From positions 3,580-67,579 of IMG/VR virus record IMGVR_UViG_3300033562_000691: a stretch of DNA of 64,000 nucleotides, one strand, 5' to 3'. Source of the DNA: a virus. Taxonomy: Duplodnaviria; Caudoviricetes. A program made the translations under genes and the position numbers. Below, one piece after another: positions 1 to 64,000 of the stretch. Under the pieces are notes generated by a model. That model was not told where the DNA came from, did not search any database, and saw only the letters and a program-made list of their open reading frames with translations. The first letter of the stretch is position 1. Every line of letters begins with the position of its first letter.

Positions 1-399
1 ACGCCATAGATCTACAGCATCCAATCTGTCAGTAATGGCCGCTATAAGAGCTTCATCGTTTGCAATCAAACTGCGTTCAGTTTGTGATCCTACTTTTAAT
101 TTCTCCACCTCATGTTCAAGGTCAGAAATTAAATCATGGTTGGTACTGATACGTGTACTCAATGCGGCTAAGGCTTCGTTAAAAGAACATACCTGTGTGA
201 CACAACGTGCCATGCATCCTTTATTGTCATCTTGTAGACGATCTACGACAATTCGGATGGCCTCAGCCTTGGTAGCCGCTGTCAAGTTAAAGAGTTTTTC
301 CAATGCATCCAACTTTGATGCAAGATTGGTATCCCTTCTCCTATCTATGTCATTTATGCGGCGTTCAACAAACTCACGGTCGTTGTGGTCCATTGCCAT
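1..399 (-). CDS. Coiled-coil hypothetical protein, partial (runs off left edge)
   Basis: Own translation: ATG at 399, open to position 1 (MAMDHNDREFVERRINDIDRRRD...AITDRLDAVDLWR). Absent from the ORF track because no stop lies in the window. Co-oriented with its neighbours. Confidence 0.7.
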   Translation of the reverse strand, partial: MAMDHNDREFVERRINDIDRRRDTNLASKLDALEKLFNLTAATKAEAIRIVVDRLQDDNKGCMARCVTQVCSFNEALAALSTRISTNHDLISDLEHEVEKLKVGSQTERSLIANDEALIAAITDRLDAVDLWR

Positions 400-415
400 G
401 GAATTACTATGCCCC

Positions 416-862
416 CTACTCGCCCGTCTCCATATTTTTTCCACTCCAGATCTCCCTTAAATCATTTCGTGCCTGAGCAAGAACAAGCCATTTTTCCATC
501 AGATTCTGGATCTCGTTTTCTCTGGATATATGCAGAATATCTGCTGCTCCAATTTTCCAACTTTCCATTACGATAGAACAGGTGTATTCTTTCGAGGTCA
601 AAATGATCAACACACTGGGACGCTCTTTCTGTAGAAACGAGCAGAGTAGGGGACTACAGCATGTCCCACCTTCACGGAGGCTAAAATCAGCAAGAACAAT
701 ATCAATGTCCAGATTATTGGTTAATGTGGCGACAGCATCCTCGTATGTTTTTACACACAACAATCGCTGTACCCCAATGGATTCCAATGAATCACAAGTC
801 TTCTGTGCTTCAATGTCATCCCCATCAACTACTAGAATCACTAGATCTTTGATCTCACACAT
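416..862 (-). CDS. Stand-alone response-regulator receiver (REC/CheY-like) domain protein
   Basis: LVILVVDGDD acidic pocket, DIDIVLADFSL phospho-acceptor Asp, PSVLIILTS, KIGAADIL. No output domain. Confidence 0.8.
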   Translation of the reverse strand: MCEIKDLVILVVDGDDIEAQKTCDSLESIGVQRLLCVKTYEDAVATLTNNLDIDIVLADFSLREGGTCCSPLLCSFLQKERPSVLIILTSKEYTCSIVMESWKIGAADILHISRENEIQNLMEKWLVLAQARNDLREIWSGKNMETGE

Positions 863-893
863 TTTAGAATCTCCGTACTGGTGTGTTATATGT

Positions 894-1595
894 TCAATTT
901 ACACCAGTAACAGCCTCTGCTACATCTTCAACCACACTGCCAGCGGGTTCTTCCACTGCTTCTGAAACCTCAGATCCCTTGGGAACCTCTATGACTTCAG
1001 GTCGAACAATTTCAGGTGATACGACTTCGGGACGAACCTCGTATGGTTGAATCAGAGCACCGTTACCGGTAGCATAATTTTGATTATTGCTGGCCACAGG
1101 AGCATATGGCCCATTATAGGTCTGATCACCTTTCACTTTATCGAACCCGTATTTGATGGTATCTCCAATGATCCATCCAAAGCCAAGGGCAATGCCCTTA
1201 TTCACAAAGTTATTGGCAAGGCCCCAACCGGGATGTTCAGCTACACGGGTAGGCAGATCTTGTTGGAAACGAGGAGCTTCTTTGAAATTCAACTCAGGAA
1301 GGAATACGACAGCACCGTTGATCTCAGTCTTTGCATATGTGATTTTCAATCCAGACTCTTTGTACATCTTAGCCTGAACCACATCACGATTCTGATACAA
1401 GGCGTGTAGCGATGTTTCGCGTGCCACGAATGAATCACTTGTGGCACCCACTGTTTGATTCACGATATTTCCAAAATCATCTACAGCGGATCTCTTGATT
1501 GGATAATATTCTGTGCGTTTAGTGCTGCATCCAATCATGGGCAGCATCGCCAACACACACGCTAAACATACTCCTTTCTTCTTGTTGAACCTCAT
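894..1595 (-). CDS. Predicted lipoprotein, unknown function
   Basis: Basic N-terminus, hydrophobic stretch and lipobox-like MIGC. Acidic Pro/Val/Glu-rich C-terminal tail (RPEVV repeats). Confidence 0.75.
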   Translation of the reverse strand: MRFNKKKGVCLACVLAMLPMIGCSTKRTEYYPIKRSAVDDFGNIVNQTVGATSDSFVARETSLHALYQNRDVVQAKMYKESGLKITYAKTEINGAVVFLPELNFKEAPRFQQDLPTRVAEHPGWGLANNFVNKGIALGFGWIIGDTIKYGFDKVKGDQTYNGPYAPVASNNQNYATGNGALIQPYEVRPEVVSPEIVRPEVIEVPKGSEVSEAVEEPAGSVVEDVAEAVTGVN

Positions 1596-1642
1596 GCCTG
1601 AACCTCACTCCATGTTTTTATGTTCTGAACCTCATTCCGATG

Positions 1643-1705
1643 AAAAGCAGGGGAGACACCCAACAAGGAGGTTCAGGACTTGTTGAGTGTGCTTCCCTCC
1701 CCTGC
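1643..1705 (-). terminator. Intrinsic terminator-like hairpin / possible attenuator
   Basis: Arms GCAGGGGAG (1647-1655)/CTCCCCTGC (1697-1705) and CAACAAG/CTTGTTG. Followed by TTTT on the minus strand. Confidence 0.6.
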
Positions 1706-1837
1706 AACTGCTGAATATAGTTAAAAATGCACATTTACGCAAGAAAAATCACTGCATTAAAATGTGATGTCATATCAATATGTACAGGCACATATCATTT
1801 TCCAAATCAAAAATGCTATATATTTATTGATGTATTT

Positions 1838-2266
1838 TTATGGCAAAGTAGGAGTGATATTCAGAATTACAGGAGCATTCAATGGAACAGGAGGAGGGCA
1901 CCACACAACTACATTACTATTATCTGAAAATTCCATTTCTGCGTTCTTCATCATATATGATTTCAGATAATAGGCCCTACACTTATCACCCGGTACATAT
2001 GTGGTGCTCATAGATTCAGTGGTTTTATCTGGAGATACTGTAAAGAGTTCCCGCTTATCTTGATCATATAACTTGAATCCTGATATAATAGATTGCTGCT
2101 CTGGAGTGAATGCCGCCCATTCTACGACAAGAGTTGCCGGTAATGGAGTGGCCCTTGTCGCCAGAACTCCTTCCTGTTCAATCGTGCGCATCTTGGGATT
2201 GGCACATCCGGTCAATAAAGACAGCACAAACACGGCGAAGAGTAGACGTTTCATATTATTCTCCAT
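1838..2266 (-). CDS. Predicted lipoprotein (small beta-sandwich-like)
   Basis: MKRLLFAVFVLSLLTGC lipobox. Ends VVVWCPPPVPLNAPVILNI. Confidence 0.75.
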   Translation of the reverse strand: MENNMKRLLFAVFVLSLLTGCANPKMRTIEQEGVLATRATPLPATLVVEWAAFTPEQQSIISGFKLYDQDKRELFTVSPDKTTESMSTTYVPGDKCRAYYLKSYMMKNAEMEFSDNSNVVVWCPPPVPLNAPVILNITPTLP

Positions 2267-2541
2267 TATAGCAATATTGAATTCTGGGAAACTGGCATAT
2301 CCATGTAATAGTTGAAATAGGTTATCATCTGCACATTATCAGATATGCGTTTAATACTTCGTTGCCGAACTAAATCATTCTGAATAATGTAGTGGACCTC
2401 AAATAACTTGATATGCATGCTTTCGTCCATGTATACTGAATAACCAACCAACTGACCATCCACATAATTGTACTCCTTATGGTGTGTTGGATTGGAAAGT
2501 ACATGGGCGCATTCATCCTCAAACATTTGAGATCCACACAT
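2266..2541 (-). CDS. Hypothetical protein
   Basis: Fills the gap between co-oriented genes and abuts the next start. Confidence 0.55.
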   Translation of the reverse strand: MCGSQMFEDECAHVLSNPTHHKEYNYVDGQLVGYSVYMDESMHIKLFEVHYIIQNDLVRQRSIKRISDNVQMITYFNYYMDMPVSQNSILL

Positions 2542-2551
2542 TATGCCACCA

Positions 2552-2857
2552 TCAAGCCGGAGTAATCACAGAGCATATGCCAGCGGCACCTCCAGCAAGC
2601 TGTATCACTGAAACAGTGCTGCCTTTGGGGATATTGACGATGTGGATACCAGCAGGAAGTACCAAACTACTTGTAGTTGCAGGTGCTCCAATTGCAACAT
2701 GTGCGCCCACAGTCAGCGATAGAACTACACCGGTTTCAGCGATAGCTGCTGATGTGGCTGCTGCAGCACCAATAGTCAAATTTTCAAATGTGGAACTGAA
2801 CTGAAAACTTCCCGGTACGATTGATCCATCCTCGTAGTAACATCCTTTCATGTTCAT
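2552..2857 (-). CDS. Small Ala/Gly/Val-rich protein, possibly virion-associated
   Basis: ORF track 2552..2881. GGAG RBS supports a start at 2857 or 2851 (MNMKGCYY). Confidence 0.65.
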   Translation of the reverse strand: MNMKGCYYEDGSIVPGSFQFSSTFENLTIGAAAATSAAIAETGVVLSLTVGAHVAIGAPATTSSLVLPAGIHIVNIPKGSTVSVIQLAGGAAGICSVITPA

Positions 2858-2864
2858 TCTCCAA

Positions 2865-3308
2865 TTAGGGACGAAATACACATGGATATTTGTCCATGTG
2901 TTCCAGAATTATTTCTGGAGTCAATTCAAAATGGTTATAATTTGCATTGTTCCTGTCCAACCCCTTCCAGTACAGTTCCGTGCAAATATCTGACACCATA
3001 TTACCAAATAGTTTATACCAGTGCAACACCGTAGAATTGCGTACATTCCACGACCATCTGGAATCATAATACACGTAGTCAATAGCCGTAGTATATAACG
3101 GTGGGTACACATCAAGATCATACAAATGATTTGACATTATATCCGTTGTCTTCCCGCGTGTGATCAATTCTTGATGTCGTTCTGGAGTACGTCCAGTTTC
3201 AAACAGCCGAATAGGCATTGAATGAGGATCAATAATTTGACGTTGGATTCTGAGTACGCATCCAAACAACACAGGATGGAGCATATTCGTTTCTCTATTT
3301 ACTTTCAT
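2865..3308 (-). CDS. Endolysin, peptidase M15-like (L-Ala-D-Glu peptidase type)
   Basis: ETGRTPERHQEL...SNHL...AIDY...NHFEL, matching the R..S-x-H...D...H Zn-ligand pattern of M15 peptidases. AAGGAG RBS. Confidence 0.75.
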   Translation of the reverse strand: MKVNRETNMLHPVLFGCVLRIQRQIIDPHSMPIRLFETGRTPERHQELITRGKTTDIMSNHLYDLDVYPPLYTTAIDYVYYDSRWSWNVRNSTVLHWYKLFGNMVSDICTELYWKGLDRNNANYNHFELTPEIILEHMDKYPCVFRP

Positions 3309-3323
3309 AACTACTCCTTCTTT

Positions 3324-3401
3324 TCATAGATCTGTTATAATTCCGACAACCAAGGCTACTTCCAACAACAGTGCTACGGATATAACTATTCTGAACCACA
3401 T
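3324..3401 (-). CDS. 25-aa single-transmembrane peptide
   Basis: Own translation MWFRIVISVALLLEVALVVGIITDL*. Its ATG overlaps the upstream stop (TGATG) and it ends just before the endolysin RBS. Confidence 0.45.
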   Translation of the reverse strand: MWFRIVISVALLLEVALVVGIITDL

Positions 3402-3778
3402 CAGAAGCACCCAAGCAGAGGGTGATCTTTATATCCTCGGCAATGCTCCGTCTCATGCGCGAGATTGTATTCAGTAGAATACCCATAGCAAAAATCTATC
3501 TTTCCTTTTGAATACCCTCCGACCCATACACAGCCTCCTGTCAGTCCAAGTGTGAATGGAAATGCAAATAAAGTACGCAGATATTCTCCACGTCTGATGG
3601 CTTCGGCATTGCATCTATACGTAGTTTCCAACAAATTCCCTACCTTGATATCTATTTTCATATCATTCAGGTCTTGTGGTTCTTTTACATCCGCGATGAA
3701 TCCATAGGATGCTCTTGGCATTGGAGAACATGCTTGTATACACACAGACAATACCAATAAGACAAGTATGAATTTCAT
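3401..3778 (-). CDS. Predicted lipoprotein with HExxH zinc-metallopeptidase motif
   Basis: MKFILVLLVLSVCIQAC lipobox-like signal; LAHETEHCRG near the C-terminus. Confidence 0.65.
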   Translation of the reverse strand: MKFILVLLVLSVCIQACSPMPRASYGFIADVKEPQDLNDMKIDIKVGNLLETTYRCNAEAIRRGEYLRTLFAFPFTLGLTGGCVWVGGYSKGKIDFCYGYSTEYNLAHETEHCRGYKDHPLLGCF

Positions 3779-4014
3779 ATAAGACTCTGAGAAACAATTA
3801 TCTGAGTAGGAGGTAGTTTACTAACTACTATTCCATCCACAACCAGCACTGTATCTCCTGCAATAAATGAATCAGATCCTCCTTTAGCAATGAATCGGGA
3901 ACTCCCATCAATTCCAGTTATTGTTATAGTCCCATCAGTATCCACAGCATACACTGTGCCGATAGACTTTACTTGCCTTGGCAACAAACTCAAAAAAGCT
4001 GCATATGGATTCAT
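3775..4014 (-). CDS. Small tail-tip-associated protein
   Basis: 79 aa, directly after the large tail-tip gene. GTVYAVDTDGTITI...GDTVLVVDG pattern typical of this position. Confidence 0.65.
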   Translation of the reverse strand: MNPYAAFLSLLPRQVKSIGTVYAVDTDGTITITGIDGSSRFIAKGGSDSFIAGDTVLVVDGIVVSKLPPTQIIVSQSLI

Positions 4015-4015
4015 A

Positions 4016-6313
4016 TCATGCCCCTACATATCGTTTTACTTCCACTGTCTGGTATACGGAAAATACACCATTGGAAGAAGCAGCATCTAAACTCACAGAA
4101 GTTGTTACACCATGCCACACATTGCTGTTTTTATCCTGAACTTGTATAAAATCACCGGGTAACAGCAATCTTGATATATTAGGAGTTTCATCATTATAAT
4201 CAGCGAGGGAAAATAAACGAAGTGTGTGATTCACCCATTTTCCAGACTGTCCTAATACAGCCCTCCCACGTTCCACACACGCTTGCCAAGATGTCAAATT
4301 AGGATCAACTACATCAGGGGCGTACACACGAAAATCAGGGCCTACCCCATCACGATACAATTCTGTTACTACAATGCCCTCTGCGTTACCAGACTGTTGA
4401 ACATCCGTACTCTTCTGCCCCATGACGTAAACAGCATTGTATGGCGAGGATGATTCATAATTTCTTCCTATCTCAGAAGAATACGAAACATTTACATAGT
4501 GATCAATTTCTGGAAAATAAGTATCATTTGTATCAGTCCAGTGCCATGGAGGTATATTCACAAATGGACGTATAAATAATTTCTTATCCGCTGTATTATA
4601 ACAATTTGGATTCGTTATAATAAATGCACCTATAGACTCAGCCAAGGACTTGACCACTTCAATTTGGGTCTTATCTTTCCATTCAAATGTTCCGGGAGGG
4701 AATCCCCATCCTTCATACCCAAGTCCAGCAATAGAAGGAGAGAATCCAGAGAAGACACTGGACCCTACTATTGGATCAAGATAATAATACCAATCTGCGC
4801 GCCACCCTTTATCATCAACACCTAGAATAGTGCCTGTTAAGATATCCTCAATTATCTGTGCCCCAGAGGTAGGGGCAGTGCCATCAGGATCATAAATATA
4901 ACTTGTATTTATATTCTGAGGAGTTCCTAACTCCATAGATGGAGAACGTCCATTCAAAGTCCATGCAGATGTAGCGAATCTTGAACTCTCCTGCCATCCT
5001 TCCACACGACAAACCCACTTCCAATTGTTTATGGAAATTTCTATATCCATAAACACATTGTCTACAGGTTTGAGCAGTTCTAAATATGTATCGCTCTTTA
5101 TCCCAATAGTAAACTGCCACAACCAACTCTGCTGATCATAACGAATACCAACAGATGTTACTTCTATTGGAATATTATCAGGAAGACGTTTCACAAGTAC
5201 AGTATTCAGCATGTAATATGCCTCTTTTACGGGGGTTATATATGGATATCTGACCTCTACTTCGATGCCAGACATATAGGAATCACGCCTGCCTGATCTA
5301 TTGTACTGATACCCACACCTAGTATCAGTCTGATAATTATCCAAATCAAATACTACTTCCCTACATATTCCAATCATGTCTGGATCAAACGGAAGTAATC
5401 TAAAATTGGCTTGTCCGCAAATAGGCGGAGCATAATCTTTGAAACAGAATGAAAAATAATCCTTTGGACCCCAATTATTAGTATGGCTTACATCAAATTT
5501 GCCTATGGCATTCCAATGGACATTCGTATGAAAATCCGTTTTATTTGCAGAATCTCTAGTTGGGGTAACATGATACACATCATGGGAGCTAGGCTGGTTG
5601 TAATCCACCGATAGCAGGTCAGTGACATAAGTTAGCCCTTCATATCTTTTTATAACGTGATCATCCACAATGAAAAATGACAACCATAGCGAATCTGTCA
5701 TTTCATCAAGTGGGGCCAGTAACTCCACGGGGGTTACAATAAAATTATCCCTTGCGATCAGAGAATTCCAATTATTTACGTTTATTACATCTGTTGGGAT
5801 GTTTGCTGGAATATTAAATGAGACAAGTTCATCCATTTTGTATGTTTCATTCCAAGCCTTAACATAGGATCTCTCTTGCGGGATACCCTCCGAATAACCA
5901 CCGCCATTCAATCTAGCGGTTCCTAATGGCAAATCGTACAATTCACCACGTTTTATATTGGACATATCTCCTTTTAATATGATTAACGAATCCTTGGAGA
6001 TGCAATCTGGCAATATATCCATTATGTCAGTATTGTTAAGTATCTCAACAATGCTGTCATTGGATGAAATATGTGATTCGGCTTGAAACGGAACTACTTC
6101 CGAGTATACATCTATGAAAGCATCCTTACTGGATATAAATGCAGCCTCGGTAAAGTAAAATCGTTTATTTCCAATAGTTATAATGGATGGTTTTACAATA
6201 AAACCAATGGAGGTGAGTAGTAGGCTAAAGTTGGCAGCATTGCAAGAATGCACCACCAGTAGCCTATCTACTGTAAAATCGGCAGCGTCACATGGAGGAG
6301 GTGTGTAGCTCAT
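4016..6313 (-). CDS. Tail tip / hub-type structural protein
   Basis: 765 aa in the tail module. The C-terminal half (YMLNTVLVKRLPD...SWLWQF...VLGQSG) resembles proteobacterial siphovirus tail-tip proteins. Confidence 0.7.
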   Translation of the reverse strand: MSYTPPPCDAADFTVDRLLVVHSCNAANFSLLLTSIGFIVKPSIITIGNKRFYFTEAAFISSKDAFIDVYSEVVPFQAESHISSNDSIVEILNNTDIMDILPDCISKDSLIILKGDMSNIKRGELYDLPLGTARLNGGGYSEGIPQERSYVKAWNETYKMDELVSFNIPANIPTDVINVNNWNSLIARDNFIVTPVELLAPLDEMTDSLWLSFFIVDDHVIKRYEGLTYVTDLLSVDYNQPSSHDVYHVTPTRDSANKTDFHTNVHWNAIGKFDVSHTNNWGPKDYFSFCFKDYAPPICGQANFRLLPFDPDMIGICREVVFDLDNYQTDTRCGYQYNRSGRRDSYMSGIEVEVRYPYITPVKEAYYMLNTVLVKRLPDNIPIEVTSVGIRYDQQSWLWQFTIGIKSDTYLELLKPVDNVFMDIEISINNWKWVCRVEGWQESSRFATSAWTLNGRSPSMELGTPQNINTSYIYDPDGTAPTSGAQIIEDILTGTILGVDDKGWRADWYYYLDPIVGSSVFSGFSPSIAGLGYEGWGFPPGTFEWKDKTQIEVVKSLAESIGAFIITNPNCYNTADKKLFIRPFVNIPPWHWTDTNDTYFPEIDHYVNVSYSSEIGRNYESSSPYNAVYVMGQKSTDVQQSGNAEGIVVTELYRDGVGPDFRVYAPDVVDPNLTSWQACVERGRAVLGQSGKWVNHTLRLFSLADYNDETPNISRLLLPGDFIQVQDKNSNVWHGVTTSVSLDAASSNGVFSVYQTVEVKRYVGA

Positions 6314-6333
6314 TTAAATCCCCGCATGTAGCA

Positions 6334-6921
6334 TTACGAAATGATTTGTGGATCAGTGACTATAATATTGAGCGCATAGAAAATCGTACTTCTTCCGGAT
6401 TCAAGTGTATTGTTGCCGATGGTTGTTTGTGCCTCTGTAACATAGCGAAGTGTCCTATCTGTTGAGCATATCAAAGCACAGTGAGAAACAACCCCCGCTG
6501 TATGCGTAATACTTCCTTGCTCTTCTGTTAATGTTAAGGAACGGCCAGTAATTCCCTCCACAGGGTCGTTATAGTCATTAACAGCGTAGTCTCCGGCAAC
6601 CCGCGCACAATTTACCAATGCATAATTTTCGTGAGATTTCCATAAAACAGTACCATCAAGGAATGTTTCATCCTGCACATCACCCCATGCTGGATCTAGT
6701 ACATCGGTTATCCCTGCTGTTATGCATTCATAAATGAACCCATTCGCCTCTGGGGGATGAATGAGATCTCCAACATCATATGCCGTACTGGCCTCCCTTA
6801 TGGGAGGCCGTACAACATTATAGTAGGTGGATGGTTGTGCAGAGCACATCGCCTGTTCATCGCATTCTTTTATCTGATTGATTATGTAGTCTTGATATGC
6901 TTCTGGAATCCAAGCTCCCAT
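6334..6921 (-). CDS. Minor tail protein with small carbohydrate-binding-like module
   Basis: REASTAYDVGDLIHP...YECITAG...PAW...DGTVLW motif common in tail proteins. Confidence 0.6.
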   Translation of the reverse strand: MGAWIPEAYQDYIINQIKECDEQAMCSAQPSTYYNVVRPPIREASTAYDVGDLIHPPEANGFIYECITAGITDVLDPAWGDVQDETFLDGTVLWKSHENYALVNCARVAGDYAVNDYNDPVEGITGRSLTLTEEQGSITHTAGVVSHCALICSTDRTLRYVTEAQTTIGNNTLESGRSTIFYALNIIVTDPQIIS

Positions 6922-6932
6922 TTTACTTCTCC

Positions 6933-9900
6933 TTACTGGATATTAACAAAGATAGAAATAGCACATTCAACAAAATCCAATGCCGTCTTATCTAAGATTA
7001 TCCTGAAATGAATATTCTTTCCAGCAGTAACCGTGCCAACTGGTAGTATCGGAATAGATTCATCCGTACAAAGTGTCCAAGTTGTGTCTGTTGTAAGTTT
7101 ACAGTATACCTTTGTTGTTGCTAGGAATGTATCCCATACATGAGCAAATGGTTCCAATACAGGGAATGTCCATTTAGTCTGAGTGATTATATCACAATAT
7201 TGATAAACGGGATAATCATAACTGATCATTATGGCTTGATCTCTGTTTATCTCTATCCTGTACACATAGGGAGAAATTGTATCATCCGAATCCATAGATG
7301 CTGCAATATGGAGTTTAGTTGTGTCTTGGATAGTCTGCCCAACCAATAACCCATTGGTTTTAATCTTGTCCTTCTTCATCCTATTGTTTGGAAATTCTAA
7401 TGCTTTGCTGATAGCACCCTGAATATCCACAGTATTTGCAAATCTCCACATTGCATCTGGTTCATCATAGTAGTAAAAATCACCTTCTGTTCCACCATGG
7501 ACAGTAGAATCACTGGAAGCAATAGAATGAATACTTCCAGATTCATTAACCACTTTGTAAGTCTTTCCATCAATACATACCGAATACCAAATATTAAATC
7601 TGACTGGATCTACAGTAGGTGTCTCTTCCTCTATCACATCATGCATCTCCGTATAATCATTCAGTCCTCCAGAGAATGGTATGGAAATACTAGAATCCAA
7701 TACATCTGTTCCATCATACCCGCCGATCAAGTACATTTTGTTCGATGTAACTACAGGAATTGCATCTAGGCGTGGCGATGGTATACTTTCAGTAGTTCCA
7801 AATACCCCCAAATTTCCATCAGAGTCAAACACTGAATAATACACTACAGTTGTTATTCCAGAATCAATAACTAATCCACCTATGACAAATATACACGTGT
7901 CAGTAACAACAACACTACTTTTCCGCAACTGCACAGGTATACTCTCTTGTGCTCTCGTCTCTACTGGTTCCCCCATAGCATCCAACCGTATACAATAGCA
8001 CTCCGTTGTTTCGCATCCACCTAGTACATATATGCGCCCTCTACGTGCAAATACCACAGCGCAACTATTATCCACGGGTAGCTTGTATGTTGTATATCTA
8101 TTATACACAGACAATGCACTAGAATTAAATATATACATATCCTTATTATTAACTATGTACAGCTTACCATTATAAAAACAGCTAGAATTTGAATAATAAT
8201 CATATGCGAAAGATGGTTTGTACGGAGATACAATAAACATTGTCCTTATTTCAATATCTTTATAATATTGTGGAGCCCTGCTGGCATTAGCAAACGAGTG
8301 CCAATGCCAGCAAAATCTGAATGTGGTTGGTATGTCCTCTGTAACTCCAGATCCAATATAAACAGAATCTACCCATAAATCACAAAGACCGGTATCAGTA
8401 TTAACAGATATATCAATTACATACTCTTTATTTGTTGTATACACAAATGGATAGTTAGTGTTTCCTATTGTAATCACATTTGACTTAGAAGAACGGAGTT
8501 GACACACCATAGCATACGTGCTTGGTTGTGCGAAGGACCACGGTTGACTTGTGGTCAGGAAGTCAACCGTTTCTGGAATCAATGCAATGTAATTTCTAGC
8601 ATCCGTATTATCATCATCAAACCAGTACGTGGAATCCAAACATTTCCATTTCATACGGATAGCATATCTGGAGTTTGCTGCGGAATATATATCAGTGGTG
8701 TATGCGTTAGCTCCCTCTATACCACTGCTACTACTGGCTGTCGGCCATAATCTAATCCACCCATTAATAATCTCCACAGAACTTCCATATACATAGGTGG
8801 TAAATCCATCCAATGTGGAACCATCATTAACAAACACCACACCCCCTGCCATTCTAGAAAAACCTCCTGGAATAGCATTCTCCATACGAATCCAATCTAC
8901 CCCTATATCACCATCTATTATTTTAGAATAATATATATCTGAAGTATTGGAAAGTTCTCCGTATGCATCCGAAATAAACCCACCAACAAGATACACACAG
9001 CCATTGAAAATGAATGCACGCGATTTCATAAGTGTAACCGGCAATGCACTAGAATGTACAGAAAACTGACCAACATCACCAAATTCGTCAATGGTGGCTG
9101 TGTATATACTGGTGCTGGGTCCAACAGCATCGTTCCCTCCAAATATAAATACTTTACTCCCTATGACAGCAGAAGTTCCCCCACCAAGTACATTTGGAAG
9201 CACAGTAGGAGCACTGCTCCACCCAGTTAATGCACTTGTTTGTACTGTATTAAACTTAGATTGATTATACCAAGGATCACCAATACCAGTAATTTGCTGC
9301 ACATGCACATTCTTACTCTGAACCATAACTTCATAGGAATCTAATCCACCTTGATACCCCACTGAATATACATTATCTAAGACAGTGCTTCCATTATGTC
9401 CTCCAATAAAATACAATTTGGAAGATGTTATCAAGGCATTAGTGTGGAAATAAGTATTCGGACCATTATTATGTGTGGAGTATACGGATATAGGATCTTC
9501 TATTGTGTTAGATATATCTACAATATATGATCCTATGTTTGGGTTCCCTGTATCGTCTTTTCCCCCATATATATACAAATTATTTTTGGACGTAATGTAA
9601 ACAGCACCTGTTAATTTCTTAGGTAATGGTATGTTGTTTGCATTCCATGGGCCAAGTTCGCCGCTACACAGAACCCTTGCCCGATATACTGCATCTGTCA
9701 CACCAGAAGCTGTATCACCGCCACAGAAATAGAGGAATTCACCAACGACAAATACCCCATTCCCACTGGCAGCATAAGGAGCATTCTTTCCATAAATTGT
9801 CCAAACCCCCAATTCACCGGCATCGTTTAATTTTGCCCTATAACAAGAATCTGTGAATCCATTATCATCTTTACCGCCAAAGAGATACACACAAGAAGCA

Positions 9901-12900
9901 TTCACAAATATGCTGGATGTACTTAGTACATCCGGAAGTGTATTCGCACATAACTCCCAAGATCCAAGTTGTCCATCATTTGCAACTATTGCTGTGTATA
10001 TCTTATCACTGTATGTATTCGTTCCTGATGTGTATCCGCCAATGACATATATTCTATTAGCTGTAGTTAATACGGCAAAGTCTTCAAGTGCCACTGGAAG
10101 TGCATTTTCTGTAACCCATGTGGTAATTGATCCACTTGAATCCAGAACAGAGGAATAAACTGACACGATAGAAGTACTTCCATTATTACCTCCAATGGAA
10201 AATACCTTACCGCGAATAGAACAAATTCCATTCTTGTGTATATTCAACGGAAATGCTCCGTCTACAGTCCATCCTAATATGGCACCTGACTGAGATGCAT
10301 TAAATTTCTGATGACTATGTGGATTAGCATTCTGGTATGTGTATATATCGTTTGTAATACGCTTAAATCCATAAACATCCTCTGTGTAGTCATTCTTGCC
10401 ACCGGAAAATGGAATTGAATAAATTTTACATGATGGGGCCGCATATTTTACCGTAGGATTCACATAGTAAATCCTACTAGATGTTATAGCAAAGGAGCCG
10501 CCATTCATAGTTGACGGCATAGCAATGCCGGTATTGGTCATATATCCGGGAACTACTTCATCATCAACTATGCCAACAGAATGTAATGCCAGAGGGCTTA
10601 TACACGTTGATTCTGACTCATATATTGGTGAAAAATAGGCATTATCTCCGGCCCGAAAAGTGCTAAAAAGAATATTTGTAGTGTTTTGTGTGTCTAGTCT
10701 TGTTGGGTACTCTCTAAAATTTTCAATTATTCCAGTAGATCTATCAATAACAGCCTCTCTAAATGTTCTGCTATTTATGAATGAGGGAGACGTTACTGAA
10801 CCTACATATGAAGGACCACACGCCAAATAAAAATTGCGATTAGTCTTAACTATGTTATCTCCTCTGTGTTTTCCAATTGGAAAACCCAGTTTTCTTGAAG
10901 AAAACTTCATTTCAGATAATGTGTAGTCTTCCAGTATCTTAAAGTATCCTATGTATGTATCATATGAACTTATCCATGGGATATAATATATATATCCATT
11001 AAATTCAAATAACAGAGATGAAGATCCTGAAGCAGTACCCAATGGTTGTATTAGTGTAGGATTGGCTAAATCACCATTATCTTTAATATCATACCTATAC
11101 AAACCTCTCGCATCTGAAACACCCTCAATATCCCCAAATAGGTATACATAAGGGCCTATTACCATTGGAGCACACGACGAAAATGGATAAAACTCACCTT
11201 CTGAAAGAGATACGGATGAAAGCTCAGACCATCCTCCTAAGTCACCATTTGCGTCTATTGTCGATCTGTGTACTGTGCGGATAGCTGTGTTAGTATGATT
11301 ATATCCAAATGCGTACATATAATTTTTTACTAGACATACCCCATAAAATTGTATATCGGATGGAGTAGTTCCATACTGTGTAAATGCACCAGCCACCAGA
11401 TTAAAATTATTAGGTTGATGGTTCCACGGGTTAGAATTTCCATTATACAGGTATGGAGGCTCCTCATTGTCTACCATCCTACAATCAGAAATCAACTCAC
11501 CGCTCAGAGAAGCATCCGCACATTTGACATCTACGCTTATTACCCCTGTGTATGTTGGCGTATCACACAGCGTACTAGAGTACACCTCCAATAAATCATA
11601 ATAATCCAGTACACGATCATGGAATTTTATTCCACTAAGTTTATGTATAAGTCTGTACGAATCACCTCTATTCATCCCCACAAATAATGTGCTACTGCCA
11701 TAATTATAATAAGGCTGATAGTAGTAAGTTGCACTCCATGCACGATAAATACAATGATCATATAGTATGGCTGCCGCTGTCCAAGTTGTGCCTTTATGCA
11801 AAGTTCCTTTGGCTACCTGTAGTGTATTCCACCCACCAACAGCAGGTTGCACATTTATATTACTGGATACACCGTTATCATTAATCAGGTATGCTAGATA
11901 TGTCCCGGTTGTACTTATACTAAATGCCGTTGCTGAATTAGCAACCCCAAATACGGGGTTGCCAGAGTATGTGCTAGATATACTTAAAGAATTGGTATTA
12001 AATTCATAATACCCATCAAATACTAGACTGAAATCAACACAGACCTTGGTTCGTAGTATTGAGTTCTCCAAATTTATACTGCAAGTTGAGTATCCATCAA
12101 ATTTTAAAGACCCATGGGGATCTAACTGTGGACCAGAATCTTGAGTAATTGACTTATAATTTAAAGCGTGCCCACTCCTAGCAGATCCAAATTCATATCT
12201 GCATATATCATTTCCTGTGTATGTGCCATTAGTACCTGTAAGAGCGGTAAAGAATTCAGATAGGTCACTGTCCTCTATGCCACAGCTATCAGAAAGCCGT
12301 AAGCATAAGGGAACATTATGTACAAATGAATCAACTGTGCCAGCTGGAATTGTGAACAAAACTGTTCCCACACCATCAAAGGAATATGTACCAAGAGTGT
12401 CATCTAAAGATTTTCCTATAAGTTTCAAGGACTCTCCAGATATACTAGATTCTAAAAATAATATCTCAGAGATACTACCATCCATATACCCTGAATCGGC
12501 AGCATCCCTGCCTATATACATAGGTGTGTTGTATCCAGAGTTTATTTTTTTACCAGATCCAGCCGCTACATCAGAATTTATATAATTATGAATGGCCTTG
12601 ATAGAATCTATAGCGGCTTCCCCATTATACATAAATCCAGTGATGTTCCAAGCCCCTGCTGTTATAGTGGGAGAATCTATTTGTCCAATGATGGTATTAT
12701 CAGAATCGAATAAAGAAAAATGTAATTTAGCATCTGCCCCTAACTCAATATTAATCTGACGATTTGTCATAGAATCTGTAGATATATCTATAATAGTGCA
12801 TGGATTTAATGTATCTATAGAGTATACTAAAATAATAGAACACTTATCCATGCTTTCAATTACAGGATATGGAACTTGCACATACTCATCCACTCCATTA

Positions 12901-15347
12901 AGATTGAAGTATGTGCCATATTCTCCGGATGCAAAATTGCTAGAATCTACACCAAAAAATGTTCCATCCAGTTTTCCATGAGCACTGTCCAATAACACAG
13001 ACGGTAAATTTGCGTGATACGCTGCTATCCCATGTGTCCCCCAAACTTCCCTAGCGTTATTAGTGCCACTTAGTCCACATAAGGTACTTCTACGGATTTC
13101 TGCCTTAATAACTGTATCCTCGAAAGGGGAAACAATAGGAACATTCACCCAAACCACTGCAGAATTAGTATCAAAATCGTAGGAAACAACTTCCGCATTC
13201 ACCTCTGCCCCATTTATAGAATACGTTATAGCATCGAATGGGTTTGTGCTCTTATATTCTAATGTATTTTTTTCTGCTATAACTATATCGTACACTTCTC
13301 CTATGAAGAATTCTTTATTCCCCGTAGTTCCTGATACTGGAGACCCTGTTATAGCAGCACCAACAGACTCGTGGCCAGTGCTATTGGAAATAGTTAAACT
13401 ATTTACCTTAGTATCCAACAGCGTGTCAAATTCATCATAGAGGTATACATTTCCATCGGTCATTACAAATTTATATATGACGCCAACTATACAAACAGGG
13501 GTAAGTACCACGGATGTCAATGTACCTGAATTCCTAGAATATAAAACTACATTCCCTGTTGTATTCAAGCCTACAGCAAGTCCGGTAGTATTATTCCCAG
13601 ATTTCCATATACACTGAACAGCCCCGATGGAATTTGGAATAAATTTTATGTAAATATCAATATTGGATTCATCAAAAACATTACTGGTGGCATCTACCGT
13701 GGTTATGTTATCTCCGCGCCATAGGAAACTATTTGCAGATCCATCAAATACTATTCTGTTATTGTAATATTTTATTCCAGAAATAGATACATATTGGTAA
13801 TCTCTAGCCAATTTATTCCCTAGATTACCGTTACACATAGGCATATCTAGTATAAGATTTTGTTGATGTGCATTAGTTATAAGACCAAGTTTAGTTGCCA
13901 ATCCATACTTGTCACCATCTGCTGTTGCTGCCATTGCTCCAGGAGTTTGCAGCGCATCCACATCAACGTCAATTTCACACAGACCTGCATTTCTATCATT
14001 GCCGCATGCGCCTTCCAGAGAAATACTCTTATGCACTGACTCTATGTTGTTTATTTTAGTTGTTGGTGCATAGTACAATAAGGAAGAATCATTTGGATTT
14101 ATTTTTGAAAATTCAGATATAGATAATGCCCTATCAAACACATGAACAGATTGAATATATTGGGTAGGTAGATCTGAAACATCTGTATGAGCACCTGGAA
14201 TAATTTCTAATATGGGTTTCGGATTACCATAAACAGAAGTGGATAAGTTCCTAGTAAATAGTAGTGTACCATCCACATAGAATGAATGTGCCCCATTATT
14301 TACAATGATTACCAACTGCGAATTGCCCCATGCGTACTGAGAAGATCCAAGATAGGCTCCGTTATTTGAGTATGTGGAATAGTCACCATAGTAAAATATG
14401 GCATATATATAATAGTTAGTTATGTATACCAGCAAATGGTCAGATATACGTAATATTGTAGCACGCGCACTACCTGACCACCTACTAAACGACCCATTTA
14501 CTACTATTGTTCGCGCTGCCCCTGTTCTTGGGACAATCACACCTGTATTAAAATACGCAGAATCTCCAGCAGCAGCTTGTGCTGATCTTAATCTATTTCC
14601 CTGATACAAAGAGGAATACTTACCAGAGTATCCTTGTGTGTACGACTTAACTGATCCGATTCCTTCTGCAAAATCATATGCTGCTAATAATGATCCATCT
14701 AAGAATGGATCATTATTTAACAGTGACCCATTCTTTGGAACCTTAACTGACCTACCATCAGTAGATATGTTGTACCGGCTAGTTCTACTTGTAGAATTGT
14801 ATGCATGTCCTATGTTATTTTTACATTTCCTTGGAATAGGCAGTACTGTATTGTCTTTTTTAATCCTGCCATCTTTTAATGTAGTAAATTCCCACTCATC
14901 TGGAATATATCTATACAAATTCTCATGGGACACTCTGTAATTAAAATTACAAAGGCTTGCATTTTTCTTATATATTAACGGAATATGCAACGCTAAATCA
15001 TACCGTTCTGCATCTTCCAAACGGTCTGTGAATTCAGGACCATGTTCAGTTTCTTCCACACATAGAGACATACGATCATAAGATTCAGCAAAGTGTGTTC
15101 CAGTTTCATCTACTCTGGTAAGTAACAGGGATTCATCTGGGACAGTGGCATGCCTTATAGTATAATCACCATTATCTTCCCACACATAGGAGGATAATAA
15201 TTCACCATCAAATTTATTGTATAATAGTAAGATTTGTCTCCCTGTACCCGGATCAGCATTTATATGTCCGCTGATTTTTCCTTTATACAGCGCATTTTCA
15301 AATCGCTCACCAACAAAATCAAAAAGAATACGAGTATCACCAAACAT
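6933..15347 (-). CDS. Giant (2804 aa) tail fibre/adhesin: adaptor + LamG/ConA-like + DUF2341-like + three Kelch-like propeller modules
   Basis: VVSYDFDTNSAVVWVNVP (DUF2341-like), FNLNGVDEYVQVP...MDGSISEI (LamG-like), many [IL]Y[VL][IF]GG Kelch-like blades, three PW/H-x-x-Q-x-x-FN...GG-x-x-[DS]Y framed modules. Confidence 0.8.
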   Translation of the reverse strand: MFGDTRILFDFVGERFENALYKGKISGHINADPGTGRQILLLYNKFDGELLSSYVWEDNGDYTIRHATVPDESLLLTRVDETGTHFAESYDRMSLCVEETEHGPEFTDRLEDAERYDLALHIPLIYKKNASLCNFNYRVSHENLYRYIPDEWEFTTLKDGRIKKDNTVLPIPRKCKNNIGHAYNSTSRTSRYNISTDGRSVKVPKNGSLLNNDPFLDGSLLAAYDFAEGIGSVKSYTQGYSGKYSSLYQGNRLRSAQAAAGDSAYFNTGVIVPRTGAARTIVVNGSFSRWSGSARATILRISDHLLVYITNYYIYAIFYYGDYSTYSNNGAYLGSSQYAWGNSQLVIIVNNGAHSFYVDGTLLFTRNLSTSVYGNPKPILEIIPGAHTDVSDLPTQYIQSVHVFDRALSISEFSKINPNDSSLLYYAPTTKINNIESVHKSISLEGACGNDRNAGLCEIDVDVDALQTPGAMAATADGDKYGLATKLGLITNAHQQNLILDMPMCNGNLGNKLARDYQYVSISGIKYYNNRIVFDGSANSFLWRGDNITTVDATSNVFDESNIDIYIKFIPNSIGAVQCIWKSGNNTTGLAVGLNTTGNVVLYSRNSGTLTSVVLTPVCIVGVIYKFVMTDGNVYLYDEFDTLLDTKVNSLTISNSTGHESVGAAITGSPVSGTTGNKEFFIGEVYDIVIAEKNTLEYKSTNPFDAITYSINGAEVNAEVVSYDFDTNSAVVWVNVPIVSPFEDTVIKAEIRRSTLCGLSGTNNAREVWGTHGIAAYHANLPSVLLDSAHGKLDGTFFGVDSSNFASGEYGTYFNLNGVDEYVQVPYPVIESMDKCSIILVYSIDTLNPCTIIDISTDSMTNRQINIELGADAKLHFSLFDSDNTIIGQIDSPTITAGAWNITGFMYNGEAAIDSIKAIHNYINSDVAAGSGKKINSGYNTPMYIGRDAADSGYMDGSISEILFLESSISGESLKLIGKSLDDTLGTYSFDGVGTVLFTIPAGTVDSFVHNVPLCLRLSDSCGIEDSDLSEFFTALTGTNGTYTGNDICRYEFGSARSGHALNYKSITQDSGPQLDPHGSLKFDGYSTCSINLENSILRTKVCVDFSLVFDGYYEFNTNSLSISSTYSGNPVFGVANSATAFSISTTGTYLAYLINDNGVSSNINVQPAVGGWNTLQVAKGTLHKGTTWTAAAILYDHCIYRAWSATYYYQPYYNYGSSTLFVGMNRGDSYRLIHKLSGIKFHDRVLDYYDLLEVYSSTLCDTPTYTGVISVDVKCADASLSGELISDCRMVDNEEPPYLYNGNSNPWNHQPNNFNLVAGAFTQYGTTPSDIQFYGVCLVKNYMYAFGYNHTNTAIRTVHRSTIDANGDLGGWSELSSVSLSEGEFYPFSSCAPMVIGPYVYLFGDIEGVSDARGLYRYDIKDNGDLANPTLIQPLGTASGSSSLLFEFNGYIYYIPWISSYDTYIGYFKILEDYTLSEMKFSSRKLGFPIGKHRGDNIVKTNRNFYLACGPSYVGSVTSPSFINSRTFREAVIDRSTGIIENFREYPTRLDTQNTTNILFSTFRAGDNAYFSPIYESESTCISPLALHSVGIVDDEVVPGYMTNTGIAMPSTMNGGSFAITSSRIYYVNPTVKYAAPSCKIYSIPFSGGKNDYTEDVYGFKRITNDIYTYQNANPHSHQKFNASQSGAILGWTVDGAFPLNIHKNGICSIRGKVFSIGGNNGSTSIVSVYSSVLDSSGSITTWVTENALPVALEDFAVLTTANRIYVIGGYTSGTNTYSDKIYTAIVANDGQLGSWELCANTLPDVLSTSSIFVNASCVYLFGGKDDNGFTDSCYRAKLNDAGELGVWTIYGKNAPYAASGNGVFVVGEFLYFCGGDTASGVTDAVYRARVLCSGELGPWNANNIPLPKKLTGAVYITSKNNLYIYGGKDDTGNPNIGSYIVDISNTIEDPISVYSTHNNGPNTYFHTNALITSSKLYFIGGHNGSTVLDNVYSVGYQGGLDSYEVMVQSKNVHVQQITGIGDPWYNQSKFNTVQTSALTGWSSAPTVLPNVLGGGTSAVIGSKVFIFGGNDAVGPSTSIYTATIDEFGDVGQFSVHSSALPVTLMKSRAFIFNGCVYLVGGFISDAYGELSNTSDIYYSKIIDGDIGVDWIRMENAIPGGFSRMAGGVVFVNDGSTLDGFTTYVYGSSVEIINGWIRLWPTASSSSGIEGANAYTTDIYSAANSRYAIRMKWKCLDSTYWFDDDNTDARNYIALIPETVDFLTTSQPWSFAQPSTYAMVCQLRSSKSNVITIGNTNYPFVYTTNKEYVIDISVNTDTGLCDLWVDSVYIGSGVTEDIPTTFRFCWHWHSFANASRAPQYYKDIEIRTMFIVSPYKPSFAYDYYSNSSCFYNGKLYIVNNKDMYIFNSSALSVYNRYTTYKLPVDNSCAVVFARRGRIYVLGGCETTECYCIRLDAMGEPVETRAQESIPVQLRKSSVVVTDTCIFVIGGLVIDSGITTVVYYSVFDSDGNLGVFGTTESIPSPRLDAIPVVTSNKMYLIGGYDGTDVLDSSISIPFSGGLNDYTEMHDVIEEETPTVDPVRFNIWYSVCIDGKTYKVVNESGSIHSIASSDSTVHGGTEGDFYYYDEPDAMWRFANTVDIQGAISKALEFPNNRMKKDKIKTNGLLVGQTIQDTTKLHIAASMDSDDTISPYVYRIEINRDQAIMISYDYPVYQYCDIITQTKWTFPVLEPFAHVWDTFLATTKVYCKLTTDTTWTLCTDESIPILPVGTVTAGKNIHFRIILDKTALDFVECAISIFVNIQ

Positions 15348-16299
15348 TACGGAACCCCTTTCCTATTTTAATTGCAACTGTGCAGGCATATTCAGCGGTG
15401 GTGCCCGCATATGTAAAATTCGCAGAAAGTGAACTAAAGCCTGCATATGAATATAAGAATAACAAACTTCCACCATCGTTAGTTGGCATTTCCCATGGAA
15501 ATCTATCTAATGACAATGGGATTGATATGTTTCGACTTAAAGATACTAAATTCAGGCCAGGATACATTCCAATAGCACAATTATATGCAGAATCGTTGTA
15601 TATTATGTTACTTAAACTATAAACCCCATTAATTGTATTCTTACCCAACAAAGGTGGTACTCCAATAGACATATAATTTGGAGTCAAATATGTAGCCCCT
15701 CTGGTTTTCAACGGATTGCGCAATAAAAAATAACACATATTTCCATTAGCACCGCCAGCAACATTACTAATCATTGATGTAGAATTCGGATACATAAGAG
15801 AGAAATTGAATTTGTTTGACACGTCAAACAAATTCATAGCCCCCACATACTCATTCGTAAAAAATAAATAGTACCCTTTTGCTGCTGCAGTGGAGAAATA
15901 AAAGCCAGCTTCATCCCCTGCTATTATCCACGGTATTAATTCCCCTGTATTATATGGATATGCATACATACATTTATGTATGTATGCGTTTGCACCATCT
16001 GGTTTTTTTTCAACTCCATTATCTATGTCATACATAGAACTATAAACATGCATGTATGCATATCTATCTGATACATCATGTATCCTAATAAATGGACGGA
16101 CATACCCCATATAACTAGGACGAAATACTACTTTATCTGTCCCATTATAAAAAACACCTTCCCACCCCAAAGAAGCAGTGGAGCCATACCCATTAACTAA
16201 AACAGCCTGCAATACAGCGCACAATGATGAAGTATTAGCCCGTAACTGAGGAGCACCCTCATCCGTGCTCTTAAATATCCTACTTGTTCCAAAAGCCAT
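15337..16299 (-). CDS. Tail structural protein (fibre base/adaptor family)
   Basis: FKSTDEGAPQL...SLCAVLQAVLVNGYG...GW N-terminus, characteristic of the protein that follows the large tail protein in this type of module. Confidence 0.7.
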   Translation of the reverse strand: MAFGTSRIFKSTDEGAPQLRANTSSLCAVLQAVLVNGYGSTASLGWEGVFYNGTDKVVFRPSYMGYVRPFIRIHDVSDRYAYMHVYSSMYDIDNGVEKKPDGANAYIHKCMYAYPYNTGELIPWIIAGDEAGFYFSTAAAKGYYLFFTNEYVGAMNLFDVSNKFNFSLMYPNSTSMISNVAGGANGNMCYFLLRNPLKTRGATYLTPNYMSIGVPPLLGKNTINGVYSLSNIIYNDSAYNCAIGMYPGLNLVSLSRNISIPLSLDRFPWEMPTNDGGSLLFLYSYAGFSSLSANFTYAGTTAEYACTVAIKIGKGFRNVW

Positions 16300-16310
16300 A
16301 TCAACACCTC

Positions 16311-19300
16311 TCAGGCCGAATCGCCACGCATCTGAAATTCATAAGAATCCGCCGGTAATGTAGGCGGTGCTTGTAATGTAGTCCTCACAAATGAGAATGG
16401 ATAATTTGCGGCATCTGTATTAAAACGTATGCAGTTACCAGCAGACCACCCCAATCCAAAACCATCCTCATGCATCTGCCAATAAACCTCACCGGTCAAA
16501 GGGTTTTCCACTGACACTATGCCATTTACCCATCCAGTTTTAGACACACCGGATGCAAGTACACCGAGATGCTCCCCAACTATATCGAATGTAGTAGATG
16601 TTACAAATCGGATCATCCATCTCTCTTTCACTGCACCATTATTTTTAACAGTTATGGGAAAATTCACAAAATCATACTTCGCTAAAGGCTGACTTCCAAT
16701 CAGATCATCAGACCATGTACCAGTCCATGACGATTGAACAAATTCATTATACGCCCTAGCTTGCAAATCACCACAAGGAAGAACAGATGAAACCATGGTT
16801 TCATTGGCAGGGTAGTCATGTGTTAATGGATTTGTTATTCCAATATGCCCAGTAATCTGTACATCTGATGCAAGGGCCATGTCCTCTATGCGATGCAATG
16901 CGTAGAAAGGCTGCGTATATCCGACAAAGTTTGCGGTAGGTGCGAAAGTAACAGTCCCTGCGGTGAGGTCAACAGAATAGTTAGCAGAAAGTCCATTCAT
17001 TTCTGGATAATACAACCCGGTCGAATCATACACCTCAATTAAATCCAATCCCTGCCTTGTGAGATTGTATGCTTCTCCGGCTACAGCAGGATTTGGAAGA
17101 TTCTGCTTTATTGTATGATGAATCAAAACAATGTAACCGTCCCTGAATATTGGAACACGCCCATCCATAGGAAGCCGTACTGGATCAAGACCCAAAAGGT
17201 CAGCGTCCAAAGGAAGATATGTTGTTACAACGCAGTTGATCAGTACAGTAGATGCCCGTACAGAATATGGCTTCCATACTTTACCAGTTCCTGTATCTTT
17301 CTCTGCTCCTGCATACCACTCTGGCCAGTCTTCCTCGGGTAAACCCGACCACGTGTCAGTCAACCATGTACCAAAGGCTACACGCGCCACGCCGGTGCTA
17401 AAGTCAATCTTGCCGAGTACTCCATCGCCAATGATATCTCCAGTGAAATTACTTACCCCTTGAATAACAGCTCCTGTACCAAGGGTAGCGCGTATACTGA
17501 GTGAACCGGGAACCAAAGGTGCTCCCGGTGTACGGAATACCATTAATTGCACTGGATCAATAGCAGTGGTTCCGACACAGGACTTGACAGAAATGGTACG
17601 CCCGACCACGTTAATATCAGTGATTGTGGCAATTCTATTAATGTAGTCCACTGTTCCACATTCTAAGCCAGACCCAGACACACCATTAATTGAATGGAAT
17701 AATTTTCCATTGCCCATATCTCTGATCCAGTAACTTCCGCACAAGAATCCAAGAGAACCGGGTATAATTTCAAGGTTAGAATTACGTTTAATGTAAAATC
17801 GTTTTGGAATATTCGTGTAGTAGCTCGCTGTATTAGCTCCATCCGTGCAACGATACCAGCATTTAATAATCCCATCTGTAGGCCAAATAGACGCAGCGGG
17901 ACGGTAATCAATGGAGTGGAATACAAATTCACGAAGCTCTACATGATTTTCGTCAAAGAGTCCTGTTTTTCTCCAAATGTACCGTGTGATCGGAAAAGTT
18001 CCTTTCCGATCTGGCATCAAATGAACTTCGCCTGTTATGTAGTTCAGAGTGGACGGAATCCAGTTAGTTGTGCCATCGTTGCGTTCATTCTCGAAGACCC
18101 CTAGTGTGTCATCAAAGAAAATATGCGTGGGATCAATATGTCTGCGCATACCAGAAGTTCCATCGTACTCTTCTTGATCGGTATGCCATTCAATTTTAAA
18201 CGTACCGGGAACAATAGGAGTATTAGTGAGATAAAAAGTAACACGCCCAGTTTGCTCACGAATTGGATTAAATTCTTCGGCATACGTGTCTCCATAAGAA
18301 TAGCGAATCCAAAAACTTTCAGCAGAATTTGGAGATACCATCACCGCAGTAACTTTGAATTCTACATCACCTGTAGCGTATGCAATCTTACCTACTTTTG
18401 TCGCTGTTACTCCCCAGACCTCTTCAACCTTTGTGCCTATAACAATATTGCCCTCTCCATCATCCATTACGGCAGATGTGTCAGAGGCCCACGAACAAAT
18501 GAAGGTATTACGGGCAACACCCTCATCCATTGTTTTGAACTTGTATTCCAATGGAATAACATCGCCCGCCAGATCGTAGTACGGTGCATTTTTAGCCCAG
18601 AAGAGCATGACCATACTTCCAGCGTCAGGCATTGCACCAAACGTCAAGGATACAGAACCAGTGATAAAATTCACCTGTCCTGATCCAATAGAAATATCTC
18701 CACCCCGCAATGCACCATCACCGCGATCTTTTAGTGAATACCACTTCCCTCCAGAGAGGTAGTCAACACGCAATGTGCCTCTTTTCGGAATAGGATCACA
18801 ATTGTAAGTGTACACAAATCCACGGTTATTCACTTCAATCTGAATACCGCCTGTACAAGCAACTTCTGTAGGCTCGCAGGCAGGGATGTACGTTGCCGTT
18901 CCTGTGCCAGTCAGATTCCCACTGATGTTAGTAAAAATAATTATCCCGGTGGAATATGTAACAGATCCAACGATGGTGCCTGAATTGAGTATATTCCCTG
19001 CCCCGTCATCGCTCAAGGTTATACCGCCAGCCCATTCAAAGGAGCCGGGCAGAATGCCTTCACCAAGATATAACTTAGAATTAGTGGTGATATTGTAGGC
19101 TAACTGCCGACTTACTTTGACGGATACATTTGGAACAAATGTAACTTCTCCATCTACCTCAGTAGAACCAGAAACATTGCTATTGAACACAATATCTCCA
19201 GTCTCATAATCAATTGATCCTACGACTATAGCCCCACCTTGATATACTACACCATTGTTATCTGTGTAGGTATATCCACCCCACACCCCGCTAAGTGTTG

Positions 19301-20270
19301 TTGGTACTATAGCTTTTCCAAGCTCCAATGTGCTCTTATCCGCAAAGATGAATGTATAATTTACAGTTATTGGATCAGTGGTGGATATTACTTCATTCGT
19401 CTGCACCATTGGATTTACAGCTTGGCCCACTCCTGCATCGGTTATGGCAGTTTGCGATTGCGCCGATGGAACGAGCGGAGCATTGATTGAATCTACCCTT
19501 ATTTGTAATTCACCTGTACTGGCCGCTTCTTTGAGTGCTGCTACTCCATAGTAGCGTGAAGCATCGGCAGCAACCGTTGTGTATATGCGGCACTCTTGAT
19601 TGGTATTTCCATAGTTTACGCCAGCACCCTCCCAAAATATCTCCTCTCCGATGAAATCATAGATAAGGGCTTCTCCGATATCCAATGTTATAATCTTTTT
19701 GAAATATGTAACATTGGAATTGTATATGAACTCTTTTATCTCTTCGGATACGCCAGTGACCCGTACAAACTGTTCTTTTTGCCCTGCTGTTCCCTCACCA
19801 GATAGAAGCACAATTACTTCACCTACCTCTGGGGCAGATGTGCTCTTGTGTGTATGTAAGCTGAGTTTCTTGGTTCCAAGTGGGTGGTTGCCCCACAATG
19901 CTGCCTGATACAGAGGTCCACGTACAAGATATGATTCAATACGAGCACGCGCTTCTTTCCGGGTATCAAACCAATCTTCAGTGGAGAAAAAACAAACCGA
20001 TACATTTGGATCATCTGCATTCTTGGTTAATGCTGCATGTGCTCCATAATAGGTTTGTTGTCCTACTGTCTGTACTGCAAGAAATGCTTTACGAATACTT
20101 ACACGGCCATAGACACGATCAAGTCGAGAAATATCAGGGAAAAGCTCATTGATGGCCCCAGATATAACTTCTGCGCTTGTCCCGCCTATCATCTGCCCGC
20201 CGCCCTGTGTTGTATCGTCAAGGCGTTGCGATTTCATCAACTTGATGTCACTTTTATTAAGATCAGCCAT
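16311..20270 (-). CDS. Large tail-tip structural protein (1319 aa)
   Basis: DIKLMKSQRLDDTTQGGG...LFPDISRLDRVYGRVSIRK and LGLDPVRLPMDGRVPIFR motifs of a widespread siphovirus tail protein family. Confidence 0.75.
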   Translation of the reverse strand: MADLNKSDIKLMKSQRLDDTTQGGGQMIGGTSAEVISGAINELFPDISRLDRVYGRVSIRKAFLAVQTVGQQTYYGAHAALTKNADDPNVSVCFFSTEDWFDTRKEARARIESYLVRGPLYQAALWGNHPLGTKKLSLHTHKSTSAPEVGEVIVLLSGEGTAGQKEQFVRVTGVSEEIKEFIYNSNVTYFKKIITLDIGEALIYDFIGEEIFWEGAGVNYGNTNQECRIYTTVAADASRYYGVAALKEAASTGELQIRVDSINAPLVPSAQSQTAITDAGVGQAVNPMVQTNEVISTTDPITVNYTFIFADKSTLELGKAIVPTTLSGVWGGYTYTDNNGVVYQGGAIVVGSIDYETGDIVFNSNVSGSTEVDGEVTFVPNVSVKVSRQLAYNITTNSKLYLGEGILPGSFEWAGGITLSDDGAGNILNSGTIVGSVTYSTGIIIFTNISGNLTGTGTATYIPACEPTEVACTGGIQIEVNNRGFVYTYNCDPIPKRGTLRVDYLSGGKWYSLKDRGDGALRGGDISIGSGQVNFITGSVSLTFGAMPDAGSMVMLFWAKNAPYYDLAGDVIPLEYKFKTMDEGVARNTFICSWASDTSAVMDDGEGNIVIGTKVEEVWGVTATKVGKIAYATGDVEFKVTAVMVSPNSAESFWIRYSYGDTYAEEFNPIREQTGRVTFYLTNTPIVPGTFKIEWHTDQEEYDGTSGMRRHIDPTHIFFDDTLGVFENERNDGTTNWIPSTLNYITGEVHLMPDRKGTFPITRYIWRKTGLFDENHVELREFVFHSIDYRPAASIWPTDGIIKCWYRCTDGANTASYYTNIPKRFYIKRNSNLEIIPGSLGFLCGSYWIRDMGNGKLFHSINGVSGSGLECGTVDYINRIATITDINVVGRTISVKSCVGTTAIDPVQLMVFRTPGAPLVPGSLSIRATLGTGAVIQGVSNFTGDIIGDGVLGKIDFSTGVARVAFGTWLTDTWSGLPEEDWPEWYAGAEKDTGTGKVWKPYSVRASTVLINCVVTTYLPLDADLLGLDPVRLPMDGRVPIFRDGYIVLIHHTIKQNLPNPAVAGEAYNLTRQGLDLIEVYDSTGLYYPEMNGLSANYSVDLTAGTVTFAPTANFVGYTQPFYALHRIEDMALASDVQITGHIGITNPLTHDYPANETMVSSVLPCGDLQARAYNEFVQSSWTGTWSDDLIGSQPLAKYDFVNFPITVKNNGAVKERWMIRFVTSTTFDIVGEHLGVLASGVSKTGWVNGIVSVENPLTGEVYWQMHEDGFGLGWSAGNCIRFNTDAANYPFSFVRTTLQAPPTLPADSYEFQMRGDSA

Positions 20271-20271
20271 G

Positions 20272-20745
20272 TTATGCTCCGTAAGGAATTGTTTCCATAA
20301 GTTTGATAGAGTTTATTATGTAATATGCACCTTCCTCATACTGATCCCAATGCAAGATGCGTTTTATGTCTACGGCAGGAGCTTCAAAATGACGAAACAT
20401 AACATTATGCGAAAACAGAACTGGATATGGATAAACTGAACTCAAAAATTGCAACTTCATAACAAGACCGGGAGTATTGGCCATATTGAGCAATTTCAAT
20501 CCAACATCCCTTGTAATCCACGCCATGTTATCCAAACCAACTAACGTGATTGTCCTGCCCTTCTGTCGCACTCCTTCTTGAATCAGCAAAGCCCCGGTCA
20601 AGCTATATTCAGTGGACTGCGCCACTGCATTCCATGTCAGTTCGTCAGCCCATTGTAGATCTTTTGGAAGAGACACAGAGAACACGGACTGTGGTGCTTC
20701 TGAATATAATTTATAGTAATAATCATCATAAACAACCATCATCAA
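20272..20745 (-). CDS. Distal tail-type protein
   Basis: LQWADELTWNAVAQSTEYSLTGALLIQEGVRQKGRTITL; immediately downstream of the tape measure. Confidence 0.7.
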   Translation of the reverse strand: MMMVVYDDYYYKLYSEAPQSVFSVSLPKDLQWADELTWNAVAQSTEYSLTGALLIQEGVRQKGRTITLVGLDNMAWITRDVGLKLLNMANTPGLVMKLQFLSSVYPYPVLFSHNVMFRHFEAPAVDIKRILHWDQYEEGAYYIINSIKLMETIPYGA

Positions 20746-23700
20746 CTCCTCAATTTTGCCATGTTCAATGCCTCAATGAAGCCCTCAACTGTCATCTGAT
20801 TCCCTGTCAATTCCCCAATATTCGATCCATTATATGTCAGATCAAGAGCATGCACTACTTTAGACATAGATGAACTCAAACTGGATTCGGTAACAGCACC
20901 ACCATTACTAAATGCAGGAATCTGCAGATTATTTATAGCATCCAAGAAAGGTACTCCGAGTGCCTTTACTGCTGATTCTCTTATAATATACTCGTAAGGA
21001 GACAGCTTTGCAAGAATGGAGTCTGTTCCGCGTTTAGCCCCACGTACAAATGGAACAAGACCACCTGTATTAAAGCGCAGTATGCCTTTTCCAAGACGCT
21101 TCAATAATTCCTCTATGGACATGCCAAACTTTTGCACAGATACTGAATCAGCTACGCCCGAAGTAGTAGCATTAGCTGCACCTGCTTTCCCACCAGACAT
21201 ACTGGTTGTATTTGCGGAATAGTCATCCTTCATCTTTCCAAGATTTTCGGACAATTTCCGCTTTGCTTCCTCCAATGCCTTTGCCGCATCAGTCTTTACT
21301 TGTGCAACTTCATCTTTATTTGTTTTCAGTGCTTCCCCTACTGCTTCTTCATACTGTACCTTGTATGCATCCAAATCAGTTTTCAATGATAAATCTGCTG
21401 CTTCTGTCTCTTCTTTGTACTGTGTATCTGCCTCTGTACGGCTCTCATTATATGCACGATCCCTGCGGAACACAGCCAGTTCTTTATCTTCCAAATACCG
21501 AGATCTGGATAGATCAGAATCCTCTTTGTCCTTAGCGAAAGCGACCGTGATTTCCCCCAGCTTCTTATCATGTTCTACTTCCGGGGTATTCTTTTTCAGG
21601 TCATCATACTTCTCTTGCGCTTCCTTCAATGGCTTCTCATACTCTGATTTCCATTTTGCAAGAGTCTCTGCTACCGCTTTCTCATCAGGCGGTCCCCATA
21701 TGGCACGCGATCCTCCCGGACCTAATATGTCGTATGCATTACCATTGCCCACTATGTTGCCGTCCCAAACACGCCGATAGGTGGTTCGTGGCTTTGGTTC
21801 TTTGCTATGGAAATCTCTGATCAATGTCTCTATATCTATTTTATCAGAAACGCCATCCCACGACATGTACCATCCAGTTCTTGAAGCAAGCTGCTTCCTG
21901 TACGCAGCGACCTTCTCTTTGAGTTCGGCTAGTTTTATTTCAGCTTCACTTAAATCAGCAGCATGATCATCCTTGGAACTAGCAAGTTCCTCATCCAATT
22001 CAACGACTGATTTATTAAAATCCTCTATCTTTTCACGTTGCTCTTTAGCATAATCAAATTCATCACGCGCATACCCGCGATTGTCATCCTCTACCTGCTC
22101 CTTGTAATCTCGTTCCCCTGATTCATTGTCTTCAAGGTACGCGGCATCGCGTTCTTCCTTCTCAGTCTTATGTCCTGTCTTGCGCTCTTCTACTTGTGTC
22201 TCATACTCATCTTTGAGTTCCTTGAGCTTAGATGCGAGACTCTCTGCAAGATTAATAAGATCCTGCTTTTCTTTTTCTAAAATGGCGGCTATTTCATCAT
22301 TGCCTGCTGCCTTGGCCGCATTTATCTGCGTATTATACTGAAGTGTGAGTTTATTTAACTCAGCCTGTGACATGACCGCCGATGTATCAATCTTTCCACC
22401 AGCAGCAAACCCACCTACTGCATCAGTATAACTTTTGGTCATTGCGGACAGTGCATTGATTCCAATAGGATCAGTTATACCCTCAGCCACCTTATTGATC
22501 TCAGAATGGACATTGAATGCGCCAACATTTATATTCACTCCAGATCCAAGACCAAGCATCTCAAACAGCTTCTTCTTTGCCAGTGACATCACCTGTCCGC
22601 CCTTAGCAAAATACTGAACAGCATCGCCAACCAATCCACCGTTAGCAAATTGTGGAACAAGGTCTTTTGGGAACTGCAGACTATTAACCATGTGCATGAA
22701 ACGTACACCATACTTCTTAACAGCCGCAGAGCGATGGACAAATTCATCCTTCATCAACATAGCAGGAACATCATCTTTCGTTCCAGATCCAGTAGTGATG
22801 AGTCTATTGGATAGACGCTTAAAGACAGATCCGCCATCAGCATATGCCTGAATATGCCCACCTGTAGCAAGAGCTACAAGACCACCTCCTGCTTTATTCG
22901 TCACATAATTTGTAGTCACAGTGATGGTCTTGTCCCGCAAATTATCTATAGCAGTCTTCAGTGCTGCAAGTCTATCCATGCCATACACTTCTGCTGTGAC
23001 CGTTACGGTCTTGTCTACTATCTTGGCAAGAACCTCTTGCAGCGCATTAACTTGTTCTTGTCCAACAACTGTGGCACTTACTGCTATATTTATAGACTTC
23101 TCAGCCTTATCAATAGCCTCCAATGTGTCAATGACCTCTTTACTGCCCTTCACCTCAAAATCTACGGACACTTTTTTATTCTTCAGTTCTTCCAACTTCG
23201 TGATAACTGCATCCAACTCAGTGGTAGATTTGACATCTACCTCAACTGCTGGCATATCCTTCGTCTTTGCCGCAACATCATCCAGTGCACTGTCCACCCC
23301 TGAAGTATCTGCATCAATTGGAATGCTCGTTTCTACATCCTTTATTTTTGCAGATACAGCATCGACACTGGCCTCAGCCTTGGATGTATTCGCATCAACA
23401 TCCAATGTGGCTTCTTCATCCTCAATCTTCTTAGCTTCGTCAACAGCTTCAGTGATCTTCTCTTTGCCCGTAACATCAACTGTCATTGGGGCTAACGGTT
23501 CATTGAGTTTGTCCTTCTCTGCCTGAATCTCGGCCAAGGACTGCTTTACACCTGCTGGTTGTAATGTTGGAACAATCGGCTCCTCAACTGTGCTTCTGAA
23601 GGTATCCGTTAATCCTTTGAGATTATCAAGTCCCTGTATGACATGTTCGGTGGAAAAACCTAACTCAAATGGATTACTCTTTATATCATCCGACAATCCT

Positions 23701-26700
23701 TTTATCTCATTCCCAAACTGATCAACAAGTTTTGTGGATTCAATCCACGTGGAACCCCTACTACCAAGAGTATCAAGCTCAACAACAAGTCCACCCACGG
23801 CATTAGCCGCCTCTACAATCTTTTGCTGATAGTCCCTAAACGTATCAGAGGGGAGGGTTCCCATTGAGTTAAGCGTATTGATCATATCCTGAATACGTTG
23901 CTGTGGAGTAACATCAGAAGCAATGGCAAACAACTCAGCAAATTTATTCTTTATTTCTTCCACGTTTGCAGAAGAGTCAGGAGGAAGAAGAATCACACCA
24001 TCAGCCTTCGTGATAAGGGACTCATACTCCTGCTGCAGACTCTGGATACTGCTTACAGCCTCTGCAGTATTGGATTTAACAGTGGTGTTTACCTCACTAG
24101 GTATTTCCTTAGCTGGATCATACGAATTTGGATCACGATTAACTTTTATGTTTACACCATCTCCAAATATCTCAAGTAACTGTCCATATTGATCACGGAC
24201 AACCTGTACAGCCTGTCCGCCAATATTCTCAATAGTAGAGACAGCACCTTCACCAAACTTGGCAGTGATGGATGGGTCAATGGCACGTTCCTGTGCTGCT
24301 TGGACATTGCTCCAAGCCACAGTCCCGTCAGCTTCTATACGTTTGAACATACCACCAACAGCTTCACCACCCTTAGCAGCCCCATCTACTATGGAACTGC
24401 CAAGCTGCTGTCCTACTTCAGTAGCTGCCTGCTTAGCCTCACCAAGATCACCGACAATCTGTCCTGTACCTGTGTCACTCTTTGTGGTCTGTTTGCCGCC
24501 AGAAACCTGTGCAGTTCCCTTGGGAGCAACCTTCCCTGTAGTGGATGCGGTCTTTCCATACCCTTTTGACGCAGGTGGTGTCGCCGCTAAAGTTGTATCC
24601 CCTCCACCAGAGGCTTTGCCCATAGATTCAAGGATAGACTTCCATATTGCATCTTTCTCTTGCAGCTTTCCAAGCTCTTTATCCAGTTTTTGTAGGGCTT
24701 CTGTATCCAAGTCAGCTTGCTTCTTCTTCTCCGCTGTATAATCTTCCAGTACTTTTGTCTTTGCGTCTGTGCCTTCACGTTCAGCCTTGGCAATCTTATC
24801 GGTGGCATCTGCTTCAGCTTCTTTCTGCTTAGTGAGAAGTTCGGAATCCTTAATTTTCTTCTCTACATTTGCAGCTTTAACAAGTTCCTGTTCCGCTTTT
24901 TTGACCCCATTAATAGCTTCGTTGTCATTTTTACGTTCAGCAACAAGATCGCTGTACTGTTGGATCAATTGCTTTCCAGCTTCTAGTTTTCCACGATCAT
25001 TTTCCTTCTCGGCCTGCGCAATGAGTTTTACACCCTCAGCGTATTTCTTTGCAGCTATGCGCTCATTGTCCTGTTCCTTTTCTCTGTCAGACATACTGCG
25101 TTGTCTGATCTTGTCAATCTTATCAATGGTAGTAGAATTTATTCCACGGATAGCATCAGCCGTAGCTTTCTCGTTCTCTACACGTTCTTTGTTTATATCC
25201 TCACGCTTCTTTTCAAGATCCAACTCTATATCATATCGCTTATCTGCAAGATCCTTATTGATGCGTTTTATGTCTGTGGATAATTTGTCTTCCGCTGCTT
25301 TTCGTTTTGTCGCAATATCCTTTGCTGCTTTTGCAATCTTTCCATCTTTGCCAACATACTCTGCAATCTCTTCCTCAGTCTTACGGTGCTTTCTGGTATA
25401 CTCTTCAAGATTCTTGCTCTTGAATTCCAGAAGATCAGCATCCAACGCTTTCATCTTATTGTTTACTTCTTCAACTGCATCAACGTCTACACCGGCTTCG
25501 GAGGTCTGCAATTCTATCTTTTGTCCTTCAAGAGTAGCCTTGCGTTTCTCAAAATATTCGACAGCAGTAGCGTAACGCTGCTTCTCAGCCTCTTCCATGG
25601 TGAGCGTGCCCGCTGCTTCAGATACAGCTATCTCATGCAGCTTGACCTGCTCCATTTTCTGGATATCAGCCAACTCTCTGTCACGGATTTTCTGTGCATC
25701 TTCCCTTGCACGCTCTGCCATGTCGATAGTATTCTGTGCAATAAACTCATTGGATTTTATATTTGCATTTTCCAAATCCTTCAAGGCATCCAAATATTCC
25801 TTATTGTCAGGACGATATCCACGCGCATTCAAATCAGCAACGTGTTGTTCCGCCAATTTAATCATCTTGGCATAATGTGCCTTCTGGATATTGAATTGAA
25901 TATCCTGATACTGGCGATCAGTGGTTTTCCCCTGTGCATGCCGCAACGATTCTACAGCAAGAAGTTGTGCGTTAAACTTCTCATGTTGTGTGATCTCAGC
26001 ATCCTGCACTTTTTTCAATTCGGTATAACGCATATCCTGAATAGCAGCTAATTTCTTAGCCTCAGCCTCAGCGACCTTGGCTTGTGAATCATCCATGGTT
26101 GCTTTTGCTTTATCAAATTCAGGATCTCCTTTCTTTGCAGATGCTGCTATTTTTGTATATGCATCCTCTGCTTCTGCTGCAATCTGTTTCCACTTCAGTT
26201 CCTCAGATGCAAGGATTCTGATATTGGATTCAACTTGACTGATCTCATTCCGCGTAGCTTGATTTTGGATACTGGCAGTATACTTGGTGTAGTAACTTTC
26301 CAATTCTTCGTGGAATGCTTTCTGCCGTGCAAGGATCTCCTTTGGTTCATATACAGTGGTGACTGCTTTATCTATTGCCTGTTTGAATGTTGTCAATGCT
26401 GTGGCATTTGCAGAAGCTAATGCTGTAGAGCCTGCTCTGAACTTGTCCTTATTCAACTCTATAGTCTTGTTATATGCACTCTCTGCAAGGCGGATGCTAT
26501 TCAACGAGTGCGCAGCTTCATCATCATATATCCTTTTATTCAGATCTTTACGCTGCTCCTCCAGCTGCTTCAAAGATTCCAATTGCTTGATCTGCGCCTG
26601 TGATTGTTTCCCAGAATCACCGCCAGCAGCTTGCAACTCGGCCTTATATGTATCCTCAATGGCTTTTTTCTTCTGGGCTATTGCAAATCGCTCTCTCTCG

Positions 26701-29700
26701 TATCCGGCCAGTCGTACTGCCGCCGCCTGCTGCTCCTTTTCACCTGTAGTGACAATCTGATCTTTATACTGTCCATAAATACCCATCAACTTCTTTACAG
26801 CATCTTCAGCGTTTTCTATGCCTTTATAATCTTTTGTCCAAACATCAATGCCAGAAGTATCTGCATCTTGCATCTGCTTGAACATAGAGACAACACCATC
26901 TAATGCAGCCTTTGATAAATCTGCCCCTTTTCCAAGCTGTTCGATCATTTCTACTGGATGTGATAATGTAACCCCATTCACCTCCATGAGATTGCGTAAT
27001 ACACCAGCGGACTGCTCACTCCATGTTCCATACATTGCCTTCAGACGTTTTTCCTGCGCGGTAATAGGCACGCCCATCTTCTCAATATAATCGCCCATTT
27101 CTTTGAAGGACAATTTTCCCTCTGAAACAGACTTCGCAATAGTATCACCCAGCTTTACTCGTTTCCAATTATCGCCCAACTTGGCTGTGAAATCCTCAAA
27201 CATTTCCAACTGCCCCTCTCTCCAAAACATCAGAGAATTCGCAGCGGAGTTGAGCATATGCTTGGAAAAGATACCAAGAGTATCAAACACACCCTTGGTA
27301 GAGTCTAAGAAACGGGAACCAAAATCAGTACCTTCCAACATACTGTCAACTGATATATTTGCGGCCTCTGCCAACTTGGCAGATTGTAGCCCCTTCATCT
27401 TCTGTTGGTATGCCTCAACAGCAGCACCACCATCAATGAATTTTCCATTTAGCACATCAATGGAATTTGCTGCCTGCAATGACTCCGCTGCCAAAAATGG
27501 CATGTCCTTAGCAGACGCAAGTAACTCATCTCTGAAGGATTTTATGCTTGATTTAAACTCAGTGCTGCCCTCTTCCATATTGGCAGTGGCTTCCTTGAAT
27601 GACTTAATCCGTTCTGCAATATCTGCAAATTTGTCAGAGGACTTGACTGCCTCTGTCATTTCTTTTCCATAATTTCTAGCGGACGAAATAAAAATGGCAA
27701 GTGCTCCTGCCGCTGCCAATGCTGCCAATGCTACTGGATTAAATGCCACTCCCATTATAGTAATAGCAGAAGTCATTCCGGTAGACGCCAACATGGCAGT
27801 TTGAAATCCAGCGATGAGTGGCTTTAATGCATTCGCAAATCCCAGAACCAATGTCGTTGATCCAAGCCATTTTATACCAACAAGAGTAACACCAAGTGCT
27901 CCCAACGTAGCAGCTAGTGCAGCGGCGCTAATAATCAAACGACCAAATGCGGTGTCAATCATAGCAGTTGTTGCTGTTGCAAGCACACGTCCAATATCAA
28001 TGAGTACCCGCAATGGTCCCGTAACGCCATTCTCACCAAGTGCAATTCCAAGTAATTCCACACGTGACTTCAAATTCTTGAAAGATGCCCCAAGTCCCTC
28101 CATCTGTGTTGCTGCCATGGCTGCGGCAGTTCCTGATTTTCCAATAACGCCCAGCATCTGATCAAACTCACCAACATTCCGAGTCAACGCGAGGACAGCA
28201 GAAGATCCCCGTTTTCCAAATAGATCCAATGCATGCTGTGCATCACCGACAATCGGACTCAAATTCCGAATGACCTCTGTGAACGGGGTAATTCGTGGAT
28301 CAAGCTGCTCTATCGCAATACCTGCCTCAGTTGCTGCTCTCTGCAGATCCTCAGAGGGGGAAAGCAGCAAGGAGAACACATTCCGCAGACCAGTACCAAT
28401 CGTGGATGCCTTCTGTCCGCTGTTGGCAAGCAAACTCATACTTGCAGCAACTTCATTGAATGATATATTGGCATCAGCCGCAACCGGGCCAATGTAGTTG
28501 AATGCCGTTTTCAGACGATCTACATCCAACTTGGAAAGGTTTATCGCGTTAGCCAGTGTATCTACAGCCTGTGCTGTATTTCTCGCATCAATATCAAAAA
28601 CAGTCATTACTGAAGTGGTCAGATCCACAGCAGAGGCCATATCAGACAATGTTCCAGTAGCCAGATCAGAAATAGACTTGATCATCTTAATGGAATCTGC
28701 TGCTGAATAACCTGCCTGCGCAATAACTGTCAGGCCCTGCGCCACTTCTCCGGCAGAGAATCTTGTATCTTTAGCAAGGGTCTTGATGGTATCAGACATT
28801 TTGGATACTTCCAAACCGGTAGCTCCAGAAATAGCCTGCAAATCCTTCAAGGACTGATCAAAATTGATAATATTTGGAATAATCTGCATTAAAGAGTCAC
28901 GTAATCCATTGATAAAATCAGAGATTACCCTGTACTGCACGAACGTACTCATCTTTGCTTTGAATTTATCCCAAACCGTACCAGCCTCAGCTACGGCTCT
29001 GGAAGTAGTCCCCATCTGCGAAGCCAGTTTTGCATTATGTTGCGCCTGCGCTATGAGAACCTTGGATACTTTATCCACCTGCTGTGCAAATGCTGAAAAA
29101 TCCATCAGCTTACCATTAGCCGAAAGGTCAGCTATGGCCTTATTCATCTCAATCAGCTTATCTTTAAAATCTGATACCTTAATGTTTGTTATCTTTTCCA
29201 ATCCAATAGCAAATTGTAGCAGATTGGGGATATGCATATCCTTGGTAAATTTTTGGATCACCGGCACAAGTGCCGTGAGTCCCGCTGTAGCAACACCAAT
29301 ATCTATAGTTTTGAATTTTCTAAGACCATCCGCCAACTGCTCAATGTTTGGAATCTTTACACTATCCAGCCGCTTTACAACAGTGACAAGTTCATTGATA
29401 TTAGTGATTGTGGCCTGTGGAACAGCAATGGCACCAGTAAGACGCACCATACCGTCCGCAATCTTCTTCATGTCGATATTGACATTCAGTCCACTGAAAC
29501 TACGGAGCACATGCCCAAGAGATGACAGCCGCTGAGTAACAAGATCCATACGCAGTGTATCTTTTGCCAATTCCTGCATGCCTTTGGAAAACTGTCCAAA
29601 GTTAGGAAGGGTGCCACTCATCTTCATAAGTGGTTTTAGAGCATCAGCAAAAGGCTGCAAATCTGGAATATTCTTGATTTCGGCAAGAGTTTTGAATCCA

Positions 29701-30779
29701 GAAGCAATCTGGCCAAAATTTGGAAGTTTTATATCCTTGAATGCGCCTAATGCATCAGCAAAAGGCTGCAAATTTGGAATATTGGTCTTCAACTCCGCAA
29801 GAGTCTTGAATCCAGAAGCAATTTGTCCAAAATTCGGAAGTTTTATATTTGCGAAATGTGCCAGTTCATCAGCAAACTTCTTCAAGCTGATACTGGTAGC
29901 ATCTTCCTTGAACATGTTGTTCAGGGATTTAAATCCATTTGCAATCTGGCTAAAATTGGGAAGTTTAATGCCCTGAAGAGACATCAATTCCCGCCTAATA
30001 AGGGAAAGGCTCTTCTCAGAATGATCTAAACCACTCAGTGATTTAAATGCATTGGCAATTTGTCCGAAATTCGGGAGTGTGATCTTCTCTAAAGATTGCA
30101 ACTCACGTTTGATAAGAGAGAGACTTGTCTGGGAATAATCCAACTCACTGAGTATCTTAAACCCATTCGCCAGTTGTGAAAAATTTGGAAGTTTTATATT
30201 CTGGAGAGAACGCAGTTCTTTCCCAATAGTCTTGAGGCTGGTCCCACCCTCTTTCGTAGACAACGCATACAGAGTCTCAAACCCTTTTGCAAGTTGTCCC
30301 AAGTTTGGAAGTGAAATACCAGCAAACTGGTCCAGTTCACTTTTGAATTTGGATAAATCAGGGATCTTATTCTTTCCTTTGCCCCCAAGGATCGTTATAA
30401 AACCCTCAAATCCCTTGGATATAGCAAGAAGGTTAGGAAGTGTTCCTACTTCTGCCAGCTTTTTAAGCTCATCTGCAAATGGCTTCAGATCAGGAATATT
30501 TCCTTTGATCTTATCAAGACTTGTGAAGCCCTTGGCCAGTCCGTCAAGATTGGGGATCTTGACAGCACCAAGTTTAGCGATATCTGTTACAAGATTTGAA
30601 AACGACTTAGGCACCACTATCGCATTGATAGAAGTGCCTATGCCTGAAATACTGCTTTTTACATCAGTTACGAGTTTCTGTATGGAAGTGATAGTTTCTG
30701 ATAGACCCTGTAACTTCTCATCAAATTTTCCAGTGATGTCTATCTCAACTTTCAATGTGCGTGTTTGTTGCGTGGCCAT
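20742..30779 (-). CDS. Tape measure protein (3345 aa), TP901-like core
   Basis: FDQSLKDLQAISGATG...TRFSAGEVAQGL...LATGT...NSGQKASTIGT core, long coiled coils, several F/YAxGG motifs. Follows the tail chaperones. Confidence 0.92.
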   Translation of the reverse strand: MATQQTRTLKVEIDITGKFDEKLQGLSETITSIQKLVTDVKSSISGIGTSINAIVVPKSFSNLVTDIAKLGAVKIPNLDGLAKGFTSLDKIKGNIPDLKPFADELKKLAEVGTLPNLLAISKGFEGFITILGGKGKNKIPDLSKFKSELDQFAGISLPNLGQLAKGFETLYALSTKEGGTSLKTIGKELRSLQNIKLPNFSQLANGFKILSELDYSQTSLSLIKRELQSLEKITLPNFGQIANAFKSLSGLDHSEKSLSLIRRELMSLQGIKLPNFSQIANGFKSLNNMFKEDATSISLKKFADELAHFANIKLPNFGQIASGFKTLAELKTNIPNLQPFADALGAFKDIKLPNFGQIASGFKTLAEIKNIPDLQPFADALKPLMKMSGTLPNFGQFSKGMQELAKDTLRMDLVTQRLSSLGHVLRSFSGLNVNIDMKKIADGMVRLTGAIAVPQATITNINELVTVVKRLDSVKIPNIEQLADGLRKFKTIDIGVATAGLTALVPVIQKFTKDMHIPNLLQFAIGLEKITNIKVSDFKDKLIEMNKAIADLSANGKLMDFSAFAQQVDKVSKVLIAQAQHNAKLASQMGTTSRAVAEAGTVWDKFKAKMSTFVQYRVISDFINGLRDSLMQIIPNIINFDQSLKDLQAISGATGLEVSKMSDTIKTLAKDTRFSAGEVAQGLTVIAQAGYSAADSIKMIKSISDLATGTLSDMASAVDLTTSVMTVFDIDARNTAQAVDTLANAINLSKLDVDRLKTAFNYIGPVAADANISFNEVAASMSLLANSGQKASTIGTGLRNVFSLLLSPSEDLQRAATEAGIAIEQLDPRITPFTEVIRNLSPIVGDAQHALDLFGKRGSSAVLALTRNVGEFDQMLGVIGKSGTAAAMAATQMEGLGASFKNLKSRVELLGIALGENGVTGPLRVLIDIGRVLATATTAMIDTAFGRLIISAAALAATLGALGVTLVGIKWLGSTTLVLGFANALKPLIAGFQTAMLASTGMTSAITIMGVAFNPVALAALAAAGALAIFISSARNYGKEMTEAVKSSDKFADIAERIKSFKEATANMEEGSTEFKSSIKSFRDELLASAKDMPFLAAESLQAANSIDVLNGKFIDGGAAVEAYQQKMKGLQSAKLAEAANISVDSMLEGTDFGSRFLDSTKGVFDTLGIFSKHMLNSAANSLMFWREGQLEMFEDFTAKLGDNWKRVKLGDTIAKSVSEGKLSFKEMGDYIEKMGVPITAQEKRLKAMYGTWSEQSAGVLRNLMEVNGVTLSHPVEMIEQLGKGADLSKAALDGVVSMFKQMQDADTSGIDVWTKDYKGIENAEDAVKKLMGIYGQYKDQIVTTGEKEQQAAAVRLAGYERERFAIAQKKKAIEDTYKAELQAAGGDSGKQSQAQIKQLESLKQLEEQRKDLNKRIYDDEAAHSLNSIRLAESAYNKTIELNKDKFRAGSTALASANATALTTFKQAIDKAVTTVYEPKEILARQKAFHEELESYYTKYTASIQNQATRNEISQVESNIRILASEELKWKQIAAEAEDAYTKIAASAKKGDPEFDKAKATMDDSQAKVAEAEAKKLAAIQDMRYTELKKVQDAEITQHEKFNAQLLAVESLRHAQGKTTDRQYQDIQFNIQKAHYAKMIKLAEQHVADLNARGYRPDNKEYLDALKDLENANIKSNEFIAQNTIDMAERAREDAQKIRDRELADIQKMEQVKLHEIAVSEAAGTLTMEEAEKQRYATAVEYFEKRKATLEGQKIELQTSEAGVDVDAVEEVNNKMKALDADLLEFKSKNLEEYTRKHRKTEEEIAEYVGKDGKIAKAAKDIATKRKAAEDKLSTDIKRINKDLADKRYDIELDLEKKREDINKERVENEKATADAIRGINSTTIDKIDKIRQRSMSDREKEQDNERIAAKKYAEGVKLIAQAEKENDRGKLEAGKQLIQQYSDLVAERKNDNEAINGVKKAEQELVKAANVEKKIKDSELLTKQKEAEADATDKIAKAEREGTDAKTKVLEDYTAEKKKQADLDTEALQKLDKELGKLQEKDAIWKSILESMGKASGGGDTTLAATPPASKGYGKTASTTGKVAPKGTAQVSGGKQTTKSDTGTGQIVGDLGEAKQAATEVGQQLGSSIVDGAAKGGEAVGGMFKRIEADGTVAWSNVQAAQERAIDPSITAKFGEGAVSTIENIGGQAVQVVRDQYGQLLEIFGDGVNIKVNRDPNSYDPAKEIPSEVNTTVKSNTAEAVSSIQSLQQEYESLITKADGVILLPPDSSANVEEIKNKFAELFAIASDVTPQQRIQDMINTLNSMGTLPSDTFRDYQQKIVEAANAVGGLVVELDTLGSRGSTWIESTKLVDQFGNEIKGLSDDIKSNPFELGFSTEHVIQGLDNLKGLTDTFRSTVEEPIVPTLQPAGVKQSLAEIQAEKDKLNEPLAPMTVDVTGKEKITEAVDEAKKIEDEEATLDVDANTSKAEASVDAVSAKIKDVETSIPIDADTSGVDSALDDVAAKTKDMPAVEVDVKSTTELDAVITKLEELKNKKVSVDFEVKGSKEVIDTLEAIDKAEKSINIAVSATVVGQEQVNALQEVLAKIVDKTVTVTAEVYGMDRLAALKTAIDNLRDKTITVTTNYVTNKAGGGLVALATGGHIQAYADGGSVFKRLSNRLITTGSGTKDDVPAMLMKDEFVHRSAAVKKYGVRFMHMVNSLQFPKDLVPQFANGGLVGDAVQYFAKGGQVMSLAKKKLFEMLGLGSGVNINVGAFNVHSEINKVAEGITDPIGINALSAMTKSYTDAVGGFAAGGKIDTSAVMSQAELNKLTLQYNTQINAAKAAGNDEIAAILEKEKQDLINLAESLASKLKELKDEYETQVEERKTGHKTEKEERDAAYLEDNESGERDYKEQVEDDNRGYARDEFDYAKEQREKIEDFNKSVVELDEELASSKDDHAADLSEAEIKLAELKEKVAAYRKQLASRTGWYMSWDGVSDKIDIETLIRDFHSKEPKPRTTYRRVWDGNIVGNGNAYDILGPGGSRAIWGPPDEKAVAETLAKWKSEYEKPLKEAQEKYDDLKKNTPEVEHDKKLGEITVAFAKDKEDSDLSRSRYLEDKELAVFRRDRAYNESRTEADTQYKEETEAADLSLKTDLDAYKVQYEEAVGEALKTNKDEVAQVKTDAAKALEEAKRKLSENLGKMKDDYSANTTSMSGGKAGAANATTSGVADSVSVQKFGMSIEELLKRLGKGILRFNTGGLVPFVRGAKRGTDSILAKLSPYEYIIRESAVKALGVPFLDAINNLQIPAFSNGGAVTESSLSSSMSKVVHALDLTYNGSNIGELTGNQMTVEGFIEALNMAKLRS
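29570..30560 (-). repeat. Tandem ~27-aa repeats in the tape measure N-terminus
   Basis: About 12 units like IKLPNFGQIASGFKTLAE..NIPDLQPFADAL. Two adjacent units (~29640-29850) are nearly identical at DNA level. Confidence 0.8.
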
Positions 30780-30782
30780 TTC

Positions 30783-31079
30783 TTATCTCGCTCCAGATAT
30801 TGCGTTTGCGAACCTCTTCCATTCAGACTCAAGATCATCCTGTGTAAGCTCTCCGGGCTTCCGGACAGTATTGGATGACAGTAGCTGCAACTCCTTCTGC
30901 ATATCCCTCATATGGGATTCATACCCCTTATGGTTGAGATGCGTAGAAAGCCAGCTTGATGAGAATTGGCCTATTCTGTCCCGTTCCTCCTTTACAAGAA
31001 CCGCTTTCAGGAATATTCCAATCTCATTTAGTGTATAACTTTGAATGCTTAACCAAGAGTGGCCATGCGAGATTAGCAT
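30783..31079 (-). CDS. Tail assembly chaperone, downstream (T) segment
   Basis: Lies between the chaperone and the tape measure. Its frame is open back to the slippery site at 31151-31157. Confidence 0.75.
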   Translation of the reverse strand: MLISHGHSWLSIQSYTLNEIGIFLKAVLVKEERDRIGQFSSSWLSTHLNHKGYESHMRDMQKELQLLSSNTVRKPGELTQDDLESEWKRFANAISGAR

Positions 31080-31093
31080 TTGGAATGCTAATT

Positions 31094-31522
31094 CTATTCC
31101 ACCAAACTCGTCTTTTCGAGGCCCTTGAACATCTCGGTTAAGCGTTGCGAGTTTTTTAGGAGCACGTCCTTGGATTTGATGTTGATCTCAATCACAGCAG
31201 AGAGGAGATCCACAAGTACTTCGATGGGGAGTTCCACCAAGTCTTCCTGTGCAATGCCGGTTGCATTTTCCAGGACTTCAGGGAAATTACTCAGAATGAT
31301 GGAAACGAGTTTTACGAGGGATTCGTTGCTCTGATAGTTTGTCCAGTTGATACCGGCTTCAGAGAACTTGTCGGTCATTGCATTGACCTTGGAGATGAGT
31401 TCAATCCACTGAATCAATGCCAATGGGCGGATGGTGACTTCTTCATCACCAATGGAAACCTGCGAAACAGAGAAAAGGCTGGAAATAGTTTCGGGTTTGA
31501 GTCTGCGTACCTTGCGTGCCAT
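31094..31522 (-). CDS. Tail assembly chaperone (lambda G-like position)
   Basis: Lies between tail tube and tape measure, with AAGGAA RBS. Contains CTA AAA AAC near its 3' end. Confidence 0.8.
   Translation of the reverse strand: MARKVRRLKPETISSLFSVSQVSIGDEEVTIRPLALIQWIELISKVNAMTDKFSEAGINWTNYQSNESLVKLVSIILSNFPEVLENATGIAQEDLVELPIEVLVDLLSAVIEINIKSKDVLLKNSQRLTEMFKGLEKTSLVE
31151..31157 (-). other. Programmed -1 ribosomal frameshift slippery heptamer A_AAA_AAC
   Basis: In-frame X XXY YYZ heptamer. The -1 frame reads KLATLNRDVQGPRKDEFGGIELAFQ-MLISHG without stops into ORF 30783..31079. Confidence 0.8.
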
Positions 31523-31552
31523 GGTTGTTTCCTTCTTCTTTGGTTGATACTG

Positions 31553-31585
31553 AAGAGTGGAGCCACATGCAGTGGCTCCACTCTT
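31553..31585. terminator. 14-bp perfect hairpin after the tail tube gene
   Basis: AAGAGTGGAGCCAC-ATGCA-GTGGCTCCACTCTT. No clear U-tract, so either a weak terminator or an mRNA stabiliser. Confidence 0.5.
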
Positions 31586-31619
31586 ATTCCATCTTTCTTA
31601 CTACATACTGCGCTGATTG

Positions 31620-32387
31620 TTAATCCATGATGATAGACATGTAGGGCGAATTCGGATGCCCAGACTCGTCTTTCAGAACCTCACCAGAGAATCCGAGGGT
31701 AGACCAGTCATCACCGATCATGGAAGTGTCACCAGACGGAGTGAGCGATACACGCCAGATCTGAACCTCAAGCTGCTTGCCTGCCGGATTGTCAGAAACG
31801 AAGCGCAGCATACCCTCAACCTGAGTATTCTTGAATGCGCGAACCTCCTTGTAGACGGTTTCTGCATAAGAATAGTCCACATGTACAACAGTGCCGTCAG
31901 TGATCGTACTCCCTACCGGGAAGTAGACGCGACCAATAGCATCATCTTTCAGGGTGGTATCGAGCAGGTAATCCGTACCATTGATATAAGTGGTAGTACC
32001 TGCCACATTGGTGACAACGACATCAGACACAGCACGCTTGGCCAGAGCCACACGTTTGCCCTGATAAGCAACAACGGCCTCATTGGAAGCAGTCCCGGCA
32101 GTCTGGGTGACAGATACAATGTCCGCCATGGACAGCAAGGCGAGGTTATCTGCACTGATCTCGTCCAGAGTAAACGTACAAGAAGGGGTCATCTGCGAAA
32201 TGACCAGTTTATCCTTCGCTTTCAGACCACCACGCGAACTGAAATGCTCCAGTTTTTCAATGGCGATGTTGAACGAGAAAGCAGGGGCGTTGCCAAGATC
32301 ACGCTCACCAGAATACAGACCGGTGGACATATTCTTGCGGTTGAAGTAAACGATGCCTTTTCCGAGAGTGTAGTTTTCGGCTCCCAT
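31620..32387 (-). CDS. Major tail (tube) protein
   Basis: YTLGKGIVYF...DLGNAPAFSF...LEHFSSRGG...TFTLDEIS...LRFVSDNPAG; AGGAG RBS; position in the module. Confidence 0.85.
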   Translation of the reverse strand: MGAENYTLGKGIVYFNRKNMSTGLYSGERDLGNAPAFSFNIAIEKLEHFSSRGGLKAKDKLVISQMTPSCTFTLDEISADNLALLSMADIVSVTQTAGTASNEAVVAYQGKRVALAKRAVSDVVVTNVAGTTTYINGTDYLLDTTLKDDAIGRVYFPVGSTITDGTVVHVDYSYAETVYKEVRAFKNTQVEGMLRFVSDNPAGKQLEVQIWRVSLTPSGDTSMIGDDWSTLGFSGEVLKDESGHPNSPYMSIIMD

Positions 32388-32401
32388 GAGTAAATCTCCT
32401 G

Positions 32402-32851
32402 TTAAATTGTACCGTCATCGGTATAACTGAGTCCCAAAATAAGTCTAATTCCTTCCACATCCGGCAATCCATAGCCAGATGGTCCTTCTGTGCGGAGTTC
32501 TGATAGCATTGTCATCCCATCAGGAGATCCATTCTCCAATCTAACAGGCCATGGATCAACCAACACGACTGCACGCAAATCGTTGTACCTCTGATATATG
32601 CTAACTGCGGGATCTGCCAAGTGGATGATCTCCAGAGCAACTTCCATAATGCGTTTTTGTGGATAACCAGTAGCGTTTCGTGCTGATTTTTCCACAATCT
32701 CATCAATCCCATCGAACACCAGTAGTGCTACCAAATCTTCTTTGAGGATTGGAGTGCGCACATTATGCCTGAAGGTCTTTATCCCCAGAGCAGTCTTTGC
32801 CGCAGCAATGCGTCTTTTGATTTCTGCTAATGCAAGTACACGTTTTTTCAT
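32402..32851 (-). CDS. Putative tail terminator/completion protein
   Basis: Size and position just before the tube gene. Confidence 0.6.
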   Translation of the reverse strand: MKKRVLALAEIKRRIAAAKTALGIKTFRHNVRTPILKEDLVALLVFDGIDEIVEKSARNATGYPQKRIMEVALEIIHLADPAVSIYQRYNDLRAVVLVDPWPVRLENGSPDGMTMLSELRTEGPSGYGLPDVEGIRLILGLSYTDDGTI

Positions 32852-33348
32852 AACGACTCCATGACCGCAATAGCGACTGCTTCCACTAATTTATCCTGAT
32901 TGCGCGTTGCACGTTCTGAATCAGTGTCAAACAGAACAGGATCAATGATTCCTCCCACTACATGCTTCTCAGGCTGTGTACGGCCACCAGCCCACACACG
33001 TCCATTCGCATATATCAACTTTCCAGAGTTCGACGTGGCACCATCAGCTACAGTAGCATCGTCACGTGGCCAGTACCAAGGAGGTCCACCAAGTTCTGCC
33101 CCTGTATCCAAATAGTAACCATAGTTTGTCCCTGAATTGGTGATGATGAATTTGTATCCACCGCCGCGAGTAATGGTTGAGTGTCGAAGCACTTGCCAGC
33201 CAGCAGCAAACTGACCTGAATCTTTTGGAGATCGCAATTTCAGATCATCCGCAATGCTGGCAACAGCAGGAGTTACCCTTGTGTAAATGTTGACATTCAA
33301 TCGTTTGCGGGATTCGAGAATGCGCTGTCCAAATTTATCCAGTTTCAT
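32848..33348 (-). CDS. Neck protein, HK97 gp10-like
   Basis: RSPKDSGQFAAGW...NYGYYLDTG, similar to the PVDTG..W / YA.YVE.G pattern. Confidence 0.65.
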   Translation of the reverse strand: MKLDKFGQRILESRKRLNVNIYTRVTPAVASIADDLKLRSPKDSGQFAAGWQVLRHSTITRGGGYKFIITNSGTNYGYYLDTGAELGGPPWYWPRDDATVADGATSNSGKLIYANGRVWAGGRTQPEKHVVGGIIDPVLFDTDSERATRNQDKLVEAVAIAVMESL

Positions 33349-33725
33349 CAGAGGATTCCTCTTACCAGAAGTGTGTACAGCGCACCTGCCGCATCCACAT
33401 CAAACGCCTTTACCTCAAATGCATCAGTACCATCAAGAATACGATCTCCATTCTGAACTTCAAATGAGACATCCACTCCTTTCAGGTAGCAAAGTTTATC
33501 CAAAGGTTGAATCAAATGATAGAACGAGAGGCGGGTGACATCAATCCCTGTCGTAGAAATGATCAATGCATCCATTGGCACAGCAGTTACCACCGGGGCG
33601 GTGAATCCATCATCTGCTGTCTTCACATAAGAAACCCCGCGCACAAGGCTTTTGAACACCTTGAATATCGTTACCGGGATCTTCTGGAAAGTATCTTTCA
33701 GTGCCATTATGCTCGTTCCAACCAA
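33348..33725 (-). CDS. Head closure / head-tail joining protein
   Basis: Position; GDRILDGTDAFEV...YTLLVR ending. Confidence 0.6.
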   Translation of the reverse strand: MVGTSIMALKDTFQKIPVTIFKVFKSLVRGVSYVKTADDGFTAPVVTAVPMDALIISTTGIDVTRLSFYHLIQPLDKLCYLKGVDVSFEVQNGDRILDGTDAFEVKAFDVDAAGALYTLLVRGIL

Positions 33726-34207
33726 ACCACGCTAATACCGCTGCCCCGGATGTAGTCGCGTAGTGATTCTTTCACTCTGTCGGGCACTGGTGATTTCGCA
33801 GCGGGGCGGATACCCTGTGCTGTTTTGATTACCAGTGGACCTGCCTGTACATGTGCAAGACCTGCAAGATCATCATCCAACGAACGATCCTCGGCCAGTA
33901 CTGCCAATGCCATTTCAAAAGTGGCAACTTTTACTGCTTTTGGAATAATTGTACTGCTCACTTCGTATCCGCTACTCAGCGTCACTTCAACTCTTGGCCA
34001 CTCCATGGCCTGTTCAGCATCAGCTTTGTAGCCTTTGAACTTCAAGTACCAGTCCAGCATACGAGAAGCAGTGATCAAGGCTTGCTCTTTTGGAACGGAT
34101 ACACTCCAATCTTCAGAATGTATCCGATCCAAGAAGTATGCGTCAGCCTCTTCCACTGTGACATATGAGTTGGCAGTGTATCCGCCAATCGTAGCGTCAA
34201 GTGCCAT
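33707..34207 (-). CDS. Head-tail connector (DnaT-like domain family)
   Basis: ANSYVTVEEADAYF...ALITASRMLD...QAMEWPR...IPKAVKVATFEMA. Confidence 0.75.
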   Translation of the reverse strand: MALDATIGGYTANSYVTVEEADAYFLDRIHSEDWSVSVPKEQALITASRMLDWYLKFKGYKADAEQAMEWPRVEVTLSSGYEVSSTIIPKAVKVATFEMALAVLAEDRSLDDDLAGLAHVQAGPLVIKTAQGIRPAAKSPVPDRVKESLRDYIRGSGISVVWLERA

Positions 34208-34212
34208 GGCAG

Positions 34213-34440
34213 TTAATTACTCTTCTTCTTGATGGTGATCTTCCGGGGAGTATCCGTCTCAACAGGCTCCTGCTGATCGGCCTCTTTCTCACCAGTATCC
34301 GCTTGTTCGGCTTCTGCCTTGACGGGAGTGGGAACGGCTTCCTTTTTCTGGGGAGTCTTGCTCCAACCGGTAGCGAGCATAGGTTCGATCTGCTCAGGAA
34401 GTATAGTAACCTCTACGCCTTCGGCGTTATACATGATCAT
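34213..34440 (-). CDS. Small acidic protein after the capsid gene
   Basis: 75 aa with AGGAG RBS, co-oriented. Confidence 0.65.
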   Translation of the reverse strand: MIMYNAEGVEVTILPEQIEPMLATGWSKTPQKKEAVPTPVKAEAEQADTGEKEADQQEPVETDTPRKITIKKKSN

Positions 34441-34482
34441 GTCAAATCTCCTTTTCAGAATTCTTGGAATAACTGCTGTCTA

Positions 34483-35643
34483 TTAATACTCGGCCAGCAG
34501 AGTCACGTGACGCGGATCAAGCATGAACGCGCCGCACATGAAGTCCATGGAGAAGGTGGTCTTCTTCGTGTTGATATCATATGCCTTGACGATACGAACA
34601 TTGATACCGTTTGCAGAAGCAATACCAGCAGACTCGGACTCAGGCAGATCCAGCATCGGGAATGCAACACCAAGTGCCTTGTCATCGAAGATGGCACCAT
34701 GGTAGATCAGGGACTCGCCAGAACCAATGACGGTGACAGCGGCGTTGTCCGGAATGATCTCAGTGATCGGATCAACCAGATCCACGGACGTGGCAGCGGT
34801 GAGATCTGCAATGGCAGTCTTGACGATAAGCGGACGACGAACACCAGCAATGCGCAGCCGGTCGCCAGCGGCAAAAGCCGTACCAGCCCCAGTGGTGTCA
34901 ATAGTCAGAGTGGTAGCACCAATCTGATTGTTGGTATTGCCACCAGTACCATTGTTGGTAGCGGCAGTGCCGTCACCAGCAGTATGTCCAACCACGTTGG
35001 TCGGGAATGCGATGGATGCAAACCAGTCCATACCCATGGTACGGCCAAGGCGACCGGTGTTCAGGGTGTCAACACCTTCCTGTCCACGGGTCTGGGCTTG
35101 GTTGAACCAAGTCTGGCCAAGCAGTTTTGCTTCCAGATCGTGATCAACGAGGCTGTAACGATTCATGGACAACTGCTGGATGATAGCCGCTTTCCGGGCG
35201 AGAGCAACATCAGCAGCGGAAGCGAGCAGATCATCGGACACATACAGACCAGCGGCCTGAAGGATCTTGGTGCCCAGATAGGTATCACAACGCTCTGCCA
35301 GCGCATACATAGAAGGACGCAGAACCTGCTCGGAGAAGCTGTCCAGATCCAGAGCAAGCTCTTTCGCAGTCAGTTCAACAGAGATGTCAAAGTGCTTCTC
35401 AATGGTCAGCGGGCGGGTGGACGAACGAATACTCTGGGTAGCAATGGTGGTCTGAAACTCATCGACGTTGTACTCGCCATGAGTCCGGAAGGTCACAGTG
35501 TCCCCAACTTTCCAGCCACTGGCGCGGGTGGTGAACTCCGCAGTCTTGTCCATAGCGCACAGTGGCGCAATAACAAGGGAGTCTTCGAGGTGGAGCAGTG
35601 CTTCCTGTGCAATTTTGGATGGATGTTCCCAGATGTTTGCCAT
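34483..35643 (-). CDS. Major capsid protein, P22 coat-like
   Basis: Start moved to MANIWEHPS (AGGAGA RBS). GWKVGDTVTFR, KHFDISVELTAKELALD, DFMCGAFMLDP motifs. Follows the scaffold gene. Confidence 0.85.
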   Translation of the reverse strand: MANIWEHPSKIAQEALLHLEDSLVIAPLCAMDKTAEFTTRASGWKVGDTVTFRTHGEYNVDEFQTTIATQSIRSSTRPLTIEKHFDISVELTAKELALDLDSFSEQVLRPSMYALAERCDTYLGTKILQAAGLYVSDDLLASAADVALARKAAIIQQLSMNRYSLVDHDLEAKLLGQTWFNQAQTRGQEGVDTLNTGRLGRTMGMDWFASIAFPTNVVGHTAGDGTAATNNGTGGNTNNQIGATTLTIDTTGAGTAFAAGDRLRIAGVRRPLIVKTAIADLTAATSVDLVDPITEIIPDNAAVTVIGSGESLIYHGAIFDDKALGVAFPMLDLPESESAGIASANGINVRIVKAYDINTKKTTFSMDFMCGAFMLDPRHVTLLAEY

Positions 35644-35700
35644 TGTTAAATCTCCTACTACGGTTTGGATGGTTATGTACCGCCCAACAAGATTTAACAA

Positions 35701-35745
35701 CTAGAGGGTCGGTACAGATTACGCTTCACTGTCTCGACCCTCTAG
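35701..35745. promoter_or_regulatory. Hairpin in the capsid 5' leader
   Basis: CTAGAGGGTCG/CGACCCTCTAG (11 bp) plus ACAG/CTGT inner stem. Confidence 0.5.
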
Positions 35746-35826
35746 GTCAGCAAACTACTGTGCCGCTCCACTGGAGCGATTTTCTTTTATATTAAATATA
35801 ACTGGAAGAAATTGCAAGCAAAAAAA

Positions 35827-36603
35827 TTATTTCCCCCGGCCCTTACTCAACTTCGAGCGCAAACGCCGATACTCTTTCGTGTCTCCACGATCAGCAGCGG
35901 CATTCATGGCACGTTCCAGATCATCAAGATCACCGCCGCCAGAATCAAATCGGGCAGACTCGGACTCAGGCCAGAAATGAGGCGCGGTCGATTTCAATCC
36001 GTCAATCCACAGAGTGGGAGTAAGGATCTTCTCATCCGCATTCTTGAGCAGCTTTCCACGACCATCGCGTGCTTCCACTGTAGCATTGTCCTCACTCAGA
36101 GAAAATACACGCATACCTCGCATGACAACATCCGGAAGAGCTTCAGGGCGAATCTTTGCGCCGAGTGCAGCATCCCGCAAGGTATCTTCGATCATCTTGC
36201 TCTTGAACATCTCTTCATACTTGGCACGTCCCGTGCGCTCCTGCTCCAAGGTGGAAGACAACTCACCTACCTTGGCCTCATAATCAGAACGCAACGTACT
36301 GACCCGTTTCTCAATAACTTCATCGAGACGACCTTCCCGAATGAGTCGAATATCCTCATTTTCGGTAACAAGGCGTAGTGCCTCCAATGCCTCTTCCGGA
36401 TCTTTGATCCCTTTGAACCGCTCTTGCATCTTTTTCTTTTCTGCAAGCAGTTCGTCATTCTTGGATTTCAGCCCAGTAGTGGCCTCTGCAATCTTGGTGT
36501 CGATCTGCTTCTTCCAAGTAGACTCAAGTTCACTCTTGTTCTTCTCGTACTCAGCGATTGCCAATGCCCGTTGTTCTTCGTCTGCGATAAATGAAAAATC
36601 CAT
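35827..36603 (-). CDS. Capsid scaffolding protein
   Basis: Coiled coil GLKSKNDELLAEKK..., basic C-terminal helix, between portal and capsid. No prohead protease seen. Confidence 0.8.
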   Translation of the reverse strand: MDFSFIADEEQRALAIAEYEKNKSELESTWKKQIDTKIAEATTGLKSKNDELLAEKKKMQERFKGIKDPEEALEALRLVTENEDIRLIREGRLDEVIEKRVSTLRSDYEAKVGELSSTLEQERTGRAKYEEMFKSKMIEDTLRDAALGAKIRPEALPDVVMRGMRVFSLSEDNATVEARDGRGKLLKNADEKILTPTLWIDGLKSTAPHFWPESESARFDSGGGDLDDLERAMNAAADRGDTKEYRRLRSKLSKGRGK

Positions 36604-36645
36604 GATAATCTCCTCTGGAGAAAGTAAAGGTTTGCTCTCTGAGCA

Positions 36646-38175
36646 TTATTTGTTTTGCTGTCCTTCTACATCTTCGATAACTTCTTTGGATACATCGACA
36701 TTTTTTGGTGTACCTCCTGCGTTTACATCATCACCCTCCTTTCCATCTTCATTTTCATTTTCGGATTTGCCATCCAAGGTCTTACTCAATTTCAACTGCT
36801 TCTTGAGTTTTTCATTCTCTTTGATCAGTTCCACATACTCTTCATAAGAAATGGTCTGATCCAGCAGTCCGGAAGAAATCAAGTACTTGTGTACGATTGG
36901 CAACGGGTATACTCCAATAGTGAACCCTTCCACTAATTCGCGCATTATAGTAGCATCCGGAATACCGAATGTCAATGACGATGGTGCGTCTATAATGACA
37001 TCTTCCTCATTATATCCTGCCCACTTACACATGAGCACCACTGACTTCCTGATAGCATTCAGTGCAGAAAGGTATATAGAATATATAGAAGATGACTGCG
37101 TAGCCTGTCGAATACGAAGTGCTTCTGCTGCTTCCACACCCTTGCGAGAATCAAGAATAGCAACACCGTGCCGAATAGCCTCCTCATATAAATCGTCAAT
37201 ATGCCCCTTGATATGCTGCAATGCTGCTGTGTCTGTCATGGTATAGAACACACGGGCCTGCGCGTCTGGGAGAACGATCATAACCGAAGATCCAACCACG
37301 TTCGGGGTGTTCTCATCATTGTCTGCTCCAGTAATGCACAGTGTTGGATTGCAGGATAGGAACTCACTGTTTGCCAAGTCAGCTTCTTTCCTATAAATCT
37401 GGATTGAACAATTGGCTACAGGAATGAGCGGGATTGGTTGGATGTCCGGACTATTACTGATGCTTCCAGCAATTGAGATGGGCAGTTGATCCAAAATTTT
37501 TCCCATGTACTTTGGCTTAACAGTCTCTTCCTTCAGCAAATGAGAGTCTTCGTCATACGTCTGCACCGTGTACTTCCCTCCAGCATCCAACATCATGGCA
37601 CGGTATACTTTATGCGAAGAATGTGAGAAGATGTCTTCATCATCGAATACCTTCTGCTCCAACACAGCGAGGGCAATGCTCTTCTCATCATTAATAACAG
37701 ACGATTTCCAGTTGATAAGATCTTCTGCGCGATACTGTACTATGCGAAACTCCCGTGTGTTTGGCATGATATCAACAACAAGTGGAACCCGACCTGTCTG
37801 AAAGATCTCAACAATAACATCCAAGAACAACTGTTGGATATTACGCCCATCCTTAGTGGCATTTTTGTGCAAGTACTCCAATTCCTTTGGGAAATTGAAT
37901 TCTGGCATCTTGGTGATAATTACTCCAAGAACACCAGACAATGCGTAGGAACAAATCAGTGGAAAATGAGCACGTTCCTTGTATGCATTGTAGGCATCGG
38001 CATACTCATTTTTCATACCAGACGGACGGGGGAGGTATGTTTCACCCTCATCCTTGATAGCAGCTTCACCTTTCATACATGTGCGCATCTTCTTCCATTC
38101 TCTAAGACGTGTCTCATAGTCCGGATGAGTAGTGTGTGCTGCCTGTGCTTTTAAGTCAGTGCCGGTAACTTTCAT
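36646..38175 (-). CDS. Portal protein (DUF4055-like)
   Basis: HPDYETRLREW...YLPRP...YKERAHF...LINW; directly downstream of TerL. Confidence 0.85.
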   Translation of the reverse strand: MKVTGTDLKAQAAHTTHPDYETRLREWKKMRTCMKGEAAIKDEGETYLPRPSGMKNEYADAYNAYKERAHFPLICSYALSGVLGVIITKMPEFNFPKELEYLHKNATKDGRNIQQLFLDVIVEIFQTGRVPLVVDIMPNTREFRIVQYRAEDLINWKSSVINDEKSIALAVLEQKVFDDEDIFSHSSHKVYRAMMLDAGGKYTVQTYDEDSHLLKEETVKPKYMGKILDQLPISIAGSISNSPDIQPIPLIPVANCSIQIYRKEADLANSEFLSCNPTLCITGADNDENTPNVVGSSVMIVLPDAQARVFYTMTDTAALQHIKGHIDDLYEEAIRHGVAILDSRKGVEAAEALRIRQATQSSSIYSIYLSALNAIRKSVVLMCKWAGYNEEDVIIDAPSSLTFGIPDATIMRELVEGFTIGVYPLPIVHKYLISSGLLDQTISYEEYVELIKENEKLKKQLKLSKTLDGKSENENEDGKEGDDVNAGGTPKNVDVSKEVIEDVEGQQNK

Positions 38176-40679
38176 ATGCCTACCTTTCCTCTTTTCATTG
38201 TTGTTTTTTTCCTACTTAACAGGTAACGGGTACTATCACCGCAGTGATCCTCACCGGTCGTATCAACATCATCAGGATTTTTTGCATCTCTTTGCAGTTG
38301 TGGAATTGTCCGTATATGATGAACTGCATTTGGGAAGAAATACAAATGTGGTTGCTCCATATTTCCTTTCTTTGCGGCTTCCAGCATTGTCCGAATCAAT
38401 GCCCATCCAGCTTTACGTGACCCCGGCCCTTTATAGCTGCGCTGCCAGTACAGTTTGTGCTTACCCATATTTGCCCCGATAGAAGTACCATCAGCAACAT
38501 TCCAGATTGAATTATCAGCAGGTCCAATCTTTACCTTTATTCCTGCATAATTATTCATAAATGGATCGTATGTCCTGTGCATGCGCTCCAATTGCTTATC
38601 TAGGGTAAGTGTTCTTTTTGCTATGGTTGCAGTGGTTGCCATATCTCCTTTATTTGGCTCTCCATTCCATCCATAAATTTCGTCGATTATTATAACACTA
38701 CCCTTGGGTATATGTATAGGACAATTTTCTGGCTGATCTCCGTTACATGTGGCCCCATATGTTACACTCCAAGGACGTGAAGAACCCCAGTCAAAACTAC
38801 GCTGTACCTTCCACGTATAAGGAATAATGAATGGATCAAGAACATGGATCTTGGTATTCCACACATCGGAGAAAAATCCACCAATGACAAGATCCCATGA
38901 TGCCTGTACCCATGCTTTGCGAAGCATCTCATTATTCTCAGTCATGGATATGAGCTTTGCTTTGTAATGCGGATCAGCTTCAAGCAAGGACTTGTTATCT
39001 TCAAGATCAACAAATATATGAGTGCGTGTCATCCCATCTTTGTCTGTGTACACACGCCGCTCTTTCACTGTATTGATGAACCGATCCTTAACCCACTGGT
39101 GGCCGGGACCACTGGGGTTACAGGTAGCTCTGTACTTGCTGACGATCTTTGGATTTGATGAACGGTTACAGGACATCAGTTTCAAGTACACATCAGGCAC
39201 AGGATGGTTCGTCAACTCCTCCCATCCAATCCAAGGATACTCATGCCCATGGTACTGATCATAGTCATCTATGACACGGGCATAGTTAAACCAAAAAGTC
39301 TCACCATCAGGAAAAGTCCAAATGGATTTCTGTTCATTGAACTTGGCACCGGGAAATAAGCGAGGGAACCATTTTTTGGATTTCGCAATAACGTCCTTTA
39401 ACTCAGTGGTTGCCTCACGAAGCAGCAATCCTCGATAATCTGCTCCGTAACCAACACCAACTCCCTTGGCAAAATCCATCAGCAGTGTATCTGTATTATG
39501 TGTGACCACGAAATCATCTGTAAGGTATGTATGGTCAGCAGAATCTAAAGAAATACACTGCATATTCACATAACGATCTGTTTCAATGATATCAATTATG
39601 GATACATAGTCCTGATTCTGATCAGTCTTTTTGTTTTGCAGGAATTTCAACTTGTGAGGAGTTTTTACAATCTGTTTGTCCGTGTTGATGTATAGTCGGA
39701 ATACCTTTCCACGTGTGCAGGTGCTTCCTTTTATATTGTGTTCCTCACCTTCTCTATTGTCTATAGACTTCCTACATCGTATCCCAAGGCTGCGTAGAAT
39801 CCATGCCATGTCGTCAATAAGCTGTTCGCTGGTATTGGTAAACTCACCATGCCCACTTTTCAGAATATGCCCATCTGTATCCATTAACCCTTGAATCAAT
39901 TCAAGTCGCTGCTGGGTAGAACTGAACTTGTAGATTGAGGGAATGAATTTCTGCTTACATGCAATATCTAGCCCCAATTGACGAATGTAAAACGATAATT
40001 CATTGCGCACCCTATACACATTCGTAAGGTGTTTGTCCTTTCCATTCACAGAAGTGATTGTATAGTTATTATTTGTGCTCGAATCATACTTTATTTCAAA
40101 GTTTGGCAGATGCTTCTTGAAGTAGTCAAGGATGAATTCATCATCAGTTGCTATCTTTGGGGTTAGTGTGGTCAAGGTTCCATTGCCAAGTAAGCATCCC
40201 AGTATGTAAGGATCTATCGGCAAGGACTTCTTCATAAACTTGACAGGTTTGCAGTTCGGTACTTTGAACTTGTACTCTGGGCCTTTAGGTTTATCATATT
40301 TGATGCCCTGTTGGAGCATGTCTTTGACAGACAGTACCTTGTGCTGTTTCTGTATGTTGCGAACACTCCAAAGATGATCATCGCTGCAGCGCACCTGTCT
40401 ACCATCTTGTAAAACAACAACGAATACCTGCTTCTTCTCCCGTTGAGGGAACACCCCATTAACACGATGGAGCAGACCATCTCCCCCGTAAACGAGATCT
40501 CCTACTTTGATGTCCCCCATTGTGGTATCTCTTTCTGAAGAAAACAACGCAGAATCAATAGGTTGCGCTTTCCCACCGCCACGGTTGCCCCAGAATAGGG
40601 CTTCCCAAACAGGACATTTCAATGCCCGTTCTTGTCCTCCGGGCCAAGGTTTCCAAATTACTTGTAATCGCCTAGACAT
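38172..40679 (-). CDS. terL: Terminase large subunit, intein-containing precursor
   Basis: Walker A GNRGGGK|T restored after intein removal, Walker B WIGWEELT, RATCNP, nuclease RSFDWG and EDHCGDSTRY. Confidence 0.92.
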   Translation of the reverse strand: MSRRLQVIWKPWPGGQERALKCPVWEALFWGNRGGGKAQPIDSALFSSERDTTMGDIKVGDLVYGGDGLLHRVNGVFPQREKKQVFVVVLQDGRQVRCSDDHLWSVRNIQKQHKVLSVKDMLQQGIKYDKPKGPEYKFKVPNCKPVKFMKKSLPIDPYILGCLLGNGTLTTLTPKIATDDEFILDYFKKHLPNFEIKYDSSTNNNYTITSVNGKDKHLTNVYRVRNELSFYIRQLGLDIACKQKFIPSIYKFSSTQQRLELIQGLMDTDGHILKSGHGEFTNTSEQLIDDMAWILRSLGIRCRKSIDNREGEEHNIKGSTCTRGKVFRLYINTDKQIVKTPHKLKFLQNKKTDQNQDYVSIIDIIETDRYVNMQCISLDSADHTYLTDDFVVTHNTDTLLMDFAKGVGVGYGADYRGLLLREATTELKDVIAKSKKWFPRLFPGAKFNEQKSIWTFPDGETFWFNYARVIDDYDQYHGHEYPWIGWEELTNHPVPDVYLKLMSCNRSSNPKIVSKYRATCNPSGPGHQWVKDRFINTVKERRVYTDKDGMTRTHIFVDLEDNKSLLEADPHYKAKLISMTENNEMLRKAWVQASWDLVIGGFFSDVWNTKIHVLDPFIIPYTWKVQRSFDWGSSRPWSVTYGATCNGDQPENCPIHIPKGSVIIIDEIYGWNGEPNKGDMATTATIAKRTLTLDKQLERMHRTYDPFMNNYAGIKVKIGPADNSIWNVADGTSIGANMGKHKLYWQRSYKGPGSRKAGWALIRTMLEAAKKGNMEQPHLYFFPNAVHHIRTIPQLQRDAKNPDDVDTTGEDHCGDSTRYLLSRKKTTMKRGKVGI
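39495..40568 (-). mobile_element. 358-aa intein with LAGLIDADG endonuclease domain, Ala1/WCT (class 3-type)
   Basis: Starts AQP after Lys37. Block B CSDDHLW, block F MQCISLD, block G VVTHN|T. Endonuclease motifs PYILGCLLGNG and LIQGLMDTDG. Confidence 0.88.
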
Positions 40680-41107
40680 AATTCTACCGCTTTGAGTTTT
40701 GACACATCATCAATACGGAGAACTCCCGCATAGTCATTTATGCGCTCTCTGTATTCTATCTTCTTTGGTTTCCAAGTAGCCTTTTTCTTTGGCTTCTCTT
40801 CGGAGTTTTTTCTGTGGGCCGCATATGCATGTACCATATGCATATTGGCGATATGGCTGGTCCTGCGTTCTTTGTCAGTGAACCATTTCCTGCATTTACA
40901 GTTCTTGTTTCTGGATCTTACTTTATTGCGAATCCATCTCTTGTTTTCTTCCTCGGTTTTCTTTCGGCAGTTTCTTCGTGCAATGATACCGGTTGGTGTA
41001 ATAGACGGAAAATAGTACCGCTTGAAAGCAGTGCGAAAAACACGAAAAAGCCAGACACCATCAATGAGCAATATTTCTTCGTTATTCCATGTCGATGATA
41101 GTATCAT
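40658..41107 (-). CDS. Basic hypothetical protein
   Basis: Lys/Arg-rich ORF overlapping both neighbours. Confidence 0.45.
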   Translation of the reverse strand: MILSSTWNNEEILLIDGVWLFRVFRTAFKRYYFPSITPTGIIARRNCRKKTEEENKRWIRNKVRSRNKNCKCRKWFTDKERRTSHIANMHMVHAYAAHRKNSEEKPKKKATWKPKKIEYRERINDYAGVLRIDDVSKLKAVELCLGDYK

Positions 41108-41801
41108 TCTTTTTCTCCGAATCAGCTTGGATATTTTCTCTTTCCCATTCCTCTACAGAAACATCAGAAGGGATTAAAAGAACACCATGCACAGCAGTGC
41201 TGAAGGATTTACTCTCTACCTTGTCAGAGTACCCCAGTTTGTTCATGGTGATATATTTATAGAGCGGTGTGTTGAATCGGTCATTCAATAGATTCCTGCT
41301 CCCTACACGAAGGAAGTGAGCTTCGTACATAGTCTTGCCAATGGCATAGGCAGTATTGAATTCTTTTATATCTGCTGCCCATTTTATAACTGTATCCAAA
41401 GCTACTCCAAATTCAGCAGCAATTTCTACATCAGACATCCCATCTCTGGCCAGTTCAATAAATCTCAGAGGATGATAAGCAGGATCAAATATAGTATTCA
41501 CTCCATGAGGATACTGGGAAAACGGAATCGGATCTAATCCCTGTGCAGGACGTAATCCTCCATGATGAATACATAGTGTGCCTTTTCCGGATGCATAGCT
41601 TTTACAGCGTTCTCCATTTTCCTTAATAAAAGCACAACGCTTTTTCTTGAAACGGACTTTGTGCTTCCTAATAGGAACTGCTTCACGTTCATATACAGGT
41701 TTTAGTTTCCGTACAGGCGCAGGGATCTCGGGGATCTCTTCCTGTGCAGTATGCCGGGGGATATTCCGGACGGGAGTTTTTGCATGTTTTCTGAATTTCA
41801 T
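41082..41801 (-). CDS. Putative terminase small subunit
   Basis: CCCH-like motif (CAF...RC...LCIHHGG) and HTH-like GMSDVEIAAEFGVALDTVIKW. Near TerL; AGGAG RBS. Confidence 0.6.
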   Translation of the reverse strand: MKFRKHAKTPVRNIPRHTAQEEIPEIPAPVRKLKPVYEREAVPIRKHKVRFKKKRCAFIKENGERCKSYASGKGTLCIHHGGLRPAQGLDPIPFSQYPHGVNTIFDPAYHPLRFIELARDGMSDVEIAAEFGVALDTVIKWAADIKEFNTAYAIGKTMYEAHFLRVGSRNLLNDRFNTPLYKYITMNKLGYSDKVESKSFSTAVHGVLLIPSDVSVEEWERENIQADSEKKNDTIIDME

Positions 41802-41810
41802 ATATTCCTC

Positions 41811-42110
41811 CTAATCTCTTTGGACAGTATTAAGGATTTTCTTATATCTTGCAGCATCTCTCTGATCCATAATAGACTGGATCATCCTTTGCGTAATAAG
41901 TTTGGATAATCCCTTGATACTCAATCCTTTATCCCGATCCACTCTCTTCTGGACAAAGGGCAAAACAAAATTCCGGGCTTCCTTAAAAATCGTATTATAA
42001 TCTCCATCGTTCATTTTCATCGGATAATGCATAATAAACCACAAGGCCACAATCTGATCCTGAACAGAAATAGAACTCTGTCTCCTCCCTACCTTAATAT
42101 AGAATGTCAT
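41811..42110 (-). CDS. Hypothetical protein
   Basis: First ORF of the leftward module. Confidence 0.6.
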   Translation of the reverse strand: MTFYIKVGRRQSSISVQDQIVALWFIMHYPMKMNDGDYNTIFKEARNFVLPFVQKRVDRDKGLSIKGLSKLITQRMIQSIMDQRDAARYKKILNTVQRD

Positions 42111-42162
42111 CTCGCCCCCTATAGCAGAATCTGAATACTAGAATAGTTGAACCCGAAGTGCT

Positions 42163-42192
42163 ATGATAATACATCTCCAATATAGAAGTCAA
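42163..42192 (-). promoter_or_regulatory. Candidate sigma70-type promoter for the leftward module
   Basis: TTGACT-N18-TATCAT on the minus strand, about 50 nt upstream of 42110. Confidence 0.4.
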
Positions 42193-42314
42193 TTCCTTTC
42201 TATTGAACGGACCATCTCTACATAAATCCTATAACAGCATAAAATCCTATAACTGAGTTTTTGAATTTTTTAAAATTGGAATTCACTTTTTTGAATTCTC
42301 AGAAATTGCCCCCT

Positions 42315-42362
42315 CAAAAAGATATAGGAAAAGATATGCAAAAAGATATGCAAAAAGATATA
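42315..42362. repeat. 4 x 12-bp tandem repeat (CAAAAAGATATR)
   Basis: caaaaagatata ggaaaagatatg caaaaagatatg caaaaagatata. Confidence 0.85.
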
Positions 42363-42515
42363 ACTTTTATTTTTAAAAAAATCCGCACAGGATTTGAACC
42401 TAGTTATCCAATACAATTTTAAGAGGGGAATAATTTATCAGAAAGTTATAACTTTCTTAAGATATAATTTTTACATCGTACAGTATGGGTACATTGGCAG
42501 TACAGTCGGCTTATA

Positions 42516-42609
42516 TGCATACATAAGTATTTAAAAGACGTTTTTTATATTTTCTACATTTGTATACACATCTGCATACATAAGTATTTAAAAGACGTTT
42601 TTTATATTT
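42516..42609. repeat. Perfect 37-bp direct repeat pair
   Basis: TGCATACATAAGTATTTAAAAGACGTTTTTTATATTT at 42516-42552 and 42573-42609, with a 20-bp spacer. Confidence 0.9.
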
Positions 42610-43375
42610 GCGACAACTTTGGGATATACGGCCCCCCGGGGTCGCCTGCAATGGGGTGCGGCACGGCGAGGCGTGGCACGTCACTATTGCAAGAATTGTG
42701 CCTCTTTCCACTATTCAAAATTTGTGCCTGTTATATCCATCCATTTTCTATACCAGTTTCATTCATACAAATATCGTGCCGCTTTCCATTCGCGCTGTCG
42801 TTTTTCCTTCTCTTGCCACTATTGCAAAAAACATTCCTGTCCTATGGAACAAGAAAAAATTGTTTGTCAATGTCCTTTTTTTGACAGCGTATTTTTCTCG
42901 TTTTCAATGTTTTGACATACCTTTAAAACGAACAGAATCGGCCTGTATTGCTTTTCCTTGCCTGTGTGGGCCATGGTATCAAAAAGTTTTTTCTGTTGAA
43001 TACAGACGAAATGCAATAAAATCAATTAGTTATAACTTTTTGAATGATTATATATAGTTATAGGCTATTTTTAAGAATCCTTTCCATTAAGGTATAAATA
43101 AAATTGATATAGAAAAAAGCTAATTATATCAATAAGATATAAGAAAAAACGATAATGTTTATCGTGTTTCAATGTTATATCTTTTTTATGTAATCATATC
43201 AGCAAGTTATAAGAAAAAAGAAAAAAAGATACTGAAAAGCTAAAAAAGTATTTCCATTCCTGAAAAATATGTTATTCTGTCCTTGAATTTAGATAGTTTT
43301 TTAGCTGGTTCGCTGGTCCTGCCAATAGTGGCAAGGTAGAGCGGTCAGCACACAAGCGCACAAGCGCAAGGGGAA

Positions 43376-44131
43376 ATGAACATGAACACAAACACAAACA
43401 CCACACCCGCAAACGTACCGGCCGCAATCGTAACAGCTAACACCGACAAGAAAGCACGGCGGACTAGAAAGAAAGATATTCCTTCTATCGTTCCTGCTCC
43501 GGTCGTTCCTGCTCCGGTCGTTCCTGTTCTCACACCCGAGGAAGAAAGACGCCAGCGAATTAAAGCACTTGAAAATAGCAGGAAGACGGCGCGGGCTGTT
43601 TTCGCGATAGAAGTAATGTCGCTTGCCAACCAATTTGACAGCGCACAGATACAGGCGAGTGCCTGTATCGACAAGGCGATTGCATTGTTTAACCTTGATA
43701 TGTCCGCCGATAGCAAGGAGACAATCGCGGCGGAAATGCAAAAGATTTATTTCAAGTTAGACAGTTGGCCTGTAAATAAGACAGGGAAAAAACCTGTCAC
43801 TGTCGCGGCCATTCTTTCCCCTGCGGGGAAATGGGGAAAGAAAGAAATTACAAAGAATGGCATGACGGTGCCGGTGTACTTCATTGAAGACGATACCTAT
43901 TGTAAAGTGGTTCCTGTGTCGCTTGTGCGAATGGTGAACGCAATACAGAAGCGATTCTATAAGACCGCTCCGGCGACTGAAGAAATAACAGAATATCGGT
44001 TCACGTCTGAAGATTATAATAACCTTTGGGCAATGGTGTCAGAATTGACGAACAAGGAAGAAAAAGAGCGTGTACAGAATACGTTACTTTTGGCCGAGGA
44101 AAAAACCGTCAAGCGGGCGGCCAAGAAATAA
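43376..44131 (+). CDS. First rightward ORF, hypothetical with PAPVV repeats
   Basis: 251 aa, AAGGGG RBS, low-complexity N-terminus. Confidence 0.75.
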   Translation: MNMNTNTNTTPANVPAAIVTANTDKKARRTRKKDIPSIVPAPVVPAPVVPVLTPEEERRQRIKALENSRKTARAVFAIEVMSLANQFDSAQIQASACIDKAIALFNLDMSADSKETIAAEMQKIYFKLDSWPVNKTGKKPVTVAAILSPAGKWGKKEITKNGMTVPVYFIEDDTYCKVVPVSLVRMVNAIQKRFYKTAPATEEITEYRFTSEDYNNLWAMVSELTNKEEKERVQNTLLLAEEKTVKRAAKK

Positions 44132-44147
44132 TCCGCTCGCAAGGTGG

Positions 44148-44430
44148 GCAAGGGGAAAAAATCTTTCCCCTTGCTCCTTTCTTTCATCCTGTCGGGCAGT
44201 AGTCGGGCAGGATGAAACAAGGGAAAAATCACCTTTCCCCTGCTCTTTGAAAATTGTTTTCCCCTTTGCCTTGCTGGTTATATCTTTCCCGCGCTGTTCA
44301 TCGGCGGAAAGATATTGATCCTATAACCAGCCGGGATTGTTCAAGAAAATTTGTTCACGGTGAATGAAACGGCTAGAGCAAAAGTAAAGCGGATTCATTC
44401 ATGATGAATGAAACGGCAAAGGGGAAAAAC
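44148..44430 (+). ncRNA. Candidate structured non-coding RNA / 3' UTR
   Basis: Stems 44148-58/44164-74, 44182-91/44208-17, 44257-70/44415-28 (14 bp) and 44273-82/44322-31. No ORF with an RBS. Confidence 0.5.
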
Positions 44431-44812
44431 GAGAAAGTGAACAATGCAAAGCGAAAAGAAAAACGGTCGGCATGTTCGGCCGAATTACTTTTTGTTGTCT
44501 GCGTTATATCTGTGCGCATACGTTATATGCGATTTATTCGAGCAGAATTTATTCACGGTGAATAAAAAATATAACGCAAGTTATAAGGAAATTCGAGAAA
44601 AAACGCTTATTCTGCAATAACGCGATTTTTGAAAATTTTCTGACTTTTGCATTATTCACGTAAAATTAGGAATTGAACGCTTCCACGATTATGGGCGTTT
44701 ATATCTTAAATTTTGCCTTCTGTTCTGCCCTGCTTCCCCATAGGGTAGAGCAGAGAAAATTTAGAAAGATTTATTCACGGTGAATAAAAACATTCCTACA
44801 AAGGAGAAGAGA

Positions 44813-44935
44813 ATGAAAAAATTAGTGATTGCTCTAATCGTTATCATGTGTGTAGTAGGATTGCACTTTGGCTATTCTGCTATTCAGTCTGTCAAAGCTG
44901 TGCAGACTGAACGATTGGCTCAGTTGAATTTCTGA
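44813..44935 (+). CDS. 40-aa membrane peptide
   Basis: Own translation MKKLVIALIVIMCVVGLHFGYSAIQ...; AAGGAG RBS after a palindrome. Confidence 0.7.
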   Translation: MKKLVIALIVIMCVVGLHFGYSAIQSVKAVQTERLAQLNF

Positions 44936-45996
44936 TCTGATAAACCTTTACTGTCGGGGGGAGTATTGAGAATTTTTGAATTATTCTCTGTCGGGGATTT
45001 TTATTTCGGGCAGAGAATAATTTGTGAATTCTTTTTTAATCCATGATTTATTCATGGTGAATAAAAAGTTATAACATGTTCTTTTGTGGAACGTGGGCGG
45101 TTATATCTTTCTGACCGTTTTGATCTTAATAGCATTCTGCCCCGTGTGACGGGGACCATTCTCAGGTAACAGAGAGTTCTGTAGACGGGGAATGATGGGA
45201 ATTTAGGAAGAGAAAAGATTGATCCTTCTGATAGGACAGTTGTAGAGTTTTCGAGGACGTTCTGCTTTGCGGAATAGCCTGTAGCCTTGAAAATTTAGGA
45301 AGGTTATATTATCCATGATTTTGTGGGTTGACGTGTAATGCAAGGCTATCTTAGCGGGTAGTTTATCTTTTCTGCTGTCTTTCTAGTTTCTGCATTTCTG
45401 CTGTACAGGATCACCTTGAGGATGATATGTGATGGGGTTTTAAAGGCTGATCAGGGCGAACCATTGCATTGACAGGTGCGTTCGGCGCATGCTGCTGAAT
45501 TGTGTAAATTCCCTCGGGTACATTGAAAAATATCCGGAACGGCTTTCTTTGGAAAATTGGGGAAAGTTGGTGTGGTGTGTGGAATTTATTCACAAATAAA
45601 GTATAGCCTGATCAAACCTTGACTAGAGATTAGCGACCTCTTTTTAAGGGCGGCGGATTTATTCACCGGGAATAAATCCATAAGGGGAAGGGCAGGGATT
45701 TTCTGTGATGTTCCAAGGACGATTCCTGCCCTTCAAATGGGGTGATTTTTTGGTATAAATTTTTATGTCTCAGCGATTTTCATTGGGTTCAGACTGGGAA
45801 TTTTTATGCGTACTTTCCAAAGCTGAAAATGATGAAAATTGATGAGATTGTGGAAAGATTTATTCATGGTGAATAAATGCACTTTGAATGAAAATTTCCT
45901 AGCAAAAATTTGTAGATGTATTATGCAAAGAGTTCCTTGCCCCGACTAGAGGGGATTACATAACGGTTTTATTCACCATGAATAAAAGGAGGGTAC

Positions 45997-46167
45997 ATGA
46001 TCGAATATGAGGTAGTCAAAAATAATCGCATCTGGTTCTTCAAGGAGGATCAGAAAAAGAAAGCCATGGACAAGGCCCGCAAAATGCGCGGGTCGTGTTC
46101 CATGATAGTCGTGGATCAGAATGGAATAGTGACGGATAGCACCATTTTGATCGACGAAGAAAAATAG
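45997..46167 (+). CDS. 56-aa hypothetical protein
   Basis: MIEYEVVKNNRIW...; AGGAGG RBS; bracketed by palindromes 45968 and 46169. Confidence 0.75.
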   Translation: MIEYEVVKNNRIWFFKEDQKKKAMDKARKMRGSCSMIVVDQNGIVTDSTILIDEEK

Positions 46168-46196
46168 TTTTATTCACCATGAATAAAGGAGAAAAT

Positions 46197-46457
46197 ATGA
46201 AGACATTCCCTTCTGCTGCTGCACTGCATTTGCTGTTGCAGGCAGAGCATAAACTGCAGAATGAGTTGGACTGCATTATGCGTGCATTCAACTCTTGCGC
46301 CAACCCGAGTCAGGAGTTGTTGGCTCGGGGGATAGAAGTGGAAGAAATGCTGCGAATTACGAAGCAGAAGAGGGTAAATTGTAGCAAGCAGAGGACGAAG
46401 TACTTCTGCATTCCGGAAAAGATTTTTCGCTATCTGGGGACACATCCCCAGTATTGA
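46197..46457 (+). CDS. Hypothetical coiled-coil protein
   Basis: Start moved to MKTFPS after GGAG. The track start (MNK) lies inside the palindrome. Confidence 0.7.
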   Translation: MKTFPSAAALHLLLQAEHKLQNELDCIMRAFNSCANPSQELLARGIEVEEMLRITKQKRVNCSKQRTKYFCIPEKIFRYLGTHPQY

Positions 46458-46578
46458 ATAACCGGAACGTGAGCCGGTAATCTACAAATTTTGTGGCTTG
46501 CCGGTTCACTTCTGTTTATTCCACAACGGATTTATTCATGGTGAATAAATCTAAATCAACCAGAACAAAAGAGGATTC

Positions 46579-47031
46579 ATGCTGTTTCTGATCAGAGGAT
46601 TGCCGGGTTCCGGCAAAAGCACATATGCCAGATCCTTGAAAAAGGGGATGGACTGTATGTGCATCCATGTTGAGGCGGATATGTTCTTCACTGACATATC
46701 CGGCAACTATAACTACAATCCGGAGAAAGTAGTAGAGGCACACGAATGGTGCCAGCGAGTATGCCGCGATGCCCTGAATATTGGGGCAGCGGTGATTGTT
46801 GCGAATACGTTCACCCGTGTATGGGAAATGCAGCCGTACATGGACATGGCAACGGATCTTGGAATCCCATATGCCATTGTCCATGTAATTGGTGCTTTCC
46901 AAAATATTCACGGAGTACCGGAGGAGGTTATCGAAAAAATGCGTGAACGGTGGGAACCGTGCGCAGAGGAGTATGAGATTGAATTCTGTGGGGAGAATAA
47001 TCTCCCCAACTTACTTTATTATTCACGGTGA
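46579..47031 (+). CDS. AAA_33-like P-loop kinase/ATP-binding protein
   Basis: IRGLPGSGKST, EADMFF, IVANTFT, NIHGVPEEVIEKMRERWE. Confidence 0.85.
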   Translation: MLFLIRGLPGSGKSTYARSLKKGMDCMCIHVEADMFFTDISGNYNYNPEKVVEAHEWCQRVCRDALNIGAAVIVANTFTRVWEMQPYMDMATDLGIPYAIVHVIGAFQNIHGVPEEVIEKMRERWEPCAEEYEIEFCGENNLPNLLYYSR

Positions 47032-47045
47032 ATAAAGGAGGGAAT

Positions 47046-47342
47046 ATGATTTTTGAATTAGGTGATACCGGCACATACATCTTAGATCAAACTTGTAATT
47101 ACAAGATCCATTATCTATGCGACATTCCTAAAAGTGCCGCAGTTGTATGGGTTTGTGATTCAGATCAAACCCATCATCGGTTCTCGGATAGCCATGTGCT
47201 TCCGAGAATGATAGATGGAATAGTATACAACTGGCTTAATAAAAGATTTTACATCGTATCTGAAAGTATTGACGGAAATCTAATAGCCGTCTTCAATTAT
47301 GATGGAAACTACAAAGTGTATAAACTCGTAGACAGGCAATGA
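47046..47342 (+). CDS. Hypothetical protein
   Basis: GGAGGG RBS after palindrome 47018; its stop touches palindrome 47342. Confidence 0.7.
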   Translation: MIFELGDTGTYILDQTCNYKIHYLCDIPKSAAVVWVCDSDQTHHRFSDSHVLPRMIDGIVYNWLNKRFYIVSESIDGNLIAVFNYDGNYKVYKLVDRQ

Positions 47343-47371
47343 TCATTCACCATGAATAAAAAGGAGGAGCC

Positions 47372-47593
47372 ATGCAGGACAAACATGGAGAACGCTGGTC
47401 TAGCGAAGACCAGTGGAAACTCATAGAGATGTACGCCAAAGGTGCATCTTACACAAAAATCTCAAACGCACTGGGGAGGTCAGTGCGGGCATGCTATGGG
47501 AGGGTTCACAGCATCAAGAATTCGTTCAGGTTGCTGTCTGAACAATTGGATCTCAAAATTCTGGAGGAACTGGAGCATGAAAAAATTAGCTGA
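47372..47593 (+). CDS. Small helix-turn-helix (GcrA/Myb-like) protein
   Basis: WSSEDQWKLIEMYAKGASYTKISNALGRSVRACYGRV; AGGAGG RBS. Confidence 0.7.
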   Translation: MQDKHGERWSSEDQWKLIEMYAKGASYTKISNALGRSVRACYGRVHSIKNSFRLLSEQLDLKILEELEHEKIS

Positions 47594-47819
47594 TGGCGAG
47601 ATCCTGCCATTCATTGCAGGGGATACGCCCCTGAACGAGACGGAATTCTGGGCATGGCTGAAAGAGCATCCGGAACAGGACAGTTTCGTGCATGCTTTGC
47701 TTGCATTCTGTCCGAAGTTTAATAAGGAGGAATACTATATCTCCAAAGAACAGATCCGTAGTTATCGGTACACGCACCAGCATTTCTTCTGGTGCAAATA
47801 CCATGACGTTGAAATTTGA
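47577..47819 (+). CDS. Hypothetical protein
   Basis: GGAG RBS supports the MKKLADGE start. Confidence 0.65.
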   Translation: MKKLADGEILPFIAGDTPLNETEFWAWLKEHPEQDSFVHALLAFCPKFNKEEYYISKEQIRSYRYTHQHFFWCKYHDVEI

Positions 47820-47873
47820 AGTTTAAAACTTATTCACGGTGAATAAAACCACCAATAAAAGGGAGGAAAGAGC

Positions 47874-47996
47874 ATGAAAAAGGAATATCGTTGCAAAGTG
47901 TGTGGACGGAAAACTGGCGGGAAGCACCACCTGTGCCTGCTCTGCAAAGAGGCATGGGAGGTAATTGTGGAAATCCTCCTGCTTGGGGGAAAATGA
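47874..47996 (+). CDS. 40-aa zinc-ribbon peptide
   Basis: Own translation MKKEYRCKVCGRKTGGKHHLCLLCKEAWE...; GGGAGG RBS. Confidence 0.65.
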   Translation: MKKEYRCKVCGRKTGGKHHLCLLCKEAWEVIVEILLLGGK

Positions 47997-48045
47997 TATA
48001 ACTGTAGCCACATTTCTGGAACCATTTGATTCCAAGGAGGTTGTG

Positions 48046-48174
48046 ATGAAAGAAACACTATGGGTAAGGAGGGAAAAGGCGCAGGAATTAGCGGATGATC
48101 TCCGCTGTTGTGGATTGACTGTTGAAATGATTTTTCACCCTGAAATCGTAGAACTCAGGGTTTATTCACGATGA
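48046..48174 (+). CDS. 42-aa hypothetical protein
   Basis: AAGGAGG RBS; its stop lies within palindrome 48161. Confidence 0.65.
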   Translation: MKETLWVRREKAQELADDLRCCGLTVEMIFHPEIVELRVYSR

Positions 48175-48202
48175 ATAAACCCGTAACCAAAAGGAGAATG
48201 CC

Positions 48203-48544
48203 ATGATTGAGAATTTGTATGTTGTCCCTGAGTATGTAATCGAGAAATACGTGACGGATGCCTACGCATTAGGATATTGCAGGGATCACAGAATCAATCC
48301 GTTGGATCAGACGGAATATTCGGATTGTAGTGTATCCACTGCAGCAAAGATGATGGGGTACAAGGTTTTTAACACGGCACTGCCTTTAAATTGGGTGCAT
48401 AAAGTCCAACAGGAGTACGGAATCAATCCAGTTGGGAAGGTGGTGTGGTGCTATGATGCGCCTAAAACCTACGGATACCCTGCACCGATCACAAGGGAGG
48501 GAGATGTGTTGTGTAAAATTCTGGAGTACATTTCTTCACGGTGA
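48203..48544 (+). CDS. Hypothetical protein
   Basis: AAGGAG RBS; its stop lies within palindrome 48531. Confidence 0.75.
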   Translation: MIENLYVVPEYVIEKYVTDAYALGYCRDHRINPLDQTEYSDCSVSTAAKMMGYKVFNTALPLNWVHKVQQEYGINPVGKVVWCYDAPKTYGYPAPITREGDVLCKILEYISSR

Positions 48545-48548
48545 ATAA

Positions 48549-48788
48549 ATGAAAAGATTTTATGCAGAAATGATGATAGGGGATTTTCATCCCCTTGGGT
48601 CGTTCAGCAAGTACATTCTGGATGCAAGGTACTCGCTGGATAATATGATTCGCCATTGCGAAGAACATCTACAGAGGAGGAAAGAGTACAACGGTTTTCG
48701 GATCATTAAGGTAAATGGATCTCGTTTGTTCAGTGATCCATCAAGGGTAGTTTACGAAAGAATCCACAAGGAGAACGGAAATGATTGA
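48549..48788 (+). CDS. Hypothetical protein
   Basis: Starts at the last base of a palindrome; overlaps the next ORF. Confidence 0.6.
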   Translation: MKRFYAEMMIGDFHPLGSFSKYILDARYSLDNMIRHCEEHLQRRKEYNGFRIIKVNGSRLFSDPSRVVYERIHKENGND

Positions 48789-49074
48789 ATTTAATTTCAT
48801 CGGAAACAACAGCGTGCGAAAATGCCACGAACTACGTCCGGGGGCAATTTTCACACCGGCAGATGTAACGGCCAACAAAACTGTGCTGTTCCAAGTGTCT
48901 GCTATAGACAATCTTCCTGATGATGACGGGAAATCTGTCTACGTGGTACACGGAGATCCGGACTGCGTAATTTGCCAGAGACTTCATAATGGAATGCTGG
49001 AATGCATCCACACCGATACTGACTGCATTGTATACGATGTAAAAATGGATCTTATCCCGGAGGGAATGGAATAA
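48781..49074 (+). CDS. Hypothetical protein
   Basis: AAGGAG RBS. Confidence 0.7.
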   Translation: MIEFNFIGNNSVRKCHELRPGAIFTPADVTANKTVLFQVSAIDNLPDDDGKSVYVVHGDPDCVICQRLHNGMLECIHTDTDCIVYDVKMDLIPEGME

Positions 49075-49250
49075 TGGAAGTAATTTCTGATGTGTTGGAA
49101 CGAACCGGAGGGAAGAAAGAGAATAACAAGACATTCTCTTTCCCGTCTCTACAGGCAGCGGGTGAGTTCGCCCGCTTCATCTTTGGCCGGAAGGATCTGA
49201 AAATCTGGAAAGTCACTCGGTTTGGAGAATGGAGAGTTTATCTGCAGTAA
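49074..49250 (+). CDS. 58-aa hypothetical protein
   Basis: Own translation MEVISDVLERTGG...WRVYLQ*; TAATG coupling; its stop abuts palindrome 49250. Confidence 0.65.
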   Translation: MEVISDVLERTGGKKENNKTFSFPSLQAAGEFARFIFGRKDLKIWKVTRFGEWRVYLQ

Positions 49251-49279
49251 TTATTCACCATGAATAAAAGGAGTATACA

Positions 49280-49675
49280 ATGGAATATATGGAAACACTC
49301 AGAACAGACGTAAAGAGGGACAAACGGAAAATCCGCTGTATCAATTCATCAATTAGTGGATTTTCATCCACTACCCTGCGCTTTGGGGATTACTTCCTAT
49401 ACAGGGAGGGTCCGACAGGACCATTGCAGTTTGCAAAGTGCCATGGAAGAGTGTGCCCGGAGAGGCAGATTGATCCGAAGGACAAAACCGGATATATGAT
49501 TTTGGCACTGGTGATCAGTACAAATCATATATTCTCAATGGAACGATGGGTATCCCCTGAAGATGTGGAAGAGGTAATTCCAGTGGAACGGGTCAGTCCT
49601 CATTTGGAAGAGATGTTCCATTCATTGATGGAAAACCTGAACTCATGGACTAGGGAAATGCGCAGAGTGCGTTGA
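49280..49675 (+). CDS. Hypothetical protein
   Basis: AAGGAG RBS; bracketed exactly by two palindromes. Confidence 0.75.
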   Translation: MEYMETLRTDVKRDKRKIRCINSSISGFSSTTLRFGDYFLYREGPTGPLQFAKCHGRVCPERQIDPKDKTGYMILALVISTNHIFSMERWVSPEDVEEVIPVERVSPHLEEMFHSLMENLNSWTREMRRVR

Positions 49676-49705
49676 TTTATTCACCATGAATAAAAGGAGT
49701 ATGTG

Positions 49706-49978
49706 ATGAATCGTATTTTGACAGAGATTGAAGAGATACTACCTTATTTCTGGGCATGTGCACTCGCTTATGGCGACACTGACACGTTTACAGATGAGGA
49801 CATGGCAGCTTTCCTTGCATGGAACGGTGATCATATCGGATGGAATATGGTTCATGTGGGGGAAGATAAAGGATTCTGCCACACACACGATGCAAGCAAG
49901 TATGGTGTGCTGGCATGTGATTGCTGTACATATACATTCAATGTGTATCGGAAATGGGAGAAAAAACATGAGAAGTAA
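49706..49978 (+). CDS. Hypothetical protein
   Basis: AAGGAG RBS after palindrome 49676. Confidence 0.7.
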   Translation: MNRILTEIEEILPYFWACALAYGDTDTFTDEDMAAFLAWNGDHIGWNMVHVGEDKGFCHTHDASKYGVLACDCCTYTFNVYRKWEKKHEK

Positions 49979-50306
49979 ATGTCTGAAACACATGGGATTG
50001 ACATTCAATCCGAACCATCCACATGGAAACATGCCAGCACTTGAAGGGGAGGTTACAATACAATTCCACACATGGTTGTGCCGGGTACTTATGAGTAACC
50101 ATATGGATGACTATTGGTATCAAAGAAAGCAAGAAGTTCGTCCGTTCTTCCAAGGCGGCTCAGTTTGCAGACATGATGGGTGGGTGCTTATTGAATTCTG
50201 GACAAAGGATGCAGAAGCTGCCCGTATCTTCTGTGAAGATATGTGTATGGCTTTCATCAAGAATGATCCAATTTCCCGCAAACTATATGGAGAATGTGAT
50301 GACTAA
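49968..50306 (+). CDS. Hypothetical protein
   Basis: GGGAG RBS supports the MRSKCLK start. Confidence 0.65.
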   Translation: MRSKCLKHMGLTFNPNHPHGNMPALEGEVTIQFHTWLCRVLMSNHMDDYWYQRKQEVRPFFQGGSVCRHDGWVLIEFWTKDAEAARIFCEDMCMAFIKNDPISRKLYGECDD

Positions 50307-50697
50307 GAAAAAACTGTACAAGGCATTGGTTCGGAACATCTGCAACTATAAACATCATATGGAGCAAGGTAATCAGGAGCTTGCTGATAAATTTGAAGAT
50401 GAAGTCATACGCCTTGCTAAAGAACATCTTCCATCTGGAAGTGGATTCGATGCAGGTACACATGTGGACATTGAAAAATCAACAGAAGAAAAACTGGTAA
50501 TCACCACCGATTTCCATCATATGGATGAACATGGAGGTTATGATGGATGGTCAAGTGATATCAAGGTTATTGTCCGTGCATCACTTGCATGGGATTACAG
50601 GATCACTGTCACCGGAATCAGACACAAAGACAGATGGCACATGCAAGATTATGTTTTGGATACATTCACATACGCACTGAACAAAGAAGTGGAATAA
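50299..50697 (+). CDS. Hypothetical protein
   Basis: GGAG RBS supports the MTKKKLY start; LPSGSGFDAG...FHHMDEHGGYDGW. Confidence 0.7.
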   Translation: MTKKKLYKALVRNICNYKHHMEQGNQELADKFEDEVIRLAKEHLPSGSGFDAGTHVDIEKSTEEKLVITTDFHHMDEHGGYDGWSSDIKVIVRASLAWDYRITVTGIRHKDRWHMQDYVLDTFTYALNKEVE

Positions 50698-50710
50698 CTG
50701 GAGACAAGGT

Positions 50711-50908
50711 ATGCCAAAACAGAAATCAATCCATCTGCGGAGTATACGTTTATTCAACAATGCGGGGATTGAATTCCCTGTATGTTGTATTCCAAAAAGT
50801 GGTCCCCTTGATGTAGATAAATCCAGATTGGATTCTACGGGGAACATGAGTGAAGTAACCTGTAAAAAGTGCATCAAAAAGATTGAAAAACTTAAACACC
50901 AATTCTAA
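50711..50908 (+). CDS. Small Cys-containing hypothetical protein
   Basis: GGAG RBS; VTCKKC motif. Confidence 0.65.
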   Translation: MPKQKSIHLRSIRLFNNAGIEFPVCCIPKSGPLDVDKSRLDSTGNMSEVTCKKCIKKIEKLKHQF

Positions 50909-50920
50909 CCGGAGAAGATC

Positions 50921-51082
50921 ATGCGGAAAATTATCATTGCTGTATTGGCTATTACTGTAATCCATTGCAGTTTCGATGAGGGTGTTGTCCGCTTTATTGT
51001 GGATATGCCTGACAACGTGTCCAATGTGGATGCGTATGCAAAACGTCTCTGTGAGATCATTGCAAGGGAAGAGGGACGTTGA
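50921..51082 (+). CDS. 53-aa hypothetical protein
   Basis: Own translation MRKIIIAVLAITVIHCSF...; its stop is immediately followed by palindrome 51083. Confidence 0.6.
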   Translation: MRKIIIAVLAITVIHCSFDEGVVRFIVDMPDNVSNVDAYAKRLCEIIAREEGR

Positions 51083-51112
51083 TTTATTCACCATGAATAA
51101 AACGGAGGAAAC

Positions 51113-51400
51113 ATGAAAAATAAAACAACACATCAATTCTTCAATGAGTACGCTCCAAAAGCACGAATGTATGCCAGCCTATGGAGTGGTTCCAAATATG
51201 CTGGATACACCAAGGAACAATGGACAGCCATGTATCTTCAAGATCCATACTTGAATCAGTTAGGAAATCCATTCTTTGATAAGTACTGGATTCTTTCAAA
51301 GGCAATCAACTCATTATCCATGAACTGCTGTGCCATGAAGCATTACATCATCTACCATGTAGTTGGAGCAGAGCCTGAGTTTATAGAGAAAGAAGCATGA
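51113..51400 (+). CDS. Hypothetical protein
   Basis: GGAGG RBS after a palindrome. Confidence 0.75.
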   Translation: MKNKTTHQFFNEYAPKARMYASLWSGSKYAGYTKEQWTAMYLQDPYLNQLGNPFFDKYWILSKAINSLSMNCCAMKHYIIYHVVGAEPEFIEKEA

Positions 51401-51543
51401 CGATCTCAAGTGTGTTTCTGATTGCGTGTGTCGTGCTCTGGATCGCTTCCGCTGCCTTTACCATATGGTACACGATAAACTGGCTTTATCAGGCTTTGTT
51501 TCCTCCTGAAGAAAAGACAGAAGATGATGTAGAAGAGAAATGA
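51397..51543 (+). CDS. 48-aa membrane peptide
   Basis: Own translation MTISSVFLIACVVLWIASAAFTIWYTINW...; its stop is immediately followed by palindrome 51544. Confidence 0.6.
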   Translation: MTISSVFLIACVVLWIASAAFTIWYTINWLYQALFPPEEKTEDDVEEK

Positions 51544-51573
51544 TTTATTCACCATGAATAAAAGGAGAACACT

Positions 51574-52146
51574 ATGAAAAAGTTTACAAAGAAGACAATA
51601 ACCTTTACACATGACGTAAAGGGAATTGGAGAGATCAAAACGACATGCAGGACGTTTGGATCACCCATCTGTAAAGGAAAGACCACTGAGCGAGCAGGAA
51701 CGTGCACAGCATGCACACAGGAAGAGAGTGTCATAACCGCCTGCATGGTGCAAGGCAAAAAGCTGTCCCTGAAGCCTGAGAAGAAAGCAAGAGCAAAGAA
51801 GGAAGGCACCGGTCGCAAAGGCGGACCACGTGGCCCAAGAACAACCCATGAAAATTCTCCGTATGCAATTGTAGTGCGTGGATTGCACAAAGGAGTCTCC
51901 AAGGACAAGATCATCCAGAAGATGATTGCCAACGGGGTGAGTGAAGCGAACGCAAAGAACAAGTATGGATCGGTGTCCTGCTGTTTCAATGCATTCATGG
52001 GAAATTCCAAACGAGATGGTTCCATTGTTCGCTATGCTGCATGGATCACATCAGGGCGACAGGGCGAAGCTCCGCAGATTGACGCAGGCTCTCGCTCATA
52101 CACAGAGAAGACATACGCAGTTATGAAACAATTGGAGGTCTTGTGA
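51574..52146 (+). CDS. Basic, Cys-containing hypothetical protein
   Basis: AAGGAG RBS; C-x6-C...C-x2-C cluster; Lys-rich linker. Confidence 0.75.
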   Translation: MKKFTKKTITFTHDVKGIGEIKTTCRTFGSPICKGKTTERAGTCTACTQEESVITACMVQGKKLSLKPEKKARAKKEGTGRKGGPRGPRTTHENSPYAIVVRGLHKGVSKDKIIQKMIANGVSEANAKNKYGSVSCCFNAFMGNSKRDGSIVRYAAWITSGRQGEAPQIDAGSRSYTEKTYAVMKQLEVL

Positions 52147-52349
52147 AAGTATATAATTTCTCTAAGTGCATAGTGGAAAGTGCAGAGATAAAAACTTGTC
52201 CACGCTGTAAGGGATTTGGAGCACTTAGCACAGATGGTGATGGGCTTTGCTTCTTATGCAGAGGACGTGGAAAGATCTGGATGGCAAAATCGGGCAGTGG
52301 ATGGTGCCGGAGGTTATGGGCAGATCTGGAAAGTTCTATACTTTACTGA
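52143..52349 (+). CDS. DnaJ-type zinc-finger small protein
   Basis: CPRCKGFG...CFLCRGRG (CxxCxGxG twice); GGAGG RBS. Confidence 0.7.
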   Translation: MKVYNFSKCIVESAEIKTCPRCKGFGALSTDGDGLCFLCRGRGKIWMAKSGSGWCRRLWADLESSILY

Positions 52350-52371
52350 GATTCCAAAGGGAGATTCTACA

Positions 52372-52812
52372 ATGCCTACATATGAGCATAACAGAGACAG
52401 GGTTGCCCAGCGGGTAAAGCATACATTGTATGCTTTATACAAGTGCCTTTACCATTGGGAATTTATGTGTGCCACTGGAACAATGCGTAAGCGTGAATTC
52501 TGGGGGTGCCGTTACTTTAAGCAGGTCAAGTACTACTATATTCCAGTAGCTGAATGTTATACTTGTGCAAATATGATCAGCAATGCTGCCAGTAGTGCAT
52601 TGGCGTACACAACAGGAGGGTGTCGTCGTTGTGCTCTCACTGGATTTGCATGGTATAAAGAGTGTACATCATGGCGTTCTTCCTTATATGCTGACTGGCA
52701 GAGGGCAAACACTGACGCTGATCGCGCCATATATGCGCAGAAAATGGTGGATGCTATCAAGGAAGCTATCAAGTACCACGAGATGCGAAGACTAAGGAAA
52801 TACAATGGATGA
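52372..52812 (+). CDS. Cys-rich hypothetical protein
   Basis: AAGGGGAG RBS supports the MPTYEH start; CYTC, CRRC motifs. Confidence 0.7.
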   Translation: MPTYEHNRDRVAQRVKHTLYALYKCLYHWEFMCATGTMRKREFWGCRYFKQVKYYYIPVAECYTCANMISNAASSALAYTTGGCRRCALTGFAWYKECTSWRSSLYADWQRANTDADRAIYAQKMVDAIKEAIKYHEMRRLRKYNG

Positions 52813-53020
52813 AATACGCATTATCGAAGTCTATAAAACACGGACCTGTTTTAACATAACATCAGGACATAGGTGGACAGAACACTATGGAGGGGTGACA
52901 GCCTATGAAGTAGCCGGAGGAGGATTCATCCGCACAAAACACAGAACTCTGAAAGGAGCAGAGGCTGAAGCAGCAAGACGTAGATCCATGCGTGAGAAAT
53001 TTCCCGAATACTTCTTATAA
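52805..53020 (+). CDS. Hypothetical protein
   Basis: Coupled to the upstream ORF; ends 5 nt before the last palindrome. Confidence 0.65.
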   Translation: MDEIRIIEVYKTRTCFNITSGHRWTEHYGGVTAYEVAGGGFIRTKHRTLKGAEAEAARRRSMREKFPEYFL

Positions 53021-53064
53021 CCAAATTTATTCACGATGAATAAATAACAACCAAGGAGAACGCA

Positions 53065-53268
53065 ATGGCCGACATGCAGAGAGATAATGAGAATAAAGAA
53101 TACAGTGATGACTGCATCGAAGAGTTGGCGAGGCACATCATTGATGCTATGGATATGGATGATCTTGTTGATTATGCAAATGCACAGATGCGAGATTACT
53201 TACATTCATTGTCCTATGAAGAAGTAAGTGATGTCATCGACGATAGCGACTTTGGAGGGTGTGAATGA
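53065..53268 (+). CDS. Small acidic protein
   Basis: AAGGAG RBS; Asp/Glu-rich. Confidence 0.7.
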   Translation: MADMQRDNENKEYSDDCIEELARHIIDAMDMDDLVDYANAQMRDYLHSLSYEEVSDVIDDSDFGGCE

Positions 53269-53972
53269 TGGATCAAAAGAAACAAGGAATCCTGAACAGA
53301 ATTGTCAAGTTGTTGGCCCTGTCTATTGACCAACAGGGTACGCCGGAAGGTGATACTGCTGAGGATGCAGCGGCACGCTTGATGATGAAATATTCCATCT
53401 CTGAAGCAGAGTTGCAGGCTGCAAAGTTTGACTCTGGTAATGAGGAAGTTCTGGAAGATGAGGAGGGGCTTGACATCCTGTTTGATGAAAAGCGGAAAGT
53501 CAACCAGTGGTTTGCACAGACTGCAATCAGTATCGGTTCCACGTTTGGGTGCAAGGTTTATCTCTCATCATACAAAGGGACTGTACATTTTGTAGGATTG
53601 GAACGAGACATTGAAACCTGCACATACTTTGCAGTGGTTCTGAAGAATTTCATGGAAGCAAAAGCATGGGAGCTGTTTCCGAATAGTTATGCAAAACGTG
53701 GTGACTTTTACTTTGGAGCATGGGCAAGTATCCATGATCGACTGCAAAGTATGAAAGCGGCCATGAAAGATGTAATGGAAGAGCATGTAAACGGTGAACT
53801 CATTGTACTCAAGGATCAACTTGTGGCAAAGGAGTACGCTGCATTGAGTGAGCGGCTCGGGTTCACGAAACGTAAACCACCGAAGGTTTCAAAGAACCTC
53901 AACAGAGATGCATATCTTGCCGGAGCAGCAGCAGGGAAAAATGCACCCATGAACTTGGGAATCTCTAAGTAA
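53265..53972 (+). CDS. DUF2786-family protein
   Basis: ILNRIVKLLALS...EGDTAEDAAARLMMKYSI N-terminus; AYLAGAAAG near the C-terminus. Confidence 0.8.
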   Translation: MMDQKKQGILNRIVKLLALSIDQQGTPEGDTAEDAAARLMMKYSISEAELQAAKFDSGNEEVLEDEEGLDILFDEKRKVNQWFAQTAISIGSTFGCKVYLSSYKGTVHFVGLERDIETCTYFAVVLKNFMEAKAWELFPNSYAKRGDFYFGAWASIHDRLQSMKAAMKDVMEEHVNGELIVLKDQLVAKEYAALSERLGFTKRKPPKVSKNLNRDAYLAGAAAGKNAPMNLGISK

Positions 53973-54064
53973 TTCAAGTAGTTATAATGTAGTTGACAGA
54001 TAATTCAGTATATAGTAATCATCTAATGCTCAATGACGAGCATAAATCACACGGGAGAAATACC

Positions 54065-54991
54065 ATGAAGAGCAACGAGAGCGTATCCAATCTGGTAGAG
54101 TTCGCAAACGATAACGGTCTGTCCATCGCTGGGGTAGAGTCTATCCCTGAACTGTCCATTGCAGAAATTCTGACCTCCAATCCATTCGATGATAATGATG
54201 AGGATCTGTACTATGCACCGGGCAAGTTCATCACCATGGCAAAAGTTGATGGAAAGGTATTCCATCATCGGCAAGTGTCTGAGCAGTATCGTGTAACTCC
54301 CTATGCAGATACGATCAGGATCACTCTGGATTCCATTCTGCAGCAATCTCCTGAGTTTGGAAAGCCGGAAATCAAATTGAATTTCGTTCCCGGTGGTGGA
54401 CGGATGTTTGCGGAATATCGCTTCCCTGAAGTTCCGCAGAACTTGGCCCCTTCCAAAAAGAAACAAGATCCTGTTATCCCCAGAATCATCGTCAAAGACA
54501 GTATTGATCTGTCTGGTCGGTTCTCGGCTGTGTCTGGTGTGTTCCGTCTGGTGTGCAGCAACGGTATGATCGTTGCACATCCGGACTTCAAGGCTGAAAA
54601 ATTCTTTATGATGCATAAGTCCCATGCCTATAATTTGGACAATGCATTGGAAAGCCTGAACACATCGTTGAAGAAAATCTCTGAAGCAACTGATTTATGG
54701 AAGGCATACATGAAGGAAAAGATCACCACGTTGCAGTTGGCTGATGTCATGGAAGCATCCAACATGTCTCTCCGTGCACAGGAGAAAGTACTGCAACTGC
54801 CCATCATTGGAACTGACACAACTCTGCTCAATTCTGTCAAGCAGGGACGTGTAAATGCATGGACAGTGCTCAATGCATTGACGCAGTTTGCAACCCATGA
54901 AGTGGAGAACGTGACCACCTCCGTGGATCTGCAAGAGAGTGCTCTTGCTGCCATGGATAGTGCCCTTGGCTTGACTGCAGTAAATTTCTGA
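54065..54991 (+). CDS. DUF932/DUF945-family protein
   Basis: VSEQYRV...GVFRLVCSNGMIV...NAWTVLNALTQFATH. Start moved to the ATG after GGGAG. Confidence 0.8.
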   Translation: MKSNESVSNLVEFANDNGLSIAGVESIPELSIAEILTSNPFDDNDEDLYYAPGKFITMAKVDGKVFHHRQVSEQYRVTPYADTIRITLDSILQQSPEFGKPEIKLNFVPGGGRMFAEYRFPEVPQNLAPSKKKQDPVIPRIIVKDSIDLSGRFSAVSGVFRLVCSNGMIVAHPDFKAEKFFMMHKSHAYNLDNALESLNTSLKKISEATDLWKAYMKEKITTLQLADVMEASNMSLRAQEKVLQLPIIGTDTTLLNSVKQGRVNAWTVLNALTQFATHEVENVTTSVDLQESALAAMDSALGLTAVNF

Positions 54992-55000
54992 TCCAATAAT

Positions 55001-55025
55001 TGGAGGGGAGGTTTCCTCCCCTCCA
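55001..55025 (+). terminator. 10-bp GC-rich hairpin after the DUF932 gene
   Basis: TGGAGGGGAG-GTTTC-CTCCCCTCCA; no strong U-tract. Confidence 0.5.
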
Positions 55026-55049
55026 TCCATTCACAAAGGAGATATAATC

Positions 55050-55556
55050 ATGCGAATTATGGAAGTTAAAGTATACCCTTTTGCAGAACTTTCCAAAGAG
55101 GCACAAGAGAATGCATTAAACAATTTACGTGACCTCAATGTGGATCATGATTGGTGGGATTATGTATATGAAGATGCTGAGCGTATAGGGTTAAAGCTAA
55201 CTGGATTTGCCCTATATCGGAACAGGCATGCTTCTGGAGAATTCACTGAATACGCCGAAATTGTTGCTGCACGTATCATCGAAGAGCACGGACCTGACTG
55301 TGAAACCAGAAAAACAGCAGAAGCCTATCTGGAAGAACGTGAAAGAACTATAAAGGAAAATCATGCTGACATGGAAGATGAGTACTGTGCACATGATCTT
55401 TGCCAAGACATAGACACAGAATTTCTCAGATCACTTCTGGAAGACTATGCTATTATGTTGGAAAAAGAATATGAGTACAGAACCAGTGATGAGAGTATCA
55501 AAGAGAGCATTGAATCAAACGAATATGAATTCACTGAAGATGGCAAATTAGTATAG
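55050..55556 (+). CDS. Conserved acidic phage hypothetical protein
   Basis: VYPFAELSKEAQENAL...DWWDYVYEDA...EYEYRTSDE...EYEFTEDG; AAGGAG RBS. Confidence 0.75.
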   Translation: MRIMEVKVYPFAELSKEAQENALNNLRDLNVDHDWWDYVYEDAERIGLKLTGFALYRNRHASGEFTEYAEIVAARIIEEHGPDCETRKTAEAYLEERERTIKENHADMEDEYCAHDLCQDIDTEFLRSLLEDYAIMLEKEYEYRTSDESIKESIESNEYEFTEDGKLV

Positions 55557-55604
55557 AAATCAGATAAATTCCACTTCAATAATCCACATAAAAGGGATAT
55601 AACC

Positions 55605-56330
55605 ATGCTGCAAATAGATTCGTTGATCATAGAGACAACCCGCCGCTGTAATCTTTCGTGTGGTCACTGTTTACGCGGAATGTGGCAGAATATAGACATG
55701 AGTATGGATCACATTGAATCCCTGCTCAGTGAAATTGGTTATATTGGAACTATCACGTTTTCTGGAGGTGAGCCGGGACTTGCTCCAAATGTAATTGCGG
55801 ACACTATCACTTTATTGAATGAGGGTGGTGTCGATGTGCATTCTGCATATGTTGCAACAAATGGAACTGTACAAGATATGGAATTTGTACACGCACTGCT
55901 TAACCTTGCTGCATATGTGGATGACGAACTATACGTGAAAATTTCCAGAGATGAATTTCACGAAATGGAATTCGATTATTATCATAAACAATCGCTTCTG
56001 CGTTTTCTGTCTTTTGTCCATGAAGACACATGGACAATCAGCAATCCTATAGCTGAGGGAAATGCAAACAATAATGGACTTCCCAACAAAACACCCAACA
56101 GGGAAGAGCGATTCCTTGTTGATGTGCGCGATGATGATGATACGTTGTGCATCACTGAAGGCAACCTGTATCTGAATGTGCATGGTGATATCATCGCCGG
56201 ATGTGATTGGTCCTATAAATCACAAGACGCGTATAAAATAACCAATGTTTGCCGTAGCAATTGGGTGGAAGAACTGACCGCATATGTTATGGAACACAAG
56301 GAGGAAGAATGGGTATCATATCAGCAGTGA
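55605..56330 (+). CDS. Radical SAM protein
   Basis: IETTRRCNLSCGHC (CxxxCxxC), ITFSGGEP, VATNG. Confidence 0.9.
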   Translation: MLQIDSLIIETTRRCNLSCGHCLRGMWQNIDMSMDHIESLLSEIGYIGTITFSGGEPGLAPNVIADTITLLNEGGVDVHSAYVATNGTVQDMEFVHALLNLAAYVDDELYVKISRDEFHEMEFDYYHKQSLLRFLSFVHEDTWTISNPIAEGNANNNGLPNKTPNREERFLVDVRDDDDTLCITEGNLYLNVHGDIIAGCDWSYKSQDAYKITNVCRSNWVEELTAYVMEHKEEEWVSYQQ

Positions 56331-56381
56331 TCTGTTTCTATCTATTCATTCGTGTCTGCAAACTTATCTGGGAGATTGGAA

Positions 56382-56714
56382 ATGACATCATATTGGGATG
56401 AAATCGTAATTCCGCTGTACTTCGGAGATATTCCAGTCGAAATGATTATTACAGATTTTGCATATAATCCGGGAGAACCTCCTGTAATGCCATCCATGAA
56501 TGATCCGGGAAATCCTGGATCTGGTGCTGAGTATGAGGTACTTGAATGGCATATTGAATTCCCTGAATCCATAAGTGGTGTTCATATCATGTGCACACAG
56601 CAAATGAAAGAAAGCAGGAGGCTGGCAGAAAAAATACATGCCGACAAAAATTCGTGGTGGTATGAATTTGTAGAGAAGGCGGATGAAAGTCTAAAATGGA
56701 GGAATGCCATATGA
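56382..56714 (+). CDS. Hypothetical protein
   Basis: GGGAG RBS supports the MTSYWDE start. Confidence 0.6.
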   Translation: MTSYWDEIVIPLYFGDIPVEMIITDFAYNPGEPPVMPSMNDPGNPGSGAEYEVLEWHIEFPESISGVHIMCTQQMKESRRLAEKIHADKNSWWYEFVEKADESLKWRNAI

Positions 56715-57073
56715 GAATAAGCAGAGCACTGCGCCCATATGTTGTTATTCTCAACGGTCCTGTTCCTGCTGGATATGATGCACTTCTGAATATAACATCC
56801 AAGGTGGAATCAGAATTACAAGATTCTGAATATATCCACATGCTGCATGCAGCAGGACCAACAACAAGAATGGCATTCGATAGTGTAAAGGAAGCTCTGA
56901 CACAACACAACCATACTGAGATGTTTCGGTATATTCCATCTCGGGTTGAAAACATATCTTTGGATATGCATGCACCGAAGGGGTGTGCCTTTGTTGTATC
57001 CTTTGCCTATTATATCCCGGACAGATCACAAGTCAAATTTGTGAAACCACGCAGACAGGAGGTTCTGTTATGA
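56711..57073 (+). CDS. Hypothetical protein
   Basis: GGAGG RBS; ATGA overlap with the upstream stop. Confidence 0.65.
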   Translation: MRISRALRPYVVILNGPVPAGYDALLNITSKVESELQDSEYIHMLHAAGPTTRMAFDSVKEALTQHNHTEMFRYIPSRVENISLDMHAPKGCAFVVSFAYYIPDRSQVKFVKPRRQEVLL

Positions 57074-57282
57074 AAAAAGAAGATACCCTTATTATTAACC
57101 ATGTTGATCTGGTTCTGTTGGAACAGCAACGTCACTCACTGCATAGCCTGTACAACACATTGTGTATTAATCTGGAACCGCATCTAATAGCATACGATGA
57201 ATTCCAAGCATTAGCAGGCATACTGAATATGCTGGATGATTGGTCCGATGAAAAATGGCATGCCTCTGGAGGAAAAGTATGA
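57070..57282 (+). CDS. Hypothetical protein
   Basis: GGAGG RBS; ATGA overlap. Confidence 0.65.
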   Translation: MKKEDTLIINHVDLVLLEQQRHSLHSLYNTLCINLEPHLIAYDEFQALAGILNMLDDWSDEKWHASGGKV

Positions 57283-57461
57283 AAGATTATAACAAAATCA
57301 CTGATGAAATGTTTGATGCCATGTTGGTAAAAATATTGGATGAAACCACAGGCACTGAATTGTTATCCATTCCGGGAGTATATGAAGCAGTAAGCGAACA
57401 TTACAATAACGAGATATTGGACAAATGTCTGCTTGAACTGGAGGATGATAATGAAAAATAA
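57279..57461 (+). CDS. Small acidic protein
   Basis: GGAGG RBS; ATGA overlap. Confidence 0.65.
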   Translation: MKDYNKITDEMFDAMLVKILDETTGTELLSIPGVYEAVSEHYNNEILDKCLLELEDDNEK

Positions 57462-57732
57462 AGCTAGATATATTGGATGTTGTGTGCATTTACCTGCAAA
57501 TTTTATACACTCTCTTGTAGACAATTCAAGAGATATAAGTTATAGGACTATTACTCGACATGTGGGTAGGGATCAACTGCAAGAGACATTTCCAAACTAT
57601 GCTTGGGACAGAGGGGACCGTGATTTAAAACTGGCCGATGATTGGGCCGTAAGATTCCAAAAAGCGAGGGTAAAAGGCAAGACATATTATTTCGTAGTAC
57701 ATTCGGCAATCGAGTATATCTGGAGAGTATAA
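57451..57732 (+). CDS. Hypothetical protein
   Basis: GGAGG RBS supports the MKNKARY start. Confidence 0.65.
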   Translation: MKNKARYIGCCVHLPANFIHSLVDNSRDISYRTITRHVGRDQLQETFPNYAWDRGDRDLKLADDWAVRFQKARVKGKTYYFVVHSAIEYIWRV

Positions 57733-57785
57733 TACAGTTGCATTTTCAGTAAAAATAACATACAACACAACTAAAGAGGTTCATC

Positions 57786-58430
57786 ATGCACAGCACTCCT
57801 GAGATTCATGCAAAGAAAATCGTATATATTGAATACCCCGGCGCAAAGAAAAGCGACACGCCATGGGAACAGCCATTCCTTGTGTCCTTGCGGAAACATC
57901 TCAATGTATGTTCCGCATACGAGTTGTTAAATCGTTACGGGGATACCTATGATGTCTATAAATTGAAAGCAATGGTAAAATCTATCCATCAACTGACAAT
58001 TGGGGACAATGTAGAATTTGTCCCCATCATCAATCCACTTGTTGATAATTATGAGAATGTGCGGGGATGCAAAGGTGATCCATCTCCGTTCATAATTCGT
58101 GGGCAGGTGGTTCCTCCTATAACATTCACACTGAGTGGAAAAGGAAGGGAACGTACATACGTCCATGCTGAGTACTACAATTATACAAACCAACCATCAG
58201 TGGGACAGAAATCATTTCTCATTAGTGTATTTGAAGAAAAGATAAAAGCACTCTATACAGAAGATCTATTTAATTTGCTGAAGGCAGAACTCATGCATTA
58301 CTCTATGGAATATGTTGCCAAGGATATAGGACAAATTCGCAGCAAATTGGATAACTTAGCCATGGCTATGGATGATTACACAAGCGAAGCTAGGTATGTT
58401 CTGCGCAAAACAGCAGCAAAACTCAGATGA
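57786..58430 (+). CDS. Hypothetical protein
   Basis: 214 aa; AGAGG RBS. Confidence 0.7.
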   Translation: MHSTPEIHAKKIVYIEYPGAKKSDTPWEQPFLVSLRKHLNVCSAYELLNRYGDTYDVYKLKAMVKSIHQLTIGDNVEFVPIINPLVDNYENVRGCKGDPSPFIIRGQVVPPITFTLSGKGRERTYVHAEYYNYTNQPSVGQKSFLISVFEEKIKALYTEDLFNLLKAELMHYSMEYVAKDIGQIRSKLDNLAMAMDDYTSEARYVLRKTAAKLR

Positions 58431-58440
58431 GGAGAATGAA

Positions 58441-58680
58441 ATGGAACTCAAGAAAACTAAGATCAGGTTGAAAATCGGCAAAGGGATGCCGAAGAAGGAA
58501 AATCCAAAGCCAGCAACAGAGAGAGAGGTTCGTGCACAGAAAAATCCCAAGACCATAATATCGGGGGCTGTATCCCCTGAACTACTTGCGAAGTTCGACA
58601 AGATAGCGGCCAAGCAGAAAGTGACCCGAAGTACACTCCTGCGAACTGTCATAGAGAATTTCTGCAAAAAGGGAAAATGA
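58441..58680 (+). CDS. Ribbon-helix-helix (CopG-like) DNA-binding protein
   Basis: TIISGAVSPELLAKFDKIAAKQKVTRSTLLRTVIENF; GAGGAG RBS. Confidence 0.75.
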   Translation: MELKKTKIRLKIGKGMPKKENPKPATEREVRAQKNPKTIISGAVSPELLAKFDKIAAKQKVTRSTLLRTVIENFCKKGK

Positions 58681-58907
58681 CCTTGAGTAAAAAACTCTAT
58701 GTTGTCCAAAATCCACTGATGCCGGGGTGTGATGACGTGTTCTTCGTTGACGAAGAACACGCCTATCCCCCATATGATAAAAATGGATATACCATACCAA
58801 GGGGGTGGTTGCAGACATTCCAAGAAATGGAAGAGCGTGGAGAGATGAAGAACATCGAACCGGGTATCGTATTTTTAATAGTCACTGAACAAAATATGGA
58901 GAAATGA
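58677..58907 (+). CDS. Hypothetical protein
   Basis: ATGA overlap; fills the operon. Confidence 0.6.
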   Translation: MTLSKKLYVVQNPLMPGCDDVFFVDEEHAYPPYDKNGYTIPRGWLQTFQEMEERGEMKNIEPGIVFLIVTEQNMEK

Positions 58908-58908
58908 C

Positions 58909-59295
58909 ATGGGAGCAACTATCGTAGGTGGGAAAGAGGCTAAAGCAATCGAACGTGCACAGGCTATTAAGCTGGAGATTGATCGTCTGAAGGAAGAGTA
59001 TGAAGACATCAAACGCGATCTGTTGATGAATACCAAGTATGATTTCAGTGCAACTGGATCGTTCGTTACCAAGAATGGCGGTCTGCTGAATGTCACTGAA
59101 CGTGCAGGAACTGAAATTCCGCCGAATCCGGAAGAAGTCATGCAGATGCTCAAGGATATGAAGAAATCCAAGAGCTTCATAAGCATAGTGCAAATTGTTC
59201 CGAAGGCTTTCAGGGCACTGGTTGGAGATGAGAATGCCAAGAAGCTGATCAAACGGAAACCGGCTGTATTTGTATGGTCCTTTGCAAAGGAGTAG
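58909..59295 (+). CDS. Hypothetical protein
   Basis: GGAG RBS; N-terminal coiled coil. Confidence 0.7.
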   Translation: MGATIVGGKEAKAIERAQAIKLEIDRLKEEYEDIKRDLLMNTKYDFSATGSFVTKNGGLLNVTERAGTEIPPNPEEVMQMLKDMKKSKSFISIVQIVPKAFRALVGDENAKKLIKRKPAVFVWSFAKE

Positions 59296-59298
59296 CTT

Positions 59299-59481
59299 AT
59301 GTTCATAATTGATTTACTGATATGGGGCCTACTATACTTGCTTTCTCCATATAAAAAGCCAGTAACAGATGATAATGTCACTCACTTCATATACATGGAT
59401 GATAGTGGCGATCTGAAAAATATGTGGGAGAAAGAGCAAGAAGAATCCTATGATGGAGACAGATCGGAGTTTGATTTATGA
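59299..59481 (+). CDS. Small membrane-anchored protein
   Basis: Hydrophobic N-terminus; AAGGAG RBS. Confidence 0.55.
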   Translation: MFIIDLLIWGLLYLLSPYKKPVTDDNVTHFIYMDDSGDLKNMWEKEQEESYDGDRSEFDL

Positions 59482-60851
59482 ACAATCCAGTGAAATTAAT
59501 AGTTGGTGGAGGAGTCCAGTGTTTTGGACTCCCCACCCAGATCCGTGAGCGTGCAATCAAAGACCTCACTTTTGACAACATGGCTTACAAGAATGCTGTC
59601 AAATATGGAAAATACATTGCGCCCAACATTCATCCATTCCATGAGTTTTTCTATTATGACCGAGTGAACGACATGTTATTCTGTCCAAAAGGGTACATAC
59701 GTCCACTACTGACCATGATCAGAAAAGCTGAAGTGAAGTACAAAATAAAGGATAACACATATAGTCTTCCAAAGGATAAACTGCTTCATTTGGAATTCAA
59801 AGGCAAACTCAGATCCTATCAGGAACAAGCTGTGTCTGATATGCTGCGATACCCAAACGGGTTACTTGAAGCGAAGACAGGTTCCGGAAAAACCATCATG
59901 GCTATTGCACTCATATCCAAGAAGAAACAACCAACTCTGATTATTGTTCATTCCAAGGAATTGCTGCATCAATGGTGTACTCGCATTCGTGACTTCCTTG
60001 GATATCAAGCCGGTATTATTGGTGACGGGCAATGCACTGTACATCCAATCACAGTGGGGATTGCGAAGTCCGTTAAGAAACATGCGGACAGCATCAAGCG
60101 TAAATTTGGACTGGTGATTGTGGATGAGTGTCACAAAACCCCAAGCACCACATTTACAGAATGCTTGATAAAGCTGTGTGCCAGATACACCATTGGATTG
60201 TCAGCAACACCATTCCGTAATGATGGACTGGATAGAGCTATCAATGCATTCATTGGACCAACGCTGCATATTGTATCTTCTCAAGAATTGGAAGATGTCG
60301 GTGCTGTTCTGAAGCCTGAGATTTACTATGTAAAAACCAACTACTTCACACCAAAGATAGCGTATATAGATATAATCCAAGATCTGTCGAAGAATGCCAA
60401 GCGGAATAAACTCGTAGCGGAGGTTGCAGTTGCCGATATAAAACAACAGAATGAAGCCATCCTGATCGCTGTGGATCGTGTACAGATGGGAAGGGAAATC
60501 TCCAAAATCCTCACAGAGTATGGATATCCCAATTATCTCCTGCATGGATCTGTTCCCTCAGACAAGCGTAAACGAATAGTTGCAGACATGCGCAGTGGTA
60601 ATGTGAAAATATTGATTGCCACTGTATCCTTGATTGGTGAAGGATTTGATATGGATAAGCTCCATTCATTACTACTCGCATCCCCATTCAAGTATCCGGG
60701 CAGAGTGATTCAGGTTGCTGGTCGTGTGTTGCGTCCAGAGAAAGGAAAGACTGCACGAATATATGATTTCAGGGATGATGACATAACTGTGTTGCGCAAG
60801 CATGGAGCAGTGCGTCAGAATGTGTACAAATCACAGGGATGGTGCCATTGA
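59478..60851 (+). CDS. Superfamily 2 DExH helicase
   Basis: AKTGSGKT, IVDECH, GLSATP, GEGFD, QVAGRVLR. Confidence 0.93.
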   Translation: MNNPVKLIVGGGVQCFGLPTQIRERAIKDLTFDNMAYKNAVKYGKYIAPNIHPFHEFFYYDRVNDMLFCPKGYIRPLLTMIRKAEVKYKIKDNTYSLPKDKLLHLEFKGKLRSYQEQAVSDMLRYPNGLLEAKTGSGKTIMAIALISKKKQPTLIIVHSKELLHQWCTRIRDFLGYQAGIIGDGQCTVHPITVGIAKSVKKHADSIKRKFGLVIVDECHKTPSTTFTECLIKLCARYTIGLSATPFRNDGLDRAINAFIGPTLHIVSSQELEDVGAVLKPEIYYVKTNYFTPKIAYIDIIQDLSKNAKRNKLVAEVAVADIKQQNEAILIAVDRVQMGREISKILTEYGYPNYLLHGSVPSDKRKRIVADMRSGNVKILIATVSLIGEGFDMDKLHSLLLASPFKYPGRVIQVAGRVLRPEKGKTARIYDFRDDDITVLRKHGAVRQNVYKSQGWCH

Positions 60852-60857
60852 TAAATC

Positions 60858-61811
60858 ATGCACAACAGATCAAAAAATAAGTTCAGGAGAGGGGGCGGGT
60901 ATTCAGGAAACAAACTTCCCATAGAGCAGGTGGATGTTCTGGATGTTCTGGAAGAAGCGGGAATCCCGTATAAGACGAAAGGTCCAAATATCGGGGCAGG
61001 ATGGATAGGTGTTTGTTGTCCATTCTGCCACGATGATAATTACCACATGGGCGTAAATATAGAATCCAAGAAGATCTCCTGCTTTATTTGTGGAGAGTCT
61101 GGTACTATTTTACGCCTAGTTTCTGAAGAAGTGCGTTCATTTGGTAAAGCTCTTGAATTAGTGTCTAAACTAATTCCAAGAGAAATGAAAGCACGTACAT
61201 TCAATGAACGAATAGCCAAAAATATTCGAGTAGACTTGCCTAAATATGCTGTATCTGGATTATCAGATAGGCATAAGGCATATCTGAAAGAAGTTCGTGG
61301 GTTTGATCCTGATATTTTAATAGAAAAATATAACCTATTCCACACTGGTCCTGTAGGTCCGTTGGCAAACAGAATCATTGTGCCTGTAGTTGATCGCGGG
61401 AGATTGATAACATACACTTCTATTTCCATCGCGGAGGATGTGGATAATAGATACAAGCATTTATCCAATGAGGAGTCGATTGTATACATAAAGGATTATC
61501 TCTATAACCTAAACACAGTCAGAGGCATTGCCTATGTGGTAGAAGGCTTGTTCGACTGCTGGCGTATTGGTGATGGTGCAGTGACTACCTTTGGCACCAA
61601 GGTGAAGGATGAGCAGATCAAATTACTGGCCAAGGTGCCTAATGTGGTGATCCTATTCGATGGGGATATCCCCGGAGAACGCGCAGGAAATGAATTAGGG
61701 GATAAACTAGCCCCATTCACCAATGTGCTTCGTATTCCATTGCCAGAAGGGGAAGATCCTGACACCCTATCAGAAGACTTCATCCAGAGAATAAGGAGAT
61801 TACGAGTATGA
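60858..61811 (+). CDS. DNA primase (Zn finger + TOPRIM)
   Basis: CCPFCHD...SCFICG, VVEGLFDC, ILFDGD, EDPD. Confidence 0.9.
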   Translation: MHNRSKNKFRRGGGYSGNKLPIEQVDVLDVLEEAGIPYKTKGPNIGAGWIGVCCPFCHDDNYHMGVNIESKKISCFICGESGTILRLVSEEVRSFGKALELVSKLIPREMKARTFNERIAKNIRVDLPKYAVSGLSDRHKAYLKEVRGFDPDILIEKYNLFHTGPVGPLANRIIVPVVDRGRLITYTSISIAEDVDNRYKHLSNEESIVYIKDYLYNLNTVRGIAYVVEGLFDCWRIGDGAVTTFGTKVKDEQIKLLAKVPNVVILFDGDIPGERAGNELGDKLAPFTNVLRIPLPEGEDPDTLSEDFIQRIRRLRV

Positions 61812-62050
61812 TAACACCTGCATTGGATAATGTACTAGACCTGAATCCATCCCTGAAAATAGTCAATGATGTGTTTGCCCTGAAGAGGATTCTCCAAGGA
61901 GGGACCATCAAGGATATGGGCGTAGTTCTAGCCTGTATGGAGAACAGCACCAGTAGAAAATGGGTAAGGATAATCTTGAACGCATTGCTAGATGATATCA
62001 AGATTAATATCCTATTCGGAGAGGATGATAATAATGCACAGGATAAATAA
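61808..62050 (+). CDS. Hypothetical protein
   Basis: ATGA overlap with the primase stop. Confidence 0.6.
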   Translation: MITPALDNVLDLNPSLKIVNDVFALKRILQGGTIKDMGVVLACMENSTSRKWVRIILNALLDDIKINILFGEDDNNAQDK

Positions 62051-62330
62051 ACAGATTGTTTCTTGGATACGCAAGTTCATTAAATTTGGAAAATATTCCA
62101 TAAAGGGGGATGTAGCATACAAGTATATATCAGCGCACCAGTTACGAAAAATTCCATACAAAATACAACGGGCATACGTCAGAGAATGGACAAATGCACT
62201 CCAACTGAGATGTCCTTACTGTGAGATAATTCAAACTAAATCAACAGCTATAGATGTAATGCTCGCACCTCCTGATTATTGGAGATGTGAGTTATGTGGA
62301 AGAATAATGGGTGTTAAACAAACACATTAA
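62034..62330 (+). CDS. Zinc-ribbon protein
   Basis: CPYC...CELC; GGAGAGG RBS. Confidence 0.65.
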   Translation: MHRINKQIVSWIRKFIKFGKYSIKGDVAYKYISAHQLRKIPYKIQRAYVREWTNALQLRCPYCEIIQTKSTAIDVMLAPPDYWRCELCGRIMGVKQTH

Positions 62331-62345
62331 ATTGGAGTATGCCTA

Positions 62346-62549
62346 ATGACACCTATATTTTTGTACGGGGCTGATGCTCTTGGTGATGTGGTATGTCCTG
62401 CCTGTAAGGCAGAATTGGAAGTGGATGAAGAAGAATTTATCCCTTCAATGAAAGAGATTGTTGAATGTGGATTATGTGGGCATACATTCTATCTCACTAT
62501 ACGCATAAAGATAACATACGAAATAGCACCAATACAGGAGGATTTATGA
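62346..62549 (+). CDS. Zinc-ribbon protein
   Basis: CPAC...CGLC; GGAG RBS. Confidence 0.7.
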   Translation: MTPIFLYGADALGDVVCPACKAELEVDEEEFIPSMKEIVECGLCGHTFYLTIRIKITYEIAPIQEDL

Positions 62550-62689
62550 GTAGCAAAGCAGCAAAAAGACGTGCAGAGTATCAAAAGCGGGAAGAAAAAC
62601 GGAAAAAAGAAATGGATCGTCAAAAGAATATTCGTGATGCGACAGATATAGAGTCACTTGCAAAAGCGATGGGCGTTCCACTAAAATAG
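62546..62689 (+). CDS. Small basic protein
   Basis: AGGAGG RBS; ATGA overlap. Confidence 0.6.
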   Translation: MSSKAAKRRAEYQKREEKRKKEMDRQKNIRDATDIESLAKAMGVPLK

Positions 62690-62746
62690 CATAGGAAATA
62701 ACCCCACCAGTACATGGATGCTAATGAGCAAAATGAGGAGGAACAA

Positions 62747-63109
62747 ATGAAACGAAACGAAGTGGTCCCGCAACGGAAAATAAAGAAATTGACCTTTTAC
62801 CCAATCCCTAAATTTAACAACGCTCAATTGGCGTTTGGAGCGGAGCAAAAGAGTTTCTTCCACCGGCACGACCTACCAATTGTCCCCGAGAAATATAAAA
62901 CAATGGCTTCCTCATATTTTTTTAATGGCGGTGCCCTCCCCGAATTCCACAAGAGTGTTGACAGGAAGGCTGCCGCCCGTGCCTTGCGTGCTTGGCTTTC
63001 CAGTTGGGCACCTGCTCACGAAGCAAAGGAGGCTACTGTTGCCTATGCCCTTTGGCTCTGGACTCACGAAACCGCACTGAATGGGGAGGAATTCATAAAT
63101 GAAATTTAG
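62747..63109 (+). CDS. Hypothetical protein
   Basis: GAGGAGG RBS supports the MKRNEVV start. Confidence 0.7.
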   Translation: MKRNEVVPQRKIKKLTFYPIPKFNNAQLAFGAEQKSFFHRHDLPIVPEKYKTMASSYFFNGGALPEFHKSVDRKAAARALRAWLSSWAPAHEAKEATVAYALWLWTHETALNGEEFINEI

Positions 63110-63623
63110 CGATATTCCACAACTGACTCGTTCTGCCAGTTACAGAGTTCATCAATCATGGAAATATTTGGAGGAAACCATAGCACGCTACCAAAGAGAG
63201 GAATTCTCTGCTAAATTGGATATTGATCCCGAATTTCAACGAGGACATGTCTGGACAAAAAAGCAGCAGATTGCTTATGTGGAATTCAAACTGAAGGGAG
63301 GGGAAGGTTCAGAATTGTTATTCTTCAACTGTATTGGATGGATGAACAGCTTCAAAGGTCCATTTGTATTGGTTGACGGAAAACAAAGATTGACTGCAGT
63401 TCTACGTTTTATGCGTAATGAACTTCCTGTATTTGGTGGGTATTATTACAAAGATTTTGAGGATACATTGAGCAGCACAAATCCAAATTTTGTCTTCTGT
63501 GTCAATAATCTTCCAAGTATGCAATTGGTTTTGCAGTGGTATCTTGAACTGAACTCTGGAGGCACTCCACATACAAAGGCAGAGTTGCTGAAGGTTCAAA
63601 AAAATGCTTTTAGACTACAATAA
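63099..63623 (+). CDS. DUF262 (ParB/Srx-like, GmrSD/SspE N-terminal) domain protein
   Basis: IDPEFQRGHVW...LVDGKQRLTAV signature. Confidence 0.85.
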   Translation: MKFSDIPQLTRSASYRVHQSWKYLEETIARYQREEFSAKLDIDPEFQRGHVWTKKQQIAYVEFKLKGGEGSELLFFNCIGWMNSFKGPFVLVDGKQRLTAVLRFMRNELPVFGGYYYKDFEDTLSSTNPNFVFCVNNLPSMQLVLQWYLELNSGGTPHTKAELLKVQKNAFRLQ

Positions 63624-63638
63624 ATAAGGAGCTACACT

Positions 63639-63884
63639 ATGTTTGTAAATGATCGCCATGAAGTCCACAAAGAGGTTGTAGGCAATTTAACGAAGCTGAT
63701 TCTGTATCACCTGAGTTTAGCCGCAGACCAGCAATATAATCCAAGCTCTGATGCTGACCGAATGGATGCAGAAATTGCTGACGCATCTGAAAAAGTTGCC
63801 GGATTGCGTAAAATCAGAGAGGACTTTGAGAACTTGGTAACTGGTATAATTATTCCAAAGCCACTAAAAATACAAGAGAGATGA
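63639..63884 (+). CDS. Hypothetical coiled-coil protein
   Basis: AAGGAG RBS. Confidence 0.7.
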   Translation: MFVNDRHEVHKEVVGNLTKLILYHLSLAADQQYNPSSDADRMDAEIADASEKVAGLRKIREDFENLVTGIIIPKPLKIQER

Positions 63885-63887
63885 CTA

Positions 63888-64000
63888 ATGGAAAGTATTA
63901 GAGCACTCATTGATAATACAGTAAGCCCCAACACACGCACAAAATTTGCTGGTGCTGTTTTATATGCACAAACCTTAGTCGAAGCCAGTTGGCGTGGCCA
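63888..64000 (+). CDS. Hypothetical protein, partial (runs off right edge)
   Basis: ATG at 63888, MESIRALIDNTVSP..., open to the end of the window. Confidence 0.5.
   Translation, partial: MESIRALIDNTVSPNTRTKFAGAVLYAQTLVEASWRG

Follow-up and report, generated by a model that had tools for sequence, protein, structure and literature searches.

We found a 19-bp, AT-rich palindrome, TTTATTCA-N3-TGAATAAA, which lies between stop codon and ribosome-binding site at the start of the early arm of an uncultured long-tailed phage (siphovirus). The element is restricted to one small clade of such uncultured siphoviruses and is best explained as a conserved linker between the cistrons of the first rightward gene block, which is early and rich in ORFans. 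As to its function, we tentatively favour the view that a dimeric DNA-binding protein, probably encoded by the phage, docks on it to regulate the early block, and that the site doubles as a recombination linker.

Sequence and placement of the palindrome

The window, i.e. the whole 64-kb stretch of DNA analysed, contains 12 exact copies of this 8-3-8 (or 9-1-9) dyad, compared with 0.00 expected from shuffled sequences, and 20 copies with at most three mismatches, compared with 1.03 expected and a shuffle maximum of 4. All 20 lie within 8.7 kb (44350-53044), so that the position and approximate number of copies given by an earlier sequence-only reading were recovered. Its manual impression that no full copy occurs elsewhere held in a motif scan of the whole 67,579-bp virus record, which found none outside the cluster and 0 matches to a control pattern, the palindrome read backwards. 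Among 2.9 million viral contigs, arrays were found in only three close relatives; 185,579 species genomes yielded single chance copies only, and thus no host regulon is visible. The palindrome is not a catalogued element, as that reading had surmised, and an Rfam search with it gave no match.

The block that carries the array (44813..53268, plus strand) was listed with its Shine-Dalgarno sequences (SDs) and holds about 27 small genes, mostly ORFans with almost no matches in Pfam and PHROGs, in cassettes of 1-5 coupled genes. The palindrome is present at 13 of its 17 non-overlapping gene junctions, in the order stop-palindrome-SD-start, and at 0 of the 9 overlapping (coupled) ones; no copy lies inside a gene here or at any gene junction between 53268 and 64000. 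The proposed placement at gene junctions was thus confirmed for these 13, but it underplays seven copies (44350-44548, 45047-45968) in a 1.85-kb, mostly non-coding leader, which do not adjoin a gene start, except for the one at 45968.

Spacing at the junctions follows a few patterns. In eight copies the palindrome is followed after 0-2 nt by the SD (GGAG) and after 9-11 nt by the start codon, in five the start codon lies 20-29 nt past the palindrome, and in one (48531) the ATG overlaps palindrome position 19. The central triplet is biased in orientation, CNA occurring nine times and TNG once among the 14 window copies with a gene start within 30 nt downstream. Two reading frames meet a stop codon in the right arm, where three genes terminate: those ending at 47031, 48174 and 48544 indeed stop, as previously read, on the palindrome's own TGA (TCA-CGG/CGA-TGA, S-R-stop). 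Eight other stops noted earlier (46167, 47342, 47819, 49250, 49675, 51082, 51543 and 53020) either overlap the first position of the palindrome or precede it by 0-9 nt. The bases preceding the element are often GA, giving GA|UUU.

The array begins just downstream of a strong terminator-like hairpin (44146..44176, plus strand), which follows the first rightward gene. A leader domain (44257..44428, plus strand) is closed by a 14-bp long-range stem around the first two copies, and the pairs of this stem are retained in relatives through double changes. Copy 1 (44350..44368) is the variant TTTGTTCA-CGG-TGAATGAA, whose two mismatches both form G.T pairs on the plus strand, and its G003 orthologue reads TTTGTTCA/TGAACAAA; copy 2 (44394..44412), 44 bp past copy 1, is TTCATTCA-TGA-TGAATGAA, a symmetric double change. 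Such symmetric (compensatory) changes inside a covarying stem suggest that, at least at this place, RNA or single-stranded DNA forms base pairs.

The exact scan placed the next copy at 44548..44566, in a nearly invariant non-coding block and with TATAAC 3 nt downstream. Exact copies follow at 44770..44788, 24 nt upstream of a gene for a 40-aa membrane peptide (44813-44935), and, in the leader, at 45047..45065, with TATAAC 4 nt downstream. The leader copy at 45658..45676 has a G at position 12, a defect found also in G002 and G003. Beyond it, exact copies abut the SD of gene 45997-46167 (45968..45986), separate this gene from gene 46197-46457 (46169..46187), provide the stop TGA of gene 48046-48174 (48161..48179) and take the form TGA-palindrome-AGGAG (49676..49694). 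The copy at 47829..47847 lies 26 nt upstream of gene 47874-47996, and that at 48531..48549 stops gene 48203-48544 with its TGA and starts the ATG of gene 48549-48788 with its final A.

Cassette gain, loss and replacement

When the relatives G001, G002 and G003 and contigs of four further metagenome studies were compared with this phage, entire cassettes proved to have been gained, lost or replaced, and their ends to lie at palindromes. Five whole-cassette indels have palindromes at both ends, and two swaps brought in divergent alleles (68% and 76% identity, compared with ~90% in the neighbours). Judged from these comparisons, the cassettes that relatives have gained, lost or replaced by another allele usually end at the palindrome. 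Breakpoints are concentrated near the palindrome: in sets of 17 and 37, 12 and 19, respectively, are no more than 30 bp away from a copy, compared with 17.7% expected (P ~1e-6). Gene boundaries would in any case be favoured as breakpoints, since recombinants with a cut gene are eliminated by selection. Several were located at palindrome-free boundaries (51393/51507, 52349/52732 and 49959/50278), and junctions fall also in the SD or the start codon, not in the palindrome only.

Several copies mark such events directly. The segment 45878-46529, missing from G002, has exact copies as its left (45859..45877) and right (46531..46549) boundaries; at the latter copy G003 carries additional cassettes of 461 and 217 bp, and at the 45968 copy it carries an extra 791-bp cassette, where run contigs also diverge. 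The copy at 47018..47036, whose TGA is the stop of an AAA_33 kinase-like gene (46579-47031), takes part in the joint 47036->47371 of run X2; this joint, the joint 51102->51573 and contigs diverging at palindrome edges come from manure, wastewater and landfill runs. The copy at 47342..47360 (ATCATTCA-CCA-TGAATAAA) stands upstream of a helix-turn-helix (HTH) gene, and the palindrome is missing from this junction in G002 and G003. Immediately 3' of the copy at 49250..49268, which follows gene 49074-49250, G003 and G001 have ~590 bp of additional sequence. Exact copies at 51083..51101 and 51544..51562 enclose the cassette 51102-51543, which is missing from G003 and run X7, and the last copy (53026..53044) precedes gene 53065-53268, missing from G001, G003 and three runs. 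The array is lacking in a more distant relative (TerL 41% identical), and the element is thus dispensable for this genome architecture.

Candidate functions of the element

The orthologous copies in G003, G002 and G001 reveal how unevenly the element is conserved. Its core, TTCA/TGAA, shows 0/272 changes and the outer arm positions 26/272, while the 3-nt centre shows 12/102, compared with 111/940 in the homologous flanks. By these counts, the inner four bases of each arm are strictly constrained and the centre evolves neutrally, at background rate. Invariant inner half-sites around a neutral centre best fit the pattern expected of a dimer contacting two half-sites, and an 8-3-8 dyad falls in the size class of lambda-type operators. 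The operator reading also accounts for leader copies away from start codons, which an RNA model tied to ribosome-binding sites does not. Against it counts the spacing of the invariant cores, which are 7 bp apart, centre to centre, and thus closer than in classic HTH operators. Of the earlier suggestion of an operator or phage-specific promoter, the operator part fits best and the promoter part does not fit.

The selected function of the element would then be the docking, on double-stranded DNA, of a sequence-specific dimeric protein, most likely phage-encoded, each subunit of which would contact one half-site (TTTATTCAY) and leave 1-3 bp at the centre uncontacted. No sigma-70-type promoter (no -35/-10 match) was found between cassettes, and the co-oriented block is thus probably one transcription unit, which could be controlled by a roadblock. 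Control would most plausibly be shut-off, with the palindrome as operator or roadblock; that it is an early shut-off is a guess. Two proteins are candidate binders only. A 73-aa HTH protein encoded inside the array (47372..47593, plus strand) is confined to this clade and matches phrog_323, a transcriptional regulator (E 2.7e-7), and, below the cut-off, HTH_23 (E 9.5e-4). A 79-aa CopG-like ribbon-helix-helix protein (58441..58680, plus strand) matches phrog_7325 (E 1.1e-7) and has two C-terminal helices in a structure model.

It is possible, if rather doubtful, that the element instead acts at the RNA level, as a hairpin in one long transcript which is bound or cut by an RNA-binding protein or ribonuclease and represses translation, cuts the transcript into units, or insulates each ribosome-binding site. 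The tight stop-palindrome-SD-start packing would suit this role, as would the confinement of all copies to one co-oriented block without internal promoters, the symmetric or G.U variation of copies 1 and 2 inside a leader with a pair-retaining stem, and the frequent GA|UUU, which resembles the RNase E preference (a candidate link only). Both the fixed packing and the biased orientation of the central triplet could reflect either an RNA-level role or the common descent of a directional linker. However, the predicted hairpin is marginal, at about -4 kcal/mol and z ~-1 (copies range from -4.0 to -6.7 kcal/mol and z -0.5 to -2.2), and an 8-bp stem is too short for RNase III. Protein-recognised RNA hairpins usually keep their loop conserved; here the loop is the least conserved part, the stem core is sequence-invariant, and the 18 other copies show no covariation. 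Four independent T3->C changes produce C.A mismatches on the sense strand, where single changes yielding C.A are about as frequent as those yielding G.U, and the leader copies have no cistron to regulate. The hairpin that the sequence-only reading had offered as an option is thus left weakened by its low stability, its variable loop and the tolerated C.A mismatches.

We consider it unlikely that the palindrome is a linker only, i.e. a portable stop-plus-SD junction with no regulatory role, spread and kept uniform by concerted evolution through continual cassette exchange, its arms being repaired by quasi-palindrome template switching. Cassette polymorphism is plentiful across several environments, the two-frame stop codons of the right arm suit a portable junction, and between unrelated cassettes the linker identity runs on through SD and spacer: the palindrome plus GGAGAAAATATGAA is common to the window copy at 46169 and the G003 copy at 9823 (reverse-complemented L030). 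A templated mutation process could, moreover, yield symmetric changes without selection. But an unchanged core next to near-background outer arms is hard to obtain by homogenisation acting on the whole repeat, the seven leader copies link no genes, and a homology patch does not require dyad symmetry.

A dedicated site-specific recombination site, at which a recombinase would cut and join in an integron-like platform, seems highly improbable. Unrelated promoterless genes split by one palindromic element do recall integrons, and several indels run exactly from palindrome to palindrome. However, no tyrosine or serine recombinase (integrase, resolvase) was found in four records covering roughly 93 kb of an estimated 110 kb, a 19-bp site is much shorter than attC, the junction point lies now in the palindrome, now in the SD or the start codon, all relatives keep their cassettes collinear with none reordered, and copies that recombined have unlike central triplets. 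A T7-type RNA polymerase gene was not found either, in a search whose control was silent, and a UvsX-like recombinase is encoded by G001, the relative whose sequence extends the genome. Shuffling thus seems to proceed by ordinary homologous exchange at linkers of 19-33 bp rather than by site-specific recombination; of the earlier idea of cassette shuffling, the ends of indels and swaps at palindromes beyond chance support the shuffling itself, but not a dedicated site.

A phage-specific promoter before each cassette is barely credible: the element recurs before gene starts like the early promoters of T4-type PeSLs (promoter-early stem-loops), and TATAAC follows two leader copies at a -10-like distance from TTTATT, but an SD abutting the element leaves no room for a transcription start before it and would be removed by a start site further downstream, a perfect dyad would fire in both directions, and neither a polymerase of the T7 type (in the search with the silent control) nor a -35/-10 match was found.

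Comparable arrays in other phages

Other phages are already known to carry repeat arrays of a comparable kind, the closest published ones being the palindromes of Cluster O mycobacteriophages and the PeSLs. Cluster O phages carry a 17-bp palindromic repeat, TGTTCGG-N3-CCGAACA, for which dimeric regulators were suggested without settling its function (Cresawn et al. 2015, PMC4351075). It resembles our element in being a short perfect dyad (7-3-7 compared with 8-3-8) with a variable 3-nt centre, which occurs in tens of copies per genome but not in the host or other phages, mainly in the short gaps between genes of one transcribed arm, and in indels between relatives that are explained by recombination between two copies. 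It differs in its unrelated, GC-rich sequence and in that about a third of the Corndog copies are intragenic, whereas here none is; phage lineage and host are unrelated, and only the element described here merges with the stop codon and the SD and stays within 8.7 kb.

The PeSLs of T4-type RB49/phi1 (Arbiol et al. 2010, PMC2839356; 2014, PMC4122927) are likewise repeated intergenic cassettes among small ORFans of an early hyperplastic region, reaching from upstream stop to downstream SD, and copy-copy recombination explains insertions, deletions and replacements in close relatives; a UvsX-type recombinase belongs to the phage in either case. PeSLs, however, combine a strong sigma-70 promoter with a stable G/C-rich terminator stem-loop, neither of which is in the single 19-bp AT-rich dyad of what is here apparently one operon. 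The role we propose may be likened to that of repressors at the stoperators of Cluster A mycobacteriophages, where the bound repressor stops elongation (PMC9283540, PMC6550527) and many copies of a short site occupy operon intergenic gaps, besides the early-promoter operator. Stoperators are asymmetric, 13-14 bp long, transcription-oriented and spread genome-wide, unlike the symmetric dyad of one block, and they bind the monomeric immunity repressor of a temperate phage. No lysogeny genes, integrase included, were found here, hence there is no prophage to silence and the analogy is loose.

In integron attC arrays, too, small unrelated genes without promoters each have a palindromic element behind them and vary in presence between relatives, but attC sites are imperfect palindromes of 57-141 bp, recombined as folded single strands by IntI, compared with 19 bp, no integrase found and varying junction points here. 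The RNase III sites of T7 early genes are also repeated, hairpin-capable intercistronic elements in a long early transcript, with stems of ~20 bp or more and internal loops, unlike the marginally stable 8 bp here. The conserved inverted repeats (CIRs) of phiC31, ~17 bp long and numbering well over a dozen, most of them in the early region, are bound by one phage regulator, the phiC31 repressor; phiC31 differs in being a temperate Streptomyces phage whose CIRs are tied to its own early promoters.

If the palindrome is the docking site that we favour, one protein could govern the entire block through the sites in the leader and at the 13 gene junctions. As a by-product, identical linkers of palindrome and SD would act as homology patches for the phage's own UvsX-type recombination machinery, and a gene flanked by them could be dropped, added or swapped with the upstream stop codon and the downstream SD retained.

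Palindrome copies and their genomic setting

We found that the palindrome TTTATTCA-N3-TGAATAAA occurs in 12 exact matches in the window, against none in dinucleotide-preserving shuffles, and in 20 copies when up to three mismatches are allowed (1.03 expected), all of which are confined to 44350-53044. The sequence-only reading had seen no full copy outside this array, and a motif scan of the whole 67,579-bp virus record, which is about 61% complete, bore this out. Closer reading shows a dyad of 9-1-9 form, TTTATTCAY-N-RTGAATAAA. Half-sites outside the full copies occur at chance frequency, apart from an orphan partial copy, TTTATTCACAAATAAA, at 45585-45600, whose left arm is intact and whose right arm is truncated.

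The positions that had been given for the stop codons proved exact to the base: the palindrome's own TGA is the stop codon of three genes, and in eight others the stop lies 0-9 nt upstream of the palindrome or overlaps its first base. The GGAG of the next gene starts 0-2 nt past the palindrome in eight copies. Between 44813 and 53268, counting starts supported by a ribosome-binding site (SD), a copy is present at 13 of 17 non-overlapping gene junctions and at none of the nine overlapping ones, and none of the roughly 30 junctions to the right of the array carries one. Seven copies lie within the leader, a mostly non-coding 1.85-kb region at the left of the array (44140-45990). Beyond the 19 bp, the SD alone is conserved, and unrelated junctions sometimes share identity from the SD to the start codon.

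The array belongs to the rightward arm of the genome, in which a single gene for a 251-aa protein is followed by a strong terminator-like hairpin (44146-44176) and the palindrome array; replication genes, helicase and primase among them, lie beyond. Nearly all array genes are ORFans. The leftward arm encodes the portal, the major head protein, an intein-interrupted large terminase, a 3345-aa tape measure protein (20742-30779, minus strand) and large tail proteins. The phage is therefore a siphovirus, and the length of the tape measure implies that its tail is very long. Kelch-repeat and laminin-G-like domains occur in a 2804-aa protein (6933-15347, minus strand), likely a host-adhesion fibre. 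The terminase (38172-40679, minus strand) owes its length of 835 aa to an intein that includes a LAGLIDADG-type endonuclease domain, and intein-free relatives, roughly 60% identical, have about 480 aa; the intein was assigned from a precomputed Pfam match (PF14528) in a near-identical homologue, PF14890 (Intein_splicing) being matched only in more distant intein-bearing relatives. The replication arms of the window (55605-56330, plus strand) and of the related viral contig G001 (L143:610-1782, minus strand) each have a gene for a radical-SAM-domain protein. A tRNA scan of the window returned nothing. No cultured relative or host was found, the portal being at most 28% identical to that of any isolate, and the array had no megablast match among 50,697 phage records.

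Cassette exchange at the palindromes

Among 2.9 million viral contigs, only three contain more than one copy of the element. Each of these relatives (G001, G002 and G003) carries 4, 13 or 22 copies with up to two mismatches, clustered as in the window, and over homologous array segments they are 76-97% identical to it, except for one divergent cassette allele at 68%. When the four sequences were cut at the palindromes and the pieces matched, segments of 791 bp and 461 bp were found in G003 only, a 217-bp segment was present in G002 and G003 and not in the window, and the segments 45878-46529 and 51102-51543 were missing in G002 and G003, respectively; each of these segments has a copy at both ends. 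At base level, a lone palindrome in G002 combines the left flank of the copy at 45859 with the right flank of that at 46531. Two divergent cassette alleles, 68% and 76% identical between neighbours of about 90%, shift in identity where the palindromes lie.

Contigs from metagenome studies show the same behaviour: manure, wastewater and landfill contigs show the joints 47036->47371 and 51102->51573, and they also branch off exactly at palindrome edges (45968, 45987, 46551, 47042, 48176, 49674 and 53060). The wastewater runs labelled 'RNA-Seq' are probably DNA and were kept as contigs. By habitat, the samples in which the phage occurs are of the anaerobic mat, digester or landfill type. In the comparison of relatives that the sequence-only reading had proposed, 12 of 17 breakpoints lie within 30 bp of a copy, and 19 of 37 do so in the metagenome runs (expected 17.7%, P about 1e-6). 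Further breakpoints lie at or near palindrome-free gene boundaries (51393/51507, 52349/52732, 49959/50278), several junctions fall in the SD or start codon, outside the dyad, and cassette order is constant across the compared sequences. The three related contigs (L012, L022 and L030) each end inside the array at a different place, which fits strain-level cassette variation tangling the assemblies. A search for intermediate relatives through the DUF932 neighbour returned only 3 homologues, on short contigs; the contig L138, with a terminase (TerL) 41% identical, is the only TerL relative of the 41-53% identity set whose locus reaches the divergent early arm, and it is without the palindrome array.

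No tyrosine or serine recombinase (integrase or resolvase) was found in the four partial records, that of the window being 61% complete and the four jointly spanning roughly 93 kb of an estimated 110 kb, and the IntI-type family PF00589 was absent from all four in a search whose controls matched 14/14. G001, which extends the genome rightwards beyond the window, encodes a UvsX-like recombinase (L142:4691-5788) together with its own replisome, comprising a large DNA polymerase (L142:10358-14125), a clamp (L142:9099-10052), a clamp loader (L142:14136-15179), a DnaB-like helicase (L143:4964-7681) and a replication initiator (L143:8068-10086), all on the minus strand. This set is autonomous, as in large lytic phages.

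From these alignments we judge the shuffling to be real, and a role of the palindrome as cassette boundary is well supported as an evolutionary pattern. That part of the earlier proposal of cassette shuffling stands; a dedicated recombination site is not supported. The absence of a tyrosine or serine recombinase from the four records, the junctions in the SD or start codon, the fixed cassette order and the UvsX-like recombinase of the relative suggest instead that short linkers serve as sites of homologous exchange and that selection then filters the products.

Constraint on the element and its likely function

Orthologous copies compared with G003, G002 and G001 contained no change in the inner four bases of each arm, TTCA/TGAA (0/272), as against 26/272 at the outer arm positions, 12/102 in the three central bases and 111/940 in the homologous flanks. 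When only the window and G003 are compared, the core count is 0/144, which would arise by chance with a probability of about 1e-7 given the flank rate of 0.106. Judged by these counts, two short inner half-sites are under strong sequence-specific constraint and the centre is free, a pattern characteristic of a dimer that binds duplex DNA. The 14 window copies with a gene start within 30 nt show a bias in the central triplet (CNA 9 versus TNG 1); this orientation bias is confined to the centre, which is presumably uncontacted and is flanked by arms in dyad symmetry. As the most likely molecular function we tentatively propose docking of a dimeric DNA-binding regulator that would control the early block. 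Such a protein is probably phage-encoded, since the 185,579 species genomes searched hold single copies only and no host regulon is visible. Candidate binders, named by family matches, are a 73-aa helix-turn-helix protein inside the array (47372-47593) and a CopG-like protein further right (58441-58680).

A role of the element at the RNA level is a live, though less likely, alternative. The fixed stop-palindrome-SD layout and the centre bias could reflect it, but could equally result from common descent of a directional linker, which is possible because unrelated junctions are sometimes identical through the SD to the start codon. The predicted hairpin is marginal (-4.0 to -6.7 kcal/mol, barely better than shuffles), sense-strand changes that break pairing (T3->C, four independent events) are as common as those that preserve it as G.U, and the loop is not conserved, as it normally is in protein-recognised hairpins. 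Pairing between neighbouring copies into an RNase III stalk is favourable only for the first two, 44 bp apart; for copies separated by hundreds of bases it is unfavourable by estimate.

These first two copies, in the leader, are evidence on the other side: they are variants with symmetric or G.U-compatible changes (TTCATTCA/TGAATGAA in the window; TTTGTTCA/TGAACAAA twice in G003) and are enclosed by a perfect 14-bp long-range stem that closes a leader domain (44257-44270 with 44415-44428, and 44270-44330). The pairs of this stem are retained through double changes in G003 and G002 (CCCC/GGGG to TTCC/GGAA). Both features suggest, on the basis of three sequences, that the leader at least forms base pairs as RNA or as single-stranded DNA. 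The same changes could also come about without selection, through template-switch repair of quasi-palindromes. The viral contigs scanned included no phage in which a switched palindrome (TTTGTTCA..TGAACAAA or TTCATTCA..TGAATGAA) is used throughout.

The leader has further features. Between two palindromes, the 592 bp at 45066-45657 contain no credible ORF and are 88-90% conserved in G002 and G003; an origin or a non-coding RNA could lie there. A second small motif marks the regulatory region: the 64 kb contain just three copies of the 8-bp palindrome GTTATAAC (42445, 43029 and 45068), all within 42.4-45.1 kb. GGTTATATCTT has two copies (44276 and 45099), both in the leader. TATAAC lies at a -10-like distance downstream of two leader copies; should promoters exist there, the dyad would occupy the space from -35 to -10, in operator position.

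The other live alternative, less probable still, is that the element is a pure linker. We assign a similarly low probability to a recombinase-free, integron-like platform for accessory genes, in which a linker of 19-33 bp would be a selected plug-and-play adaptor rather than a regulatory site that recombines incidentally. Such a linker would unite stop codons in two frames, a regulator docking site and an SD; the UvsX-type recombination of the phage would capture, drop or swap any ORFan through it, and any gene so captured would acquire the common translation signal and be switched on and off by a single palindrome-binding protein.

The remaining candidates were rejected. The promoter option of the sequence-only reading fails at the junction copies, which have no -35/-10 pair and in eight of which the SD abuts the element, so that a transcript starting downstream of it would lack the SD; promoter-like sites in the region are fewer than in shuffles, and a T7-type polymerase was not found in a search whose control was silent. 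An intrinsic terminator is contradicted by the lack of a G/C run and a T tract, by the A tract that follows the copies and by the absence of copies among the terminator-like sites. Rfam gave 0 matches at gathering score across the whole window. A site of a host global regulator can be dismissed, as CodY, Rex, ArgR and CRP boxes have half-sites arranged differently, no host genome carries multiple copies, and an apparent regulon in a Syntrophorhabdaceae MAG comprised three hits, namely a repeated element and one stray site.

Related systems and biological meaning

The closest published parallels are the 17-bp palindromes of Cluster O mycobacteriophages (PMC4351075) and the promoter-early stem-loops (PeSLs) of T4-type phages (PMC2839356), and the exchange at copies described for both resembles the pattern found here. 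The Cluster O repeat, TGTTCGG-N3-CCGAACA, whose function is not known, is likewise clade-specific and present in tens of copies, each a short, perfect inverted repeat around a variable spacer of 3 nt (PMC4351075); it differs in sequence, and the present phage, by its portal, is remote from all isolates. PeSLs also flank ORFans in a variable region, where recombination between copies explains differences between relatives. However, PeSLs combine a strong sigma-70-type early promoter (-35/-10) with a stable terminator or attenuator stem-loop, whereas the junction copies have no promoter-like site and only a weak hairpin; mini-circles from exchange between neighbouring copies are a feature of PeSLs. 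Stoperators, in contrast to our symmetric dyad, are asymmetric and lie in one orientation to transcription; a phage repressor binds them and stops both initiation and elongation, in temperate phages with immunity functions (PMC9283540). Integrase and resolvase genes were looked for and not found in the four partial records here, that of the window being about 61% complete. Integrons carry the IntI tyrosine recombinase beside the array, and their attC sites measure at least 57 bp, with R''-L''/L'-R' boxes and extrahelical bases; the present element, at 19 bp, is well below that length, and no such recombinase was found in the four records.

Early ORFan blocks are the home of phage genes for host takeover and anti-defence, and the fast turnover of these blocks calls for an explanation. 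The array contributes a clear example from a lineage without cultured members: in several environments, cassette ends coincide with a single short dyad under strong constraint, and no promoter, terminator or integrase accompanies it. Taken with PeSLs and the Cluster O repeats, it suggests that large phages have repeatedly arrived at a conserved intergenic linker that also serves as a patch for recombination. Were the binding factor to be found, the element would open a way to study how the early genes of this uncultured phage group are controlled together, and would supply a natural standard junction for synthetic phage gene arrays.
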